A stretch of 64,000 bases of DNA, taken from positions 105,128-169,127 of the forward strand of contig CAYYQK010000002.1 in the NCBI GenBank assembly GCA_964473815.1. The letters run 5' to 3'. The position numbers and the translations under genes are program-made. This DNA comes from an uncultured Candidatus Saccharibacteria bacterium (GTDB lineage: Bacteria; Patescibacteriota; Doudnabacteria; UBA920). Positions 1-64,000 of this stretch are shown one piece after another. Under the pieces are notes generated by a model. It was not told the DNA's origin, did not search any database, and saw only the letters and a program-made list of their open reading frames with translations. Each line of letters opens with the position of its first letter. Within the stretch, counting starts at the first letter, position 1.

Positions 1-52
1 TTTTGAAGTTTGTGCGCAATCGCAGTTCGAATCTTACGAACATGCCAAAGAT

Positions 53-412
53 ATGCAGGATTCTTTGCCGGACATCACAGTTCGCTGGAGGGATTGCCGG
101 CAAATTTACCGAAACATTCAGACTTTGCGCCATTCCGAGACAAGCTTCAAACAGGGCCTCGCTGAGTTGAGGCAATGTTTCGCTGACTCGTCTGCTGACC
201 GGCAGAAATATACGGAAGTCGCCGCCCTGATCAACTTTTTGAACGACAAAGGTCCTGAAGAGTTGCAAATTGAGGGTTGGAGCAAAGACCAAGCCAACGA
301 GGTTCCGCAGTGGTGGAAGAAAGTTTGCAATTTCTACGAGAAGTTAAGGGTTCAGGAAAAGACGGGACCGAATTATAACCAAATTTCTACTTTTCTCGAG
401 AAGTTCGGCTAG
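53..412 (+). CDS. hypothetical protein
   Basis: 119-aa ORF, moderate GC, no recognisable motif. Confidence 0.35.
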   Translation: MQDSLPDITVRWRDCRQIYRNIQTLRHSETSFKQGLAELRQCFADSSADRQKYTEVAALINFLNDKGPEELQIEGWSKDQANEVPQWWKKVCNFYEKLRVQEKTGPNYNQISTFLEKFG

Positions 413-473
413 CCTACTGCTTGTTCATTTATGAGCTGGGGTCGATGTAGCGTTTGCATCGACCCATTTTTTA

Positions 474-1082
474 TTGCATTATTTATTTATGACTAAATTT
501 TTAAAAGATATAACTTTTGATGAAATGTTTCGAATTTGGATCAATAACGAAATTGGTCAGGTCGAAAATCGTGATGTGTTGCCCGTGGCTAAAGCAAAAG
601 GTTTTAGTTCAGTTGCTGAGTGGCGGTTAACAACTGCGCTGCGTTTAGGGTTAGATAAATTAAATTGGCGTTTGGAAGAAATTGAAAATCCAGGAGAAGT
701 ATTGCCAAATGTGATTGTTGGTCCGTACCGCGGATGGTCGTTTCAAAAAGGAACTGAATTTTTTCAAAATGATTTAACTATCTCTTTTGCTCAAGCTTTG
801 GAAATTCCGGAGTTCTTTGAATTTTGTAATCATCATGATCGCGTTGTGCCATTGTCAGAAAATTTTCCATTACCAACTACAATTATTTTGGCACGCAAAC
901 CAGATGGTAAATTAATTCACATAGAAGGTGGTCATCGTATTTGCGCGGTGGCGTATGCTCAGAAAATTGGTAAACCTATTTTGTTCGAAGATCAACCACC
1001 AATAACCGCAGCAATTGCAGATGTAACAGAGGAAGACATTGCGCGCTTTATCGAAAAAGCCAAATCAGGTACGCAGAAATAA
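474..1082 (+). CDS. hypothetical protein, possible ParB/sulfiredoxin-like nuclease fold (motif IEGGHRICAV)
   Basis: 202-aa ORF; DGxHR-like motif resembles ParB N-terminal/Srx domain; followed by a rho-independent terminator. Confidence 0.4.
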   Translation: MHYLFMTKFLKDITFDEMFRIWINNEIGQVENRDVLPVAKAKGFSSVAEWRLTTALRLGLDKLNWRLEEIENPGEVLPNVIVGPYRGWSFQKGTEFFQNDLTISFAQALEIPEFFEFCNHHDRVVPLSENFPLPTTIILARKPDGKLIHIEGGHRICAVAYAQKIGKPILFEDQPPITAAIADVTEEDIARFIEKAKSGTQK

Positions 1083-1092
1083 TTTGCATAAC

Positions 1093-1122
1093 AAAAAACT
1101 CTCCTTTAGGGAGAGTTTTTTG
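1093..1122 (+). terminator. rho-independent terminator (aactctcc-ttta-gggagagtt + T-run)
   Basis: perfect 8-9 bp GC-containing stem followed by TTTTTT directly after stop of 474..1082. Confidence 0.7.
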
Positions 1123-1127
1123 ATGGA

Positions 1128-1152
1128 GCTCCATAGTACAGGACGTTAGAAC
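1128..1152. repeat. 25-bp direct repeat copy 1 (gctccatagtacaggacgttagaac)
   Basis: identical 25-mer recurs at 4611-4635; lies at the GC-content drop into the AT-rich region. Confidence 0.85.
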
Positions 1153-1175
1153 ATCTATTCTAGGAAGCAACTCAA

Positions 1176-1946
1176 TTACTTCCTTACAATTAGCAAAGAG
1201 TTAAAGTATGTTAATTCGTTATTTGTTGAAAATTTTAAAATTTCAGGCTTACATTGTACGTAAGTCTTAAGATCCATTTCAAACCATAACTTTACTGCTT
1301 CGCATAATTCATTGGGAGTATTAGCCCGAACGGTACATTCGATTTCTATTTCCTTAATATTACTATTGGATTTATCTAGAATATTAATCAGTTTGTCGTA
1401 CGAGTACGCGTAGTTTCTTTTAAAGGCCAAATCTTTAATACGTTTGTAGTCACCTTTGGGTTTATGAGTAACGAATAAAATCACTCCATCCTTATTAAGT
1501 AAAGAAAGCATCTTATCTATTGCATCGGTTTTATTCTGAAAATAGTAAAGTACATGACAAGCTAGGATCACATCATACTTTTGACTAGAGTTCCATTTCT
1601 CAAAGTCTTCGTTTACTATAGCCACATTCTTTTTATTGTAGGTATGTGCGTAATTAGAACTTTTTTCCAAGAGAGTTATATTTTTAACACTTGTTGGAAA
1701 TAGATGTGAACTAGTTAATGTATCTAACCCAGCCCCTATATTAAGAATTGATTTTGGTTGTATCTTATTAAGCAAGTTTAATATTTCACTCTCAACCTTT
1801 ACCTTTTCATTAGAGTGCTTAACAAATTGCTCAAATAATTTTTCAGGGAACTCAAATAGTATATTCATCTTATTTTGTAATAGAGAACTAAAGATAGTGA
1901 TTAAATCTGTCCTTTTTAGTTCTGATATAGTTGTGGTTATATTCAT
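1176..1946 (-). CDS. class I SAM-dependent methyltransferase (start may be internal Met at 1868, avoiding overlap with upstream gene)
   Basis: motif LNIGAGLDTL (SAM-binding motif I-like) and downstream acidic/hydrophobic motif II (YDVILACHVLYY). Confidence 0.55.
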   Translation of the reverse strand: MNITTTISELKRTDLITIFSSLLQNKMNILFEFPEKLFEQFVKHSNEKVKVESEILNLLNKIQPKSILNIGAGLDTLTSSHLFPTSVKNITLLEKSSNYAHTYNKKNVAIVNEDFEKWNSSQKYDVILACHVLYYFQNKTDAIDKMLSLLNKDGVILFVTHKPKGDYKRIKDLAFKRNYAYSYDKLINILDKSNSNIKEIEIECTVRANTPNELCEAVKLWFEMDLKTYVQCKPEILKFSTNNELTYFNSLLIVRK

Positions 1947-2460
1947 TGCTTTCGGTGATTAAATTAATTCTCTCAGTTACATTAATATCTAGGTTTTTTA
2001 TTGCAGTTACTTTGTCTGGATTATTTGTAAGTAGCTTAATGTTACATATTCCTAAGCTATTCAATATTGTCTTTACCTGTGAATACTCTCGAGCGTCTGG
2101 TAAATGCCCTAACATAACATTCGCATCATATGTGTCATACCCATTATCTTGTAATTGATAAGCTTTAACTTTTTCGTACAGGCCAATCCCTCTTCCCTCT
2201 TGTCTTAGATAAATGAATATTCCGTTTTGGGAGTTATTGATTAGTTTAAGAGCGAGTTCTTTTTGAGGACCGCAATCACATCGCAAACTCTTGAAGTTGT
2301 CGCCCGTAATACATTCACTATGAATTCTTACGATTACGGATTGTGTCTTATCTAGATTGGGGGTTTGAAGTACCAATGGTTCTTTACCATCTTTATCTTT
2401 CCAAACACTCATTACGAAATGACCGTATTTGGTCGGCAATATTGTAGATACAGATTCCAT
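1888..2460 (-). CDS. GTP cyclohydrolase II (RibA-like) stand-alone
   Basis: RIHSECITGDNFKSLRCDCGPQ zinc-binding Cys motif and RQEGRGIGL...KVKAYQLQDNGYDTYDAN signature typical of GCH II. Confidence 0.8.
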   Translation of the reverse strand: MESVSTILPTKYGHFVMSVWKDKDGKEPLVLQTPNLDKTQSVIVRIHSECITGDNFKSLRCDCGPQKELALKLINNSQNGIFIYLRQEGRGIGLYEKVKAYQLQDNGYDTYDANVMLGHLPDAREYSQVKTILNSLGICNIKLLTNNPDKVTAIKNLDINVTERINLITESNEYNHNYIRTKKDRFNHYL

Positions 2461-2461
2461 A

Positions 2462-3133
2462 TTATTTTTTCTTCCATTGCAGAATCATGTAGCCAGGATA
2501 GGTGTCTACGATTTTTTCTGCGGCTGGATCAAACTGCTCCTCAAATAACTCAAGGGTGAAGTGAGTCATCATAAAGGTCGAAAAGTATTCTTTAAGAGTA
2601 TGAGTCGGCTCTTTGAATGTAAGTAACCCATCAAAGCATACTGAATCTACTACTTCCTTTTTGAAGTAGTCTTTCCCTATTTTCTTCTTTTCGTACAGTT
2701 GTCTGATTGGATGCGCTACTAGAAAAGTAAAAGTCCCACCAGGTTTAAGTATCCGATAAACTTCCTTAAAAATTGGTTCTAATTCTTCGGCAGTCTGAAG
2801 CGCATATTTAGAGAATACGAAGTCGAAAGTACTGTCTTGATGAGGCAAAGAATCAAACACTCCGTATTTAAATTTAATACCCGAATATTTTTTTGATGCT
2901 ATATCAAGGAGTTCTTTTGAAGCATCTATACCATAAACAAGATCCGCACCTTGATCTTTGAAGAACTTACAGTCACTACCGTCACCACAACCAATATCTA
3001 ATACAACTCCTCCCTTAATAGTAGGAACTAGATTGCGATAAACTCTACGATTGTACTGCGCACCTTTTTCATAAACAGACTCAAAAGTGTCTGCGATCGA
3101 ATCGTATTGATGACTTAATTGATTTGAATTCAT
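2462..3133 (-). CDS. class I SAM-dependent methyltransferase (UbiE/COQ5-like fold)
   Basis: VLDIGCGDG motif I, acidic residue after beta2 (DAS), RILKPGG motif. Confidence 0.75.
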   Translation of the reverse strand: MNSNQLSHQYDSIADTFESVYEKGAQYNRRVYRNLVPTIKGGVVLDIGCGDGSDCKFFKDQGADLVYGIDASKELLDIASKKYSGIKFKYGVFDSLPHQDSTFDFVFSKYALQTAEELEPIFKEVYRILKPGGTFTFLVAHPIRQLYEKKKIGKDYFKKEVVDSVCFDGLLTFKEPTHTLKEYFSTFMMTHFTLELFEEQFDPAAEKIVDTYPGYMILQWKKK

Positions 3134-3144
3134 ATTGTAGCGAG

Positions 3145-3546
3145 TTAAAAATGTTTCTTAAAATCCAAAGAGGTATTCGCAATTTCATATGCCATATAAT
3201 CCATCTCTTTCCCTTCGTCGCAGATGAATTCATGTTTAACACCCTTTGGCACTATAACTACATCCCCTTGTTCTACGGGAATGTTGCCTTCTTCTGTTTG
3301 AAGAAAAGCCTTTCCTTTAATGATTACGCCGACAACGTGGGATATGTGGTGGTGCATTGGTTCGTTGTCATAACCATTAATGTGTACATAGTTAGCTGAT
3401 ACCTCGGTATTATGAGTGGAATCGAATAGGTCATTGATTCGTACAGGTGGAAGGGAAATAAATGCTGAGTTTCCATCTTTTATAAGTGATGATGAACTAG
3501 GTAAAACAGTACATTTATTTAGTTGTAGTAAATTAGCAATATTCAT
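3145..3546 (-). CDS. cupin-domain protein
   Basis: two-His/Glu cupin motifs HHHISHVVGVI...G...E...PKGVKHEF. Confidence 0.55.
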   Translation of the reverse strand: MNIANLLQLNKCTVLPSSSSLIKDGNSAFISLPPVRINDLFDSTHNTEVSANYVHINGYDNEPMHHHISHVVGVIIKGKAFLQTEEGNIPVEQGDVVIVPKGVKHEFICDEGKEMDYMAYEIANTSLDFKKHF

Positions 3547-3652
3547 AAGTTATAGAATTAATATTCTACGGACGCATCATACTATAAATTCTTGACTTAA
3601 TCATATTTTTGTGGTATTATTACAATATAGTGAACTTAAAGTGCAATAATAT

Positions 3653-4480
3653 ATGTTATTTTCTCCCAACGAATCAATAGAAGATGCCACAATTCGCCTT
3701 GTTTCTATGGGAAAAACGTCCCCTACTGATATCTTCGAAAGTCTTCAAAAAGAAGGCAATTCTATATCAAAAAGAGGGGTGTATAAAGCTATTCATTATT
3801 TGTTAGAGCACACAATTCTTGTAAAGAGTGGTAAAAAACTCTCGATCAGCCAAGAATGGGTAGATTCTGTAACTAGGGCATTAAAGAATAACTTTACTAT
3901 GCCTGTTCTAGCCGACGGAGAATCTGCTACATATAAGTACAAATCCTTAGTAAACCTTGATGCGTATTGGAAGCATCTAACTAAATCTCTCAAAGACCAG
4001 TACAGTACCTACCCTGTATTTTTGTACAGTCCTTATAATATTTGGCTACATTTAGCAGATAGAACTGAAAGTCAATTGGAGTATTATAGATCGTTTGAAA
4101 AGGAGCGAAGATATGGGTACCTCGTACTAGGCAATAGATCAGAATTAGATATGGAGTTTAAAAAAACACTGCAAAGTGAATTTTTGCAGATAGATACGTG
4201 GGACAAGCCTCCTTTCAAGGAAACAGAATACTACACTATAATTGATGACATTATCGTAACTACTAAGGTAGGACCGAAATTAACAAAGATTATAGCTAGT
4301 TTTTATAAAACCACTCCTACAATAGAAAGTAAGTCTAAGTTAAATCGTATTCTAGATATTACAGACATATCTAAGATTAAAATTGAAAGAAATAAAAAGA
4401 AAGCGAAATATCTTCGAAAAAGACTCTCTAAGAATTTCTACATACCAAAAGAGATTAAAGAACAGTTTGGTTTGTTCTAA
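3653..4480 (+). CDS. hypothetical protein
   Basis: 275-aa ORF inside AT-rich island, no recognisable motif. Confidence 0.4.
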   Translation: MLFSPNESIEDATIRLVSMGKTSPTDIFESLQKEGNSISKRGVYKAIHYLLEHTILVKSGKKLSISQEWVDSVTRALKNNFTMPVLADGESATYKYKSLVNLDAYWKHLTKSLKDQYSTYPVFLYSPYNIWLHLADRTESQLEYYRSFEKERRYGYLVLGNRSELDMEFKKTLQSEFLQIDTWDKPPFKETEYYTIIDDIIVTTKVGPKLTKIIASFYKTTPTIESKSKLNRILDITDISKIKIERNKKKAKYLRKRLSKNFYIPKEIKEQFGLF

Positions 4481-4610
4481 AATAAATAAAGCACCTGTAT
4501 AAGGTGTTTTATTATTGTTACCCCCTAATGAAATTCAATCGAATCAATTTGGAGTAGATTTTACAGCATCTTTGTGATTTTCCTAAGAAATTTGAAGGGT
4601 TCAAAATAGT

Positions 4611-4635
4611 GCTCCATAGTACAGGACGTTAGAAC
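4611..4635. repeat. 25-bp direct repeat copy 2 (gctccatagtacaggacgttagaac)
   Basis: identical to 1128-1152. Confidence 0.85.
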
Positions 4636-4658
4636 TAGTCTAGTAACTGTTTTATGAG

Positions 4659-5369
4659 TTACGGATTAGTGTCAGATTGAGCTACAAAATGTGGATTTTG
4701 AAACCTAATACTACACTCTGGGCAAATATAAGAAGTAACTGTTGTACTTATGTTTCTCGGGTATTTACAGGAAGGGCAAGGTAAATACTCATTAGAATGA
4801 GGTGTTTGTTTTATATGTTCTTCCCAAGGAAGTATAAAATCTTTTACATAATCTATATCACCTCTTTTGTATCTATGAAACATCGTCTTAAGTACGGCCT
4901 CGCATGCCATCTCTGTAATTCTCTTTTCGTCTTCTGTAAATGCTTCGTATTCGTCTAATGGTTCATATTGCTTAGTATTCTGTATATGTATACGATCTCG
5001 TAACTTTTTAACTCTTTCTAATAAGTCATAAAATCTTTCATCTGGAGCTGAGAAAATATTGTGTTTGCGAGAGTTATCTAAATACTTCTGAAACGCATTT
5101 ATTTCTTTCCCTCTAATCTCGTTAATAATATCTGTGGCTATATTTCTTACTCCTTCAATTGTGAATTTATTTACTCGGTAGTAAAAATCATGAAGCACTG
5201 CTTCAATAATTGAGCTTATAAATATAATTATAGGTTTACATAAATAACGTTTTTCGTTTGTTGAGGCTCTATCGTATTGACGGTAAAGATAGATAAGTAT
5301 TTTAGTATTGTGGTTAATGTTATCACCGACTTTGTATGAACCGATGAAATTAGATTTTACTGTAAACAT
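4659..5369 (-). CDS. hypothetical protein with C-terminal zinc-ribbon (CPSCKY...CPEC)
   Basis: 236-aa ORF; CxxC...CxxC at C-terminus; start abuts stop of upstream SRAP gene (operon). Confidence 0.45.
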   Translation of the reverse strand: MFTVKSNFIGSYKVGDNINHNTKILIYLYRQYDRASTNEKRYLCKPIIIFISSIIEAVLHDFYYRVNKFTIEGVRNIATDIINEIRGKEINAFQKYLDNSRKHNIFSAPDERFYDLLERVKKLRDRIHIQNTKQYEPLDEYEAFTEDEKRITEMACEAVLKTMFHRYKRGDIDYVKDFILPWEEHIKQTPHSNEYLPCPSCKYPRNISTTVTSYICPECSIRFQNPHFVAQSDTNP

Positions 5370-6038
5370 TTATTTGCTATTCTGGGCTGGTAACAATATG
5401 TCAGGGTGATCGTTACTAGGTTTATTTACTAAAGTAGAAATAGGGTAAGAAACCATCTCAGTTGCAGGATAAGGCTGTAATAAATTAATTGCTTCCTCTG
5501 CTTCTATGTCAGGATTCATCCAATCTTTCTCACTAGTAGGTGTTAATATCACGGGCATTCTGTTGTGAACATTCTCAACTACCTCGTTAGGTGTAGTAGT
5601 AATGATAACACTGTGGGGTACTTTGTTTCCTTGAGCGTCTGTTTCGTATTGCCATAAACCTGCAAAGGCAAAAGGTTCCCTATCCTTAAGTTCAAATCTG
5701 TAAGGAACCTTGAGTTTCGAATCTGGTTGTTTTTGCCATTCATAGAATCCATCAGCAAGAATTAGACAACGTTGTTCAGCAATCATCTTTTTCCAAGTTG
5801 GTTTTACCATGCTGTCATTACGGGCATTTATAAAGAACATCTTACCAGTCTTGTCGTAAAATGGATGAATCCCCCATTGCGTATAAACTATCTCGTTCGG
5901 ATCTGTATTCAAGATGGTAGGTATAGGCTGGGAAGGTCGGACATTATATCTGGGATCAACTGGGCTTTCGTTATAGCCTGCGTTGAATCTTTGAGATAAG
6001 TCTCTAAATGGATGAATTACTGAAAATGCTCCGCACAT
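5370..6038 (-). CDS. SOS-response associated peptidase (SRAP/YedK/HMCES family)
   Basis: N-terminal MCGAF (catalytic Cys2), length and conserved W/H pattern typical of SRAP. Confidence 0.7.
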   Translation of the reverse strand: MCGAFSVIHPFRDLSQRFNAGYNESPVDPRYNVRPSQPIPTILNTDPNEIVYTQWGIHPFYDKTGKMFFINARNDSMVKPTWKKMIAEQRCLILADGFYEWQKQPDSKLKVPYRFELKDREPFAFAGLWQYETDAQGNKVPHSVIITTTPNEVVENVHNRMPVILTPTSEKDWMNPDIEAEEAINLLQPYPATEMVSYPISTLVNKPSNDHPDILLPAQNSK

Positions 6039-6402
6039 GATGAATTTGTTAAGTTATGTAAAGTTTTGTGTGGATAACTGATTGATAAAATATAAAATAT
6101 GGCTTATTTGTGAGGAGAGACCATCTTTTATACCTGCCAAATCACTCTGATATACTGAAGTTAGTAGAACTTTACAACCTGTATTCCACTTTTTGACCAT
6201 CTTTTGGAGTACCGGGCTAAGGGCATCCCTTTTAGGGACTTGTTCTACGCCCGACTATCAATTATTTCTGAGTGGAATCGGAAATGGTTGATTGGCCCGG
6301 AACTCTAGCAGGTGGTTTTATTTTACCACTTGTTGGGAAAAACCAATGGGGCGCCCCTGTAGCAGTCGACTGATTGGATTATTAATCCGAAAGGAAGCAA
6401 TA

Positions 6403-6558
6403 ATGCCTATCCCCGTTGGAATGATCTGTCGCCCGTACATTACGGTAGACGGTCAGAAGATTTGGGCTAAGGATTACGGTAAAAAAGCCTTTTGTTTCTT
6501 CCCTTCTCTTAAGAAGGGGAAAAAGAAAAAGCCTGAAGCCGTAAAACTTCAAGCCTAA
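6403..6558 (+). CDS. small basic ORF (51 aa, Lys-rich C-terminus) with SD and downstream terminator
   Basis: AGGAAG 6 nt upstream of ATG at 6403; followed by hairpin+T-run at ~6575-6615; no homology recognised. Confidence 0.2.
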   Translation: MPIPVGMICRPYITVDGQKIWAKDYGKKAFCFFPSLKKGKKKKPEAVKLQA

Positions 6559-6574
6559 CTTCACCTTATAAAAC

Positions 6575-6615
6575 ACTCGTTTGGGTACCCATTCGGGTGT
6601 TTTATGTTTTAGGAG
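6575..6615 (+). terminator. rho-independent terminator (aaacactcg...cgggtgttt + T-run)
   Basis: 9-bp stem with G-U, loop containing gggtaccc palindrome, followed by TTTTATGTTTT. Confidence 0.5.
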
Positions 6616-6765
6616 TATAACCCCCAAATCACAGTCTCTAGATTCTGGGTTTAGGGATTATTGAACAATACTATCTTATATAAGAAATATAGTCAATTCA
6701 TATCATTTGTACATGAAATGTATATCTATTATACCATATTCTTATCCACAACCTTTAACACCCTT

Positions 6766-7857
6766 TTAGGTACCTGATTTAAGACGATTGTCTTCTTTGC
6801 ATAACATTTGGCAATTTTCTGATGTAGTTTTACCACCCTCATGCCATGGTTTGATATGATCTGCTTCCATCTCTTCTATCTCAAAATGTTTCTTGCATTT
6901 TGGACAAACTCCTTTTTGCCTTTCGTATGCTTCACGTTTCATCTTATCGTTGAAAGCTCTAATAGAAAGAAGTCTTTCTTTTCTGGTTAACACATAAGGA
7001 TATATACCAGACTTCTTTGTTACATCTTCATCCTGCATAAGTTTAGATACTTCTTCTTCTAATTCTTTAGGATTCAATGTTGTCTCTTTAAATTCATTGT
7101 ACAATTCACCCCAGTTCACTCCAGCCATTTCTTTACGGTAGTTGGTGAAAGTGCTTCTAGACCAAGATATAACTTTCTGGAAATATTCCCAAAGTTCTTT
7201 AGCATCTTTGTCATGTTGATGGGATGCCATGTATCCAGCTATGTCGCCATTATTAATCCAACTCAATGCTGTTTCTAAATAGTCTTGTCTTATAGGAGAT
7301 CCATGTAACAAAGAACCGCCATCATTAGCTAACAGATATGCTGCACAATTTGATTTACTAAACTTTAATTTTGCATCTGATAACCAAGGTCCTGTATAGA
7401 CAGCATTACGTAATTCTTGTTCAGTTAATCGTTCTCCTGCAATATTGATAGTTCTGAACCAGTTCAATCTTTCTATGTCTGTTCCTTCGCAAAAGTAAAC
7501 CATTAATTCATAGTTCAGAATTTGCTCTTGCTCCTCCTTGGTAAGATTATGGAAATATCGATCATTTAAAGAAAAGTCTCCTGTCACATACTGACCAATA
7601 CTTATAGTTCGCTGTTGTCCGTCCAATACTTCGAAGTTTCCATCTTCTCGAACCATCCAATACATAACATTCAATGGAAAGTCGTGAGTTATAGTGTTGA
7701 TTACTGCATCTCGTTGCTGGTCTTTATACACAAACTCTCTTTGATATTTTGGACGAACATCTAGTTTACCAGCATATGCAACTACACCTTCTTCTGCACT
7801 ATCTTTGTAACCTTCAGTAATTTCTCGTATAGAAATTTTATTTAGTTCAATTTTCAT
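6766..7857 (-). CDS. DUF262 (ParB-like nuclease, DGQQR motif) fused to C-terminal HNH endonuclease; GmrSD-related putative restriction endonuclease
   Basis: VLDGQQRTISI motif of DUF262; C-terminal CPKC...ADHIKPWHEGG...N...LC HNH motif; start overlaps stop of upstream MTase (ATGA). Confidence 0.7.
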   Translation of the reverse strand: MKIELNKISIREITEGYKDSAEEGVVAYAGKLDVRPKYQREFVYKDQQRDAVINTITHDFPLNVMYWMVREDGNFEVLDGQQRTISIGQYVTGDFSLNDRYFHNLTKEEQEQILNYELMVYFCEGTDIERLNWFRTINIAGERLTEQELRNAVYTGPWLSDAKLKFSKSNCAAYLLANDGGSLLHGSPIRQDYLETALSWINNGDIAGYMASHQHDKDAKELWEYFQKVISWSRSTFTNYRKEMAGVNWGELYNEFKETTLNPKELEEEVSKLMQDEDVTKKSGIYPYVLTRKERLLSIRAFNDKMKREAYERQKGVCPKCKKHFEIEEMEADHIKPWHEGGKTTSENCQMLCKEDNRLKSGT

Positions 7858-8963
7858 TAGGATTCCTTATTTCTAATTAAAAGTCTAGCATACACAGCTT
7901 TAAAGCCTTCTGGTGTTTTTAGTACACTCCTTGCGTTCAAATCATTATATTTAGGGTGATCATCTATTGTATATTTTTTCTTACGCATCCCTGATGTATT
8001 TTGTCTATCGGTAATACCAAGTATTTCAAATTGTTCAGGATTGTACTTATCTAAGAAAGTAATAGGTACGCCCATTGTATCTTTGTAATCTTTAGGAATA
8101 TCAGAAGTTTTACTTACTTCAATTGCATCATAGTTGTCATAGTGTGGATACTCTTCCGGAGAATAATTTTTGTATAAGACTAAATCCGTATGACGTTCTG
8201 TGTAATCTAGATTTGTAAACCAACGAACACCTTTCACTCGAATAAATTTATTACCCTCACTATCCACTCTTGTCCCGGCTGCATTGAGAGGGTAATCATC
8301 AGGAACTCTGAACTCTCTATCACCACTATGAATACTTTGCCCTAACCACATTTTGTTATGTTGGACTAGAGGAAATACTTCTTTGTAAGTTATAGCATTG
8401 ATGTTTCCAAGTACTAGGAACTTTTTATTGTGTTCGACTAGCTGTGCTATAAATTCTCGGAATAAAGAGAATGGTGGATTCGTAACAACAATATCTGATT
8501 CCTTTAACAGATTAATACATTCGTCGCTACGAAAATCGCCGCTACCTTTTAATGGTGTTGCTGAGTTTTTGTCATGCTGAAGTAGAAACTTAACATCATC
8601 TAAATTAATAGCACCATCCCCGTCTGTATCAGGTACAGCATTGATCTCTAACTTAAATGGTTCTAATCCTGTTGGCTTCAGTCCCTCCATCTCAAATAAG
8701 GGTAATTGTCTTCCCACAATTGGAGACTTCATGTAGCTAGTGCTGATAAGTTTCTTCAAACCTAAAGCATTAAAGTTTGCAGCAAAGTATTTAAAAAAAT
8801 TACTTTCAAAAGGGTCATCACAGTTACAATACACCACCTTATCCCTAAATTGTTCTTTATAATGTTTAAGCTCTTTTTCAATATCAACTAGTTGAGTATA
8901 AAACTCATCTTTTTTAGCTTGTCCTGCTTGGTTTAAATTTGTGTTTAAGGGAGTATTAGGCAT
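7857..8963 (-). CDS. N6-adenine DNA methyltransferase
   Basis: catalytic motif IV NPPF (IVVTNPPFS), N-terminal DEFYTQ motif; SAM-binding fold. Confidence 0.75.
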   Translation of the reverse strand: MPNTPLNTNLNQAGQAKKDEFYTQLVDIEKELKHYKEQFRDKVVYCNCDDPFESNFFKYFAANFNALGLKKLISTSYMKSPIVGRQLPLFEMEGLKPTGLEPFKLEINAVPDTDGDGAINLDDVKFLLQHDKNSATPLKGSGDFRSDECINLLKESDIVVTNPPFSLFREFIAQLVEHNKKFLVLGNINAITYKEVFPLVQHNKMWLGQSIHSGDREFRVPDDYPLNAAGTRVDSEGNKFIRVKGVRWFTNLDYTERHTDLVLYKNYSPEEYPHYDNYDAIEVSKTSDIPKDYKDTMGVPITFLDKYNPEQFEILGITDRQNTSGMRKKKYTIDDHPKYNDLNARSVLKTPEGFKAVYARLLIRNKES

Positions 8964-9267
8964 TAAAGTTGACTTAACTAAAGTAATTATAGACTTATCC
9001 GAGGAAAAAGAGAATATGAGTGTGTATAATGAAAGGTATACTATCGTACACCTATGAAACTGATAATATTTTTCTTCGTAAAACTACCTCGACATTCCCC
9101 TTGTCCTGACCATTGGCTAATGCTACCCCCCACTGCTCAAAATTACGGAACCATTTGTAAAAAGTGCCTTTGGAAGACACTACCAACAGGAGGAAATATG
9201 AGACCAGTAAAGTTATTTAACAGGTATTGGAATCATTAAAAAATTGGTATAATACCAACACAACACA

Positions 9268-9672
9268 TTGCCTAACCCCTACTTTGTAGGATATGGCATT
9301 AAATCCGATCAAGATATAGAACCTCTCGTCAGGGTCCTTGATCGGTCGTATCTGGAAACGGATATGTTGATCCGAAAGGGTCAAACTTGGCGGGGGGCTT
9401 TTTGTTCCCCAGTCATACAATTAAAACCGATCAAGGAAATGTCTAAATTGAATACTAAAAAAGTAATAGGTTTCCTATTACGACCTTTGTCATTATTTAT
9501 AGTATTGGTGCTACTGTACTGGGGGTTTACTTCTTCTGGAGATGTTAAGGAAATAGCGTTGAACTTCATTATTATTGCTATGTCCATAATGGTTGTCGGA
9601 ATTATATTTAATGATGTTTGGGATAGTGATGAAGTGCCTAATTGGATTCGTAAGTATTTTAGAAAGAGATAA
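9268..9672 (+). CDS. hypothetical small membrane protein
   Basis: 134-aa ORF with TM helices (LLRPLSLFIVLVLLYWGF; IIIAMSIMVVGIIF). Confidence 0.3.
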   Translation: MPNPYFVGYGIKSDQDIEPLVRVLDRSYLETDMLIRKGQTWRGAFCSPVIQLKPIKEMSKLNTKKVIGFLLRPLSLFIVLVLLYWGFTSSGDVKEIALNFIIIAMSIMVVGIIFNDVWDSDEVPNWIRKYFRKR

Positions 9673-10235
9673 TGTCAGCAGAATTAATAACATTTTTCCA
9701 TAACTCCGACGAATTACGTTCGGAGTTTTCTCATAAGGATTCAAATAGACCATGTTTCTATTGGTTTGCTGACAGATTCCATAGTCATACTGGTTATCTA
9801 AAAAAAGATAAGTATTTCTATATGTTTGTAAAAGACCCAATTAAAGAATCAATCACATTAATACCTCGTAATAATGAGGACCATAGTTTTCATGCTTTGT
9901 ACAACGACTTCCTTTTCTTTAAACACAATACAGATTATCAGGAATATTTAGAGCCTCCTATTTTAATGTCGTATGATAGAATCGTTCCTGATTTGATTGC
10001 AGAATACTCAGAAGAAACAAATGAGTATAAGATTGTGAAACCAGATATCTTTAAACATATGCGATTCAAGTTATATGACGATTCATATAAACATCAATGG
10101 GCTAAAGGTCCAAAATTTACAGATATTCAAGTATTGAATAAATCGCTCCCTTTACTAGCAAATTCATTGCCGCTAACTGATCCTAAAATCAGAAATGGAA
10201 AGTATATTTTCAAAAACTGGTTAGGTGCATATTAG
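9672..10235 (+). CDS. hypothetical protein
   Basis: 187-aa ORF in island, start overlaps preceding ORF. Confidence 0.4.
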   Translation: MSAELITFFHNSDELRSEFSHKDSNRPCFYWFADRFHSHTGYLKKDKYFYMFVKDPIKESITLIPRNNEDHSFHALYNDFLFFKHNTDYQEYLEPPILMSYDRIVPDLIAEYSEETNEYKIVKPDIFKHMRFKLYDDSYKHQWAKGPKFTDIQVLNKSLPLLANSLPLTDPKIRNGKYIFKNWLGAY

Positions 10236-10371
10236 TGCATATTTTGAAAAACTAAGATTACGTCACTTTAGGTCGTAATTAAATACCTTTGATAATTAGG
10301 TTAAACGCTATGTATTTCGCGCAAAACTAGCTCAAATTCATGCGTTTATATCGGAAACCAAGAGTTATATA

Positions 10372-10400
10372 TTGACGCACAGAAAACTCTAAAGTACAAT
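10372..10400 (+). promoter_or_regulatory. sigma70-like promoter (TTGACG-17-TACAAT)
   Basis: near-consensus -35/-10 with 17-bp spacer upstream of 10511 ORF. Confidence 0.4.
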
Positions 10401-10510
10401 GCTTTTACTGGATAAAGAAAATTAGAGAAGAAACCTCTCGTTTCGGCAACTAATGCCCCAGATAAAAAACTCGTGCTAACCATGGCACCATAATTAAGTT
10501 TTTTATCGGG

Positions 10511-10882
10511 GTGTTGTTTTTTACCAACACACTCGATGTTGGTTTTATTATGCCTAGAATAAAGTTTGGTTATGATTCAAATTACATTAAAGTGTATGGA
10601 CGAGCTCAATCGCATTTCAATTTAAGACCCATAGAAGGTTTACTTTTGGGTTTGGTAGAAAGTATGTCTTCTCAAAAAGGTTATTGCTATGCAACCAAGG
10701 AAACTTTGGCAGGAATATTGAATGTAAATACAAGCACTGTCTATTACACAATGAACAAGTTAATTAGAAAAGGTTTATTGATTTCCAAACCAGTAGGATT
10801 CAGTAAAGCGCAATTAATGTGTACAGATGAATGGTATGACTTTATAGGAGAACTTAGACAAAGTTTTTCGCCAGATGATTAA
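10511..10882 (+). CDS. winged-helix DNA-binding protein (MarR/PadR-like), possible island regulator; start may be 10550
   Basis: motif ETLAGILNVNTSTVYYTMNKLIRKGLL resembles wHTH recognition helix. Confidence 0.4.
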   Translation: MLFFTNTLDVGFIMPRIKFGYDSNYIKVYGRAQSHFNLRPIEGLLLGLVESMSSQKGYCYATKETLAGILNVNTSTVYYTMNKLIRKGLLISKPVGFSKAQLMCTDEWYDFIGELRQSFSPDD

Positions 10883-11407
10883 TGTCAATTTGTGGTTCTA
10901 GATCCATTTAGCCTCCGAATTTCAGAATGGCCCTATTAAATTCAGAGTCCTAAGACTATGAAATTAAAAGTAAAAATACTCTTAAATTCAGAGCTAATAT
11001 ATATAATCATATTTATAAATCATATTTAAAGATTAATACCCATATTTTGTAAAATATACAAAATATGGGAAACAGCACAAGATAATGAATCAAATAAATG
11101 AAAAACAAATACAAGAATTTATAGATCTATATAAGTTAAAGTATGGAGTAACTATAAGTCGTGAAGAAGCTATCATTCAATCAAGAAAATTATTAGATCT
11201 TGTTAAGCTTGTTTATAAACCAATAAAAAAAGATTCTGATAAAGAGTAGTTGTCCCCCGTGCCAAGAGGAATCGTATCAGTGATAATGTAATTAACAACT
11301 ATCACGTGCCTAGCTAACAATTTGTTTTGATAATTCCTTTATTGGAATAGTCTTTATCTGAAACATTGGGTTCGGATAGTTGTTGAGACTATTCCTTTTT
11401 TGTATTT

Positions 11408-13081
11408 ATGAAAGTATCTAATCCAAAACTTAGATATGTGGTTTATGCACGTAAATCCACTGATTCCGAAGATAGACAGGTTCAATCAGTAGACGACCAA
11501 TTAAGAGAGCTAGAACCAATTATTACCCAAAACAGCCTAAATGTAGTTAGGTATTTTGAGGAATCTAAGTCTGCCAAAAGACGTGGAAGACCAATGTTTA
11601 ATGAAATGATGGATATGATTCAAAATGGTAAAGCTGATGGTATTATTTGTTGGAAACCAAATCGGTTATCCCGTAATGCATATGACGGAGGACTGATACA
11701 AGGAATGCTTACTGATAATATTATTCAATCCATAGTTACTCCATCTAAAGAGCATTTGCCCCAAGATAACGTTATGTTATTAACTGTTGAATTAGGCATG
11801 GCTAATCAGTTTAGTTTGGATTTGGGGCGTGATGTTAGCCGTGGAATGCAGAGTAAAGCAAATAAAGGGTGGTTACCTGAGAAAGCACCACTAGGATACC
11901 TTAACGATCCGCTAGGTTTGAAAGGTGAAAAGAAAATATTTATTGATGAGGAAAGATTCCCATTAGTTAGAAAAATGTGGGACTTGATGTTAACAGGAAA
12001 CTATACTGTTAAGCAATTAAGAGATCTTTCCCATAATGAATGGGGTTTGAAGACAAGGGCTAGTAGGAATCTATCTAGCAAGATGCTAAGTCTGAGCGGA
12101 GCGTATAGAATATTCACAAATACATTTTATTATGGCGAGTATTCATATAAAGGAGAGGTAATTCAAGGTAAACATCAACCCATGGTAACTAAGGAAGAAT
12201 TTGATCGAGTCCAAAAGTTACTTGGTAGAGCTGGTAAACCGAGACCTAAATATAAACGATTGCCATTTAATGGTGTGATTAGATGTGGAGAATGTGGATC
12301 CATGATTACTTGTGATGAGAAAGTGAAACGTTCAAAACAACCAAATGTACAGCCAAAGCATTATTTATATCACAGATGTACAGGTAAGAGTCATGATTCT
12401 TGTTTTCAAGAACCAATCACCTATCAGGATCTAGCTAATCAAATTACTGGTTATCTTGGTAGTATTACTATATCTCAAGAACTATTAGAATGGTCATTAA
12501 AAATATTGCGTCAAAATAATCAAATAGAAGACACTAATCGCTCCATAATAATAAAAAACCTAAAAAAAGATTTGGAGTCCGTTTCAGAAAAGAATAAGAA
12601 TTTGATTGATCTCTTTCTTTCAGGAAGTAATAAAGATCGAAGTATGCTCACTGAAGAAGAATATATCAATCAGAAGAATACTTTTACAGCTGAGAAATCT
12701 AGAATTGAAGGTGAATTAAGAAAAATTGAAACTAATGACGGTGGTTTACTTGAGTTAACTGAGAAGACATTTGAGTTTGCTACTTATGCTAGATCTCATT
12801 TCCAAAATGGCGACTATGAAACACAAACTCGTATATTACTGAATCTTGGGCAGAAAATAGTCTTAAAAGATAAAAAGCTAGTTATAGAATTACAGAAACC
12901 TTACTCAATTATAAAAAATGGACTAGAAAAAATGAGTTCAATTATGATATCGGTCGAACAAGAAGAACGCCTTATACCTAAAAGGAAAAACACTCCTTTA
13001 GAGAGTGTTTATTCCATGTGGAGCGGCCAAGGGGAATCGAACCCCTATCCCTTCCTTGGCAAGGAAGAGTTCTACCATTGA
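11408..13081 (+). CDS. large serine recombinase (resolvase/invertase catalytic domain + recombinase domain + zinc ribbon)
   Basis: N-terminal YVVYARKSTDSEDRQ...SVDDQ catalytic-Ser motif; CGECGS...HRCTG zinc ribbon; coiled-coil C-terminus; last ~63 nt overlap tRNA-Gly on opposite strand. Confidence 0.85.
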   Translation: MKVSNPKLRYVVYARKSTDSEDRQVQSVDDQLRELEPIITQNSLNVVRYFEESKSAKRRGRPMFNEMMDMIQNGKADGIICWKPNRLSRNAYDGGLIQGMLTDNIIQSIVTPSKEHLPQDNVMLLTVELGMANQFSLDLGRDVSRGMQSKANKGWLPEKAPLGYLNDPLGLKGEKKIFIDEERFPLVRKMWDLMLTGNYTVKQLRDLSHNEWGLKTRASRNLSSKMLSLSGAYRIFTNTFYYGEYSYKGEVIQGKHQPMVTKEEFDRVQKLLGRAGKPRPKYKRLPFNGVIRCGECGSMITCDEKVKRSKQPNVQPKHYLYHRCTGKSHDSCFQEPITYQDLANQITGYLGSITISQELLEWSLKILRQNNQIEDTNRSIIIKNLKKDLESVSEKNKNLIDLFLSGSNKDRSMLTEEEYINQKNTFTAEKSRIEGELRKIETNDGGLLELTEKTFEFATYARSHFQNGDYETQTRILLNLGQKIVLKDKKLVIELQKPYSIIKNGLEKMSSIMISVEQEERLIPKRKNTPLESVYSMWSGQGESNPYPFLGKEEFYH

Positions 13082-13092
13082 ACCATGGCCGC
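13019..13092 (-). tRNA. tRNA-Gly (GCC)
   Basis: cloverleaf read by eye: acceptor GCGGCCA/TGGCCGC, anticodon loop TTGCCAA, T-loop GGTTCGATTCC, encoded CCA. Confidence 0.85.
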
Positions 13093-13122
13093 ACGCTATT
13101 ATAAATATAAGTAAATTTTTGC

Positions 13123-13197
13123 TGGTGCCGCGAGTCAGAATTGAACTGACGACACGACGCTCTTCAGGCGTCTGCTCTACCACTGAGCTACCGCGGC
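13123..13197 (-). tRNA. tRNA-Phe (GAA)
   Basis: acceptor GCCGCGG, D-arm GCTCAGTGGTAGAGC, anticodon loop CTGAAGA, T-loop TTCAATT, CCA. Confidence 0.85.
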
Positions 13198-13220
13198 ATA
13201 AATGTGGTTTTAATTTTTGT

Positions 13221-13297
13221 TGGTGGGCGATAAAGGATTCGAACCTTTGACATCTTCGGTGTAAACGAAGCGCTCTGACCAGCTGAGCTAATCGCCC
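13221..13297 (-). tRNA. tRNA-Val (TAC)
   Basis: acceptor GGGCGAT/ATCGCCC, anticodon loop TTTACAC, T-loop GGTTCGAATCC, CCA. Confidence 0.85.
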
Positions 13298-13332
13298 TAA
13301 TGTTCGCTTGTGCGAAAACTTTGTAAAATTTT

Positions 13333-13419
13333 TGGTGCCCGAGAGAGGACTTGAACCTCCACGGGATTAATCCCACTACCACCTCAAGGTAGCGCGTCTG
13401 CCAGTTCCGCCACCCGGGC
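13333..13419 (-). tRNA. tRNA-Leu (GAG), long variable arm
   Basis: acceptor GCCCGGG, anticodon loop TTGAGGT, long extra arm, T-loop GGTTCAAGTCC, CCA. Confidence 0.85.
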
Positions 13420-13497
13420 TTGGGAACAATTTATCCAAAAATCCTTCTAATTATAGTGCAGATTATGGAAATTGTCCAGTCTCTCTTAATTTTGATG

Positions 13498-14448
13498 CTA
13501 GATAACCTTCCAATGCCCGCGATCATCTTTGGCTAAACGACCGTATAAAGAAAATCCGGCTGCGAGTTTGTGTCCCCCGCCACCCAAAGATTGGGCAATA
13601 GCTTGCACATCAACCCCTTTGTACTCTTCACTGCGCAAGCTGCCTTTAATCAGATCTTCTTTTTCTTGTTTTAAAAACATTGCAAATTTGGCCTCCGGAA
13701 CCTTATTTAAGGTTTCGGCGATACCTTCAAAAGCAGACATTGGCGGATTACCCAAAGATGCCAGTTCATCGCTGGTGATAACTGAATAGATCATTTTTTT
13801 GACTGGATCGTAGTGTGCATTTCCCAGCGCATGCGCCCAGGCTTTTAAACTTTCTAAATCTTTAGTTTGGTAAGTGTGTTTTGTGATAGTCGATACCCGC
13901 GCGCCGTGTTCCATTAATTCCGCTGCAGCTGCGAGCGTGCTCGCCTCTGTGTTGCTGTGCATAAAAATTCCTGTATCAGTAATAATTCCTGTCAGCATGC
14001 ATAGCGCAATGTCATGCGTAATTTCCCAACCGCAAAATTTAAAAAAATCATAAGTTAGTTCAGCTACCGCAGATTTAGTAGAATCAACCACATTCACTGT
14101 ACCGTAATTGGTATTGTCTGGATGATGATCTAAATTAATAATTGGAATTTTTAATTCCATAATTTCTGCGTGTCCCACGCGAGCCAAACTACTACAGCCA
14201 GAAATTACTAATACATCAAATTTTTCATTGGGTAATTTTTCTAGAACTTTGTCCGACATTGGTAAATATTTCAAAGCATCGGGAACACCGCCTTCAATTA
14301 CAACGGCAACCTTTTTGCCAATGCCAGAAAGAAAATTGCCCAAAGCTAAAACCGAACCGAGGTCATCACCGTCGGTTCTCATGTGCGTAGTTAATAAAAT
14401 TGTATTGCTTTCTTCAAGCAATTTTTTAGCCTGTGCAAATTCTGTCAT
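13498..14448 (-). CDS. nrnA: DHH/DHHA1 phosphoesterase (NrnA-like oligoribonuclease/pAp phosphatase)
   Basis: DHH motif (LDHHPDN), DGDDLGS, C-terminal GGGGH (DHHA1). Confidence 0.75.
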   Translation of the reverse strand: MTEFAQAKKLLEESNTILLTTHMRTDGDDLGSVLALGNFLSGIGKKVAVVIEGGVPDALKYLPMSDKVLEKLPNEKFDVLVISGCSSLARVGHAEIMELKIPIINLDHHPDNTNYGTVNVVDSTKSAVAELTYDFFKFCGWEITHDIALCMLTGIITDTGIFMHSNTEASTLAAAAELMEHGARVSTITKHTYQTKDLESLKAWAHALGNAHYDPVKKMIYSVITSDELASLGNPPMSAFEGIAETLNKVPEAKFAMFLKQEKEDLIKGSLRSEEYKGVDVQAIAQSLGGGGHKLAAGFSLYGRLAKDDRGHWKVI

Positions 14449-14449
14449 G

Positions 14450-14806
14450 CTACTCTTCCTCTTCTTCGTGAATTTCTTTGATGATCTCGTCGATGTGTTG
14501 TGCGTATCGCGGCGTTGTATCTAAGAAAAATTGTAAGCGAGGTGTCATTTTCATTCCTAAATGCCGATTCAGCTCGCCTTGAATATCGTAAAGATTTGAA
14601 TTAATTTCGGAAAAAATCGCATCATCATCGCCACCGACAATTGAGATATAAACTTTTGCCCAGCGCGAATCGCCACTGGTTTCTACTCGGGAAACCGTAA
14701 CAAGACCGCCATTGGTTTCAATGGTGTCTTTTAAAATTTCACCAACTTGCTGCTGGATTAAAGAGTTTAATTTTTCTTTGCGATTGGTAGGTTTAGGGGT
14801 AGTCAT
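14450..14806 (-). CDS. rbfA: ribosome-binding factor A
   Basis: length, KH-like RbfA pattern, position immediately downstream of infB operon. Confidence 0.8.
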   Translation of the reverse strand: MTTPKPTNRKEKLNSLIQQQVGEILKDTIETNGGLVTVSRVETSGDSRWAKVYISIVGGDDDAIFSEINSNLYDIQGELNRHLGMKMTPRLQFFLDTTPRYAQHIDEIIKEIHEEEEE

Positions 14807-14945
14807 AAATTTATATGAAAAAATACTATAACAAACTAACTCTATTATAGCAAGGCCGCATAAATTTAATAGAAAAAATGCCCGCCGCCGTGATCTGTTT
14901 ATCAGGGCGCCGGGACTTGGTGTGTCATTCGGTAACGCGATCTTC

Positions 14946-15281
14946 TTACCGTTGCGAAGCGATGAACTCGCGGATCTTGGATTTTACCGCGGCCACCCTA
15001 TCTTCGTTGCAGTCTTCAGGGAACTGAAACACAGGGACCTTCACTGTTCTGAAGGCTTCTTCGTTTTCGTTCCAGGTTCGCTCCGACACCACCATCAGTT
15101 TCGTTACCTTGGGTGGATCCAACAACCCGATAAGCGAACTTTCTAAAATTACACACAGATCTTCTTTGAGCTCCTCGAGAGTTAAGTGAATTTTCTCGTT
15201 CACCTTATCTTCCTCAGGAAGCAATGAGAAGTATGTAGTAGTATAAAGTCTTAGTGATTTAGCCTGAGCCACTTCACTCAT
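14946..15281 (-). CDS. hypothetical protein in infB-rbfA operon (possibly DUF503/YlxP-like)
   Basis: 111-aa ORF between infB and rbfA, position typical of ylxP; no firm motif. Confidence 0.4.
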   Translation of the reverse strand: MSEVAQAKSLRLYTTTYFSLLPEEDKVNEKIHLTLEELKEDLCVILESSLIGLLDPPKVTKLMVVSERTWNENEEAFRTVKVPVFQFPEDCNEDRVAAVKSKIREFIASQR

Positions 15282-15310
15282 TATGCTGTCCTCCTTGCGT
15301 TGATTTTTTA

Positions 15311-15350
15311 GTCTAAATAAAAAGACTCTATATTCTAACTTATAGAGTCT
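15311..15350. terminator. bidirectional hairpin terminator downstream of infB (agactctata...tatagagtct flanked by T/A runs)
   Basis: 10-bp perfect inverted repeat with T-runs on both strands. Confidence 0.55.
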
Positions 15351-17328
15351 TTTGTTTCAAGGTTTCTTCGAAACTTTCGATTGTATCGCCTTCGCGGAGT
15401 TTAACATTAGTTTTCAGTTTCATACCGAATTCGTTACCGCGACTAACTTCTTTGGTGTCGACTTTATTTTGTTGTAAGTCAATAATTTCTCCGCGTCCAA
15501 TTTCGACCATGTCTCCTTCAGCAATATTGCCGGCCTCAACTTCCGGATGTCCGGCTTCAGCTTTACGCCAAATCGCAATTGGTTTAGATTTGCGAAGTTC
15601 GCCATCATCAACTCGCCCGCCAATAATCATTTGTGATTTTTCGGTGCGGAAGATTGCCAGTATCGTGCCTTTACCGAATGTTGCTTTTTCCATTTCTGGA
15701 GTGAACATGGCGATCACAGCGCTGGTAATGTTTTCTAATAGTTCGTAAATAACGTCGTAGCTTTCAACAGCAACTTTCTTTTGCTTGGCAAGATTAATTG
15801 CTTTCGGATTTGTCTTAACCCGGAAAGCAATCACAGTCGCTTTGCTGGAGTCAGCTAGTAAAATATCATTTTCATTAACTTCGCCAATGCCTTCACTTAA
15901 AATTTTAATTTGTACTTCATCGTTTTTCAGTTTCGCAAACGATTGTTGAATCGCTTCCAAAGATCCGGCTACATCAGCCTTCAAAATTAAGTTCAATGTT
16001 TTGCTTTCACTATCACCCTGTAGTTTAGAATGATGAGTCAGCTTGCGACTGTGTTTCATCTTTTGTGCTGTGGTTGCAATAGTGCGTGCTTCTTCCAAGC
16101 TAGCTGTAGTTTGCAAAATGTCGCCTGCTTCTGGTAATTCAGAGAAACCAGAAATCAACGCTGGTCTAGATGGACCGGCAAACTTTAACTTCTTACCGTT
16201 TTCATCTTCTAAAGATTTCACGCGACCAAAACCAGTACCAGCGACCATGATGTCACCAACTTTTAAAGAACCGCTTTGAATAATTACGGTTGCAACTGCG
16301 CCTTTCCCCTGCGCCATATGCGATTCTATTACAGTTCCCAAAATTTTTCCGTCTGGGTTAGCTTTGAAGTCTTCGATTTCGGCTTGCAGTAAAACCATTT
16401 CTAAAAGTTTGTCGATGCCAATATTTTGTTTTGCAGAAATTTCGACTGCAATTGTTTTACCACCCCAGTCTTCTAAGAGCACGCCGTGTTCTGCCAACTC
16501 TTGTTTGGTTTTCATGACATTGGCATTGTCTTTGTCGATTTTGTTAATCGCTACTATTAAAGGAGTGTTGGTAAATTTGGCACGATTAATAACCTCAATG
16601 GTTTGAGGTCGTACGCTGTCGTCTGCAGCAACAACTAAAATAATTAAATCAGTTACGTTCGCACCACGAGCACGCATTTCTACGAACGCTTCGTGTCCAG
16701 GAGTATCTAAAAAGGTAATAACTTTGCCTTCGTGCTTCACCTGGTACGCACCAATGTGCTGAGTGATGCCACCGCTTTCGGTTTCAACAACACTGGCTTT
16801 GCGAATTGCATCTAAAAGAGTAGTTTTACCGTGGTCAACGTGTCCCATTACTGCCACGATTGGGGGACGGGGTTGCATTTGACCGGCGTTGTCATCAGCT
16901 TCTTTATTAAGTTCCTCATGCAAAAAACCAATTCCAAATTCTTTTGTGTCACCCGCAGCTTCTGTCTCAACTTCAAAACCGAGATCCTGCGCAATAATTG
17001 TGGCAGTTTCAAAATCAACTTCTTCGTTAATGGTTGCCATTACGCCATTAGTAATCAAAGCTTTGATTACATCTGTTACTGGTAATTCGAGTAGGTCGGC
17101 AAAGTCACGCACTTTAATGAACGCAGGAAGTGAAACTTTTTTTGGTGGTCCCGCTGGTTTCTTTACTTCTTCTTTCGGCTTTTCGCTTAGTGCTTTAATG
17201 ATGTCATTCGCTAAGTGGTTATCAATTTTGTTAGCACGAGGAGAAATGCGAAAACCGGCTGCGTTCGCTTTGCTTCGCAGTTCTTGAATCGACATATTCA
17301 GTTCGCGTGACAAAGATGATAAATTCAT
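15340..17328 (-). CDS. infB: translation initiation factor IF-2
   Basis: GTPase G-domain [24 protein letters not shown]; full-length C-terminal domains. Confidence 0.95.
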
Positions 17329-17433
17329 AAGATTATTTAAGCAAAATTGCTTATAACTGATTAACTATACTGGATTTTTCATAAAAATGCAAGTGTTTTT
17401 ACAAAAAATTAAAACCACCATTGCTTGGTGGTT

Positions 17434-18276
17434 TTAAAACGTTCGGGTCTTCCCTACTATCATTCGCAGTTGTTTGGGTATTATAGAAATTATTTCTGGT
17501 ACTTTGGCAAAGGTTCGTCCAGCGATTGTTAATGGAAATCCACGCGGTTCTAAAAATTCAACTTGCTTACATTTAATAATTGATGTGCCAGGAATGTTTT
17601 CCATAACACCATTAGCAATGTCAGGTTTGTATTTCATGACATCGATTTTGTTCATGCGTTCCAAAACCATTAAGTCGAGCAACCCGTCGGTTGGGTTGGC
17701 AATGGTTGAATTTGCGCTAGAAGTCGCGCGCGAGTTTGTTACTGTTCCACCAAGACAAGTGATATCCATGGTGTAAGAATTATCAACGCGAATTTTTAAA
17801 TTATGTTCCACTGCAGCCATCCCGCGCAAAGAACTAAAAAATCCCATCTCTTTGGCTTTCGTGGATGCAATGCCGAACTCTACTTGCGAAATAAAATAGT
17901 TGTCGCCCAAAGTCGCAAGATCCATTTTTTCAATCCGACGCGCAGCAACAGTTTTAACTGCTGTGAGCAACGAATCAATTCCTAAAATTTTACTTAAATA
18001 TGTATCTTCAGTCATTGGGATAAAGCCCAATGCAAAATCGCGACCGCGCAAATACGCGAGCATTAAATTAAAAGTGTCATCAGTGCCGCAAGCAATTAAA
18101 GTTTTGACGCCACGGTCACTGGCAGTATCAACAAGTTCTTTAATGCCGCGAATAGAAGTCACTCTCGCCATGTCTCCAGATATCTTAAATTCTGCAAGGA
18201 GGCCTTGCAGTGTAACTTGCGCTTTCTCAAATTGCGCTTCTGGTATATTTGTTCCGTCCAGAATGTAGAAGTACAT
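17434..18276 (-). CDS. diacylglycerol-kinase catalytic domain family lipid kinase (YegS/BmrU-like)
   Basis: N-terminal fold pattern and CGTDDTFNLML resembling GGDGT motif of DAGK_cat. Confidence 0.5.
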   Translation of the reverse strand: MYFYILDGTNIPEAQFEKAQVTLQGLLAEFKISGDMARVTSIRGIKELVDTASDRGVKTLIACGTDDTFNLMLAYLRGRDFALGFIPMTEDTYLSKILGIDSLLTAVKTVAARRIEKMDLATLGDNYFISQVEFGIASTKAKEMGFFSSLRGMAAVEHNLKIRVDNSYTMDITCLGGTVTNSRATSSANSTIANPTDGLLDLMVLERMNKIDVMKYKPDIANGVMENIPGTSIIKCKQVEFLEPRGFPLTIAGRTFAKVPEIISIIPKQLRMIVGKTRTF

Positions 18277-18383
18277 ATAAAATGATAAGACGGCGGGTCC
18301 TGCCGCCTGGTATCTTTTTTCTTCGCGGCACAGCCGACTCAGAAAAAAGTTACTCTGGCGTCACCCGCCTTACCTTTTTTATT

Positions 18384-18806
18384 TTATTCGTCTTCTGGTT
18401 CAGGGTCGGAACTATTTCCCTTGCCGCTAGCAGTAGAACTCTTAAAGCCACCGTTTTGCTTATCAACAACAGCGCCTTTCATGCTGCATTTGCCTGTAAA
18501 TTGAGCGCCGTCTTCCACGCGCAACACCGCACAAGAGATGTCCCCCGCAATACGCGCGGTGCCTTGTAAAATCAAATTGCCGGAAACCTTAATATTTCCC
18601 TGCACTTGTCCGGCCACAATGGCATTGCCTGCTTGCACATCTGCAACTAACATTGCCGCTTCGCCAATGTGTACGCTTTGAGTGGTATTTACTTTACCCA
18701 TTACCCCGCCTTCGATGCGGATGTTGCCTTCAGAGTTTAAATCACCCTGAATTTTTACTGATGGGCCGACAACGGTTTCCGCTGCAGCCATATTATCTTG
18801 TGCCAT
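18384..18806 (-). CDS. bactofilin (DUF583) cytoskeletal protein
   Basis: beta-helical repeat pattern G.I.G.V.G with disordered termini. Confidence 0.75.
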   Translation of the reverse strand: MAQDNMAAAETVVGPSVKIQGDLNSEGNIRIEGGVMGKVNTTQSVHIGEAAMLVADVQAGNAIVAGQVQGNIKVSGNLILQGTARIAGDISCAVLRVEDGAQFTGKCSMKGAVVDKQNGGFKSSTASGKGNSSDPEPEDE

Positions 18807-18863
18807 GTATATAAAATTTTTCCGTACGCGCAGTACTTAATAATGAACTTTTCTTTAACGGTT

Positions 18864-19424
18864 TTATTTTGCTTGATTCTGTTTGTTTTTGGTCAAAGCT
18901 TGGATGAGCGCTTCTTGTTCTTCGCTGCTCAACACATGTTCGCTTGTTCCGCTATCGATTGCTTTGGCATAAATTCTGTTACTTGCCCGACCGTGCAAAC
19001 TGGTAATAACAATTCCTGACTGATGCGCGTCAAGCAACGCTGCACTAAAACTTAAGTTGCCACCATCATCGGCCTTGCTGTCATAACGTACCACTGCAAC
19101 ATTTTGCGTAGCAGTGTTGAGTTGTTTAGCAATCGCTTCGAGTGTAGCAATTGTGTTTGCCGCATGATCATCAAAATGATCCAACTTGCCAATAATGTGT
19201 TCTACTACTTCTTCCAAGTTCTCGGGTTGATTTTCATCTTTGAAGAACTTGCGAAGACTTCGCATTTTGCGAGAAGCAATTACTGCGTAAACGCCAAGAA
19301 CCACAGCGATTAACGAGGCAGCTAAGGCGATGTAAGGTAAAATAGTAGCACTCATAGTAGAGCTATTGTAGCATTGAAAATGCGTCGCTTTCAAGCACTG
19401 AAAAACAGCTTGATTTTGCTCCAC
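18864..19424 (-). CDS. membrane-anchored hypothetical protein (N-terminal TM, coiled-coil-like)
   Basis: 186-aa ORF with single N-terminal TM helix. Confidence 0.4.
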   Translation of the reverse strand: MEQNQAVFQCLKATHFQCYNSSTMSATILPYIALAASLIAVVLGVYAVIASRKMRSLRKFFKDENQPENLEEVVEHIIGKLDHFDDHAANTIATLEAIAKQLNTATQNVAVVRYDSKADDGGNLSFSAALLDAHQSGIVITSLHGRASNRIYAKAIDSGTSEHVLSSEEQEALIQALTKNKQNQAK

Positions 19425-19438
19425 TGTGTTGATATACT

Positions 19439-19753
19439 GTGCATATGTCTAAACGTAATCGATACAAATTTCGCAACAAAGAAGCAATGCGAAATTCAAA
19501 TGAAAGTTCGCAACAATCAACAAGTTCTTCTACTGGTTCAGCAAGTACAACCAGCTCAGCTCCTTCTGCAATCGGCAGTAGTCGTAGCAATGGCGCTTTT
19601 GCTCAGCACGCTGCAGAGTACCGCACTATTCGCAATGACATGATCCGTTTAGTAATCTTAAACGGCATTATGTTGGCCGCTGTAGTTGTTCTATATTATG
19701 CTAATCGTTCTTCAGGAATAGTAGAAAAACTTTACACTCAAATTTTCCACTAA
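19439..19753 (+). CDS. hypothetical Ser/Thr-rich protein with C-terminal TM
   Basis: 104-aa ORF followed by terminator at 19779-19806. Confidence 0.35.
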   Translation: MHMSKRNRYKFRNKEAMRNSNESSQQSTSSSTGSASTTSSAPSAIGSSRSNGAFAQHAAEYRTIRNDMIRLVILNGIMLAAVVVLYYANRSSGIVEKLYTQIFH

Positions 19754-19778
19754 TCGTGGTTAATAAATATAATTGATA

Positions 19779-19806
19779 AAACCGCATAATGCGGTTTTTA
19801 TTTTCT
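19779..19806 (+). terminator. rho-independent terminator (aaaccgcat-aa-tgcggttt + T-run)
   Basis: perfect 9-bp stem then TTTATTTT. Confidence 0.7.
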
Positions 19807-19823
19807 TTCTATATAATAGCTGT

Positions 19824-20294
19824 ATGTTAAAGATCAAGATAATTTGTTTGGGAAAATTTAAAGAAAAGGCTTATGTGGAACTTGAGAAAGAATATCTCAA
19901 GCGGCTCAGGCCTTTTGCCAAAGTCACTATGGTTGAGCTGCCAGAAGTTTCATACCGATCTTCAGATATTCCTGACAAAATCAAGGAAAAAGAAGCCGAA
20001 AGTATTGTGAAACAGCTTCCGGATGATGCTTTGGTAATTTTGCTTGAAGAAAAAGGGAATCAGTATGATTCCAAGCAATTTGCTGACTTTTTAGAAAGAA
20101 TTGGTGGTTTGGGGCAAGAATTAGTGTTTGTTCTGGGTAGTGGTTTAGGGCTGCACAGTTCTTTGAAGGCCTATAGCAATTACACAATTTCCCTTAGTCC
20201 CCTAACTTTTCCGCATAATATGGCCAGAGTTTTGTTGGAAGAACAAATTTACCGGGCTTGTACGATTATTTCTCGCAAAGAATATCATAAATAG
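19824..20294 (+). CDS. rlmH: 23S rRNA (pseudouridine1915-N3)-methyltransferase RlmH (SPOUT)
   Basis: MLKIKIICLGKFKEKAY...EYLKRL N-terminus and SPOUT C-terminal knot region; ORF-track start trimmed to conserved Met. Confidence 0.75.
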   Translation: MLKIKIICLGKFKEKAYVELEKEYLKRLRPFAKVTMVELPEVSYRSSDIPDKIKEKEAESIVKQLPDDALVILLEEKGNQYDSKQFADFLERIGGLGQELVFVLGSGLGLHSSLKAYSNYTISLSPLTFPHNMARVLLEEQIYRACTIISRKEYHK

Positions 20295-21649
20295 TCTGGA
20301 TCTGAGTCTGGGTTGGAATGTTTCACGTGGAAACTTAATCCGATCAAAAGCCACAAAAGCAGCTGAGTTGGCCAGATTGTATAGAAATAATGGTCGAATA
20401 GGAACATAACCGCAAAAGCTGCTGCAATGGCAAGTAAAACCATGTTCCATATGTCCTTTTCACGCTTAAATAAGCCAATTACTGGGTATATTAACAAGAT
20501 AAACACAGGGATTGCACCCAATCCCCATTCCGCCCAAGTGATCAGGTAAAAGTTGTGGATTGGCTGTATTTCCCAAGGCTGAAGAATGGTCTGCTTAAAG
20601 TCTTGGGCATATTGTTTCATGTGCAACACACTCGTTCCTGGCCCAAATCCAAAAATAGGCTTATTCTTAACCATTTCTAGCCCGAGCTGGTTGTAAAACA
20701 ACCGTTCTTTAGTGGAATTGTCAGAAATTGTGGAACGAGAAGCTAAATATGGGAATAAAGTCATCCCCCAAATAAGCAGGATTACCCCCAGCGGTAAAAA
20801 TAGCTTAAATATGTGGGAAAACATCTTTTTTACCACAATGTAAACGAGAATTACAAGCAAGCCTGCAGCAAGTCCGAGAATTGCTGCACGTGAAAGCGAA
20901 ATGAATAAACCAAAAGAGTTCAAAGCCAATAATAGCCATAAAACCGCATGTTGAATAGTTTCACGTGAAAACTTACCACGTGGTAGATTCTCACCACGTG
21001 GTTTTTGGTAAGTTATAGCAAGTAAATATAGGTTTAAGAGCACACAGACGACCAGGAAAGCCCCTAAAAGATTAGAATGGGGAAATGTGCCATAGCCGCG
21101 AATCAAGGTCGTTCCATGGGAAACAATCTTTGCTACCCCGAAAGTGCTTGCACTTAAGTGAGATTCCCCAAGTTTATACAAACCAAGAGAGTGTTGTGTG
21201 TAAAATTGGAAAATGGCAATGAGGGATTCCAAAAACCCTAAAAAGCTAAATAACCAAGCCAGCTTTTCACGTGAAACGTTTATTTGCGAAACCGAAGCAG
21301 CAAAAACAATCAAAAATAGGAATCTGAGTGAAAAATAAGCTTGAAGGGGAAGTGTTGCACGTGAAGCGACGAACAACTCGAGAATCAACCACGCGCCGGC
21401 AATTAATCCACTATATTTCCACACTTTGGGAATTTTCCACTTCCGATGAAACAGCAACATCAAAACTACCAAGGCAACTAGAACTAAATCGCTAATATAT
21501 AGAGAGAGGGAAGTGAAGTCAGAGTAAGCGCCGGTTTGAAAGTTCCACGCGGAGTCGAATACGTGCCGGATGGGAAAAGGAATCAAACAAATTAATAGAA
21601 AAAACAAAAATTGTGTTGCACGTGAAATGTTGATTGATGCTTTGTTCAT
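20285..21649 (-). CDS. O-antigen ligase/polymerase-like (Wzy_C) polytopic membrane protein
   Basis: ~12 TM helices with central large periplasmic loop typical of Wzy_C/O-antigen ligase. Confidence 0.5.
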   Translation of the reverse strand: MNKASINISRATQFLFFLLICLIPFPIRHVFDSAWNFQTGAYSDFTSLSLYISDLVLVALVVLMLLFHRKWKIPKVWKYSGLIAGAWLILELFVASRATLPLQAYFSLRFLFLIVFAASVSQINVSREKLAWLFSFLGFLESLIAIFQFYTQHSLGLYKLGESHLSASTFGVAKIVSHGTTLIRGYGTFPHSNLLGAFLVVCVLLNLYLLAITYQKPRGENLPRGKFSRETIQHAVLWLLLALNSFGLFISLSRAAILGLAAGLLVILVYIVVKKMFSHIFKLFLPLGVILLIWGMTLFPYLASRSTISDNSTKERLFYNQLGLEMVKNKPIFGFGPGTSVLHMKQYAQDFKQTILQPWEIQPIHNFYLITWAEWGLGAIPVFILLIYPVIGLFKREKDIWNMVLLAIAAAFAVMFLFDHYFYTIWPTQLLLWLLIGLSFHVKHSNPDSDPDYL

Positions 21650-21681
21650 GGTATAATTGTAGCATCACAATTAAATTTAAA

Positions 21682-21756
21682 CTCCCTGTAGCTCAATGGA
21701 TAGAGCAGCTCCGTCCTAAGGAGAAGATGTAGGTCCGATTCCTACTGGGGAGACCA
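21682..21756 (+). tRNA. tRNA-Arg (CCT)
   Basis: acceptor CTCCCTG (two G-U pairs), D-arm GCTCAATGGATAGAGC, anticodon loop GTCCTAA, T-loop TCCGATT, CCA. Confidence 0.75.
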
Positions 21757-21762
21757 AAAAAC

Positions 21763-22056
21763 ATGCTGGATAATTTAAAAGACAAAAAGATAGAAGAGTT
21801 AAATGCAAACTTAGGAAAACTAACTCGACAAATGGGTAGTTACTGGTTGGCGTTAGGGAAGGGGTTGTTATATGGATTTGGGACTGTGCTAGGCGCGGGA
21901 GTGGCAATTATTTTGATCGGTTGGTTCTTGAATATTATTGGAGTAATCCCAGCTTTAAAAACTTCTGCGGATCAATGGCGCTCAGCTTTCCAGCAAACAC
22001 AAGATAAGGGTTTGTTGCCTACTAACGATAGTTCGCAAACAACAACACCTCAATAA
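21763..22056 (+). CDS. small membrane protein, hypothetical
   Basis: 97-aa ORF with one long TM helix (GFGTVLGAGVAIILIGWFLNIIGVI). Confidence 0.4.
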   Translation: MLDNLKDKKIEELNANLGKLTRQMGSYWLALGKGLLYGFGTVLGAGVAIILIGWFLNIIGVIPALKTSADQWRSAFQQTQDKGLLPTNDSSQTTTPQ

Positions 22057-22067
22057 AAAGTTTTTCC

Positions 22068-22143
22068 GGGCCCTTAGCTCATCTGGTAGAGCGCTTCCAT
22101 GGCATGGAAGAGGTGAGGGGTTCGATTCCCCTAGGGTCCACCA
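22068..22143 (+). tRNA. tRNA-Ala (GGC)
   Basis: G3:U70 pair in acceptor GGGCCCT/AGGGTCC, anticodon loop ATGGCAT, T-loop GGTTCGATTCC, CCA. Confidence 0.85.
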
Positions 22144-22158
22144 GAAAATATTTCTAAG

Positions 22159-22180
22159 CACGCCGCGAGGCGTGTTTTAT
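22159..22180 (+). terminator. rho-independent terminator (cacgcc-gcga-ggcgtg + TTTTAT)
   Basis: GC-rich 6-bp stem, tetraloop, T-run after tRNA-Ala. Confidence 0.65.
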
Positions 22181-22204
22181 GTTCTATTTTGATATAATAC
22201 TGAT

Positions 22205-22657
22205 ATGGAATTAGTTACAGAAACACGGCTAGATTTTGACCAAACCGTAAGTGATGAAGACCGGTTTGTGATCCGCCGCATCTTGGATAAATTTGCTGAT
22301 GCTGCAAATCGCGGTGATGTAGAAACTTTGAATGCAATGATTGCAGATTCAACAGTAATAGAAGGTTTTTCGGATTTGCCATATATGAAACAAGAGTTTG
22401 TGTCGATTGTATCGCGGTGGCAAACTAGAGGACGAAAGCACATTATGCGGTTTCCAAAATTGAAATTAAGTTATAGTCACTATTTGTATCATCTGGTTGG
22501 AACTTATGAAGAATTTATTGATAACATTTTGGCCACCGAAGGCACGATTGAATTAACTATGGTGAAGCACGACGAGGATGCAGCAGTAGAGGGAAGTGAA
22601 CAGTTTCAAATAGTAAAAATTGTGTTTTACCCGCGCATGCGCTTATCCGAAGAATAG
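22205..22657 (+). CDS. hypothetical protein, possibly NTF2/SnoaL-like fold
   Basis: 150-aa ORF; weak resemblance only. Confidence 0.35.
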   Translation: MELVTETRLDFDQTVSDEDRFVIRRILDKFADAANRGDVETLNAMIADSTVIEGFSDLPYMKQEFVSIVSRWQTRGRKHIMRFPKLKLSYSHYLYHLVGTYEEFIDNILATEGTIELTMVKHDEDAAVEGSEQFQIVKIVFYPRMRLSEE

Positions 22658-22683
22658 TTTATAATAGCGTAAACTAACGATTT

Positions 22684-22771
<88 letters not shown>

Positions 22772-22981
22772 GAAAGTTAAAATGTAAAGTTATGCCAATT
22801 GACGAAGGCTTAAATAAAATTTTGAAAGAGATGTGGCGCTTGGATAACAAGCTCATGAAGAAAGAAGATCTCGAATTGAGTGAGAAAAGTTTTTACAATG
22901 AGAATTTAGAAATTATTCAGGGATACTATTGGGAAAATAATATTCACTGGAAAGAGAAAACTAAATTAAGTTAAAACAAAC

Positions 22982-23362
22982 ATGAAAACAAATTGGTCAA
23001 AAATTCACACATTGTTGCTAACCTCATTTGTACTTGCGGGCGCGTTGTTATTTTTTGGAGGACTCAAAGACAAAGAGTCGAGCGATGTAATTAATTTAAT
23101 TTTAACTATGTCAGTGGCCATGGGTGGATTTGGTTTGGTTGCGTTTCAAATTGCGCATGCATCAAATGAATTGCGCAACGACTTTATTGAGTCAACAATT
23201 TTGATGGTGCTGTCGACCGTGGCCGGATTCTTCTATGTAATTTACCCGGAAGTTAGTTTGTTAAATTTTAACTTTGGCGAAGTTTCAATTTTTATTTTTT
23301 TCTGGGCGCTAATTTTGTTTTTGATGATCTTAATAGACAAACGATTTAACTTTTTAAAATAG
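22982..23362 (+). CDS. hypothetical membrane protein
   Basis: 126-aa ORF with 3-4 TM helices. Confidence 0.4.
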   Translation: MKTNWSKIHTLLLTSFVLAGALLFFGGLKDKESSDVINLILTMSVAMGGFGLVAFQIAHASNELRNDFIESTILMVLSTVAGFFYVIYPEVSLLNFNFGEVSIFIFFWALILFLMILIDKRFNFLK

Positions 23363-23368
23363 TAAAAT

Positions 23369-23935
23369 ATGAAGCGAGTTTTTTTAGTACACAGATGGTC
23401 AGGACAACCGTTAGGGGATTGGCGGCAGTGGTTGAAAACTGAATTGGAAAATATGGGATACGAAGTTTTTGCTCCAGAGATGCCAGATCGCGAACACCCA
23501 ACAATTGAAAATTGGGTTTCATTTTTAAATGAACAAGTTGGCGAAGTTGATGAAGATACTTATTTTGTTGGTCACAGCATTGGGGTGCAAACTATCATGC
23601 GATACTTGGCGCAAACTAAAAAGAAATGTGGTGGCGCATTGTTCGTAGCTGGTTGGTTTAATTTAGAAAACTTGGAGTACGCTGATCTTGAAGTCGTTGC
23701 CCAGCCATGGATCGATACCCCAATCGATATCGATCACCTTCAATTGTCTATGCCAAAATCCACTGTGTTTATTTCCGATAACGATTCGTACGGTTGTATT
23801 GATGAAAACAATCAGAAGTTTGGACAGCTTGGTTCGAAGATAGTATTAGTCCATAATGCCGGCCACTTTACCGATGTTGACGGTTTCACTGAATTTCCGC
23901 TATTATTGGAAGAATTTAATATCATCGCAGAATAA
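23369..23935 (+). CDS. alpha/beta-hydrolase, RBBP9/YdeN-like serine hydrolase
   Basis: VFLVHRWSG start, nucleophile elbow GHSIG, C-terminal His region (HNAGHF). Confidence 0.65.
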   Translation: MKRVFLVHRWSGQPLGDWRQWLKTELENMGYEVFAPEMPDREHPTIENWVSFLNEQVGEVDEDTYFVGHSIGVQTIMRYLAQTKKKCGGALFVAGWFNLENLEYADLEVVAQPWIDTPIDIDHLQLSMPKSTVFISDNDSYGCIDENNQKFGQLGSKIVLVHNAGHFTDVDGFTEFPLLLEEFNIIAE

Positions 23936-23942
23936 AAAAAAC

Positions 23943-23972
23943 GAGCCGCTCATGATTGAGCGGCTTTTCTAG
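23943..23972. terminator. bidirectional terminator (gagccgctca-tgat-tgagcggc flanked by A-run/T-run)
   Basis: 9-bp stem between convergent genes with AAAAAAA upstream and TTTT downstream. Confidence 0.7.
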
Positions 23973-24543
23973 TTTCGTATTCGTCAATCGGATAGATTTC
24001 CGTTGGTTTGATTAGCTTCTTTTGGCGTGGGCCATAATAGACTTTGGCGTAAATCTTTTCTCCTTCTAGCAAAGCTTTGGGAAGCCACGTTTTATCGCCG
24101 ACCATCATCCGTTTCCACGGCAGTCTGTTTATTCGGATCCATCGGGCGTTGATCATGGTGTTGGTGTCATGAATGTTGCCGGTAAATTCTGTTAGCGTGT
24201 AGAAGTGGATTGTAGTGATAAACTTAAATCCGTCTTCAGTGATGTTGTGGAAATCGACAATGGCAATTTTCTCTAGAGAGTCGATGTTCCCATCCAGTCC
24301 CCAATTGTCGCTTATTTCGCCACCGGTTTCTTCTTTGGTTTCACGAATCGCACAGTGTTCTAAAGTTGCGTCTTTATCTTCTTCGAATCCGCCGCCCCAG
24401 CCCATCCAGCAATTCTTGCCGATTTTCTTGGTTTTAAAACCTTTCAGTATTTTACCGTCGCGCATGGGATACACTACGGTTCCAAGATAAAGAACTTTTT
24501 CTTTTTCCATAGCATCTCCTTTAGCATGAGTTTGTTTATCCAT
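23950..24543 (-). CDS. Nudix hydrolase
   Basis: Nudix box G...EHCAIRETKEETGGEI. Confidence 0.6.
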   Translation of the reverse strand: MDKQTHAKGDAMEKEKVLYLGTVVYPMRDGKILKGFKTKKIGKNCWMGWGGGFEEDKDATLEHCAIRETKEETGGEISDNWGLDGNIDSLEKIAIVDFHNITEDGFKFITTIHFYTLTEFTGNIHDTNTMINARWIRINRLPWKRMMVGDKTWLPKALLEGEKIYAKVYYGPRQKKLIKPTEIYPIDEYETRKAAQS

Positions 24544-24700
24544 ACAGTAATACTTTATAAAAACTTTATCAATACTTTAGAAATATTTTAGAAAATCTTT
24601 ATATATATGCCACCCTTTTGTTGCTTTGTCCAATATGTGACATAAATATAAAGTTTTTCTGAAGATTTTAGAAAAGTTTTGGTTTTTCTTTATCAAAACT

Positions 24701-25708
24701 TTATATGGACTTTATCATGCTTTGGTAAAGTGAAAGTTGGCCCATGACACGCGCCTTGTTATGGGCCTTGCGGCTATCGTATTTGGTTTCATCCCAACCA
24801 AAATATGAGTCTTCAACATAGTCATTTAAGAATCTGCAGGCTAGGCCAACCATAAGTAGTTGAGAAGCCTGTGGTATTAGAGATTTCTCTCTTTCCGAGA
24901 GAAGGCTTTTAGAAGTGAAATACCCGTGCAACAAAGCATTGTATACTTCTCTATTAAAAGAGTTGTTTGGATCATCTTCCACTTGCCCGCACCAAGAACG
25001 AACCGCATCAGCTATATCTATAATTGGGGGTAATATCTGGATCGTATCGAAGTCGATCATGCAGATAGCTTTGCCATTCGCATCAAAGAGAAAATTGTTA
25101 ATTTTTGGGTCGGCATGAATAATTTGAGTAGGTAGATCCTTTGGCAAAATTAACTTTGGGAGTAGTTCGTGAATCAACTTGGCTGCTTCACGAATTTGAG
25201 AGTCGGGATTTGAAGTTAAAACTGGCATCAGTCGCTCGAGCTTTTCAATTACCGTCTCGAATTTATGTAAGATGCATCCAATTTCTAACTGGTTTGGGTA
25301 CTCTTTTAAAATTTTGTGCAAACTTCCAAGTGTTTCACCGCCTTGCGTTGCTATTTCTGTTCCAGTGCTTTGGTCATAAGAAGTTCCTTCTACTCCTCGA
25401 AGTAATCTCCATCGCCAATCGCTTTGCTCATCGTCCTCAATCCATAGTTCGTCCTTTTGTGTTTTGATTATGGTTTGAGTTGTGTGTCCGTGTTCGTACA
25501 AAAATTGTGTCACGTGAAAATAATTATTCATTGCCCCATCCATCGAAACAGCCGGATGAACCAACTGCAATACAAATAACTCCTCGTTATTTGGACGAAT
25601 CAAAAAAGTTTTATTAAGCAAGCCACTACTAGCCCGCTTTATAATAGAGGGGTCAATATTTTCTAAGCTGGGCAATGCCCAATTGTGCAACGCGATTTCT
25701 GGTTTCAT
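24701..25708 (-). CDS. phosphotransferase (APH/choline-kinase-like kinase fold)
   Basis: catalytic loop IHADPKINNFL and metal-binding IDFDT motifs of the aminoglycoside phosphotransferase family. Confidence 0.55.
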   Translation of the reverse strand: MKPEIALHNWALPSLENIDPSIIKRASSGLLNKTFLIRPNNEELFVLQLVHPAVSMDGAMNNYFHVTQFLYEHGHTTQTIIKTQKDELWIEDDEQSDWRWRLLRGVEGTSYDQSTGTEIATQGGETLGSLHKILKEYPNQLEIGCILHKFETVIEKLERLMPVLTSNPDSQIREAAKLIHELLPKLILPKDLPTQIIHADPKINNFLFDANGKAICMIDFDTIQILPPIIDIADAVRSWCGQVEDDPNNSFNREVYNALLHGYFTSKSLLSEREKSLIPQASQLLMVGLACRFLNDYVEDSYFGWDETKYDSRKAHNKARVMGQLSLYQSMIKSI

Positions 25709-25745
25709 ATTAGTTTCGTATGTGGATTTATAGTATCATAAAACC

Positions 25746-26873
25746 ATGAAGAAAATTTTGATTTTATACACATCAGTTGGTCTAGGCCACAAATATATCG
25801 CTCTCAATATTGGCTATCATTTACAGAAGGCTGGGTATGAAGTAAAATACGCAGACATCCTCCAAGTGCAAAGTGGGGTGATGGTCGACGTAGGCGAATG
25901 GATGCACAGTTTGATCAATCGCCGCTTTCCATTTATTTGGCGTTGGTTGTATTTAAGTAAATTGTTTTCCAAAGTTACTATGCCGCTTCGGGTTCCTCTC
26001 GCAGGTCGAAATTGCGAACATGTGAAACAGATGATCGCCGAGTTTCATCCAGACATGGTCATTGCCACGCAGACTAGTGCGTCTGCTCCTATGGCTTATC
26101 TTAAAAGAACAAATTGGTTTAAGGGTTTGTTTGTCATTGCTTTTAGTGATTTTCATTTTCATCCTTATTGGTGGTACGACGAAGCCGATTACTATCTTGT
26201 TAATATAGAGGAGCAAAAAGAAGAGCTGTTAAGACTAGGAGTGCCGGATAGCAAGATTGCAGTTTGCGGAATTGCACTTAAGCCGCAAGAGCAAGTGGCC
26301 GAAGAAGCAGTGAAACAAAAACTTGGTTTAACTGGCAAACGGGTTGTGCTAATGGCCAGTGGTTCCCTCGGTATTGGTTTTCCAGAAAGCTTACTGATGG
26401 ACTTTGCAAAAGTATTGAAAGAAAAAGAACCTAACGCACAACTAGTGGTGGTCACAGGGAAGAACGAAGCGATGAAGAAACATCTTGAAGCAGAAATCAA
26501 ATCAAAAAAAATTCCGAACATTACTGTCTTAGGATTTTACGAACCGTTTGGTGAACTCTATGCAATCACGGATGTGTTCCTGACAAAACCGGGGGGACTG
26601 ACCACTGCCGAAGCGATTCGCGACAATGTCAAAATGATCACAACTCACTTTTTACCTGGGCAGGAAGAACTGAATTACAAGTACCTGACCGACCGTCGCT
26701 TGATGTTCCCAATCCCGAACCCAAAGACGGCTGAGAATTTAGTCAAAATCGCGCGGGTAGTAATGGATGGAAAACCAGAAGTAGAAAACCCAAATTCTTT
26801 AGCAATTACACAAAAAAATAACGAAGGAACGGTGCTGGTAAAAAGTATTCAAAATCTGTTTCATAATGTTTGA
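25746..26873 (+). CDS. glycosyltransferase, MGDG-synthase/UgtP-like (GT28 family)
   Basis: N-terminal ILILYTSVGLGHKYIAL (MGDG_synth motif) and C-terminal GT-B domain. Confidence 0.6.
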   Translation: MKKILILYTSVGLGHKYIALNIGYHLQKAGYEVKYADILQVQSGVMVDVGEWMHSLINRRFPFIWRWLYLSKLFSKVTMPLRVPLAGRNCEHVKQMIAEFHPDMVIATQTSASAPMAYLKRTNWFKGLFVIAFSDFHFHPYWWYDEADYYLVNIEEQKEELLRLGVPDSKIAVCGIALKPQEQVAEEAVKQKLGLTGKRVVLMASGSLGIGFPESLLMDFAKVLKEKEPNAQLVVVTGKNEAMKKHLEAEIKSKKIPNITVLGFYEPFGELYAITDVFLTKPGGLTTAEAIRDNVKMITTHFLPGQEELNYKYLTDRRLMFPIPNPKTAENLVKIARVVMDGKPEVENPNSLAITQKNNEGTVLVKSIQNLFHNV

Positions 26874-27613
26874 CGAGGCAAAATGTTTGGGTTAGTATGA
26901 GACAAAGACCATTTAACCGCAAAATTATGCCACGGAAAGAAAAATCATTTTTTGGAAAAATCATGGGAGGAGATGTTACAGATGTAGCAGTGGAAGAAGA
27001 GGAAAATACTGCTGAGTTTGAGGACGTAGAAGATGCTGAGGACGAGGAAGAAGATGAAGGACTTGTCGATGAAGAAGAATTAGAAGATGAAGATTTAGAT
27101 GAGTCTGATGACGGGGACTACGAGGATGATGAAGAGGAAGAAGTATCTGCTCCAATTCAAGCTCCTGTTCAGCAGCCAGCTGCAACTGCCCCAGTTGAGT
27201 ACGAAGATACTGAACCTGAGAATGTTGCAGTTGGAAGTTCCTCTGCCCCAAGCTCGCGCGACGAAGAATGGATGAACGATTACGAAGGCGCATTGAATAT
27301 CGACATGTATCAAACTAAAGACAACGTGATAATTAAATCGACCATTGCCGGAGTTCGTCCGGACGACATCGACATCACAGTTGCCAATGACATGGTAACA
27401 ATCAAAGGGGCGCGCACCCGCGAAGAAAAAATTGTGCAAGACGATTACTTCTACCAAGAATGTTACTGGGGAAGTTTCTCCCGTAGTGTGATTGTTCCAG
27501 TCGACATCGACAGTGAACACATCGAAGCAGATTTAAAAGATGGAATTCTGACTGTAATTATTCCAAAAGCCGCGAAAGCGAAAACCAAAAAAGTGAAAGT
27601 TAAAGGATTATAG
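26870..27613 (+). CDS. Hsp20/alpha-crystallin family small heat-shock protein with long poly-acidic N-terminal extension (start uncertain)
   Basis: C-terminal alpha-crystallin domain (DIDITVANDMVTIKG...ADLKDGILTVIIPK); N-terminal ~60-aa D/E run. Confidence 0.7.
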   Translation: MTRQNVWVSMRQRPFNRKIMPRKEKSFFGKIMGGDVTDVAVEEEENTAEFEDVEDAEDEEEDEGLVDEEELEDEDLDESDDGDYEDDEEEEVSAPIQAPVQQPAATAPVEYEDTEPENVAVGSSSAPSSRDEEWMNDYEGALNIDMYQTKDNVIIKSTIAGVRPDDIDITVANDMVTIKGARTREEKIVQDDYFYQECYWGSFSRSVIVPVDIDSEHIEADLKDGILTVIIPKAAKAKTKKVKVKGL

Positions 27614-27620
27614 TTGCTGA

Positions 27621-27656
27621 AAAAAAACGAGCCGGACAATCTGTCCGGCTTTTGTT
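27621..27656 (+). terminator. rho-independent terminator (gccggaca-at-ctgtccggc + TTTTG)
   Basis: 8-9-bp GC-rich stem then T-run after Hsp20 gene. Confidence 0.7.
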
Positions 27657-27675
27657 TGTAAGTATCTATCGTTTG

Positions 27676-28083
27676 CTAGGAAATTAACTTTAGTGAACCC
27701 CAAACTGAGTATGCGTTTGGATCGTCTATCTCACGACCGTATCTGTCGACTGCAACTGGGCAGAGTTCGACTTTATAGCCTTGAAGTTCGTAGTCCTGAA
27801 TTACCTTACCAGGTCTAGGGGTTCGTAACGACCGACTATTCGCCAGTACGTTAGTCAGGGGTTCATACCCTGCATTGTAAAGCAATGTTCGGCTTTTGGT
27901 GACGTGCGTCCTTTCGAAGATTGCGTTGTACTTCTGATCGTCGAAATGCATAAACATTCCGATGACCCCGACGATTTCGAAAAGGATTAACCCAATGCCA
28001 AGTAGGGTACTTACATAAATGGCCGTCGCGATGAAAAAAAGAGTTACGACCACAACAAGTCGAGTGTCGAGTTTATCTTTCAT
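27676..28083 (-). CDS. hypothetical membrane protein
   Basis: 135-aa ORF with two N-terminal TM helices. Confidence 0.4.
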   Translation of the reverse strand: MKDKLDTRLVVVVTLFFIATAIYVSTLLGIGLILFEIVGVIGMFMHFDDQKYNAIFERTHVTKSRTLLYNAGYEPLTNVLANSRSLRTPRPGKVIQDYELQGYKVELCPVAVDRYGREIDDPNAYSVWGSLKLIS

Positions 28084-28223
28084 AGCATTTCTCCTTGTGG
28101 TTTTTTCTTATCCCACATAATACGCCTAAATTAGACTTTTAGTCAATATTTGCTATGTACAAACAGCCCCAAAAATGGTATAATTTATAGGAAATAAGCT
28201 TTTAAACTAGTAAAACTAGATAA

Positions 28224-30452
28224 ATGGGTAGAAACAAAAAACGCACGAAAGACAAAGACGAGGAATCCAGCGGAATCATCAAATCTATTGGTAAACCAAA
28301 ATTAGATTTACACTCAGAAACAAAACGCGGCATTGCGGTCGTGGTGTTTTTGATTTTGGCCGGGATCACAGCACTGGCAATCATTGGTAGCGCTGGTGGT
28401 TTTGGAGCTGCCATTTTCAAAATTTTTGCAATGCTATTTGGTGTGTTGGCATACTTAATGCCAATTTTGTTTTTGTTGATTGCGTATTTGTTGTTCAAAG
28501 CAAAATCAGAAGAAGAAAATACTCACCCATACACTCGCACTTACTTGGGAATGTTTTTAACTGCAGGCAGCTTAGCGGGTTTAATCTCCTCTATGTATAT
28601 GACACCTGAGATGGGTGCAACTGCTTTGGCAAATGCCGGTCGCGCGGGTGGATACTTGGGCGCGTTGTTTGCCGGACCTGCTCTTAGTGCTTTTGGACTT
28701 TGGGCTGGTGACTTATTGTTAATTGGTTTGTTAGTCATTGGTGTTGTAATTGTTTTGAATTTATCACCATTGCTTTGGTTCAAAAAGAAAACCACAGAAG
28801 AAACTGTTGAAGGTGAAAGCAATGTAAAAATCAATTCGCTTACTGATGCAGTTATGAAAGCCGCGCAAGCTGATGAAGATAATGCAGATGACGATGTAGA
28901 GGAAGAAGTGCGCGCGCCGCTACAGCCAACAATCAACTTAACGCCATCTGGTCCAAGCAAAGCTGATGAAGCCATTGCAAAAATGGATTCTATTATTTTG
29001 GAAGATCGTCGCGACTGGAAGTTGCCCCCGTTTGATTTGTTAGATGACAACAAAACCGAAGTCGATTCTGGAAACATTGAAAGCAATGTGGCAATCATTC
29101 AAAAAACTTTGTCAGATTTCGGAATAGAAGTAGAAATGGGAGAAGTGAATGTGGGTCCTACTGTTACGCAATATACTTTGCGTCCAGCTACTGGAGTGAA
29201 GTTGTCACAAATCGCAGCTTTGCAAAATGACCTCGCACTCGCACTTGCAGCGCATGCGATTCGTATGGAATTGCCAATTCCAGGCAAGTCGCTTGTTGGT
29301 ATTGAAGTGCCGAACAAATCTACTGCTATTGTTCGTATCCGCGAAGTTATGCAAACCTCTGATTTCGTTAACTTTAAGAGCAAATTGGCTTTGGCTTTGG
29401 GTCGTGATGTAGCTGGTCGTCCTCAAATTGCTGACCTGGCTAAAATGCCACACATGTTAATTGCTGGTGCGACCGGAACTGGAAAATCTGTGGCCATCAA
29501 CAGTTTATTCGTTTCTCTATTATATAGAAACACTCCTCAGGACATTAAGTTCATTGTGGTTGACCCGAAGCGCGTGGAATTATCTATGTATAATGGCATC
29601 CCGCATCTTTTGACACCGGCGATTACCGAATCTGACAAGGCCGTAAATGCTTTAAAATGGGCTGTTGCCGAAATGGAACGTCGCTATCGTTTGCTGGCCG
29701 AAGCTGGTAACCGCAATATTGCTGACTACAACGCTGCAACCGAATTAAAGCTTCCTTACATTGTAATTATTGTTGATGAGTTAGCCGACCTTATGGCAGT
29801 TGCGCAGGCAGATGTGGAAGCCGCAATTGTGCGTCTCGCTCAAATGGCGCGCGCGGTTGGTATTCACTTAATTTTGGCTACGCAACGTCCAAGCGTAGAA
29901 GTTATTACCGGATTGATTAAAGCGAACATTACATCGCGTGCTGCCTTTGCTGTTGCATCACAAGTTGACTCGCGTACTATTTTAGATTCAAGTGGCGCAG
30001 AAAAGTTACTTGGAAATGGTGACATGTTGTTTGTGTCTGCTGAGTTTAATCGACCACGCCGCGTGCAAGGTGCGTATGTGGGTGAAGCCGAAGTTCGGAA
30101 AGTTGTTGACTTCTTCAAGAATCAGGCTGGCGCTGTAATCTACAACGAAGAGATTACGGAAAAACCAAAACGCGGTTTGGGAATTCCAGGTATGGGTGGT
30201 GGCAGTGATGACGGTAATGATGAGGATGATTTGTATGATGCAGCAAAAGAAGAAGTGATGCGCGCTGGTAAGGCCAGTGCAAGTTTGTTGCAACGTCGCC
30301 TACGCATTGGTTATGCGCGCGCTGCACGTTTGCTCGATATTCTAGAAGACAAGGGAATTATCGGTCCGGGTGATGGTGCCAAGCCTCGGGAAGTGTACGG
30401 AATATCGAATGCGGAAAAAGAAGAATACGGTAGCGAAGAAAACGAGCTTTAA
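28224..30452 (+). CDS. ftsK: DNA translocase FtsK/SpoIIIE
   Basis: N-terminal TM segments, Walker A GATGTGKS, Walker B VVDELAD, C-terminal gamma wHTH domain. Confidence 0.95.
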   Translation: MGRNKKRTKDKDEESSGIIKSIGKPKLDLHSETKRGIAVVVFLILAGITALAIIGSAGGFGAAIFKIFAMLFGVLAYLMPILFLLIAYLLFKAKSEEENTHPYTRTYLGMFLTAGSLAGLISSMYMTPEMGATALANAGRAGGYLGALFAGPALSAFGLWAGDLLLIGLLVIGVVIVLNLSPLLWFKKKTTEETVEGESNVKINSLTDAVMKAAQADEDNADDDVEEEVRAPLQPTINLTPSGPSKADEAIAKMDSIILEDRRDWKLPPFDLLDDNKTEVDSGNIESNVAIIQKTLSDFGIEVEMGEVNVGPTVTQYTLRPATGVKLSQIAALQNDLALALAAHAIRMELPIPGKSLVGIEVPNKSTAIVRIREVMQTSDFVNFKSKLALALGRDVAGRPQIADLAKMPHMLIAGATGTGKSVAINSLFVSLLYRNTPQDIKFIVVDPKRVELSMYNGIPHLLTPAITESDKAVNALKWAVAEMERRYRLLAEAGNRNIADYNAATELKLPYIVIIVDELADLMAVAQADVEAAIVRLAQMARAVGIHLILATQRPSVEVITGLIKANITSRAAFAVASQVDSRTILDSSGAEKLLGNGDMLFVSAEFNRPRRVQGAYVGEAEVRKVVDFFKNQAGAVIYNEEITEKPKRGLGIPGMGGGSDDGNDEDDLYDAAKEEVMRAGKASASLLQRRLRIGYARAARLLDILEDKGIIGPGDGAKPREVYGISNAEKEEYGSEENEL

Positions 30453-30477
30453 ATCTAAATAAAATTCCGGAAAATCT

Positions 30478-30500
30478 AAAGCGCCGCAAGGCGCTTTTTG
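30478..30500 (+). terminator. rho-independent terminator (agcgcc-gcaa-ggcgct + TTTTTG)
   Basis: after ftsK stop. Confidence 0.65.
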
Positions 30501-30513
30501 CTATCATATAAAT

Positions 30514-31173
30514 ATGGAAAATATAAAGTGGATATTCTTTGATATGGGAGGTGTGCTTTTGGACGACACCGTGCCTGAAAGCAAAAGACAAAATTTTGCA
30601 TTGGAAGTCGCAAAGAAATACATGCCCGAAACTACTATGGCAGAGGTAAAACAGGCTTGGTTGGATGCATCAGGTATACCAGGAAGTATGCGCATGGTTG
30701 CGATGCGAGAACTTTGTAAAAATCTACCCAACATCGAAGAAGTTGTTCACGAGTATGACAAAATTTGTCAGGTAGATTATTACGGACTTTCTAAGATTAG
30801 ACCAGAAGCAAAAAAAGTTTTAGCAGAACTTAGTAAAAAATATAATATTGGCTTGATGGCAAATCAGGGACCGCAAGCTATTGACCATTTAGTAGATGCT
30901 GGTATATTAGAATATTTTTCTCACCAGAAAATGTCTCATCATGTTGGCTTGGCAAAACCTGACCCAGAATTTTACAGAGCTATCTTTGCAGACACCGGAT
31001 CGAAACCCGAAGAGAGTGTTAATATAGATGACAATTGGTTTCGTGGGTGTGTTCCAGGCAAGAAACTTGGTATGAAAACAATTTTGTTTAAAGGACCAAC
31101 TGTGCCTTTTCCTGAAGACGCAAACCCAGACTTTGCTATCAGTCGCCTCGATGAATTACTCGAGATATTTTAA
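30514..31173 (+). CDS. HAD-superfamily hydrolase
   Basis: motif I FFDMGGVLLDD (DxG), C-terminal NIDD motif. Confidence 0.7.
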   Translation: MENIKWIFFDMGGVLLDDTVPESKRQNFALEVAKKYMPETTMAEVKQAWLDASGIPGSMRMVAMRELCKNLPNIEEVVHEYDKICQVDYYGLSKIRPEAKKVLAELSKKYNIGLMANQGPQAIDHLVDAGILEYFSHQKMSHHVGLAKPDPEFYRAIFADTGSKPEESVNIDDNWFRGCVPGKKLGMKTILFKGPTVPFPEDANPDFAISRLDELLEIF

Positions 31174-31254
31174 AAGCGCTATCACGCGCTTTTAAATTTT
31201 CTTTCACATTTTTTATGCTTTTTTAGCATCCCGAAATGTGGTAAAATACACAGT

Positions 31255-32436
31255 ATGCCGATTGAATTTGAAACAAAAAAACTTGAAATGGAAACTCTGG
31301 GGGAGTACTTGTTGGCTGTCCGCAATGAACTTGGCTTAACTCTCGAAGAAGTATCACAAAAAACAGGGGTTTACGAGAAATTCATCCATTATATAGAGTC
31401 GGGCAAATACCATCTATTACCGCCGGGCGTCTATGTTTTGGGTTTTTTAAAGAAATTAGCCGAAGTTTACCATATCTCTGCTGATCAGCTGTTGGCGCAA
31501 TACCGTAAAGAGCTTGGAATTGTTGAACATGCGGCTTCTGAACGCTTGGCTGAACGGAAAACCTGGAAGGCTCGCTGGAGCCGGGTTACTATCACCCCGA
31601 AACTTATTACCATTACTGCCAGCTCAGTTGTTGGCGTGTTTGCTTTCTTCTATATAGTGTTCCAGGTGTTTGCGATCAACAAAACTCCCGCACTGACAAT
31701 TACTGAACCAAAAAATGATGCCGTAATTTCTGGAAGCTCTATTAATGTAGCTGGGAAAACCGAACCAGGAATTGTTGTGAGTATTAACGGACAAAATGTT
31801 TTTGTAGATCAGAATGGTGATTTTCATGCCACCATTGGTGTAGCTCCAGGACAAAAAGAATTACGCATTGATGCGGCAAACAAATTTGGTAAACATGCTG
31901 AACAAGTTCTCGCTCTTCGAGTTGATGATGATCCTAACGCTGCTAAAGTTGCTGGTGCAGAAACTAACATTCCTTCAGAATTAGATTTGCAACTCACCTT
32001 CACTAAAGAAACGAAAATTGAATTAGAACGTGATGGTCAACAAATGTCAGCAGAAATAATTCCTGCTGGAGCAGTAAAAGATATCAATGCTCAAGATAAA
32101 ATTACTGTCACCACCTATGATGCTGGAAACACCAAAGCAACTTTGAATGGGAAAGTAATTGGTTTCCTTGGTAAGCCTGGTGAAAAAATTTCTGTACCGT
32201 TTACAAAAGATGCTGCTAGTTTGTTGAGTCAGCAACCAGTTATTCCTGAACCAACTCCTGCTCCGGCGCCAAAGCCTACCGCAAAAACTACAACGAAGAA
32301 AACCAGTACCACCACAAAGACGACAAATACTAATACAAACAGCAACACCAATACTGCGACCCCTGCTCCTGCACAGACCGACTACCAACAGCCTTCGACT
32401 CCGGCCTCAGAAGCTGATAAACAAAACGGATTATAA
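31255..32436 (+). CDS. XRE-HTH + TM + Ig-like domain protein (RodZ-like architecture), Pro/Thr-rich C-terminus
   Basis: N-terminal HTH (LGEYLLAVRNELGLTLEEVSQKTGV), single TM, extracytoplasmic beta-rich domain. Confidence 0.5.
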   Translation: MPIEFETKKLEMETLGEYLLAVRNELGLTLEEVSQKTGVYEKFIHYIESGKYHLLPPGVYVLGFLKKLAEVYHISADQLLAQYRKELGIVEHAASERLAERKTWKARWSRVTITPKLITITASSVVGVFAFFYIVFQVFAINKTPALTITEPKNDAVISGSSINVAGKTEPGIVVSINGQNVFVDQNGDFHATIGVAPGQKELRIDAANKFGKHAEQVLALRVDDDPNAAKVAGAETNIPSELDLQLTFTKETKIELERDGQQMSAEIIPAGAVKDINAQDKITVTTYDAGNTKATLNGKVIGFLGKPGEKISVPFTKDAASLLSQQPVIPEPTPAPAPKPTAKTTTKKTSTTTKTTNTNTNSNTNTATPAPAQTDYQQPSTPASEADKQNGL

Positions 32437-32538
32437 ATTCAGTAAATCTTTAAAAAAAGTTTATCAAAACTTTACAATAACTTTACGTGGAATTGAACTG
32501 CCCTCTGTTATGATGGCAATGTAATTAAGAACATACAT

Positions 32539-33636
32539 ATGGCAAAAGCAAAAAAGACATCAGCAGCAAAGGCTGCAACAAGCACTGACTCTAAAGCTGG
32601 CAAGTGGGGAGCAGTTGAAAACGCGATGGATCAAATCCGCGACAAGTTTGGTGATGGCAGTATCATGAAAATTTCTGATACTCAGAAGCTAAACGTCGAA
32701 GCAATTCCAACTGGTAGTATTAGCTTGGATATGGCTTTGGGAGTAGGCGGTGTGCCAAAGGGCCGCATTGTTGAAGTTTACGGTCCGGAAAGTTCTGGTA
32801 AAACAACTTTAACTTTGCACATGATTGCTGAAGTACAAAAGCGCGGTGGTTTAGCTGCGTTCATCGATGCCGAACACGCGCTCGACCCGGAATATGCAAA
32901 ACGCATTGGTGTAAATCTGGAAGACTTACTAATTTCGCAGCCAGACAGTGGTGAACAGGCCTTAGATATTACCGAAACTTTAGTTCGAAGTAATGCGTTA
33001 GATTTAATTGTTGTTGACTCTGTTGCCGCCCTAACACCACGCGCGGAAATCGAAGGTGAGATGGGACAATCGCACATGGGATTGCAAGCAAGACTTATGT
33101 CGCAAGCCTTGCGTAAGTTAACTGGAATTATTGCGAAGTCGAATACAACTGTTGTGTTCATCAACCAGATTCGCATGAAGATTGGTGTGATGTTTGGTAA
33201 CCCAGAAACCACTACTGGCGGAAACGCGTTGAAGTTTTATGCAAGTGTTCGTGTTGAGATTCGCCGTACCGCGCAAATTAAAAATGGCGATAAAATTATT
33301 GGTAACCGAACGAAGGCTAAAGTTGTAAAGAATAAAGTGGCACCGCCGTTTAAAGTTGCTGAATTTGATATTATGTACAACGAAGGAATTTCTGCTGCGG
33401 GTGATGTGCTCGACACTGGAATTCTAACCGGCGTTATAAATAAAAGTGGTAACTCATATTCATTTGAAGATATTAAACTTGGTGTCGGCCGCGAAACTGC
33501 CAAAACATTCCTAAAAGAAAATAAAGATATTTTTGCTAAAGTGGATAAAGCATTGCGTGAAAAACTGAGTTCTGGTGAACCACTAATGAATAAAGAAATG
33601 GAAGATCTTGGTTCAGACGAAGAAGACGAAGATTAA
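32539..33636 (+). CDS. recA: recombinase RecA
   Basis: GPESSGKTT Walker [11 protein letters not shown]1/L2 loop motifs; full-length. Confidence 0.97.
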
Positions 33637-33649
33637 TCTATATATAGTA

Positions 33650-33690
33650 GAGCCCGTGGTTGCGATCGCGCCACGGGCTTTTTCTTTTGT
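33650..33690 (+). terminator. rho-independent terminator (agcccgtgg-ttgcgatcgcg-ccacgggct + T-run)
   Basis: 9-bp perfect stem then TTTTCTTTTG immediately after recA. Confidence 0.75.
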
Positions 33691-33709
33691 AATCATTTAT
33701 ACTATATAT

Positions 33710-35911
33710 ATGGTTGATAATAGAAGATATTGTAGTGTTGACCTGGAATTTACGGGTTTTGACCCGGCAATCGACCAAATCTTGGAAATAGGATTTGCGT
33801 TTTTTGAATTGGGGCCAGATGGTTTTGTTGTGACAGAGGAATGGTCGCAAGTTTTTAAGCCAAGCATAGAAGTGCACCCAAAGATTTTGGGTTTAACTGG
33901 TATCACACAAGAAGAGTTAGATAACGCGCCAGAGTTTAACGAGCACCGTGAAGTGTTGCAAGAGAAATTAGGTGATGCAATTATCGTGGGTCATAACCCA
34001 ACCATGGACGTGAAGTTTTTAGAAAGTTACGGAATTAAGTTGTCTGGTCAGATTGTAGACACGCTTGAATTAGTGCAATTTATTTTACCAACCCATCATA
34101 GTTACAACTTGGAAAACTTGGTGCATTACTTTGGCGTGAAGCATCATAAAGCGCATCGTGCGTTGGGCGATGCTCTTTCTACGATTCAGGTTTTGGAAAA
34201 TCTAATTCGTGTTTATCAAAAGTTTCCAGAAAAGTTGCAAAGTGAATTGCAAGAAGTAATTAATCGTAGTGAGTTTTTGTGGCAGAAATTAGTAGATGCA
34301 AAACTACCGGAGAAACAATTAGAACAAAACGATTCCTTAGCTCATAACAATGCACGTCAAAAATTACAGCCATTTAATATTAATAACGAGTTAATTATTA
34401 TTGATGACGATGGCAATGATCATGAAGCACGAGTTGCACTAGGTTTGAAGAAAAGCAATACACCAAGTGTGTTAGCAGTAAGCGATAGCATAACTGCAAT
34501 GCGTTTATGGCGTGCTGGTTTTGCTCACGGAATATTTTTAAGCGAAGATACTTTTTCGGAAGTAGCGTTTAAAAAGTTTTTAGAACGAGCACAAACTCAA
34601 GAAGAGTTACGATTCTGTTTAAAGATAATTGTTTGGCTTCATACCAATTGGCAAACAGAAGTTGTGTTTGATTTAAACATTTCTTTCTTTGGCGGACAGT
34701 TTAGACAATTTATTGTTGGCGGGAAAGCACGAACTACAAATGAGAATGTAATCGTTTTAGATTATGTTACTTTGCAATCACTTGCACTCACCGGAAAGTT
34801 TAAAGATCGCAAACTAGTCATCTGCGACATTTTAAATTTTGAAAAATATATAAGTTCGGGTTTTGGAACAAGACTGGCATGGGGCCAAGTGTTGTATGCT
34901 TTGCGTTTAGTTTACAATCCTGAAACAGAATTTGGTATTTTAGAATTAAAAGATAAAGTCATCGATGCATTGGTTGCAACAGATTTATTTTTTGGTTTAG
35001 TGTTCATGCTAACGCATCAATCTTTACCTAACAATCAATATGCTAATTTACATGACTTAGCTAATAATCATTCCCAGGTTTATTCTCGATTGTCACAGGC
35101 TGCTACAAACCTTAAAGATAAGCTTGTCGACATAGCTGATCATACCAAGTCGGGTGAGCTAGGGCGAGTGGTGAATTTCTTAACGGATTTCTTCGAGGAG
35201 AACCCCGGACATGTAAAGTGGATTACTATCGATGAATATAACTCAACCTTTCATGACCAGCCTATAGATATATCAGAAAGCGTGACAGATATAACCTCTC
35301 ACTTCGCTCAACTACAATTTACTGAGAGCATCACTGACAAGGCTTTACTTTCTTATCTTGTTGATCGTCTCGGGTTACATAATGAAGAATCCGAGATTAC
35401 CAATAAAACATTACCAAAGAACCTGCATATTGAGGTTGTTAATTCAGAGCCATCAGATGAAGAGTTGTTTAATTTAAGTGCAAACTCCGCGCTGCCATTA
35501 GTAATGGTGATGCAGCAACCATCAAATGTAAAAGAATTTTATAACGCGCATTACTCTGAAATAAAGAAAACCGCTAGTCTTTTTGCACAAGGATATTCCG
35601 GAGGCGGTAATAAGATGTTCCGCAACTTCTCTATTAGAGAAAATAGTATTCTTTTAGTCACTGCAGACTTCATGGCAAAGCAAAACTATTTAATTACCGC
35701 AAAAAATTTGGTATTTATAGGTTTGCCCAACATAGAAACTCAACATCCTTACACTGCAGCATTGCTTCAGCACTGGAAAAAACAACACCCACACTTAGAA
35801 GAAGTTATGCAGTTACAAAAAATGGTTGGTGCACTAAAAAAATTAAAATTAGATGGCCAAACTAACGTACAAATTTATACAAACGACAAAAATTTTTCCT
35901 TTTGGGGATAA
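33710..35911 (+). CDS. DEDDh 3'-5' exonuclease (DnaQ-like) domain protein with ~550-aa uncharacterised C-terminal region
   Basis: Exo I SVDLEFTG, Exo II IIVGHNPTMDVKFL, Exo III HKAHRALGDA; no Walker A seen in C-terminal part; start set after recA terminator. Confidence 0.65.
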   Translation: MVDNRRYCSVDLEFTGFDPAIDQILEIGFAFFELGPDGFVVTEEWSQVFKPSIEVHPKILGLTGITQEELDNAPEFNEHREVLQEKLGDAIIVGHNPTMDVKFLESYGIKLSGQIVDTLELVQFILPTHHSYNLENLVHYFGVKHHKAHRALGDALSTIQVLENLIRVYQKFPEKLQSELQEVINRSEFLWQKLVDAKLPEKQLEQNDSLAHNNARQKLQPFNINNELIIIDDDGNDHEARVALGLKKSNTPSVLAVSDSITAMRLWRAGFAHGIFLSEDTFSEVAFKKFLERAQTQEELRFCLKIIVWLHTNWQTEVVFDLNISFFGGQFRQFIVGGKARTTNENVIVLDYVTLQSLALTGKFKDRKLVICDILNFEKYISSGFGTRLAWGQVLYALRLVYNPETEFGILELKDKVIDALVATDLFFGLVFMLTHQSLPNNQYANLHDLANNHSQVYSRLSQAATNLKDKLVDIADHTKSGELGRVVNFLTDFFEENPGHVKWITIDEYNSTFHDQPIDISESVTDITSHFAQLQFTESITDKALLSYLVDRLGLHNEESEITNKTLPKNLHIEVVNSEPSDEELFNLSANSALPLVMVMQQPSNVKEFYNAHYSEIKKTASLFAQGYSGGGNKMFRNFSIRENSILLVTADFMAKQNYLITAKNLVFIGLPNIETQHPYTAALLQHWKKQHPHLEEVMQLQKMVGALKKLKLDGQTNVQIYTNDKNFSFWG

Positions 35912-35917
35912 CACCCG

Positions 35918-35946
35918 TTGACAAAGTGAAAAAATTATGATAAGAT
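35918..35946 (+). promoter_or_regulatory. sigma70-like promoter TTGACA-17-TAAGAT
   Basis: consensus -35 and good -10 with 17-bp spacer at the start of an ORF-free 560-bp region. Confidence 0.55.
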
Positions 35947-35952
35947 ACTTTT

Positions 35953-36425
35953 GTAACGTAAATTGCTCCTTGAAATAAAAATATAAAAAGCAAACTGAAC
36001 TAAGGAAATCTGCGCTTGAGGATCTAGAGCTTCATTTGAGCGTAGGCTTCCTTCTTACTCTTCGTCATAGTCTGTCCTAATTCAGACTGTTTGAAAAACA
36101 AAAATAAAATGTAGGTTCTCCTCTCCTTATAAGAGGCAAAAATTTTTCTAAAACAAAAACAAAACTAAAAGAACAAAAAGTTTAGGTCTAGCGACCACAA
36201 GAGGAGTTTGAAGTGCAGTTTGCAATTAATTAGGGTGTAGACATTCTTCTACCATCGTGGGTGGAAGTAAGGCTTAATCGCATAAGTATTGTCTAGTGCA
36301 GTAGGTCTAGGTTCTCAAAGGTTGGGAACCTGCAGCTACTGCGCTGAGCAGTCAAGCAATTGAGCTCAGCGCCACAACCGGCTCGTTCATTTATAATTTA
36401 GGGGCCCGTGTTGGGGCGCTTTTTA
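35953..36425 (+). ncRNA. candidate non-coding RNA of unknown class (ORF-free, promoter-driven, multiple hairpins, ends at ggggcgcTTTTT)
   Basis: no ORF of 60 aa or more on either strand across ~560 bp in an otherwise gene-dense region; strong promoter; 9-bp perfect hairpin gcgctgagc...gctcagcgc; terminator-like 3' end. Confidence 0.3.
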
Positions 36426-36477
36426 ATTTGTAAATTTTTCTCTATAATATAGACAAGATAAAATAAAGTTTAAAAAT

Positions 36478-36783
36478 ATGCCGTCACAAGAATTTATTGA
36501 TGAAATGCGCGAGAAGCTTCTTTCTGAAAAAGAACGTTTAAGTGCAGAACTTTCCGAATCACCGGAACATACTGAATTGGGAAGTGATTATGATGATCAA
36601 GCGCAAGAAGTTGAACTCGATGATGTAAGCGCAGGTTTGCATAAGCGCGTTGAATCAGATTTAGAAAAAATTGAGAAAGCTTTAGCGAAGATTGAAGCGG
36701 GCACTTATGGCACAGATGATGATGGAAATGAAATTTCCGAAGAACGTTTGCGCGCAATCCCTTGGGCAGATCAAGCAATTTAA
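36478..36783 (+). CDS. DksA/TraR-like protein lacking the C4 zinc finger
   Basis: coiled-coil N-terminus and C-terminal region resembling DksA family, no Cys residues. Confidence 0.45.
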   Translation: MPSQEFIDEMREKLLSEKERLSAELSESPEHTELGSDYDDQAQEVELDDVSAGLHKRVESDLEKIEKALAKIEAGTYGTDDDGNEISEERLRAIPWADQAI

Positions 36784-36801
36784 TTTTAGCAACTGAATTG
36801 C

Positions 36802-37197
36802 ATGCGCTGGTTTTTCTATACGGCAACTTTAATTTTAATTGACCAACTTTCTAAACTGGCAGCAGGTCATTTGGGTTGGTTGATTTTTTTGAATGATCAA
36901 TTTGCCTTTAGCTTGCCAGTTCCTGTTGCATTGATGTACGTAATTTATTTGGTTGTCTTAATCGCAATTTCTATTTACGTTTACAAAACCTGGATTCGAT
37001 TTGATGATTTACAAAAAACCGCTTGGGTGTTTGTATACGCCGGGGGATTGTCCAATGTGGTTGAAAGAATTTTCTTGGGTCACGTTCGAGATTTTATCCC
37101 GATCTTAAATGGCACGTTAAACCTTGCTGACTTTTTTATAATCTTTGGTTTACTTTTATTGCTGTACTCGCAACGCAAATCTTTATCAAAACTTTAG
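36802..37197 (+). CDS. lspA: lipoprotein signal peptidase (signal peptidase II)
   Basis: four TM helices, conserved GGLSNVVER and VRDFI motifs. Confidence 0.75.
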   Translation: MRWFFYTATLILIDQLSKLAAGHLGWLIFLNDQFAFSLPVPVALMYVIYLVVLIAISIYVYKTWIRFDDLQKTAWVFVYAGGLSNVVERIFLGHVRDFIPILNGTLNLADFFIIFGLLLLLYSQRKSLSKL

Positions 37198-37242
37198 AAA
37201 ATCTTTACGTGGAATTGAACTGCGCTTTGCTATGGTAACAGC

Positions 37243-38778
37243 ATGTCAGTTCAGCTAGGTGTGCAGAAAATATTTACCGCCACACTCGTTGGCATTAATG
37301 CTTCACTTGTTCAAGTCGAAGCGGATGTTAGTAATGGTTTACCAACAACAATTATCGTTGGTCTGCCTGATGCCGCAGTGCAGGAAAGTCGTGAGCGTGT
37401 ACGCTCGGCAATAAAACATTCCGGGTTTGGTTACCCGCAAACTAGAGTCTCTTTAAATTTGGCACCAGGCTCTTTGCCGAAAATTGGAACAGGGTTCGAC
37501 GTGCCCATCGCCGTGGCAATTTTGTTGGCCAGCGGTTTGGTATCACGGAAGTCTCTAGTGTTCGATTTAAACAAGCTATTGTTGGTTGGGGAGCTTTCTT
37601 TGGATGGAATAATCAAGCCTGTTAATGGGGTTTTGGCAATGGTTGAAGCGGCCCGCAATGCTGGTTTTGCTGCGGCAATTGTGCCGACCGAAAATATTCA
37701 TACCGCAAAATTGGTTCAGGGAATTCCAGTTTTCACAGCAAAAAATTTAATTGAATTAGTGCAGTTGTTAGTGACTGGTAATGAACATGGCGAGAAACCT
37801 GCTGCACCAGTTATTAATATCTCCAAAACAGTTTTTGATTTTGCCGAAATAGCCGGACAACAACACGCCAAGCGTGCGCTAGAAATTGCTGCAGCAGGTG
37901 GGCACAATATTCTAATGACCGGCCCACCAGGGAGCGGTAAGACGTTACTGGCCAGATCTCTCCCTGGAATATTGCCAGCTCTCGAGGCTGAGGAAATTTT
38001 AGAACTGACAAAAATTTATGACTCAGCAGGCAAACTCGAAATTAATTCAGGACAAAATTTACATCGTCCATTTCGTAATCCCCACCACACCACTTCAACG
38101 ATTGCGTTAATTGGTGGTGGAGCTATCCCAAGACCCGGTGAAATTACATTGGCTCATAGAGGCGTGTTGTTTTTAGACGAACTACCAGAATTTTCTCGCG
38201 CCGTGTTAGAAGTACTCCGCCAGCCACTGGAAGACAACTATGTAACAATTACCAGAGCAAGATACGTATATACTTTTCCGGCAAGCTTTATTTTGGTTGC
38301 AGCGCAAAATCCTTGTCCTTGTGGAAACTTTGGTCAGACATTGTTGCAATGTGATTGTCATCCCACGAGCATACAAAGGTACAAAAAGAAAATTTCCGGA
38401 CCATTGCTCGACCGAATCGATTTGCATATAACAGTGCCACGTCTTTCTTATGAAGAAATATCAGCAATAAGAAATTCCAAAACAGAGAACTCAAAACAAA
38501 TTCAAGTTCGTGTTACAAAAGCTCGCAGTGTGCAAACCAAACGGTTTAACGGAGCGAAAACTAATAACGAAATGTCACCTCAGCAATTAAAACAATTTTG
38601 CCAACTCGACTCAGTAAGCGAAGATTTGTTAAAACAAGCAGCTGACAAATATCAGTTGTCGGGCAGAACAATCCATCGAATAATAAAAGTAGCACGCACG
38701 ATTGCTGATTTATCAAATTGCAAAAACATAGAAATACAACATTTGACAGAAAGCCTGCAATATCGTGTAAGGGAGTAA
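37243..38778 (+). CDS. comM: YifB/ComM family Mg-chelatase-like AAA+ ATPase
   Basis: N-terminal Lon-like domain, Walker A GPPGSGKT, Walker B LFLDELPEF, C-terminal Mg_chelatase_C. Confidence 0.9.
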   Translation: MSVQLGVQKIFTATLVGINASLVQVEADVSNGLPTTIIVGLPDAAVQESRERVRSAIKHSGFGYPQTRVSLNLAPGSLPKIGTGFDVPIAVAILLASGLVSRKSLVFDLNKLLLVGELSLDGIIKPVNGVLAMVEAARNAGFAAAIVPTENIHTAKLVQGIPVFTAKNLIELVQLLVTGNEHGEKPAAPVINISKTVFDFAEIAGQQHAKRALEIAAAGGHNILMTGPPGSGKTLLARSLPGILPALEAEEILELTKIYDSAGKLEINSGQNLHRPFRNPHHTTSTIALIGGGAIPRPGEITLAHRGVLFLDELPEFSRAVLEVLRQPLEDNYVTITRARYVYTFPASFILVAAQNPCPCGNFGQTLLQCDCHPTSIQRYKKKISGPLLDRIDLHITVPRLSYEEISAIRNSKTENSKQIQVRVTKARSVQTKRFNGAKTNNEMSPQQLKQFCQLDSVSEDLLKQAADKYQLSGRTIHRIIKVARTIADLSNCKNIEIQHLTESLQYRVRE

Positions 38779-38821
38779 AAATTCCATTGCGATAGTGGAT
38801 TTTGCGTAGTATAATAGATTC

Positions 38822-39736
38822 ATGACAAAATCTCAGACAGGAGCCAAACCAAGAGTAAGAAAAGCAGTTATCCCGGTGGCTGGATTTGGTACTCGTTTCC
38901 TCCCCGCAACAAAAGCGCAGCCTAAGGAAATGTTGCCTTTGGTAGACAAACCGATCATCCAATATGTAGTAGAAGATGCCGTATCTGCAGGAATTGAAGA
39001 CATTATTCTCGTGACTGGTTGGCACAAGCGTAATATCGAAGACCACTTTGATTACCCGTTTGAACTTGAAAAACGTTTAGAAGAGGCCGGCAAACACTCC
39101 CAACTCGAAGAAATACGCAAAATTGCCAACATGGCGAATTTTTACTATGTTCGCCAAAAAGGCCCTTTGGGTAATGCCACTCCAATTTTGAACGCACGCC
39201 ACATGGTGGGCGATGAGCCATTTATCGTGCTCTGGGGAGATGATTTTATCGAAGCAACCCCTTCACGCTGCCAGCAATTAGTTGATGCTTACAATAATCT
39301 TGGCGGCAGCGCTATTTTAGGTTCGATCCGCTCAGACAAACCCGAAGATTACTCTCGTTACGCCTATGCGACTGGCAGCGAAGTTGAAGGCGGAATTAAA
39401 ATAGAAAATATTATCGAAAAGCCTGGCGCTGGAAAAATTGATTCTGACTATGCAATAGTTTCCGGTTCGCTTTATGGCCCAGAAATGTTTGACGCGTTGG
39501 AAGAGGCAACTAAGCGTCATGAGCAGCAGAACACCCCTGGTGAGTTGGTGTATGTAGACGCAGTAAAAATATTACTCGAACAAAACAAAGATTGTTATGC
39601 AGTAGAAATTAAGAATGGAAAATATTACGACTGCGGTAACAAACTGGAATACTTAAAAGCTGTAGTGGAATTTGGTTTGAAGCATGAAGAGTTAAAAACA
39701 GATTTTGCAACCTTCCTGAAAGAAATTTCGAAATAA
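38822..39736 (+). CDS. galU: UTP--glucose-1-phosphate uridylyltransferase
   Basis: AVIPVAGFGTRFLPATKAQPKEMLP N-terminal signature. Confidence 0.9.
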   Translation: MTKSQTGAKPRVRKAVIPVAGFGTRFLPATKAQPKEMLPLVDKPIIQYVVEDAVSAGIEDIILVTGWHKRNIEDHFDYPFELEKRLEEAGKHSQLEEIRKIANMANFYYVRQKGPLGNATPILNARHMVGDEPFIVLWGDDFIEATPSRCQQLVDAYNNLGGSAILGSIRSDKPEDYSRYAYATGSEVEGGIKIENIIEKPGAGKIDSDYAIVSGSLYGPEMFDALEEATKRHEQQNTPGELVYVDAVKILLEQNKDCYAVEIKNGKYYDCGNKLEYLKAVVEFGLKHEELKTDFATFLKEISK

Positions 39737-39774
39737 AATCGATACAAGAAAAATATAATTTTCAAAAAATAAAA

Positions 39775-41085
39775 ATGAAAATCAAAAACTTTTTTAACAA
39801 AATTAGTAAAGCGTTTGTACTAACTGCAATCGCTGCTTTGCCATTGTTGTCTTTGGGTTGTAATAGCTCTGGTCCCCAAACCGGCCCGGTTGTAATTAAC
39901 ATTTGGAAACCATTTGTGGATACTGACAAAATGGAAAGCATTATCAGCGCGTATCAGTCGAAGCATCCGACGGTAACAATCATGTACACCAAGAAAAACA
40001 TTGATAACTATCAAACTGATTTGTTAAATGCTTTGGCCGCCGGAAATGGACCAGATATTTTTTCCATCAACAATACTTGGGTTCCCCAGTACTTAGACAA
40101 AATTGTTCCTGCGCCGGAAAAAGTTTTTACTGTTAAAGATTATCATGACACCTTTGTTGACCCAATGTCATCCGACTTAATTCGTGACGGAAAAATTTAC
40201 GGCACTGCAATGTGGGTGGACTCACTCGGCCTCTACTATAATAAAGATTTGATGGGCACAGCCGGCATAGCAACTCCGCCAAAAACCTGGGATGAACTCG
40301 CTACAGACACACGCCGTATAGTTCGCCAGGATAGCAACGGTTACTTTGACCGCAGTGGCCCGGCTATGGGTACAAACAAAAATGTAAATCGTGGCACTGA
40401 TATTATTTATTTATTGATGCTTCAGGCTGGCGCGTTGCCTTGGTCTAGCGATGGTAGTACTCCGCAGTTCGGAAATGAAATTACTAAAAACGGTAATTCG
40501 TTTAACCCTGGTGAAAAAGCCGTAGAATTTTACACTTCGTTCTCTGACCCAAAGAGTGCTAACTACAGCTGGAATCAAGATAGCGACTATTCAATAGATG
40601 CTTTTGCCAATGGCCGCGCCGCATTCTTATATGGATATTCTTACACTCGTTCGCAAATCAATTCCAAAGCACCAAACTTAAATTATGATGTGGCGCCAGT
40701 GCCGCAATACAATTTAACTGATCCGACTGTAAATTACTCTAATTATTTCGCAGAAGTTGTTAGTAAGCAAAGTAAGAATCAGGCCGTGGCTTGGGACTTC
40801 TTAAAGTTTGCTACTAGCAAAGACGCTTTGGCTGGATACTATAAAGCAGACAAAGAACCATCTTCTCGCCGCGATTTGATAGAACTGCAAAGTAATGATC
40901 CGGAAATGGGCGTGTTTGCTCATGCCAATTTAACCGGTAAAACTTTTTACAAAGTAGATGAAGCGAAGTTTGATGCAATCATCGGCGATATGATCGATAA
41001 TATTGTACTTCGTGGTCAAACAATTGACCAGGCTGTTCAACGAGCACAGTCGCAGGCGAGTACGTTGTCATTAATTAGAACTTAA
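39775..41085 (+). CDS. extracellular solute-binding protein (ABC transporter, family 1, sugar-type) with lipoprotein-like signal (LGC)
   Basis: signal peptide + LSLGCNSS lipobox; SBP_bac_1-like pattern; no permease/ATPase genes adjacent. Confidence 0.7.
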   Translation: MKIKNFFNKISKAFVLTAIAALPLLSLGCNSSGPQTGPVVINIWKPFVDTDKMESIISAYQSKHPTVTIMYTKKNIDNYQTDLLNALAAGNGPDIFSINNTWVPQYLDKIVPAPEKVFTVKDYHDTFVDPMSSDLIRDGKIYGTAMWVDSLGLYYNKDLMGTAGIATPPKTWDELATDTRRIVRQDSNGYFDRSGPAMGTNKNVNRGTDIIYLLMLQAGALPWSSDGSTPQFGNEITKNGNSFNPGEKAVEFYTSFSDPKSANYSWNQDSDYSIDAFANGRAAFLYGYSYTRSQINSKAPNLNYDVAPVPQYNLTDPTVNYSNYFAEVVSKQSKNQAVAWDFLKFATSKDALAGYYKADKEPSSRRDLIELQSNDPEMGVFAHANLTGKTFYKVDEAKFDAIIGDMIDNIVLRGQTIDQAVQRAQSQASTLSLIRT

Positions 41086-41099
41086 GTTAATTCATTTTT

Positions 41100-41600
41100 A
41101 TGAACCGATTGTTTGCAAAAATTATTCTTGCTTCCGCATTAACTTTAGTTAGCGTTTTAGGTGTATCGATAGTCTCTTCTGCCCCACAAGTTTTTGCGCA
41201 AAACACGCAGCCTACTGACAAGCCAACCAATGGCGAAAAAGGTGGTTTTGTTCCTTGCGGTAATACTGCTGATAATCCTTGCACGGTCGGACATTTGTTT
41301 GCCGCGTTCGTTGTGATTGTGAATTACTTAATTAGTATGGCAGGTTTTGTAGCAGTATTCTTTATAGTGTTCGCGGGGTTGCAAATGGTTTCCTCGCAAG
41401 GACAAGAAAAACTTGCCGCATCAAAAAAAAGATTAACCGGCGCGATTACTGGTTTGGTTATAGTGGCGCTTGCTTTTGTATTAGCTAACGCATTATTCGC
41501 TGGAAGTCTAAGCGTGGGAGTAAAAGATGGCCCAAGCATTTTAGCAAATCCGCTCGACTATATTAGTAAAGCCGAGTTAAGTAATACAAATTCTAAGTAA
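41100..41600 (+). CDS. pilin-like small secreted protein, paralog 1 of 7 (signal peptide, Cys-containing N-domain, 2 TM, conserved Q/S-G-N/Q...K-K/G-R motif)
   Basis: architecture shared with six downstream genes; motif MVSSQGQEKLAASKKRLTGAITGLVIVALAF; resembles CPR T4SS-pilin/TrbC-like family. Confidence 0.6.
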   Translation: MNRLFAKIILASALTLVSVLGVSIVSSAPQVFAQNTQPTDKPTNGEKGGFVPCGNTADNPCTVGHLFAAFVVIVNYLISMAGFVAVFFIVFAGLQMVSSQGQEKLAASKKRLTGAITGLVIVALAFVLANALFAGSLSVGVKDGPSILANPLDYISKAELSNTNSK

Positions 41601-42044
41601 ATGAAATTCTTCTCAAAACTAAAATCCGTCATAACCATTCTAGGCTTTGCCGTTTTGTTGATGGTCTTTCTGAATCAGTTGGTCATATCTACACCACAGA
41701 CTTATGCTGCTAATAGCAACAGTAATACTGTAAAGGCCATTTTAGGAGCGAACGCCAATATCCCCGATGCAAAGGTCGTCACACCGGCAAAAATATCTAA
41801 CCCTGTTGGAACTGACTCATTGCTTGGAGTCGGGACTAAACTAATAAAATTCTTGCTGGGATTAATTGTTATCGTAGCGGTTATCGCTATTGTAATTGCT
41901 GGTTTTAGAATGATCACCGGCGGTGCGAACCCATCACAAATTGCCCAAGCTAAACGCGCAATTATTTGGGCGATTGTTGGGTTAGCAGTCGCATTATTCT
42001 CTTTTGCGATAATCGAAATGGTTAATACCTTTATAGCTAAATAG
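41601..42044 (+). CDS. pilin-like small secreted protein, paralog 2 of 7
   Basis: signal peptide; ITGGANPSQIAQAKRAIIWAIVGLAVALFSF C-terminal module. Confidence 0.6.
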   Translation: MKFFSKLKSVITILGFAVLLMVFLNQLVISTPQTYAANSNSNTVKAILGANANIPDAKVVTPAKISNPVGTDSLLGVGTKLIKFLLGLIVIVAVIAIVIAGFRMITGGANPSQIAQAKRAIIWAIVGLAVALFSFAIIEMVNTFIAK

Positions 42045-42045
42045 T

Positions 42046-42927
42046 ATGAAATTTTACAGGTTTACAAAATGGTTAGCTGTGGCTGAAATTATTATTTCGG
42101 TACTTTTTGTTGTAAATATAAACACTACTTTCGCTCAAACTACAAGTACAGCCCAGAATTCTTGTACAACCGCAACTTTAACTTTAATTAATAGCGCCAC
42201 AGGCCAAAAAGCAACAAGTCAAACGATTAAATCTTCTCAAGCAAGCAAGTACGGCCTTAGGGTAAATATTCATACGAACCCAGTTTGCACACCTACAAAC
42301 TTTAGTTTACTCGGAGCAACATATGAAGATGTAAATGGCTCGCACAGTACACCAGTTCAAACAGTTACATTTTGTAATGAGTGTAGTTATGGTGCCGGTG
42401 ATTTTCAGCAAGATACTCAAGCATTTGGCACGCCGAGTAACACGACTTATTCTTATAATTTACTAGTTAATACTAGTGTAAGCTCAGTAACTACTCATAT
42501 AAATGTAACTTTTACAGACGACAAAGGAAATATTAACAAAAATGGTATTGGTGGTAATTTGAATACTAATTCCCGTGGTGGTAGTAATGCCAACAACAGC
42601 AACACTCCACTTCCCGACGTAAACACTGGTGTGAGCGCGAACTTTAATACGAACTTTGATTCAACAATAAGTTTGTTTCCTAATCTTCTAAATATAGATT
42701 CTGTTCCGGCTTTAATTGCCGCGTTGGTAAAAATATTATTTACGCTCACGGGTTTAGTAGCTGTTGTGGTAATTATTATTGCCGGCTTCCGAATGGTGAT
42801 GTCGCAGGGTAATGAATCCGAAATTACCAAAGGAAAGAAAGCAATCACATGGGCCATTGCCGGATTAATAGTTTCGATTTTAGCATTTAGTATTGTCGCC
42901 ATCATACAAAGCATTATTAGAGGTTAA
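42046..42927 (+). CDS. pilin-like protein, paralog 3 of 7, with expanded Asn/Gly/Thr-rich variable domain
   Basis: signal peptide; long low-complexity middle; C-terminal MSQGNESEITKGKKAITWAIAGLIVSILAF module. Confidence 0.6.
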   Translation: MKFYRFTKWLAVAEIIISVLFVVNINTTFAQTTSTAQNSCTTATLTLINSATGQKATSQTIKSSQASKYGLRVNIHTNPVCTPTNFSLLGATYEDVNGSHSTPVQTVTFCNECSYGAGDFQQDTQAFGTPSNTTYSYNLLVNTSVSSVTTHINVTFTDDKGNINKNGIGGNLNTNSRGGSNANNSNTPLPDVNTGVSANFNTNFDSTISLFPNLLNIDSVPALIAALVKILFTLTGLVAVVVIIIAGFRMVMSQGNESEITKGKKAITWAIAGLIVSILAFSIVAIIQSIIRG

Positions 42928-42935
42928 ATAAAATA

Positions 42936-43346
42936 ATGAAAACCATTCAAAAATATTTTTTAGTAGTTCTGTCATCCGCTACTTTACTTCTGCCACACTT
43001 GGCATTAGCGCAAACTGCAAATAATCAAGGCACTTGCGCGGAATTGAAACAGCAATTTGATAACGCTGGCGGTACAAACGTAGTTGCTAGTGTGCCGTGG
43101 TACTGTTCCGTACCAGACGTTTATACTAAATTCATCAACGTGGCCATGTTCGCAGTTGGAATTGTAGCAGTGTTGGCTATTATTTATGGCGGTTATCTAT
43201 ATATGACAGCGCAAAGCAATGAAGCGCAAAGAAAAAAGGGACGCGACGTATTAACCTGGGCAGTAATCGGATTGGTTGTTGTCATTGCAGCCGCAGTAAT
43301 CGTTGATGTCGTTGTTAAGGGACTTGTTGAAAAATCGTTTGTATAA
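42936..43346 (+). CDS. pilin-like protein, paralog 4 of 7
   Basis: signal peptide; Cys pair; MTAQSNEAQRKKGRDVLTWAVIGLVVVIAA module. Confidence 0.6.
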   Translation: MKTIQKYFLVVLSSATLLLPHLALAQTANNQGTCAELKQQFDNAGGTNVVASVPWYCSVPDVYTKFINVAMFAVGIVAVLAIIYGGYLYMTAQSNEAQRKKGRDVLTWAVIGLVVVIAAAVIVDVVVKGLVEKSFV

Positions 43347-43408
43347 TCTGTGAGATATAGTAAAATAAAGCTAGGTTATTTAAAGCTTAAAACTTTTCCC
43401 GAAAGGCG

Positions 43409-43837
43409 GTGAAAACATTGAAACAAACCCTAAAAAAATTAAATTGGTTAGGAGTGGCTCAGGTAATTATGGTTGGTGCATTTATGTTGCTACCAGTAGT
43501 TCCTAGCGTTGCTCACGGTGCATTGGTTGATACTTTCGTAAACCAGTGTCCGGCTGATACCGGCGTTCGCTGTAGCGAAGGCAGTATCGCTTCCATCTTT
43601 AAATTGATCATCAGCTGGGCTTTGGCTATTGCTTTCATCGCTGCTGTAATCATGCTTATCGTTGGTGGTTTCCGTTACATCACTTCTGCTGGAAACACTG
43701 ATTCTGCTACCAAAGGTAAGACTGCGATCATCAACGCTTTGATTGGTATTGTAATTATCGTTTTGTCTTACATTATCGTTCAGATCGTTTACCGCTTCGT
43801 AGCTGGTACAGGCGGCGGCGGTGCACTTGGTCAATAA
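43409..43837 (+). CDS. pilin-like protein, paralog 5 of 7 (GTG start)
   Basis: GTG start with GAAAGG SD; ITSAGNTDSATKGKTAIINALIGIVIIVLSYIIVQIVYRF module nearly identical to paralog 6. Confidence 0.6.
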   Translation: MKTLKQTLKKLNWLGVAQVIMVGAFMLLPVVPSVAHGALVDTFVNQCPADTGVRCSEGSIASIFKLIISWALAIAFIAAVIMLIVGGFRYITSAGNTDSATKGKTAIINALIGIVIIVLSYIIVQIVYRFVAGTGGGGALGQ

Positions 43838-43949
43838 ACTTACTACAATTTCTTTTCCCGCATTGTTTTTATACTTGCGGGATAGTTCTGGGAACGAAAG
43901 TTAAGACTACTACTTTTGTTTCCAGAACTATTAAAAACATAAAAATCGA

Positions 43950-44369
43950 ATGACAAATAAAATTTTATCCCTAACAGTTTTGCTTAGCAGCGTAATGGTT
44001 GTTGTGATGGCTTTATTTGCACAGCCAGTTGGAGCTCAAGTAACCGGAGGCCCTGGCACCAGTACTGGTGGCGATCAGGTACAAAATGGTTTAGGAGTCG
44101 TTGGGCAGGCGTTCCCTTCAGGTGCTAAAGAACCTATTAGTGTTCCTGATTTTGTACACAAAATTATCAACTGGGCTTTATACATTGCCGCTATTGCAGC
44201 AGTGATCATGTTAATTGTCGGTGGATACTTTTACATTTTCTCTGCAGGTAACTCCGCAAATGCGACCAAAGGCCGAACCACTCTAGTAAATGCTCTTATC
44301 GGATTATCTGTTATCGTGTTGTCTTACATTATTGTTCAAGTAGTTTACAGATTCTTAGTAAGTCGTTAA
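43950..44369 (+). CDS. pilin-like protein, paralog 6 of 7
   Basis: FSAGNSANATKGRTTLVNALIGLSVIVLSYIIVQVVYRF module. Confidence 0.6.
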   Translation: MTNKILSLTVLLSSVMVVVMALFAQPVGAQVTGGPGTSTGGDQVQNGLGVVGQAFPSGAKEPISVPDFVHKIINWALYIAAIAAVIMLIVGGYFYIFSAGNSANATKGRTTLVNALIGLSVIVLSYIIVQVVYRFLVSR

Positions 44370-44382
44370 TTAATTTCGTTTT

Positions 44383-45207
44383 GTGAAATTACTTCAATCT
44401 ATAATTTCTAAAATTTCTATAACCATGCTGGCGACGTTCAGCATGGTTTTACTAGTACCAACCCCTGCTCAGGCACTGAACACTCCTTTCGTGGGGTGTA
44501 TTAATCATTCAACAGGTGATTTGTTTTTATACGATTCAGTGAAAGGTTGTCCAAATGGATTCGAGAGAAGTGAATACATGCGCTCTGATGCTGATGGTCA
44601 TGTGTTTACCGGCGTTTGTATTGTAAAAACTGGTAGCAGTTATGGCGGAATCGAAATTGGCCCGGATGGATTTGATGACTATATGCTTAATACAACAGGA
44701 GATAAATGTGAATCAGCCACCGGCCCTGCATGGCCATACCGGTCTTACGCTTCAATCAAAGCGTATGACGGCGGAGACGATAATGGCAATGGAAATGTAA
44801 ATATCAACACCAATACGAATAACAACACTGGTAGAGGCGGCGGGACTAATTCAAACAACAACGGTTCTTCAGCCCAAGTCCCTTGTGAAAATGAACCCGG
44901 GTTCCATAAAGTTGGACCTTTGTGTGTACCAAATAGTCCGGTATCAGATCCTAACGCAGTAGTAAACAAACATGATTTCCCAAGTTTGGCAGCGATGGTC
45001 ATTAAAATTCTTTTGTACTTTGCAGGAATTGTAGCCGTGATCTTTGCGATCATTGGTGGCTACCAAATTATGACCGCACAAGGAAATGCGGCACAGGCAA
45101 CTAATGGCCGTAAGACTTTAACGAATGCTTTGATTGGTTTGGGTATTGTAATTTTGGCCTATATCATTGTTCAGGCAGTAGTATCATTTTTAACAAAACC
45201 ATTGTAA
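44383..45207 (+). CDS. pilin-like protein, paralog 7 of 7, with Cys-rich and Asn/Gly-rich variable domain
   Basis: signal peptide; MTAQGNAAQATNGRKTLTNALIGLGIVILAYIIVQAV module. Confidence 0.6.
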   Translation: MKLLQSIISKISITMLATFSMVLLVPTPAQALNTPFVGCINHSTGDLFLYDSVKGCPNGFERSEYMRSDADGHVFTGVCIVKTGSSYGGIEIGPDGFDDYMLNTTGDKCESATGPAWPYRSYASIKAYDGGDDNGNGNVNINTNTNNNTGRGGGTNSNNNGSSAQVPCENEPGFHKVGPLCVPNSPVSDPNAVVNKHDFPSLAAMVIKILLYFAGIVAVIFAIIGGYQIMTAQGNAAQATNGRKTLTNALIGLGIVILAYIIVQAVVSFLTKPL

Positions 45208-45246
45208 AAGCTCTTCCCAAACAGGTTTTTATATCGTATAATTAAT

Positions 45247-45285
45247 AACCAGATGGCCCTTTTGGGTAAAATCTGGTTATTTTTG
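45247..45285 (+). terminator. rho-independent terminator after pilin-like array (accagat...atctggt + TTTTTG)
   Basis: 7-bp stem with structured loop then T-run. Confidence 0.5.
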
Positions 45286-45317
45286 AAATATTTTTGAGAT
45301 AACTAGCATATTATTAT

Positions 45318-45404
45318 GCCGGGGTGGCGAAATTGGCAGACGCACCAGCCTTAGGAGCTGGCGGGAGCAATCCTGTGGAGGTTCAAGTCCTCTCCCCGGC
45401 ACCA
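45318..45404 (+). tRNA. tRNA-Leu (TAG), long variable arm
   Basis: acceptor GCCGGGG/CCCCGGC, anticodon loop CTTAGGA, extra arm, T-loop GGTTCAAGTCC, CCA. Confidence 0.85.
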
Positions 45405-45449
45405 AATTGAAAACCGAACAAAGGAAAAGTTTGATAATTAAATTTTTGT

Positions 45450-47333
45450 ATGAGTAAAGTTATAAAAAATATTATTTTAATCCTTATTGGATTCTTGATT
45501 GTCTCAGTAGTTGTGGCTGCATTTACAACTCACAAAGAAACAAAGACTGTCCCATTGTCCGAAGTGGGTAATTTAGTCCGCGATGGAAAAGTCGATAGCT
45601 TGCAGGTTGGATCATCTTCTATTGAAGCGCAACTAAAAGACAGCAGCACAAAAGTGCAAGCTAACTTAGGTGTTAACACTGATATTCCAAAATATTTTGT
45701 AGACAGCGGTGTACCAGCTGACAAAGTTAATGCAGTAAAAATTGAATTTAAAAATCCGAGCACAGCATCGCAAGTTGCTGGTGCGATTTTGCCATTCCTA
45801 ATTCCGTTTATTTTAATCGCGTTATTTATTTACTTCCTGATGCGCCAAGTGCAAGGTTCCAACAATCGTGCCTTAACTTTTGGACAATCTACAGTACGTT
45901 TGTCTGATGAACAAAAAAATAAAGTTCGTTTTGATGATGTTGCTGGTGCAAAAGAAGCAAAGGAAGAGTTGTCCGAAATTGTTCAGTTCCTTCGTTACCC
46001 ACAAAAGTTTTTGTCGCTAGGTGCAAAGATTCCTAAAGGTGTTTTATTGTTAGGAAGTCCTGGTGTTGGTAAAACTATGCTTGCTCGCGCAGTTGCTGGG
46101 GAAGCGAATGTACCTTTCTTCCATATCTCAGGTTCTGAATTCGTGGAAATGTTTGTGGGTGTTGGTGCGTCACGTGTGCGTGACTTGTTTAAAAAAGCAA
46201 AACGCAATGCGCCTTGTATTGTATTCATAGATGAAATTGATGCAGTTGGTCGTCAGCGCGGAGCAGGGCTCGGCGGCGGCCACGACGAGCGCGAACAAAC
46301 TTTAAACCAAATCCTAGTCGAAATGGACGGCTTCGAAACAGACACAAACGTCATTGTCGTGGCCGCAACTAACCGCCCAGATGTTTTGGACCCAGCACTT
46401 CTTCGCCCTGGCCGTTTTGACCGTCAGGTTTACTTAAGTCTTCCAGACTTGAATGACCGCGAAGCAATTCTAAAAGTTCATGCTAAAGGCAAACCTTTTG
46501 CTGACCAGGTTAACTTTAAAAAAGTAGCCCAACGCACTCCTGGTTTTTCCGGAGCAGATTTGGCTAATCTTCTGAACGAAGGAGCCATCCTTGCTGCCCG
46601 TGAAGATAAAAAGACCATCGACAATAATGACTTAAAGGAAGCAATTGAAAAAGTTATCATGGGTCCTGCTCGCAAGAGTCACTTAATGTCTGAACAAGAA
46701 AAGAAGATCACCGCTTTCCACGAAGGTGGTCATGCATTGGTTGGTACTGTTATGCCTGATGCAGATCCAGTGCACAAAGTAACCATTCTTCCTCGTGGTC
46801 GTGCTGGCGGTTACACTTTGAATTTGCCGAACGAAGACCGTAACTATCACACCAAGTCTAGTTTCTTAGACCAAATTGCAATGGCAATGGGTGGATACGT
46901 TGCAGAAAAAGTTGTATTCAACGAATTAACAACCGGCGCTAGCAGCGACCTGGAAAAAGCTACTAAGATGGCACGCATGCTTGTAACTCAGTACGGTATG
47001 AGTGATGCGATCGGCCCAATCGTTTTAGGTGAAATCCATCAGAACGTTTTCTTGGGTCGCGACCTAGGCGAGCAAAAGAATTACAGTGAAGCCAGTGCTC
47101 AAAAAATTGATGACGAAGTGCGTCGTATTTTAGTTGAGGCAGAAACTCGCGCAACTAATGTAATCAATACTCATCGTTCACACTTAGACAAGATTGCAGA
47201 AGCTTTGCTTGAAAAAGAAAGTTTGGAACGCGAAGAATTTGCTGCAATCGTCGACGACATCATTCCTGAACATAAAAAAGAAACTCCTGAATTCACAGAT
47301 GTAACCGGAGAAATGGGCGCCGCCGCTGTATAG
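45450..47333 (+). CDS. ftsH: ATP-dependent zinc metalloprotease FtsH
   Basis: two N-terminal TM, AAA Walker [17 protein letters not shown] zinc motif. Confidence 0.95.
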
Positions 47334-47362
47334 TTGAACGCTTAACTATTAAGTTCAGCGCA

Positions 47363-48259
47363 GTGAATTTTACAAAAATATTCCGCCAAGCTTATCTCTT
47401 AACAATTCACAACCCATTGTTGTGGTTGTTTGGAATAGTATTGCTTGGCGGATTTAATTTATCTTTGGTAAATTTTGCAGCACTGATGCATAACCAAACC
47501 TGGAAAACGTGGCCTCTGCCACTGCACTTGTTTTCTTTTGATGAACCGCGCCAAATTGTGGCAGTGATAATTGTCGTTGTTATTACTTTTGCAATTTTAC
47601 ATTTTTTAAAACTTGCTTTCATCATTTTTTCTCACAGCTTAATTCATAAAGTTGATGAAAGTGAGAACAAAGAAAATATTCATTGCCGACTTTGTGTGCA
47701 CGTAAAAAATAACACCACCCCATTGCTAATTTGGTGGATGAGAATAATGTCCGCGAGTTTAATTACAATCGCCATAACCGCAGGCTTAAGTTTTATTGTT
47801 AATTCTTTACTTAGCCAGACAGGTGGAAATTTTGAAATTGCGCTGGTCATCAATTTACTGTTTTTGATTGTGGTGACTTGTGTCGTTGGAACATGGAATA
47901 CTTTCACGGCATATTTTATTACATTACATGACTTAAATTTTCATGCCGCAATTGCAGCTGCCTTTGACTTGTTGGTGATGCGCTTTCGACGCATTTTTGA
48001 ATTCATAGTGTGCTTGTCTGCGTTTTATACCTTGGCGGTATTAATTGGCAATGCCTTCATTAATGGGTGGCAGCATGGTTTTGATCGGGGCGAGATTATG
48101 GAAGTTCGGGTAGTGTTTTTGGTATTTTTTGCCATTTGGTTTGCGGTTAATAACACTTTCTTTAACCTTGCCTTCTTGTTATTTTTCGACAGCCTTGTAA
48201 AATCAAGTCAAAATAAAGAACCTCTACACAGTACTGAACCATTGGCAGAACCGATTTAA
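47363..48259 (+). CDS. hypothetical polytopic membrane protein
   Basis: 298-aa ORF with ~7 TM helices. Confidence 0.4.
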   Translation: MNFTKIFRQAYLLTIHNPLLWLFGIVLLGGFNLSLVNFAALMHNQTWKTWPLPLHLFSFDEPRQIVAVIIVVVITFAILHFLKLAFIIFSHSLIHKVDESENKENIHCRLCVHVKNNTTPLLIWWMRIMSASLITIAITAGLSFIVNSLLSQTGGNFEIALVINLLFLIVVTCVVGTWNTFTAYFITLHDLNFHAAIAAAFDLLVMRFRRIFEFIVCLSAFYTLAVLIGNAFINGWQHGFDRGEIMEVRVVFLVFFAIWFAVNNTFFNLAFLLFFDSLVKSSQNKEPLHSTEPLAEPI

Positions 48260-48292
48260 ATCGGTATAATGGGTGAGTCTTACCCCTTTTAG

Positions 48293-48368
48293 GGGCGGTT
48301 AGCTCAGTTGGTAGAGCGTCACATTGACGTTGTGAATGTCAGAGGTTCGAATCCTCTACCGCCCACCA
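48293..48368 (+). tRNA. tRNA-Val (GAC)
   Basis: acceptor GGGCGGT/ACCGCCC, anticodon loop TTGACGT, T-loop GGTTCGAATCC, CCA; TATAAT box 25 nt upstream. Confidence 0.85.
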
Positions 48369-48474
48369 TAAGCAATTAATTCAAGAATTGGGAATTTAGA
48401 ATCAAGTTTAGCAGCGTATTTATCTAGCGCAAACTTCATTCGTGATTCGTGATTCTTGGCAAAGCAAGCAGCAT

Positions 48475-49167
48475 ATGCCAAACATAACATCAGAGCAATT
48501 ACAAAAATTAATCGACACTAAGCCGAAAGATTTAGATTTGTATATTTCGGCGTTCACTCACCGGTCGTACTTAAATGAGAATCGCGGTTTTCATTTGCCG
48601 CACAACGAGCGTCTCGAATTTTTGGGAGACGCGGTTTTGGAATTGGTATCGACCGAGCACTTATATAAAAATTATGATCACCCGGAAGGTGAACTTACTA
48701 ACTTCCGCAGCGCGTTGGTTAATTATAAAATGTTATCTGAGATCGCCGCGCGGTTGGGATTCGAACAGTTTCTGTTGATGTCGCGCGGGGAAGCAAAAGA
48801 CACAGGTCGCGCGCGTCAGGTAATTTTAGCGAATTGTATTGAAGCATTCATTGGCGCGTTGTTTTTGGATTTAGGATACGAAGCGACCCAAAAATTTATC
48901 GAAAAAGAAATTTTAGTTGAACTACCAAACATAATTTCCGGCGGAACTTATATGGACCCAAAAAGTAAGCTACAAGAGTTAGTCCAAGAAAAGCATGGCA
49001 TTACTCCAACTTATGGAGTTGTTAGTGAAAGCGGGCCAGACCATGACAAAGTTTTTGTGGTTGCAGCGTACATGGGGAAGAAAGAAATTGGTCGCGGTCA
49101 AGGGCCAAGCAAACAAGAAGGTGAAATTTCTGCTGCTGAGCATGCTTTGAAGGAAATCGAAAAATAG
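48475..49167 (+). CDS. rnc: ribonuclease III
   Basis: RNase III signature ERLEFLGDAVLE, C-terminal dsRBD; start trimmed to MPNITSEQL. Confidence 0.9.
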   Translation: MPNITSEQLQKLIDTKPKDLDLYISAFTHRSYLNENRGFHLPHNERLEFLGDAVLELVSTEHLYKNYDHPEGELTNFRSALVNYKMLSEIAARLGFEQFLLMSRGEAKDTGRARQVILANCIEAFIGALFLDLGYEATQKFIEKEILVELPNIISGGTYMDPKSKLQELVQEKHGITPTYGVVSESGPDHDKVFVVAAYMGKKEIGRGQGPSKQEGEISAAEHALKEIEK

Positions 49168-49237
49168 TTGTTTGTTATTTTGTAAATAGTCAACTCCTGT
49201 CCTTGACAGCAAGTTTATCTTAAGATAAACTTGAAAT

Positions 49238-49489
49238 ATGGATAAAATAATTGGTTTAAAAGAATTTCGTGAAAATGTAGAAGCATATACCAAGCAAGTG
49301 AATGCTGGGCAAACTTTTGTGGTGCTAAAAAAATCTAAACCTATCTTCAAAATTGTTCCTGCGACAGAAGAAAATTGGGAGACAGTTATAGACTTTACCG
49401 AAGTTAACCCGAAAGGCGTTTTAATTGAAGATGTCGTAAATGCTCTTGGGTATGGAAAAACTACAGAAAGCTCTCGCAAAACTTCCTAA
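49238..49489 (+). CDS. Phd/YefM-family antitoxin
   Basis: 83-aa; MDKIIGLKEFRENVEAY...FVVLKKSKPIF typical Phd/YefM N-terminus; overlaps downstream toxin gene. Confidence 0.65.
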   Translation: MDKIIGLKEFRENVEAYTKQVNAGQTFVVLKKSKPIFKIVPATEENWETVIDFTEVNPKGVLIEDVVNALGYGKTTESSRKTS

Positions 49490-49694
49490 AAAACATCAGG
49501 CAAATTTTAAGTTCCTGGCTATCCGTTTGTTAGCAAGGGACTTTTTAGGTTTAGATGTTAAAAAACTAAAGGGGCACAAAGATATTTACAGGGTAAGGCA
49601 TGGTAATTTACGAATTATTTACAAAATGACAAACAAAGAATTACGTATTTTAGAAGTCGGATTGCGCTCAGAGAAAACTTATCGGAACTTCTAA
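49452..49694 (+). CDS. RelE/ParE-family toxin
   Basis: ~80 aa; YRVRHGNLRIIYKMTNKELRILEVGLRSE motif characteristic of RelE/ParE. Confidence 0.7.
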   Translation: MEKLQKALAKLPKKHQANFKFLAIRLLARDFLGLDVKKLKGHKDIYRVRHGNLRIIYKMTNKELRILEVGLRSEKTYRNF

Positions 49695-49846
49695 AAAATA
49701 TATGAAAATGGGGATAACTCGCGTTGACCCTTAATACAGCGATTGATACACTTTAGTTACGAGTTTAAACTCCGAGTAACCAAACAAACACAAATCACAA
49801 AGACGACTTCCTCAGAAAGGGGAAGCCGTTTTTGTTTTGGGTAAAG

Positions 49847-49875
49847 TTGACAATGAGACAGTTTTTGGCCATAAT
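49847..49875 (+). promoter_or_regulatory. sigma70-like promoter TTGACA-17-CATAAT
   Basis: upstream of repeat-protein gene at 49932. Confidence 0.45.
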
Positions 49876-49931
49876 GGAATGCTCAAACTACAAAAGTTTG
49901 GACATAGTTCTATTAAGATAAATAAGGAGGG

Positions 49932-51023
49932 GTGAATATGTGCCCAGTAAAATCTTGGGACCGTGATAAGGTCATCGAAGTAATACTTGAAAGGCATGCC
50001 AATGGATTGCCTCTCAATTCAAATTTTCAGCAGTTGCATAATGCTTCGTTATACTGTGCCGCAACTAATTATTGTGGTAGTTGGCGTAAAGCTATTGAGG
50101 ACGCAGGGTTAAAATATGATGATGTAAAGATTAAGAAACGCGCAACTCCAAAGTGGGGCAAAGAGAAAGTCGTAAAAACTATTCTTAATCGAAAAATTGA
50201 AGACTTGCCACTGAACTCAAACTTCGTTCAGTTAAATGAGCAGTTGCTTTATGCAGCGGCTTGCAAGTATTTCAAAGGATGGCGACAAGCAATCGAGGCC
50301 TCTGGTTTGGATTACAACCAGATTCGCAAAGTTTTTTTGAGAACCTGGAGCAAGAAGGCAATCGTTGCTGAAATTAAACGCCGCAAACGCAAAGGATTAT
50401 CAGTAAACGGCGAAACTGTCAGTTCAGAAGACAGGGGTTTGTATAATGCGGCTCGTCGGCACTTTGGCATTGGTGGTTGGAAAAAAGCATTGCTTTTTGC
50501 CGGCATTAATCCGAAGGATATTGATCCAAACCGTAAATGGACCAAGCGCAGAATACTTTCAAGAATTAGAAAGCTCCATAGAGCAGGTTTACCGGTCTAT
50601 GGCTATGCCCTAATCAAATCCGGACAACAGAATCTAGTTGCTGGAGCGGAAAAATATTTTGGAAGCTGGCGTAAAGCCATTGAGGCCGCGGGTTTACAAT
50701 GGAAAAAAGTCCGAGGGGTGAAGAAGTTTTATTGGTGGACCCCTGACCGTGTAAAATCTCAGATTCGATATTGGGCAAATCGTGGCGAGTCTTTAAGCCT
50801 AAATTCGTTTCGCAAAGATCACGGTGATCTCGTCGGTGCTGCGATTTTACATTTCGAATCTTGGAGCCAAGCGGTATATGCTAGTGGTATTGACTATTTA
50901 GCTCACACTAAGGTATGGTCAACTAAAGCTTGGTTAAGGAATTTATCAGATACGGACGTACAAAATCTTGAACAGCACGTTCGCAAGGCATCACATTTGA
51001 GGAGGAAAAATGCCAGAACTTGA
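49932..51023 (+). CDS. tandem-repeat protein (~7 x 45-50 aa repeats with signature ...LY.AA..YFGSWRKAIEAAGL...), probably nucleic-acid-binding
   Basis: internal periodicity visible in protein: GSWRKAIEDAGL / KGWRQAIEASGL / GGWKKALLFAGI / GSWRKAIEAAGL / ESWSQAVYASGI. Confidence 0.5.
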   Translation: MNMCPVKSWDRDKVIEVILERHANGLPLNSNFQQLHNASLYCAATNYCGSWRKAIEDAGLKYDDVKIKKRATPKWGKEKVVKTILNRKIEDLPLNSNFVQLNEQLLYAAACKYFKGWRQAIEASGLDYNQIRKVFLRTWSKKAIVAEIKRRKRKGLSVNGETVSSEDRGLYNAARRHFGIGGWKKALLFAGINPKDIDPNRKWTKRRILSRIRKLHRAGLPVYGYALIKSGQQNLVAGAEKYFGSWRKAIEAAGLQWKKVRGVKKFYWWTPDRVKSQIRYWANRGESLSLNSFRKDHGDLVGAAILHFESWSQAVYASGIDYLAHTKVWSTKAWLRNLSDTDVQNLEQHVRKASHLRRKNART

Positions 51024-51948
51024 AAGGTCAAAATTTGTGTTCGACATTCCCGTGAATAAGATCGATATGCCTTTCGGAATTCGTCATTTTTACGATGACG
51101 AGAGTATGAAGGATATATCAAGATCAATCGCGGGCGGTGGGTTACTACAGCCGATATTGGTAACAAAATCGGACAAGCCAGGCCGATACAATCTTATTGT
51201 CGGCTCGCGGCGGCTTAAAGGGACCATGGCTAATGGTACTACTGAGATTCCTGGGATTTTGAAAGATAATCTTTCATCCAGAGAGATTAAAATCCTCGCA
51301 CTTTCAGAAAATGTTCAGAGAGAGGATCTGACACCTTTCGAAGAAGCCTGGGTTGTCTTTGATCTCGTTAAAAACGAGAAGATGGGTATCGCTGCAGTAG
51401 CCAAATCCTTAGGAAAGCACGAGACGTGGGTCAGAAGAAGAATGAAGTATTTAAGCGTTCCAGATGAGGTTAAAAACCTTGTTTTGGAGGGCAAGCTTTC
51501 ATTCCATAACGTCGAATGTTTGGTCAGCTCTGTGACGGATCCAGCTTTGCAAATCAAATTTGCTACGGAAGCTGTCTTCCATCGTTTCGGTCCGTGTGAA
51601 TTACGTGAGTATATCGCGGATTACGAGGCGGCAGCGGTTAAATCGAAATTGCAAAAGCCTCAAGATGAAGCTAGTGTTCCTGCCCAGCCGGAGAGATTCC
51701 GGCAAACGCTGGGGGACAGTGAGTCGCGAATGCTGCGCATCATAAAAACCATGACCACTAAAAAGTTGGTCATGAAGCTGACTTTGATTAGGAAAACAAT
51801 GAGAGTTGTATTCCGATCATTCAAACAGCGCAAAGCTGAGGATATCTATAATCTAATCGTGGAAATGAAAAAAGTCCGCGCACAACTTGATAAAGATATC
51901 CAAAAAGCTGAGGAGGAATATGGATATCTCTTGCTATCTTTAGAATGA
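51010..51948 (+). CDS. ParB/Spo0J-like protein (ParB N-terminal domain + HTH), orphan (no parA adjacent)
   Basis: GGLLQPILVTK...YNLIVGSRRLKG (ParB box I/II) and HTH MGIAAVAKSLGKHETWVRRRMKYLSVPDEV. Confidence 0.75.
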   Translation: MPELERSKFVFDIPVNKIDMPFGIRHFYDDESMKDISRSIAGGGLLQPILVTKSDKPGRYNLIVGSRRLKGTMANGTTEIPGILKDNLSSREIKILALSENVQREDLTPFEEAWVVFDLVKNEKMGIAAVAKSLGKHETWVRRRMKYLSVPDEVKNLVLEGKLSFHNVECLVSSVTDPALQIKFATEAVFHRFGPCELREYIADYEAAAVKSKLQKPQDEASVPAQPERFRQTLGDSESRMLRIIKTMTTKKLVMKLTLIRKTMRVVFRSFKQRKAEDIYNLIVEMKKVRAQLDKDIQKAEEEYGYLLLSLE

Positions 51949-52043
51949 TGTAGTAGAACAACACTCAAACTTATAGGTTGCCGAAAGGTGGCCTTTTTTA
52001 TTTGTTAAACTAACAAATCAATGTGGTATAATTAATAGGCAAT

Positions 52044-54671
52044 ATGTACCTGAAACGCTTAGAAATACAAGGCTTTAAATCGTTCGCAAAAAAGACAGTT
52101 TTAGAGTTTGAAACCGGGATCACAGCGATCGTCGGGCCGAACGGCAGTGGTAAATCCAACACTGCTGATTGTTTACGTTGGGTGCTAGGCGAGCAAAGCG
52201 CTAAGCTGATGCGCGGTAAAAAAAGTGAAGACGTAATTTTTGCAGGCTCTGATAAACGATCGCGCGGTGGTTTTGCCGAAGTCATTGCTACATTCGACAA
52301 CCGTGACCACAAAATTCCTGTCGACGCAGCTGAAGTCAGTATTGGCCGCCGCATTTCGCGCAGTGGTGAAAGTGAATATTTAATTAACAATGCCAAAGTG
52401 CGTTTACTCGACATTGTTGATTTGGTATTAAAGTCTAATATTGGAACTTCGCGTTACACTGTTATTGGCCAGGGTACAATTGACTCCATGATTTTGGCCG
52501 GACCGAATGAAATTAAAAATTTACTTGATGAAGCTAGTGGTGTAAAAACTTATTACATCAAACGCGACCGCACACTTCGCCGCTTGGAACAAACTGCACA
52601 AAATTTAATGCGTGCAGAAGACCTGCTTCGCGAACTTGAACCGCGCGTTAAGTCATTGCGTCGCCAAGCCAAACGAATGGAAGCTCGTGAAGTTATTGAA
52701 GTTGACTTGAAAGCCTACCAAAAAGAACATTTGGGCTCACAATGGTGGAGCCTGAAAAATTCTATCGATATTCTAAACAAAGAACTGGACACGCACGCCC
52801 AGAGTCGCGCGCAAATTGATGCAGTTATGAATGCGCACTTACAAAAGATAGAGCTTCATGAAACTGAAAACGCTGCTGCGCTTACAGATTACAAACAGGT
52901 TCAGGAAAAACTGCAACAACTACAAACCGAAAAAAATTCTCTGCTCGAACAAGTCAGCTTGATTCGCGGTAAAATGCAATCGCAAAAAACTGGCAGTGGC
53001 GACAGTGCGTCTTTGGAAATCGACAGCCATACCTTGGAGCAAAAAATTATCGAAACCGAGAATCAGATCAAGGCTGCAGAAGCGCGAATGGTAAATGCGA
53101 CCAAGCAAATTACTGCACAAGAAGAAGCTGTTGCAGTTGTGAATGCACAACTCACCGAACTTTACACAGCACTCAGCAACCCAGCAGGCAGCGACTGGAA
53201 ACAAGTAGAAGACCAGATGTCAGAACTTGATAATACTTTCGTGCAATTCGAAAGAATTATCGATGAAACTAGCGATTTAGGCCAGATTCGTAATGCGACC
53301 GCCGCCGTTGTCCATGCCTGGAACAGTTTTAAAAAAGCAGCGACAGAAGCAGCTAAGCACCCAGACTTCAGTCGCAAATTACAGGAGCAATTACAAGAAC
53401 TAAACACTCAAAAAGACAAACTTATTACTGAGCAAAACTCATTAACTTCGGCTGCTTCTAAAGCTCAAATGAGTAAAGATTTTTTATCAGGCCAATTAAC
53501 TAGCTTGCAAAATGAAAAGTTGCAGGTAGACTTGGAATTAAAAAAAGCGGCCAGTGGTAGCAGTGATTCCTTTGTGCAAGAGCTTGTTGCAGAAGAAAAT
53601 AAAGTTCAGGAAAAGATTAAAGCAGTCACACAAAAAATTACAGAACTCGAAGAAAAGATGCAAAATTTTTATGCGTCAGAAAACAGTTGGAAAGCTTCAA
53701 TTGCCGAAGAAGATAAGCGTTTCCGTCAACAGCAAGACGAGCTAAGTCGGGTGCGTGATCAAGAAAGCAAAGTACAAATTGAAAAAGCTAAGTTGGAAAC
53801 TCAGAGCGACAACATTGTTTCGGAAATCGTTGCCCAACTTGGCAGTGATATGCTGGAAAAAATACAAGCTGTAGAAATCAAAAAAGAAACCGAAGGCTTA
53901 ACTGAAAAAATTCAAAAACTACAACATCAGTTAAGTTTGATTGGCGGAGTCGATGAGTTAACAATTCAGGAATATCATGAGACTGAAAGTCGTTACACCA
54001 ATTTGGAAACACAGATTACTGACTTGCAAAAGAGTATGCAAGACTTGCGTCACGTGATGGATGAACTCGACGAACACATTAAAACTAAATTCAACGAGGC
54101 ATTCCACAAAGTTAATGCTCAGTTCGAACAATACTTCCGTGTGTTGTTTAATGGTGGCCGTGCGTATCTGTCACTTGTAAAACCGAATGATACTAAAACA
54201 GAAGGTGAACTTGCAGAGCAAGAAGCTGAAGATGCCAAAGAAGAAGCTGATGAAAAAGACGCAATGCGCCCTGAAGAAAAAATTGTGGCTAAGTATGAGA
54301 AGGGAAGTTTGGCAGTTGCCGGCGTCGAAATTCGCGCCACACCTCCAAACAAAAAGCTTTCTGCAATTCAGTCACTATCTGGAGGCGAGCGCTCGTTAAC
54401 TTCAATTGCTTTGCTTTGTAGTTTACTAACTTGCTTCCCATCTCCTTTCGTGGTGCTCGATGAAGTTGATGCTGCTCTCGATGAAGCCAATACAATTCGT
54501 TTTGGACAAATTTTAGGAAAGCTGGCTCACCAAACCCAGTTCATTACAATCACTCACAACCGCGAAACCATGTCCCAAGCCAACACGATTTATGGTGTAA
54601 CCATGGGCGACGACGGCGTTTCGCAGCTACTATCTATTAAAATCGCCCAAGCAAAGGCCTACGCTAAGTAG
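52044..54671 (+). CDS. smc: chromosome segregation protein SMC (short, 875 aa)
   Basis: N-terminal Walker A GPNGSGKSN, coiled coils, C-terminal LSGGERSLTSIALL signature and Walker B VLDEVDAALD. Confidence 0.85.
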   Translation: MYLKRLEIQGFKSFAKKTVLEFETGITAIVGPNGSGKSNTADCLRWVLGEQSAKLMRGKKSEDVIFAGSDKRSRGGFAEVIATFDNRDHKIPVDAAEVSIGRRISRSGESEYLINNAKVRLLDIVDLVLKSNIGTSRYTVIGQGTIDSMILAGPNEIKNLLDEASGVKTYYIKRDRTLRRLEQTAQNLMRAEDLLRELEPRVKSLRRQAKRMEAREVIEVDLKAYQKEHLGSQWWSLKNSIDILNKELDTHAQSRAQIDAVMNAHLQKIELHETENAAALTDYKQVQEKLQQLQTEKNSLLEQVSLIRGKMQSQKTGSGDSASLEIDSHTLEQKIIETENQIKAAEARMVNATKQITAQEEAVAVVNAQLTELYTALSNPAGSDWKQVEDQMSELDNTFVQFERIIDETSDLGQIRNATAAVVHAWNSFKKAATEAAKHPDFSRKLQEQLQELNTQKDKLITEQNSLTSAASKAQMSKDFLSGQLTSLQNEKLQVDLELKKAASGSSDSFVQELVAEENKVQEKIKAVTQKITELEEKMQNFYASENSWKASIAEEDKRFRQQQDELSRVRDQESKVQIEKAKLETQSDNIVSEIVAQLGSDMLEKIQAVEIKKETEGLTEKIQKLQHQLSLIGGVDELTIQEYHETESRYTNLETQITDLQKSMQDLRHVMDELDEHIKTKFNEAFHKVNAQFEQYFRVLFNGGRAYLSLVKPNDTKTEGELAEQEAEDAKEEADEKDAMRPEEKIVAKYEKGSLAVAGVEIRATPPNKKLSAIQSLSGGERSLTSIALLCSLLTCFPSPFVVLDEVDAALDEANTIRFGQILGKLAHQTQFITITHNRETMSQANTIYGVTMGDDGVSQLLSIKIAQAKAYAK

Positions 54672-54702
54672 AAATTCATCAAAAATCGGCCAAATCTTGA
54701 CT

Positions 54703-54742
54703 AAAAGGACTTTCAATGGTAAACTTTGGAAGTCCTTTTTGT
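54703..54742 (+). terminator. rho-independent terminator (aaaggactt...aagtccttt + TTTG)
   Basis: 9-bp stem with long loop then T-run after smc. Confidence 0.45.
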
Positions 54743-54828
54743 CGCAGAGACCGTCAAACTCCGCAGATAAATACAGATAAACGGCTTATAAAAGCCAGAT
54801 TTAATCAATCTAAATAATATTTCTCCGA

Positions 54829-55338
54829 ATGTTAATTATTCGTTTACAACGTGCTGGTAAAAAGAATAAAGCTGATTTCCGGCTTGTTCTTGCGCAAAAG
54901 ACCGCTGCTAGCCAAAAGAAATTCACTGAAGTAATGGGTTCTTACAATCCACATACTAAGAATTTGCAAATCCGTGATCAGGAACGTTTGAACTATTGGG
55001 TTAATGACCAACATGTAGAAGTCTCTCCTACTGCTTACAACCTTCTTGTTGCTAAAGAAATCATCAAAGGTGATAAGAAAAAAGCATTCACAATTCCTAA
55101 AAAGGAAGTAGTGGCTGAAGAGCCAGCTGCCGAAGCTCCAGTTTCAGCAGAGGGTGCAGCAGTAGAAGAGCCGGCAACTGAAGCAGTTCCAGCAGAAGAA
55201 ACTGCTGCATCTGAACCAGCAGCAGAAACACCGGCAGAAGCTGAAGCTCCAACCGTAGAACCTGTGGCTGAAGAGCCAGCAGCTGAGCCAACTCCAGAAT
55301 CAACCGAACCTGCTGAAACAACTGAATCACAAGAATAA
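54829..55338 (+). CDS. rpsP: 30S ribosomal protein S16 with C-terminal Pro/Ala/Glu-rich repeat extension
   Basis: MLIIRLQRAGKKNKADFRLVL N-terminus; C-terminal EPAAE/PAEE repeats. Confidence 0.9.
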   Translation: MLIIRLQRAGKKNKADFRLVLAQKTAASQKKFTEVMGSYNPHTKNLQIRDQERLNYWVNDQHVEVSPTAYNLLVAKEIIKGDKKKAFTIPKKEVVAEEPAAEAPVSAEGAAVEEPATEAVPAEETAASEPAAETPAEAEAPTVEPVAEEPAAEPTPESTEPAETTESQE

Positions 55339-55343
55339 ATTTT

Positions 55344-55368
55344 AAACCCGCCGAGAGCGGGTTTTAAA
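55344..55368 (+). terminator. rho-independent terminator (aacccgc-cgaga-gcgggtt + T-run)
   Basis: 7-bp GC stem then TTTAAAAT after rpsP. Confidence 0.7.
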
Positions 55369-55456
55369 ATGTGAGTTATCAACTGTTCAGTTGCTTTTTT
55401 CTCTTATTCGTGCTATACTTAACCCAAAGTTAGTCACAAAACAAGAAATAAAAAAT

Positions 55457-55951
55457 ATGAACAACAATAAGAAATGGTTGGCAATTGCAATATTAGTTGT
55501 AGTCGCTGCCGCAGCCTGGTTTTTGCTAGTGAAAATCGATAAAAAGAATTCGAGCAAGAATGTTAAGACTGCACCAATTGTAAAGACCACAAAGACAGAT
55601 GTGGACTTTTCGCGTGCCCCAGAAAAATTCCCAGCAGAAATTCCGATCGAAAAGGACGCAAACATTACCCAAAACTATAACGCAACAACAACTAACGGAA
55701 TCTTCCAAGCAACTAGAGTTTTTGAAAGCTCAAAAGCATCAGCAGACAACTTTAGTATTTACAAAGATTTCATGACTAAGAATGGCTGGCAGATCACTTC
55801 AACTATTGATAAGCCAAATCTAAAGTCATTGGTTGGAACAAAGGGCGCAGAAACTCTCTTGGTGAATATTACTGAAAATACTGTTAACCATAAGAAAACA
55901 GTCAGTATTAACTATAGTACTGATACTCGCGTAAAGGCAACAACAAAGTAA
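55457..55951 (+). CDS. small N-terminally anchored secreted protein, paralog A (shares FPAEIPIE motif with 59665..60144)
   Basis: N-terminal TM/signal anchor; central conserved motif; start trimmed to MNNNKKWLAIAILVVV. Confidence 0.45.
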   Translation: MNNNKKWLAIAILVVVAAAAWFLLVKIDKKNSSKNVKTAPIVKTTKTDVDFSRAPEKFPAEIPIEKDANITQNYNATTTNGIFQATRVFESSKASADNFSIYKDFMTKNGWQITSTIDKPNLKSLVGTKGAETLLVNITENTVNHKKTVSINYSTDTRVKATTK

Positions 55952-55969
55952 TATTTGCTTTAAAATATC

Positions 55970-57166
55970 ATGCACAAAAATATCCAAAATGTAGTTGTAA
56001 GAGTTCTTATTGTACTAACTGCATTACTAAGTTTGCCCGCGACACTAGTAACCACGAAAACAGTTCAGGCTAGCACTTGTGTTGGTTTATGTGAGCCGGA
56101 TGTTAACTATGTTAACAATGGTAACAACAATTTTACCGTTAAAGCCAATGAATCGCTCATGTATAACGCATGCAGCTATGATAATAATAATGGCTTGGAT
56201 GAGGCATATGTATCTGAGAATATTTCTTCGAGCTTTGGTATTTACTTCTTCGGAACTCAAGATCCAGGCAATACTCACACAGCTTACGAGCCGGATATTT
56301 CTATGCCTTACGCGCCAGGCCATACCGATGGTTGGACTTATTGCGGTTTCCCAGCCACTCCAACGGTTCCTACGTGGGCTGGTACATCAGAAAGAACCTT
56401 TAATATACCATCTGGTGAGTCTGGGTTCTTTGTGGGGTTTTTCACTCACGTAACTAGGTGGGAACGCCACCAAGGCGAATACGTTCCACAACAGGATGAA
56501 GATCAATTTGTCATAGTCTTGCAGTACACAGGACCAACCCCAAATTTGAGTTGCACCTTCTTACAGGCCACCCAAAGAATTTATCAAGGTGACTCCGTTG
56601 CTTATTCATTTAAAGTTGATACAGATAAACCTGGGTTTAGTTCTCCGGTAGCACTCTCGGCAAGTATCAGACCAGCATCGAGTGGTAACCAGGTTTCCCC
56701 ATCAGTAAGTATTGATCCGTCATACAACAACAAAGTACCCCCAACAACAGGAGTACTGCTAGTGAATGCGCCGGATAATACAACGCCGAATGATAAATAC
56801 GTTATTACAATGACAGCGACTGGAGGAGGTCAAACAAAAACTTGTATCACCAATTTGGATGTCAAAGAATGGAATCCAGATTTTCAATTACGCATAGAAC
56901 CGGATCAAAAAATGGTAAACGCTGGCCAAATAGAAGAGTACGAAGTATTCGCTGACTGCACAGGAAGTTTTGATGGCGATATAACAGGCTTAAAAGTACA
57001 GTCAACCTTTGTAAACCCTATTATAGAGTTGGGCGCAACTACTTTGCATTGCGGAAGAACAACAACAGTGAGTATAGATACATCTTCAATACCTGAGGAT
57101 CAAAGATCTAATTTAGCTACCCCTACATATCAAAACCTGACAGTAACAGGATCCGCTAATTTATAG
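55970..57166 (+). CDS. secreted hypothetical protein (signal peptide)
   Basis: 398-aa ORF with N-terminal signal peptide ending ...KTVQA. Confidence 0.5.
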   Translation: MHKNIQNVVVRVLIVLTALLSLPATLVTTKTVQASTCVGLCEPDVNYVNNGNNNFTVKANESLMYNACSYDNNNGLDEAYVSENISSSFGIYFFGTQDPGNTHTAYEPDISMPYAPGHTDGWTYCGFPATPTVPTWAGTSERTFNIPSGESGFFVGFFTHVTRWERHQGEYVPQQDEDQFVIVLQYTGPTPNLSCTFLQATQRIYQGDSVAYSFKVDTDKPGFSSPVALSASIRPASSGNQVSPSVSIDPSYNNKVPPTTGVLLVNAPDNTTPNDKYVITMTATGGGQTKTCITNLDVKEWNPDFQLRIEPDQKMVNAGQIEEYEVFADCTGSFDGDITGLKVQSTFVNPIIELGATTLHCGRTTTVSIDTSSIPEDQRSNLATPTYQNLTVTGSANL

Positions 57167-57172
57167 ACACTT

Positions 57173-59644
57173 ATGAAAATAAACACAAAAAAACAAATTT
57201 CAATTTTCAAATACGCTGTCAATAGTTTTGTAGCGGCTTCCATTTTATTTGCTCCAATAGTCTCAAATGTCGCTCCTGTAATTAACACTGCGAAAGCAGA
57301 GGTTAGCTGTACTGACGACGCTTTGCCTATCCCAACTGCGGACATGACTGTCCGTAAGGATAATGCACAGGGCGAGGTTTTAGGTACTTACCATGCACGT
57401 GGGGCAATTGATAGCCCTGATGATCCTGGCAATGGCGAAACAGGCGTTGCTACTTTCCAACTTCAAGTCCCAAAAGGTACCAAATTATATTTTACTGCCC
57501 GCACTGACGGATTTAATGGTCCAAACAGAAGTGTTGGCGGCATGCCTAACTATAGTGGCGGTGGAGTGACAGTAACATCTCCAGACGTAAAAGCTGGCTA
57601 TTACCCAAACGGCTTTTCATTTAGTCGTCTCGATGCAGTTACCGGATTAAGTGATCGGGTTATCAACGGTCCGGTGAGTTTAGGCATGGGTGGTGATTGG
57701 AGTTGTTGGGGTGGAGATCGTGACTCACACGTGCAATTAATAGTAAATGTTGTCACTAAACCATCCACTAATTTAGTTACTCGTACAGCTACAACAAATT
57801 TAGCCGTAATTAATGATCCTGCAGTGTCCTCTCATTGCTCTTCTGCGAATGACCCTGGGAATAATTCAACTTGTCGAGTTGATCTTAATGACGGTGCTAC
57901 TATAAGCTGGAATGCCGAATCAACCACTAATGGAAATTCTTGTATCGCTACGAATGATAATACCTCGAGTAACCCAGACTCAAATTGGAATGGAGCAAAG
58001 GATGGAACAAGTGGAACTCAGGCAGTTGGGCCATTTCCTTCATTGGGAACCTTTACATATCAAATTAAATGCACCGGATTAAACGGTGTAACTTCAACTC
58101 CTTCTACAACAACATTTATTGTTGGAAACACCCCTTCGTACACTTGTCAGGTCGTTCCTTCAGGTATACAACAGGTAGACCAGGGTGGTTACGGCGCAGC
58201 TAGTTTGCATGTAACATCTTTGAGTGGTTACAATAAACCAGTAACCTTCTCGCCTGCGATTGTTTCTCCTTCCGGTGCTGGCTCGCCACAGGTGACAATT
58301 GAAGGTAATAATCCTCAGAACTCCCCATATGCTACAAACAGTCCTGTCTCAATTTTCGCCCCTGCAAACTCGGCTGTGGGTACATACACAATCACCTTTA
58401 AAACTGAAGATGGTATTGTATGTGATGGTAATGTAACTTTGCAAATAAACTCTGCAGCAGACCCAGACGGTTACATTTACTGTGGCGCTTCCGGAGCACA
58501 AACAACTTGTAAAATTAATGGCGGCGATAGTATCCCTATTCGCTGGCATGCTGAAAATGTAAATAATGATTGTGTGGTCATTGCAACTGCTAATGATGAT
58601 ACTCAGTTTGATTTTGCCACAGGCAAAGATGGTAATAAGAGTTCGGGGCCACTGAGCAAGCCAACTCAGTTCTCCTTGGGCTGTAGCGCATCAAATGGAC
58701 ACCAGGATCTTGTCCGGACTGCCTTTGTCGATATTACTTCTATTTGTACCGTAAACTGTGGAACCGGCATGTCGTTGACGGCAAGTAATTCTACTTGTGA
58801 ACAAGTTAACTTGAGCTGGTCTTCAACAGTGAATCCAGCACCAAAGAGCTACAAGCTATTTCGTAGTTTAGACGGCAATACTTATGCGGAATTTGCTACT
58901 GTGAACGATCCAACTAACACATACGTCGATAGACCTCCACAACAACTAGGGGTGTCGAATTATTATAAAATTCAAGCTTACAATGACTATAACGGAAATG
59001 GTTCTGTTGTAGCCAATGGCTCTTCCCAGGTAGTGCCCGTTCCTTGTGCTACCCCGAGTTTGGAAGGTTCTGATAAAGATGTAACAAACAGCAAGGGTAA
59101 AATTACAAAAGCGTTTAACCCACCACCTTGTAATGGTGTGTCAGATTTTGCAGTATTGCCAAACAATGCAATCTTCACTGCTGGCGATGAAGTGACCTTT
59201 AAGATTAATATTTGTAATCCTGCTGATCCTAACACTCCACCTCAGCGCGCAGACCTTACAAATATCACCGTTGAAGATACAATGCATAATCTTTCTGCGC
59301 CTACTTCTATAAAGAGCATGAGTTCAAATGGGGGTGGGACCCGTGGAGCTCCTTGTTTGCTGAGCAGTCAAGCACAGGACAATACTGACGGTGACTTTAC
59401 TGGTTTTATTACGTTTACTGTGAAGGATATACCTCGGGCAAACTTAGGGCAGTATTGTTCAATTATAATCACTGCTAAAATTCAAGCACCTCTTAACCCA
59501 ACTGCATCGATTTACCGCTTCTGGAATGAAGCAAAAATTACTGCCACTGGAAATGGTCAAACGATTACAAAGACCGTGAAAACACCTTTGTATCCATTTG
59601 GTTTAACAAATGTACCAAATCGTAACGAAACCTCTCCTCATTAA
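57173..59644 (+). CDS. large secreted Cys-containing repeat protein (Ig-like 4-Cys repeats, FN3-like domain, DUF11-like domain) with conserved C-terminal tail ...VPNRNETSPH
   Basis: signal peptide; repeated C...C..W...C modules; C-terminal 60 aa paralogous to 60146..63073. Confidence 0.6.
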   Translation: MKINTKKQISIFKYAVNSFVAASILFAPIVSNVAPVINTAKAEVSCTDDALPIPTADMTVRKDNAQGEVLGTYHARGAIDSPDDPGNGETGVATFQLQVPKGTKLYFTARTDGFNGPNRSVGGMPNYSGGGVTVTSPDVKAGYYPNGFSFSRLDAVTGLSDRVINGPVSLGMGGDWSCWGGDRDSHVQLIVNVVTKPSTNLVTRTATTNLAVINDPAVSSHCSSANDPGNNSTCRVDLNDGATISWNAESTTNGNSCIATNDNTSSNPDSNWNGAKDGTSGTQAVGPFPSLGTFTYQIKCTGLNGVTSTPSTTTFIVGNTPSYTCQVVPSGIQQVDQGGYGAASLHVTSLSGYNKPVTFSPAIVSPSGAGSPQVTIEGNNPQNSPYATNSPVSIFAPANSAVGTYTITFKTEDGIVCDGNVTLQINSAADPDGYIYCGASGAQTTCKINGGDSIPIRWHAENVNNDCVVIATANDDTQFDFATGKDGNKSSGPLSKPTQFSLGCSASNGHQDLVRTAFVDITSICTVNCGTGMSLTASNSTCEQVNLSWSSTVNPAPKSYKLFRSLDGNTYAEFATVNDPTNTYVDRPPQQLGVSNYYKIQAYNDYNGNGSVVANGSSQVVPVPCATPSLEGSDKDVTNSKGKITKAFNPPPCNGVSDFAVLPNNAIFTAGDEVTFKINICNPADPNTPPQRADLTNITVEDTMHNLSAPTSIKSMSSNGGGTRGAPCLLSSQAQDNTDGDFTGFITFTVKDIPRANLGQYCSIIITAKIQAPLNPTASIYRFWNEAKITATGNGQTITKTVKTPLYPFGLTNVPNRNETSPH

Positions 59645-59664
59645 TAGTTTTTAATTAAAACACA

Positions 59665-60144
59665 ATGAACAAAAGACTCTTAGTTCTTGGTGGTGTACTT
59701 ATCGTACTCATAGTTGCGGTTGGTGCTTATTGGCATTCACCCCACAAAAACGCAAGCATGCCTGACAATGTTATTACAAAGCAAAGTCAAACTACGGGCG
59801 CAAAGAAAGATGTAGATGCAGAGCAGCTGCCAAAAAACTTCCCTGCTGATATTCCAATCGAAGAAGGTGCTTCTGTTGTCCAAAACTTTAATGTTGATGA
59901 TAAAGGTTACCAGCAAGCAACCCGGTCTTTTGAAACACAAGTAAGTCTTGATAAAAACTTAGCGCTGTACAAAAAATATTTAACCGCAAACGGTTATAAA
60001 ATTACTGTTACTATAGACCAGCCGACCTACAAAATGGTCTCTGGTACTAAAGACAAAGATAATTTACGCATTGAAATGACTGATAATTCAGTGTCTAAGC
60101 AAAAGACAGTGAGTATCACATTCATTCAAACGGGATCAAACTAA
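59665..60144 (+). CDS. small N-terminally anchored secreted protein, paralog B
   Basis: MNKRLLVLGGVLIVLIVAVGAYW anchor; FPADIPIEEGASVVQNFN motif matching 55457..55951. Confidence 0.5.
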   Translation: MNKRLLVLGGVLIVLIVAVGAYWHSPHKNASMPDNVITKQSQTTGAKKDVDAEQLPKNFPADIPIEEGASVVQNFNVDDKGYQQATRSFETQVSLDKNLALYKKYLTANGYKITVTIDQPTYKMVSGTKDKDNLRIEMTDNSVSKQKTVSITFIQTGSN

Positions 60145-60145
60145 A

Positions 60146-63073
60146 ATGTTAAATATCAATTACTTATTCAATAGTAAGTTTCTAAAAACAGTCATTTTTA
60201 GTGCGGCTTTTCTATTTGCGTTTATTGCCTTTGCCATGGTTTCTAAGCCACACGCAGCCCATGCGGCAGTGCAGGATTTTACCATTAGTTGTAACAGCTA
60301 CCAACAATCAGGAATAACTGTTATGGCCGGGATCTCTACGGGTATGATAATTAGAATTTCAGGACCAAATAATTCTACATACACCGGTCCGGCAATTACA
60401 GTTACTCCATCGATTTCTCCAACTCCAGCAAGCGGCGCACCTACATACACATATGAAAACAACCCCACTACTGACTCCTGGCTATATACAGTAGTAAAGA
60501 TAAAGACATATAATTCGCCTCAAACAACACCGGGTACTTATGTAATGACCTTTACTGGATCTAACGGAACCTATTCACATTCTTGCAGTTGGAACTTTTA
60601 TGTTACTGCCTATAACGCATCTGTTAGTGGTGCAACTATGAAATGCAATGGCAGTACCAATCCTTGTAATGTAGGTTACAATGACCGTCCAGTGGTTTCA
60701 TGGACAAGTTCGGGAACTACTAATTGTTTTGTCTATGGCCCACCTGATACAAATTATTCAAGCAACCATACAGGGTCATCAGGTAGTTATACCGCGTATA
60801 ATTTTCAAGATGAATCAGAATTTATCGAATTAAATTGCTGGAAGAGTGATTGGTCTGCTAATTTTGGAACTATAGCCTCGAACTCCATTAACACCTTGCC
60901 GTATGCGGATATACACTGTGGGAGCTATCAAACTGCTTGTACCATTAATGCCGGAGATTCAATAAATATTTCTTGGTTTAGCATGCATGCTTTTAGCTGC
61001 ACAGTATCTCCTCCAGGTTGGACCGGTACCGGTACAAATTCATACACCAGATCAAGTGGTCCACTGGTGGCAACCACAACCTTCACCTCAACCTGTACCG
61101 GGTATAACGGTGGAACTTCCTCGGCCAGTGTAACAGTTACAGTCATCCCAGGTCCGTACGGGATCATCACATGTAATGGCTCAGATACTTGCACGATTCC
61201 ATACAATACTGCAGCGACAATTGCGTGGAGCTCTAACCAAGCTACATCATGTTCGATAACACCGTCAGGATGGACTGGTACTTCGGGCTCTAGGTCTACT
61301 GGTAATTTAACCTCGGATCAAACTTACACAATTAATTGTAGTGGTGCTGGTGGTGCGATGACGCCTCATACTGCTACGGTGACAGTTTCTCCTCCGCCTT
61401 TGCCTACCGGTACTATTACTTGTAATGGCGCATCTAGTTGTACAATAGCTTATAATTCTGCGGCTACAATTGCCTGGACTACCTCTGCTGCAACTTCGTG
61501 TACGGTAACTCCTTCGAATTGGAGTGGGACTTCTGGCTCAGTATCTACTGGCAACTTAATTTCAACAACTACTTATACAGCTAATTGTTCAGGCCCGGGT
61601 GGCAATGCTACTATTGGTTCTGTTGTGGTAACGGTTTCACCTCCACCACCGGTAACTGGAAATATTCTGTGTAATGGCGGCGGCAACTGTTCTATTAACT
61701 ACAATACGAGCGCTACTATCTCATGGTCATCTGCAAATGCAACTTCTTGTTCAGTTGCTCCAAACAGTTGGACCGGTCTCAGCGGTTCTCAGTCAACCGG
61801 AAACTTAACATACACAACAGTTTACACTTTAAGTTGTACAGGACCAGCTGGACCACTAAGTCCGCAGCCTTCTGTAACAGTAACAGTGCTTACAGACTTT
61901 ACTTTGAACTGTACGCCAATGACTACAGCTATTGCTTTGGGTGACACAACTTCGTTCCAACTGGCTGTTACCAGACAGGGAATTGGTACTGTCACTTTTG
62001 CAGCTCCTACATTTAGTCCAAATAATGCCAATAATCCGTCTAATTCGTATGTGAATAATCCGAATGCTAGTGGTAGTGGTGTTACCTCTTCAGTAATTTC
62101 TACCACCATGGGTACAACTTTGGCGGCTCCTTATGTAATTACTTTTTCAGCCAGTGCTGCTGGCGCCACCGGCACCGTAACTCATACTTGTACAGTAAAT
62201 CTATACATTTCTGCAACACCTCCAGTTCAGCCAACTAATATTGTTGCTTCCAACCAAGTTTGTGAAACCGTAGATCTTACTTGGGATAAGGGCGCAGGCA
62301 CAACTCCTGCTGGTTACCGTGTTTACCGCCGTACCCAAGGTACTGGCACAGCAACTGATTCCTGGAATCGCGTTGGTTCAGATATCCCTACCACAGGGGC
62401 AACTAGTTATAGCTACCATGACGGAGGTCCATTGTTGGTTCATGGCTCTAACTATTACGCCGTATCTTCTTATGATGTTAATAATTTGGAATCTGCCAAA
62501 GCTAATGCAAGCCCATCATCAATTGTTCCAAGATATTGTGGACCAAGCTTAACAGCTTCTGACATCGATTTGACTCAGGTTGCCGGGCATATAACCAAAT
62601 CATTTACCGGACAGGCATGTAGTGGTACTTCCGAAGTTGCATCATTGCCAGCAAACAGTTTGTTCTCACCAAATGACACCGTTACCTTTACATTGAACAT
62701 TTGTAATTCCGGTACACAAGATATGACAGGTATTGTAGCGCACATCACTGCGGCGAATTTGACCAACTATTCAATGCTGGTGCAACCAAGCCCAGCAGGT
62801 TGCGCGACCATTACAAACCTTTCTTCTACCGCAATGGACTTCACTGTAAATACTTTAACCGCTCCACCACTTGGAGTAATTGCTACTTCTTGTACAATTA
62901 CTTACCGCGCAACTGTAACCTTACCTCCTGGAGTAAGTAACCAGTATCAGCGCTTCCAAAGCGTGGCTGACGTAACAGCTGATGGTGGCTTGAGTGACCA
63001 CATTGTTACTCCAACCTATTTGTTTGGCACGGGACAAAACCAGCCGAACCGTAACGAAACCTCTGCTCATTAA
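60146..63073 (+). CDS. giant secreted Cys-containing repeat protein (at least 5 tandem ~75-aa 4-Cys Ig-like repeats, FN3-like, DUF11-like) with conserved C-terminal tail ...QPNRNETSAH
   Basis: signal peptide/TM at N-terminus; near-identical internal repeats ITCNG..C.I.YN..ATI.W....ATSC...P..W.G..GS.STGNL....YT..C.G; shared C-terminal domain with 57173..59644. Confidence 0.6.
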   Translation: MLNINYLFNSKFLKTVIFSAAFLFAFIAFAMVSKPHAAHAAVQDFTISCNSYQQSGITVMAGISTGMIIRISGPNNSTYTGPAITVTPSISPTPASGAPTYTYENNPTTDSWLYTVVKIKTYNSPQTTPGTYVMTFTGSNGTYSHSCSWNFYVTAYNASVSGATMKCNGSTNPCNVGYNDRPVVSWTSSGTTNCFVYGPPDTNYSSNHTGSSGSYTAYNFQDESEFIELNCWKSDWSANFGTIASNSINTLPYADIHCGSYQTACTINAGDSINISWFSMHAFSCTVSPPGWTGTGTNSYTRSSGPLVATTTFTSTCTGYNGGTSSASVTVTVIPGPYGIITCNGSDTCTIPYNTAATIAWSSNQATSCSITPSGWTGTSGSRSTGNLTSDQTYTINCSGAGGAMTPHTATVTVSPPPLPTGTITCNGASSCTIAYNSAATIAWTTSAATSCTVTPSNWSGTSGSVSTGNLISTTTYTANCSGPGGNATIGSVVVTVSPPPPVTGNILCNGGGNCSINYNTSATISWSSANATSCSVAPNSWTGLSGSQSTGNLTYTTVYTLSCTGPAGPLSPQPSVTVTVLTDFTLNCTPMTTAIALGDTTSFQLAVTRQGIGTVTFAAPTFSPNNANNPSNSYVNNPNASGSGVTSSVISTTMGTTLAAPYVITFSASAAGATGTVTHTCTVNLYISATPPVQPTNIVASNQVCETVDLTWDKGAGTTPAGYRVYRRTQGTGTATDSWNRVGSDIPTTGATSYSYHDGGPLLVHGSNYYAVSSYDVNNLESAKANASPSSIVPRYCGPSLTASDIDLTQVAGHITKSFTGQACSGTSEVASLPANSLFSPNDTVTFTLNICNSGTQDMTGIVAHITAANLTNYSMLVQPSPAGCATITNLSSTAMDFTVNTLTAPPLGVIATSCTITYRATVTLPPGVSNQYQRFQSVADVTADGGLSDHIVTPTYLFGTGQNQPNRNETSAH

Positions 63074-63224
63074 TTTCTACAAAATAGATTTATCTAAAAG
63101 TCACACCTGTAGGGTGTGACTTTTGACATCAGAAAATAAAAATGGTATGATGTTGGGGCAATAGAGGCTTACATGCAAGGTCGAAGCCGCTCTCCTATAG
63201 CAGAAATACTTAACTGAAAGACAC

Positions 63225-63599
63225 ATGGAGAAAGATCAAGAATTTGTTGAATTTATCATCAAGGCGTTAGTAGATAATCCACAAGATGTTCGCACTGATC
63301 GCACTGTTGATGAAATGGGTGTGTTAATCACTCTTCACATCAATCCTGCTGACATGGGCCAAGTAATTGGTCGCATGGGTCAGACTGCAAAAGCAGTTCG
63401 AACATTGTTGCGCGTAGTTGGTGCGAAGCACAAAGCTCGTGTGAACTTGAAGATTGATGAACCAGAAGGTTCTCACCGTGGACCTCGCCGCGATCGTTCT
63501 GAACAACGCGATGATATGGGTGCATCTGATGCCGGCGACGCTGGCAACAACGATGCCGAAATGGCCGGTGCTCCGGACATGGACGACTTCAAGCTTTAA
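63225..63599 (+). CDS. KH-domain RNA-binding protein (KhpA/YlqC-like) with disordered acidic/basic C-terminal extension
   Basis: KH motif MGQVIGRMGQTAKAVRTLL; normally encoded next to rpsP. Confidence 0.75.
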   Translation: MEKDQEFVEFIIKALVDNPQDVRTDRTVDEMGVLITLHINPADMGQVIGRMGQTAKAVRTLLRVVGAKHKARVNLKIDEPEGSHRGPRRDRSEQRDDMGASDAGDAGNNDAEMAGAPDMDDFKL

Positions 63600-63611
63600 T
63601 TTGAAGATAAA

Positions 63612-63646
63612 AACAAAATCCGCACCCTTTGCGGATTTTGTTTTTG
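63612..63646 (+). terminator. rho-independent terminator (aaatccgca-ccctt-tgcggattt + T-run)
   Basis: 9-bp perfect stem then TGTTTTTG. Confidence 0.75.
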
Positions 63647-63694
63647 CTAGAGCTTGCGCTATTAGTGATAGCGATTTTTTGATAACATTAGTTT

Positions 63695-64000
63695 ATGATA
63701 TCTAAAGATAGACATAAGATAGTTCCAGCTAGTTACCTATTGTTAGAAAAAGATGGTAAGTTTTTAATGTTGAGACGATTTAATACTGGTTACCGAGATG
63801 GAGAATATAGTTTAATTTCAGGACATGTGGATCCAAATGAAAGCCCTCGCCATACCATGGTCCGTGAAGCGCAAGAAGAAGCGGGAATAGAAATACTTCC
63901 TGAGGATTTAACTTTATTCCATGTTTGTAGTCGTAAAGCTGCCGATTTTGAGCGTATCGATTTTTTTTGGAGTTGCTCAAAATGGACTGGAGAACCTACA
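63695..64000 (+). CDS. Nudix hydrolase (partial, runs off window end)
   Basis: Nudix box GHVDPNESPRHTMVREAQEEAGIEI; no stop before window end. Confidence 0.6.
   Translation, partial: MISKDRHKIVPASYLLLEKDGKFLMLRRFNTGYRDGEYSLISGHVDPNESPRHTMVREAQEEAGIEILPEDLTLFHVCSRKAADFERIDFFWSCSKWTGEPT

What the first reader, a model, noticed from the sequence alone, without database searches (positions are those of the whole stretch)
59560..63073. Shared C-terminal tail ...TP.Y.FG......PNRNETS(P/A)H on two giant surface proteins: candidate novel sorting or anchoring signal
The proteins ending at 59644 and 63073 both terminate with the motif (V/Q)PNRNETS(P/A)H, the final residue being the C-terminus. This follows a homologous ~150-aa C-terminal domain (C.(T/G)PSL..SD.D.T...G.ITK.F......C.G.S.....LP.N..F...D.VTF.(I/L)NICN). 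The tail is not LPXTG, PEP-CTERM, a GlyGly-CTERM or a TM anchor. A strictly conserved extreme-C-terminal peptide on paralogous cell-surface proteins typically marks recognition by a dedicated processing or attachment machinery.
Basis: seen in the sequence. Interest (0 to 1): 0.6.

Follow-up and report, generated by a model that had tools for sequence, protein, structure and literature searches.

The report
Conserved C-terminal tail on Saccharibacteria adhesins
Two secreted surface proteins of an uncultured Saccharibacteria (CPR) bacterium end in a short peptide (P-x-R-x-E-T-[AS]-P) that is kept at the very C-terminus of a whole unannotated protein family and always comes with a small membrane-protein gene, so it is probably a new, sortase-independent way of holding adhesins on the cell, although the mechanism is not shown.

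Summary
ORF A (57173..59644, 823 aa) ends VPNRNETSPH and ORF B (60146..63073, 975 aa) ends QPNRNETSAH.

The tail is not a duplication relic. An exhaustive profile search found about 120 clusters at 50% identity with the same ~180-aa domain, always last in the protein. 116 of them carry P-x3-E in the last 22 residues. The Glu is invariant, and 2-4 residues usually follow it.

The domain is a divergent CLIPPER/DUF11 (CnaA-fold) domain. Its Lys and Asn co-vary as expected for an intramolecular isopeptide bond; A keeps both and B has lost both. AlphaFold models the domain confidently but leaves the tail unpacked. No transmembrane segment, LPXTG or other known sorting signal is present.

All named hits are Saccharibacteria/Patescibacteria MAGs. 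The genes sit in one conserved slot between rpsP and the khpA-like KH-domain gene. In 17 of 17 loci with upstream DNA, a gene for a ~160-aa membrane protein lies upstream on the same strand. It has an N-terminal TM helix and a weakly Mog1/PsbP/DcrB-like ectodomain. No enzyme gene co-occurs.

Best reading (inferred): the tail is the cell-proximal retention motif of fibrillar adhesins and probably docks on the co-encoded membrane protein. A transpeptidase substrate remains a live rival. The family and the tail appear undescribed.

The parts
54829..55338 (+). rpsP (ribosomal protein S16, 169 aa with an acidic extension). It is the upstream border of the conserved slot.
   Evidence: Pfam PF00886 and TIGR00002. 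It holds the same position in all related loci.
55457..55951 (+). fam0 copy 1: small bitopic membrane protein of 164 aa, with an N-terminal TM helix, a linker and an alpha/beta ectodomain ('QAT' subtype).
   Evidence: Translation. Gene call with PF27226. Family alignment. fam0 HMM E = 5e-49.
55970..57166 (+). 398-aa secreted protein without the tail (ends ...LTVTGSANL). Counterparts of 350-400 aa occur in L007, L008, L010 and L015.
   Evidence: Only weak Ig-like similarity to A. No Pfam or PDB sequence match.
57173..59644 (+). Protein A, 823 aa: signal peptide, variable Ig-like region, FN3-like domain (about 58760..59032), CLIPPER-like C-terminal domain, tail.
   Evidence: (P0001).
59033..59641 (+). 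C-terminal domain of A (residues 621-823). It has a CnaA/CLIPPER-type beta-sandwich and keeps the Lys (SDKD) and Asn (RFWN) of the predicted isopeptide bond.
   Evidence: AF2 pLDDT 89.3, pTM 0.86. Foldseek matches to pilin CnaA domains. K/N covariation. Family members match DUF11.
59612..59641 (+). Tail of A: VPNRNETSPH, then TAA at 59642..59644.
   Evidence: pLDDT 54-67 over the last ~14 residues. Family statistics.
59665..60144 (+). fam0 copy 2 (159 aa), whose stop lies 1 nt before the start of B.
   Evidence: (PF27226). AF2 model with pLDDT 82.7. Foldseek result.
60146..63073 (+). Protein B, 975 aa: signal peptide, repeated Ig-like modules, FN3-like domain (about 62213..62521), CLIPPER-like C-terminal domain, tail.
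   Evidence: (P0002).
62522..63070 (+). C-terminal domain of B (residues 793-975). This is the isopeptide-less variant: SDID replaces SDKD and RFQS replaces RFQN.
63041..63070 (+). Tail of B: QPNRNETSAH, then TAA at 63071..63073.
63098..63151 (+). Hairpin (GTCACACC-TGTA-GGGTGTGAC, then TTTT) followed by a strong promoter-like site (TTGACA-17-TATGAT). It marks the downstream end of the module.
   Evidence: Sequence. Promoter scan, 11 of 12 matches. The hairpin was read by eye and was not scored by the terminator scan.
63225..63599 (+). KhpA-like KH-domain protein. It is the downstream border of the conserved slot.
   Evidence: Pfam PF13083. It holds the same position in all related loci.

Best explanation
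SHOWN.
- A and B are paralogous members of an unannotated protein family found in Saccharibacteria/Patescibacteria.
- Members are Sec-secreted. They have a variable N-terminal array of Ig-like domains and a conserved C-terminal module: an FN3-like domain, one divergent CLIPPER/DUF11 (CnaA-fold) domain, and a 10-12-residue tail.
- The tail consensus is G-G-V-P-x-[RK]-x-E-[TVI]-[ASG]-P-(x), and the protein ends there.
- In most members the last domain carries the Lys/Asn pair of an intramolecular isopeptide bond. A has the pair; B has lost both residues.
- The tail is predicted to be flexible, has no membrane-spanning segment and matches no described sorting signal.
- In every locus with upstream DNA, a gene for a ~160-aa bitopic membrane protein (fam0) lies upstream on the same strand, immediately upstream in most cases. 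fam0 has a TM helix, a ~25-aa linker and a ~110-aa alpha/beta ectodomain.
- The whole module sits in a fixed slot between rpsP and the khpA-like gene.

INFERRED.
- These are fibrillar adhesins of an epibiotic bacterium. The variable N-terminus points outward and the conserved C-terminal module is the cell-proximal end.
- The tail is the retention or anchoring motif, recognised in trans as a short linear peptide.
- The most likely receptor is the ectodomain of the co-encoded fam0 protein. fam0 would then be a non-covalent membrane anchor or adaptor that replaces the LPXTG-plus-sortase arrangement of other monoderm adhesins.
For: Family and position: a profile search of 1.84e9 representatives gave 124 hits, and in nearly all of them the domain ends at the last or next-to-last residue. 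The tails are listed.

Tail conservation: Glu is present in 114 of 114 aligned sequences and the Pro four residues before it in 110 of 114. Both are better conserved than the isopeptide Lys and Asn, each 106 of 114. P-x3-E occurs in the last 22 aa of 116 of 120 members, and 2-4 residues follow the Glu in 101 of those 116.

The tail is not part of the fold: the AF2 domain model has pLDDT 89 overall but 54-67 over the last ~14 residues. The tail is also kept in members that lack the isopeptide pair, such as B.

Fold of the last domain: Foldseek matches CnaA-type domains of Gram-positive pilins and adhesins (probability 1.0, TM 0.37-0.47). 37 of 43 family domains match PF01345 DUF11, best E = 9e-11. 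DUF11 was renamed CLIPPER and shown to be an isopeptide domain of adhesin stalks that is normally followed by a sorting domain (PMC12617251).

Isopeptide pair: 105 of 114 sequences have both Lys and Asn. Of the 8 that lost Lys, 7 also lost Asn.

No known signal: Pfam and NCBIfam return nothing for A or B. The window has no LPXTG-like end and no sortase TLxTC motif.

Partner gene: fam0 was found in all 17 loci that hold at least ~3 kb of DNA upstream of the tail-bearing gene, including a distant member in a different genomic context (L017/L018). The four loci without fam0 are cut at the contig end. Start and stop codons abut or overlap (59665..60144 then 60146; L005 7533-8018 then 8018).

fam0 structure: TM helix 5-23, disordered 24-45, ectodomain pLDDT above 90. 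The best matches are Mtc28, PA1624, EagT6, LpqN, PsbP, Mog1 and DcrB, which are envelope or protein-binding adaptors rather than enzymes. The window's fam0 copy 2 has no Cys.

Variable versus conserved ends: A and B are significantly similar only over the last ~320 aa.

Taxonomy: all 9 hits among GTDB species representatives are Saccharibacteria or Patescibacteria MAGs.
Against: - No interaction between the tail and fam0 was tested.
- fam0 genes also precede tail-less secreted proteins (the 350-400-aa proteins and the 465-559-aa 'fam16' proteins). fam0 may therefore recognise something other than the tail, or act as a general chaperone.
- The Foldseek matches for fam0 are weak (E = 0.008-0.1, TM 0.3-0.45).
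- The number of residues after the Glu varies from 1 to 16. This fits a cleaved leaving group as well as it fits a docking peptide.
- Low pLDDT shows only that the tail is not packed in the monomer model.
- There is no expression, localisation or mass-spectrometry evidence.
Confidence: 0.4

Rival explanations
1. The tail is the substrate motif of an unidentified extracellular transpeptidase or protease. The enzyme would cut after the invariant Glu, or nearby, release the 1-4-residue end as a leaving group, and join the protein covalently to peptidoglycan, a lipid or another subunit.
For: The motif is always terminal. The stretch after the invariant Glu is short and of variable length (1-16 residues, mostly 3-4), as with leaving groups in sortase, asparaginyl-endopeptidase or D-Ala-D-Ala chemistry (my knowledge). 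The preceding domain has the CnaA fold typical of sortase substrates. CLIPPER adhesins normally end in a sorting signal (PMC12617251).
Against: No hydrophobic segment holds the precursor at the membrane. No protease or transpeptidase gene appears in any of 17 conserved neighbourhoods, whose flanks are housekeeping genes (RNase III, SMC, S16, KH, TrmD, pseudouridine synthase, L19). The window has no sortase signature. The N-terminal regions are not conserved, so there is no obvious shared acceptor site for polymerisation. NCBIfam has no model for the tail. An enzyme encoded elsewhere in the genome cannot be excluded.
Confidence: 0.2
2. The tail has no trans-acting partner. It would be an intrinsic cap of the last domain, for example protection against carboxypeptidases through the terminal Pro, or a transient contact with the domain's edge strand.
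For: The tail is Pro-rich and usually ends -A-P or -P-x. It directly follows the conserved last strand TPPYLF. Members of the family differ widely elsewhere.
Against: AF2 does not pack it (pLDDT 54-67). Glu (114 of 114) and Arg/Lys are more conserved than the core isopeptide residues, which is unusual for a passive cap. Protease protection would not need an invariant P-x-R-x-E register. The strict co-occurrence with fam0 would be left unexplained.
Confidence: 0.15
3. The tail mediates subunit-subunit assembly. It would dock into a neighbouring secreted protein (the co-encoded tail-less 350-560-aa proteins, or another copy) to build a filament or surface lattice, by analogy with the donor-strand-exchange Pam pili recently described in Saccharimonadia.
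For: Tail-less Ig-like secreted proteins are encoded in the same modules. Saccharimonadia build pili from Ig-like subunits with membrane-anchored chaperones and no usher (bioRxiv 10.64898/2026.03.03.709456). The slot next to a ribosomal-protein gene is consistent with high expression (inference).
Against: The tail is polar and Pro-rich and lacks the alternating hydrophobic pattern of a donor strand. Pam pilins donate an internal linker strand, their chaperones have two beta-barrel domains and a C-terminal TM helix, and the pam operon lies next to ATP synthase genes. None of this matches the present locus. Some loci (L002, L004) have a single tail protein and no tail-less partner other than fam16.
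Confidence: 0.1
4. The shared tail is only duplication history of two paralogs and has no function of its own.
For: A and B are tandem paralogs.
Against: The same tail core is kept in about 116 clusters that are below 50% identical to each other, and in many genomes. The two window copies differ by synonymous changes within the tail.
Confidence: 0.01

Closest known systems
CLIPPER (DUF11, PF01345) / CLIPPER_2 (DUF7507) CnaA-like isopeptide domains of fibrillar adhesins (Costa et al., Protein Sci 2025, PMC12617251)
   Same: The fold is a beta-sandwich of CnaA type. A first-strand Lys and a late-strand Asn co-vary. Disulfide-forming Cys residues are present. The domain occurs in secreted, multi-domain adhesin-like proteins. 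37 of 43 family domains match the DUF11 HMM.
   Different: The family has a single copy that is always the last domain, not a tandem stalk repeat. It is larger (~180-200 aa versus ~120). It is followed by a conserved 10-12-residue tail instead of LPXTG, Por_secre_tail, CHU_C or an archaeosortase signal. The window's own two copies are too divergent to hit the Pfam model.
Sortase-dependent LPXTG cell-wall sorting signal of Gram-positive pilins and MSCRAMMs
   Same: It follows a CnaA-type domain at the extreme C-terminus of a Sec-secreted adhesin in a monoderm-type bacterium, and it marks the conserved, cell-proximal end.
   Different: There is no LPXTG, no hydrophobic segment, no basic stop-transfer end and no adjacent sortase gene. 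The conserved core is P-x-R-x-E.
Pam pili of Ca. Mycosynbacter amalyticus (Troman et al., bioRxiv 2026, 10.64898/2026.03.03.709456)
   Same: Both are CPR/Saccharimonadia-specific surface structures. Both use Ig-like secreted subunits with paired Cys residues, have small membrane-anchored accessory proteins encoded alongside, and lack a trans-envelope machine.
   Different: The genomic slot differs (ATP synthase neighbourhood versus rpsP-khpA). The accessory proteins differ (PapD/FimC-like two-domain chaperones with a C-terminal TM helix versus a single Mog1/PsbP-like domain with an N-terminal TM helix). The paper reports no CLIPPER domain and no conserved C-terminal tail.
Mog1/PsbP/DcrB (DUF1795)-like envelope proteins: LpqN, Mtc28, DcrB, EagT6
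   Same: The fam0 ectodomain has a beta-hairpin, a helix and a four-stranded sheet topology, and these proteins are its best Foldseek matches. They are membrane- or lipid-anchored envelope adaptors or chaperones that bind other proteins.
   Different: The matches are weak (E = 0.008-0.1). fam0 is anchored by an N-terminal TM helix rather than a lipid. There is no sequence similarity.

Membership tests
CLIPPER / DUF11 (PF01345), CnaA-like intramolecular isopeptide domain | Match to the Pfam DUF11 / DUF7507 models | tested here: inconclusive
   37 of 43 family C-terminal domains match PF01345 at E <= 1 (best 9.4e-11), and 32 match DUF7507. The window's A and B give no Pfam match at E <= 0.1. Membership therefore holds by transitive profile homology only.
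CLIPPER / DUF11 (PF01345), CnaA-like intramolecular isopeptide domain | CnaA-type (DEv-IgG) beta-sandwich fold | tested here: met
   AF2 model with pLDDT 89.3 and pTM 0.86. The top Foldseek PDB matches are CnaA-type domains of SpaA, SpaD, BcpA, S. sanguinis PilA/PilB and ACE19, with probability 1.0 and TM 0.37-0.47. The TM scores are moderate.
CLIPPER / DUF11 (PF01345), CnaA-like intramolecular isopeptide domain | Lys (first strand) and Asn (late strand) pair forming the isopeptide bond | tested here: met
   The pair is present in 105 of 114 sequences, and 7 of the 8 that lost Lys also lost Asn. Protein A has both residues and protein B has neither. The bond itself is not observable with these tools.
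Sortase LPXTG sorting signal | LPXTG-type pentapeptide followed by a hydrophobic segment and a basic end | tested here: not met
   The proteins end 3-4 residues after the Glu, with no hydrophobic stretch. A regex scan of the window finds no LPXTG-like ends and no TLxTC sortase motif.
Exosortase/archaeosortase/rhombosortase signals (PEP-CTERM, PGF-CTERM, GlyGly-CTERM and relatives) | Short motif plus a C-terminal TM helix plus an Arg-rich end; recognised by NCBIfam/TIGRFAM models | tested here: not met
   There is no TM helix after the motif. NCBIfam release 20 gives no hit for A or B.
T9SS C-terminal domain (Por_secre_tail) | ~80-aa beta-sandwich CTD matching PF18962/TIGR04183; Bacteroidota host with PorU/PorV | tested here: not met
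   There is no Pfam or NCBIfam match. The hosts are Saccharibacteria MAGs.
Pam pili (CPR donor-strand-exchange pilins) | Two-domain pilin with a linker donor strand and a truncated Ig C-terminal domain; PapD-like chaperones with a C-terminal TM helix; operon beside ATP synthase genes | tested here: not met
   The locus lies between rpsP and the khpA-like gene. The accessory protein has an N-terminal TM helix and a single alpha/beta domain. Sequence identity to PamA/PamB could not be tested because those sequences were not retrievable.
Mog1/PsbP/DcrB-like fold (for the fam0 partner) | Structural match to Mog1p/PsbP/DUF1795 proteins | tested here: inconclusive

The most novel reading that the evidence does not exclude
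The P-x-R-x-E-[TV]-[AS]-P tail together with the co-encoded bitopic Mog1/PsbP-like protein could be a previously unrecognised surface-protein anchoring system of Patescibacteria that needs neither a TM segment nor a sortase. In this reading the small membrane protein is the dedicated receptor, or the platform for covalent attachment, that holds host-binding fibrillar adhesins on the epibiont cell.
Probability: 0.3. Interest if true: 0.75.

Novelty: new variant of a known kind. Interest (0 to 1): 0.55.

Why it matters
Saccharibacteria and other CPR bacteria live attached to host bacteria. How their adhesins are displayed is largely unknown beyond type IV pili and the newly described Pam pili.

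This module is conserved, sits in a fixed slot beside ribosomal-protein genes, and is unnamed by every source checked. It has a variable outward-facing part and a strictly conserved C-terminal module.

If the tail and its small membrane partner are an anchoring system, three things follow:
- a sequence rule (domain plus P-x-R-x-E at the C-terminus) for finding surface adhesins across CPR metagenomes;
- a handle for releasing or tagging these proteins in the few genetically tractable strains;
- a new solution to the general problem of retaining secreted proteins on a monoderm cell.

If the tail turns out to be a transpeptidase substrate, it would point to a new ligase chemistry with possible use as a tool.

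Tried and rejected
1. Word-indexed homology search with the 199-aa C-terminal domain of A found nothing, and with the 43-sequence profile only one protein. The family was only visible to the exhaustive HMMER search.
2. The first genome-contig scan, using the two-sequence alignment, found no relatives because the pattern N[VQ]PNRNET was too specific. The 43-sequence alignment was too diverse to give a pattern. A 10-sequence alignment worked.
3. The metagenome-contig scan added only two loci, both like L009.
So was a fam0 alignment built from locus translations. The interaction therefore remains untested.
6. Stop-codon read-through or frameshift into a hidden TM anchor is rejected. Both genes end in TAA (A ends in TAA followed by TAG). 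The next gene after A is in another frame, and after B there is a hairpin and a promoter. In other loci the tail gene is followed directly by the KH-domain gene.
7. The tail as an N-glycosylation sequon (N-E-T) is rejected. Most family members have D-R-T-E-T or similar, without Asn.
8. The tail Glu as the catalytic acid of the isopeptide bond is unlikely. The tail is unpacked in the model and is kept in members that have lost the Lys/Asn pair.
9. PDB sequence searches with the CTD profile, the fam0 profile and the 398-aa protein gave nothing significant.
10. Literature searches for Saccharibacteria with S-layer, DUF11, sortase/adhesin or isopeptide found no description of this family.
Full report
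1. THE OBSERVATION

ORF A (57173..59644, 823 aa) ends ...TPLYPFGLTNVPNRNETSPH. ORF B (60146..63073, 975 aa) ends ...TPTYLFGTGQNQPNRNETSAH. Both are followed by TAA. A six-frame scan finds no other NRNET-type string in the 64-kb window.

BLASTP aligns the last ~320 residues of A and B at 33% identity, E = 4e-33. The rest of the two proteins shows only weak, repeated Ig-like similarity.

Nine of the last ten residues are identical. The Pro and Asn codons of the two tails differ synonymously. Both proteins start with a Sec-type signal peptide (read). Two corrections apply: the conserved domain is ~180-200 aa rather than ~150, and the proteins are large rather than giant.

2. IS THE TAIL MORE THAN DUPLICATION HISTORY?

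Yes. A word-indexed search found nothing. An exhaustive HMMER search of 1.84 billion cluster representatives, using the A/B profile, found 124 proteins at E <= 1e-3, of which 73 were at E <= 1e-10. In nearly all of them the domain ends at the last or next-to-last residue.

Their C-termini read ...YRFQN.A.I.......V.TPPYLFS..GGVP[DN]R[NT]E[TV][AS]P[QNH-]. Four hits were set aside as unrelated.

In a 114-sequence alignment:
- the tail Glu is present in 114 of 114;
- the Pro four residues upstream in 110 of 114;
- Arg or Lys two residues upstream in 99 of 114.

Among 120 family members, 116 have P-x3-E within the last 22 residues. The number of residues after the Glu is 3 in 59 members, 4 in 32, 2 in 10, 1 in 4, and 5-16 in 11.

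The literal NRNETS.H is a local variant.

3. WHAT IS THE DOMAIN IN FRONT OF THE TAIL?

Pfam and NCBIfam return nothing for A or B. However, 37 of 43 family C-terminal domains match PF01345 DUF11 (best E = 9.4e-11), and 32 match DUF7507. These families were recently renamed CLIPPER and CLIPPER_2. They were shown by crystallography to be CnaA-like domains with an intramolecular Lys-Asn isopeptide bond. They typically form the stalks of fibrillar adhesins and are followed by a sorting domain (PMC12617251).

An AF2 model of A's last 204 residues is confident (pLDDT 89.3, pTM 0.86, ten strands). Its best PDB matches are CnaA-type domains of sortase-assembled pilins and MSCRAMMs, with probability 1.0 and TM 0.37-0.47: S. 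sanguinis PilA/PilB, SpaD, SpaA, BcpA and ACE19.

The Lys of the near-invariant SDKD motif (first strand) and the Asn of RFQN co-vary. 105 of 114 sequences have both, and 7 of the 8 that lost the Lys also lost the Asn. This is the pattern expected for an isopeptide pair. Protein A keeps both (SDKD, RFWN). Protein B has lost both (SDID, RFQS). Four to five conserved Cys residues suggest disulfides. An FN3-like domain precedes the domain.

4. THE TAIL ITSELF

In the AF2 model the last ~14 residues have pLDDT 54-67, against above 90 for most of the domain. The tail is therefore not predicted to pack on the domain.

It is polar and Pro-rich. It has no hydrophobic segment and is not LPXTG-, PEP-CTERM- or GlyGly-CTERM-like. 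NCBIfam has no model for it.

It is kept in members that have lost the isopeptide pair, so its role is separate from that bond. A peptide that is disordered, always terminal, and better conserved than the core residues of its domain behaves like a linear motif read by something else.

A hidden TM anchor reached by read-through or frameshift is excluded by the sequence downstream of both genes and by the gene order in other loci.

5. WHOSE GENES ARE THESE, AND WHAT SURROUNDS THEM?

The window's contig is a 205-kb metagenome assembly (ENA ERZ15185866). A scan of one genome per GTDB species found nine loci. All are titled uncultured Candidatus Saccharibacteria or Patescibacteria group. Two more came from metagenomes and several from exact look-ups.

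In every Saccharibacteria locus the genes occupy the same slot: RNase III, SMC, rpsP (S16), the module, a KH-domain (KhpA-like) gene, trmD, a pseudouridine synthase, rplS.

The module holds one to three tail-bearing proteins. L008 has three, and L003, L015 and the window have two. Tail-less secreted proteins of 350-400 aa or 465-559 aa are sometimes present as well.

Every module also holds genes for a ~160-aa protein that I call fam0. In most cases this gene lies immediately upstream of the tail-bearing gene. In the window they are 55457..55951 and 59665..60144, and the second stops one base before B starts. The precomputed annotation gives it PF27226.

An HMM for fam0 finds it in all 17 loci that have at least ~3 kb of DNA upstream of the tail gene. 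That includes L017/L018, where a distant family member (tail APNREEVAP) sits in a different genomic context. The four loci without fam0 are cut at the contig end.

No protease, sortase or transpeptidase gene occurs in any of these neighbourhoods. The window has no sortase signature and no LPXTG-like protein. No source checked gives any of these proteins a name.

6. THE PARTNER PROTEIN

fam0 has an N-terminal TM helix (residues 5-23), a disordered linker (24-45) and a well-predicted ectodomain (pLDDT above 90). The ectodomain has a beta-hairpin, one helix and four more strands.

Conserved positions include P..FP.D.P.E.G, QN[YF], G...Q[AS]T[RK], Y and GW. The window's copy 2 has no Cys.

Sequence searches against Pfam and the PDB are empty. 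Foldseek gives only weak matches (E = 0.008-0.1), but they are consistent: Mtc28, PA1624, EagT6, LpqN, PsbP, Mog1, DcrB and TiME. This is the Mog1/PsbP/DUF1795-type fold of envelope adaptors and chaperones, not an enzyme fold.

Two subtypes exist:
- The 'QST' type directly precedes isopeptide-competent tail genes.
- The 'QAT' type precedes tail-less proteins or isopeptide-less tail genes such as B.

7. HOW IT MOST LIKELY WORKS

Shown: the family, its architecture, the fold, the Lys/Asn covariation, the conservation, position and flexibility of the tail, the absence of known signals, and the strict fam0 linkage.

Inferred: these are fibrillar adhesins of an epibiotic bacterium. The variable N-terminal part faces the host, and the conserved FN3-CLIPPER-tail module is the cell-proximal end. 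The tail is the retention motif.

The most economical receptor is the co-encoded, membrane-anchored fam0 ectodomain, acting as a non-covalent anchor or adaptor. I put this at about 0.4. A looser claim, that some trans-acting factor reads the tail to retain or attach the protein, I put at about 0.6.

Main weaknesses:
- fam0 also precedes tail-less proteins.
- The variable number of residues after the Glu fits a cleaved leaving group equally well.

Rivals: a substrate for an unlinked transpeptidase or protease (0.2), an intrinsic cap with no partner (0.15), subunit-subunit docking in a filament or lattice (0.1), and mere duplication history (refuted).

8. COMPARISON WITH WHAT IS KNOWN

The last domain is a divergent member of the CLIPPER/DUF11 superfamily. 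What is new is its fixed terminal position, the tail, and the partner gene.

The arrangement works like the C-terminal sorting signals of monoderm adhesins but fails every defining feature of LPXTG, exosortase-type and T9SS signals (see the membership table).

The Pam pili preprint (10.64898/2026.03.03.709456) shows that Saccharimonadia assemble Ig-like surface filaments using membrane-anchored accessory proteins without a trans-envelope machine. This is conceptually close. However, the pam operon lies beside ATP synthase genes, its chaperones are PapD-like with C-terminal TM helices, and the paper mentions no isopeptide domain and no conserved C-terminal tail.

I found no paper describing this family, the tail or the rpsP-khpA module.

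9. VERDICT

I rate it as a new variant of a known kind, namely a C-terminal anchoring signal on an adhesin. Interest is 0.55: a clear and testable lead in a poorly understood and topical group, with the mechanism still inferred.

Noticed in passing
window 63225..63599; also the KH-domain genes of L002-L012, L015, L016, L019: The KhpA-like KH-domain protein has an acidic C-terminal extension ending ...PDMDDFKL. The extreme C-terminal D(M/V)DDFKL is kept in all Saccharibacteria loci examined. This is a second conserved terminal peptide, here on a cytoplasmic RNA-binding protein.
   Followed up: no
window 62522..63070 (B) versus 59033..59641 (A): B has lost both residues of the predicted Lys-Asn isopeptide pair (SDID, RFQS), while A keeps them. 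Across the family the two losses go together in 7 of 8 cases. An isopeptide-less sublineage therefore exists and still keeps the tail.
   Followed up: yes
window 55457..55951 and 59665..60144; fam0 genes of L002-L010: fam0 comes in two subtypes. The 'QST/VLQNYES' type lies directly before isopeptide-competent tail genes. The 'QAT/ITQNYNAT' type lies before tail-less 350-560-aa secreted proteins or isopeptide-less tail genes. Both window copies are the QAT type.
   Followed up: partly
window 55970..57166; L005 5884-7410, L006 5880-7382, L009 5047-6726, L016 8282-9883: Tail-less secreted proteins share the module: ~350-400 aa ending ...VTGSANL or ...VQGQGN, and 465-559 aa ('fam16'). Their mature sizes resemble the PamB (38.7 kDa) and PamA (55.3 kDa) pilins of M. 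amalyticus. Relatedness could not be tested because the Pam sequences were not retrievable.
   Followed up: partly
window 54829..55338: Ribosomal protein S16 is 169 aa. The S16 domain covers only residues ~4-78 and is followed by a long acidic, low-complexity extension.
   Followed up: no
window 55344..55364 and 63098..63151: The usual rpsP-khpA-(rimM)-trmD-rplS gene string is interrupted by the ~7.6-kb surface-protein module. A GC-rich hairpin follows rpsP. After B there is a hairpin and then a near-consensus promoter-like site (TTGACA-17-TATGAT with TG) ahead of the KH-domain gene.
   Followed up: partly
window 9269..9383: A LOOT RNA (Rfam RF03000) is present at 76 bits against a gathering score of 46.
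   Followed up: no
window 1..13500: G+C is 0.33-0.36 over the first ~12 kb, against 0.40-0.43 elsewhere. A large serine recombinase gene (11408..13081) abuts a cluster of four tRNA genes (13019..13419). This may be an integrated mobile element.
   Followed up: no
L013 168-956, L020 892-1770: Some 'short' family members in the protein database (P0101 at 262 aa, P0105 at 292 aa) are fragments cut by contig ends, not small proteins. The open frames run to the contig edge.
   Followed up: yes
L017 1073-1819 and L014/L017 PaaX_M-like genes: Distant family members with tails ...PSIIEVAP or ...APNREEVAP lie outside the rpsP-khpA slot, next to DsbA-like and PaaX_M-like genes. Their taxon is unknown. 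A fam0-like gene is still present 2.8 kb upstream in L017/L018.
   Followed up: partly
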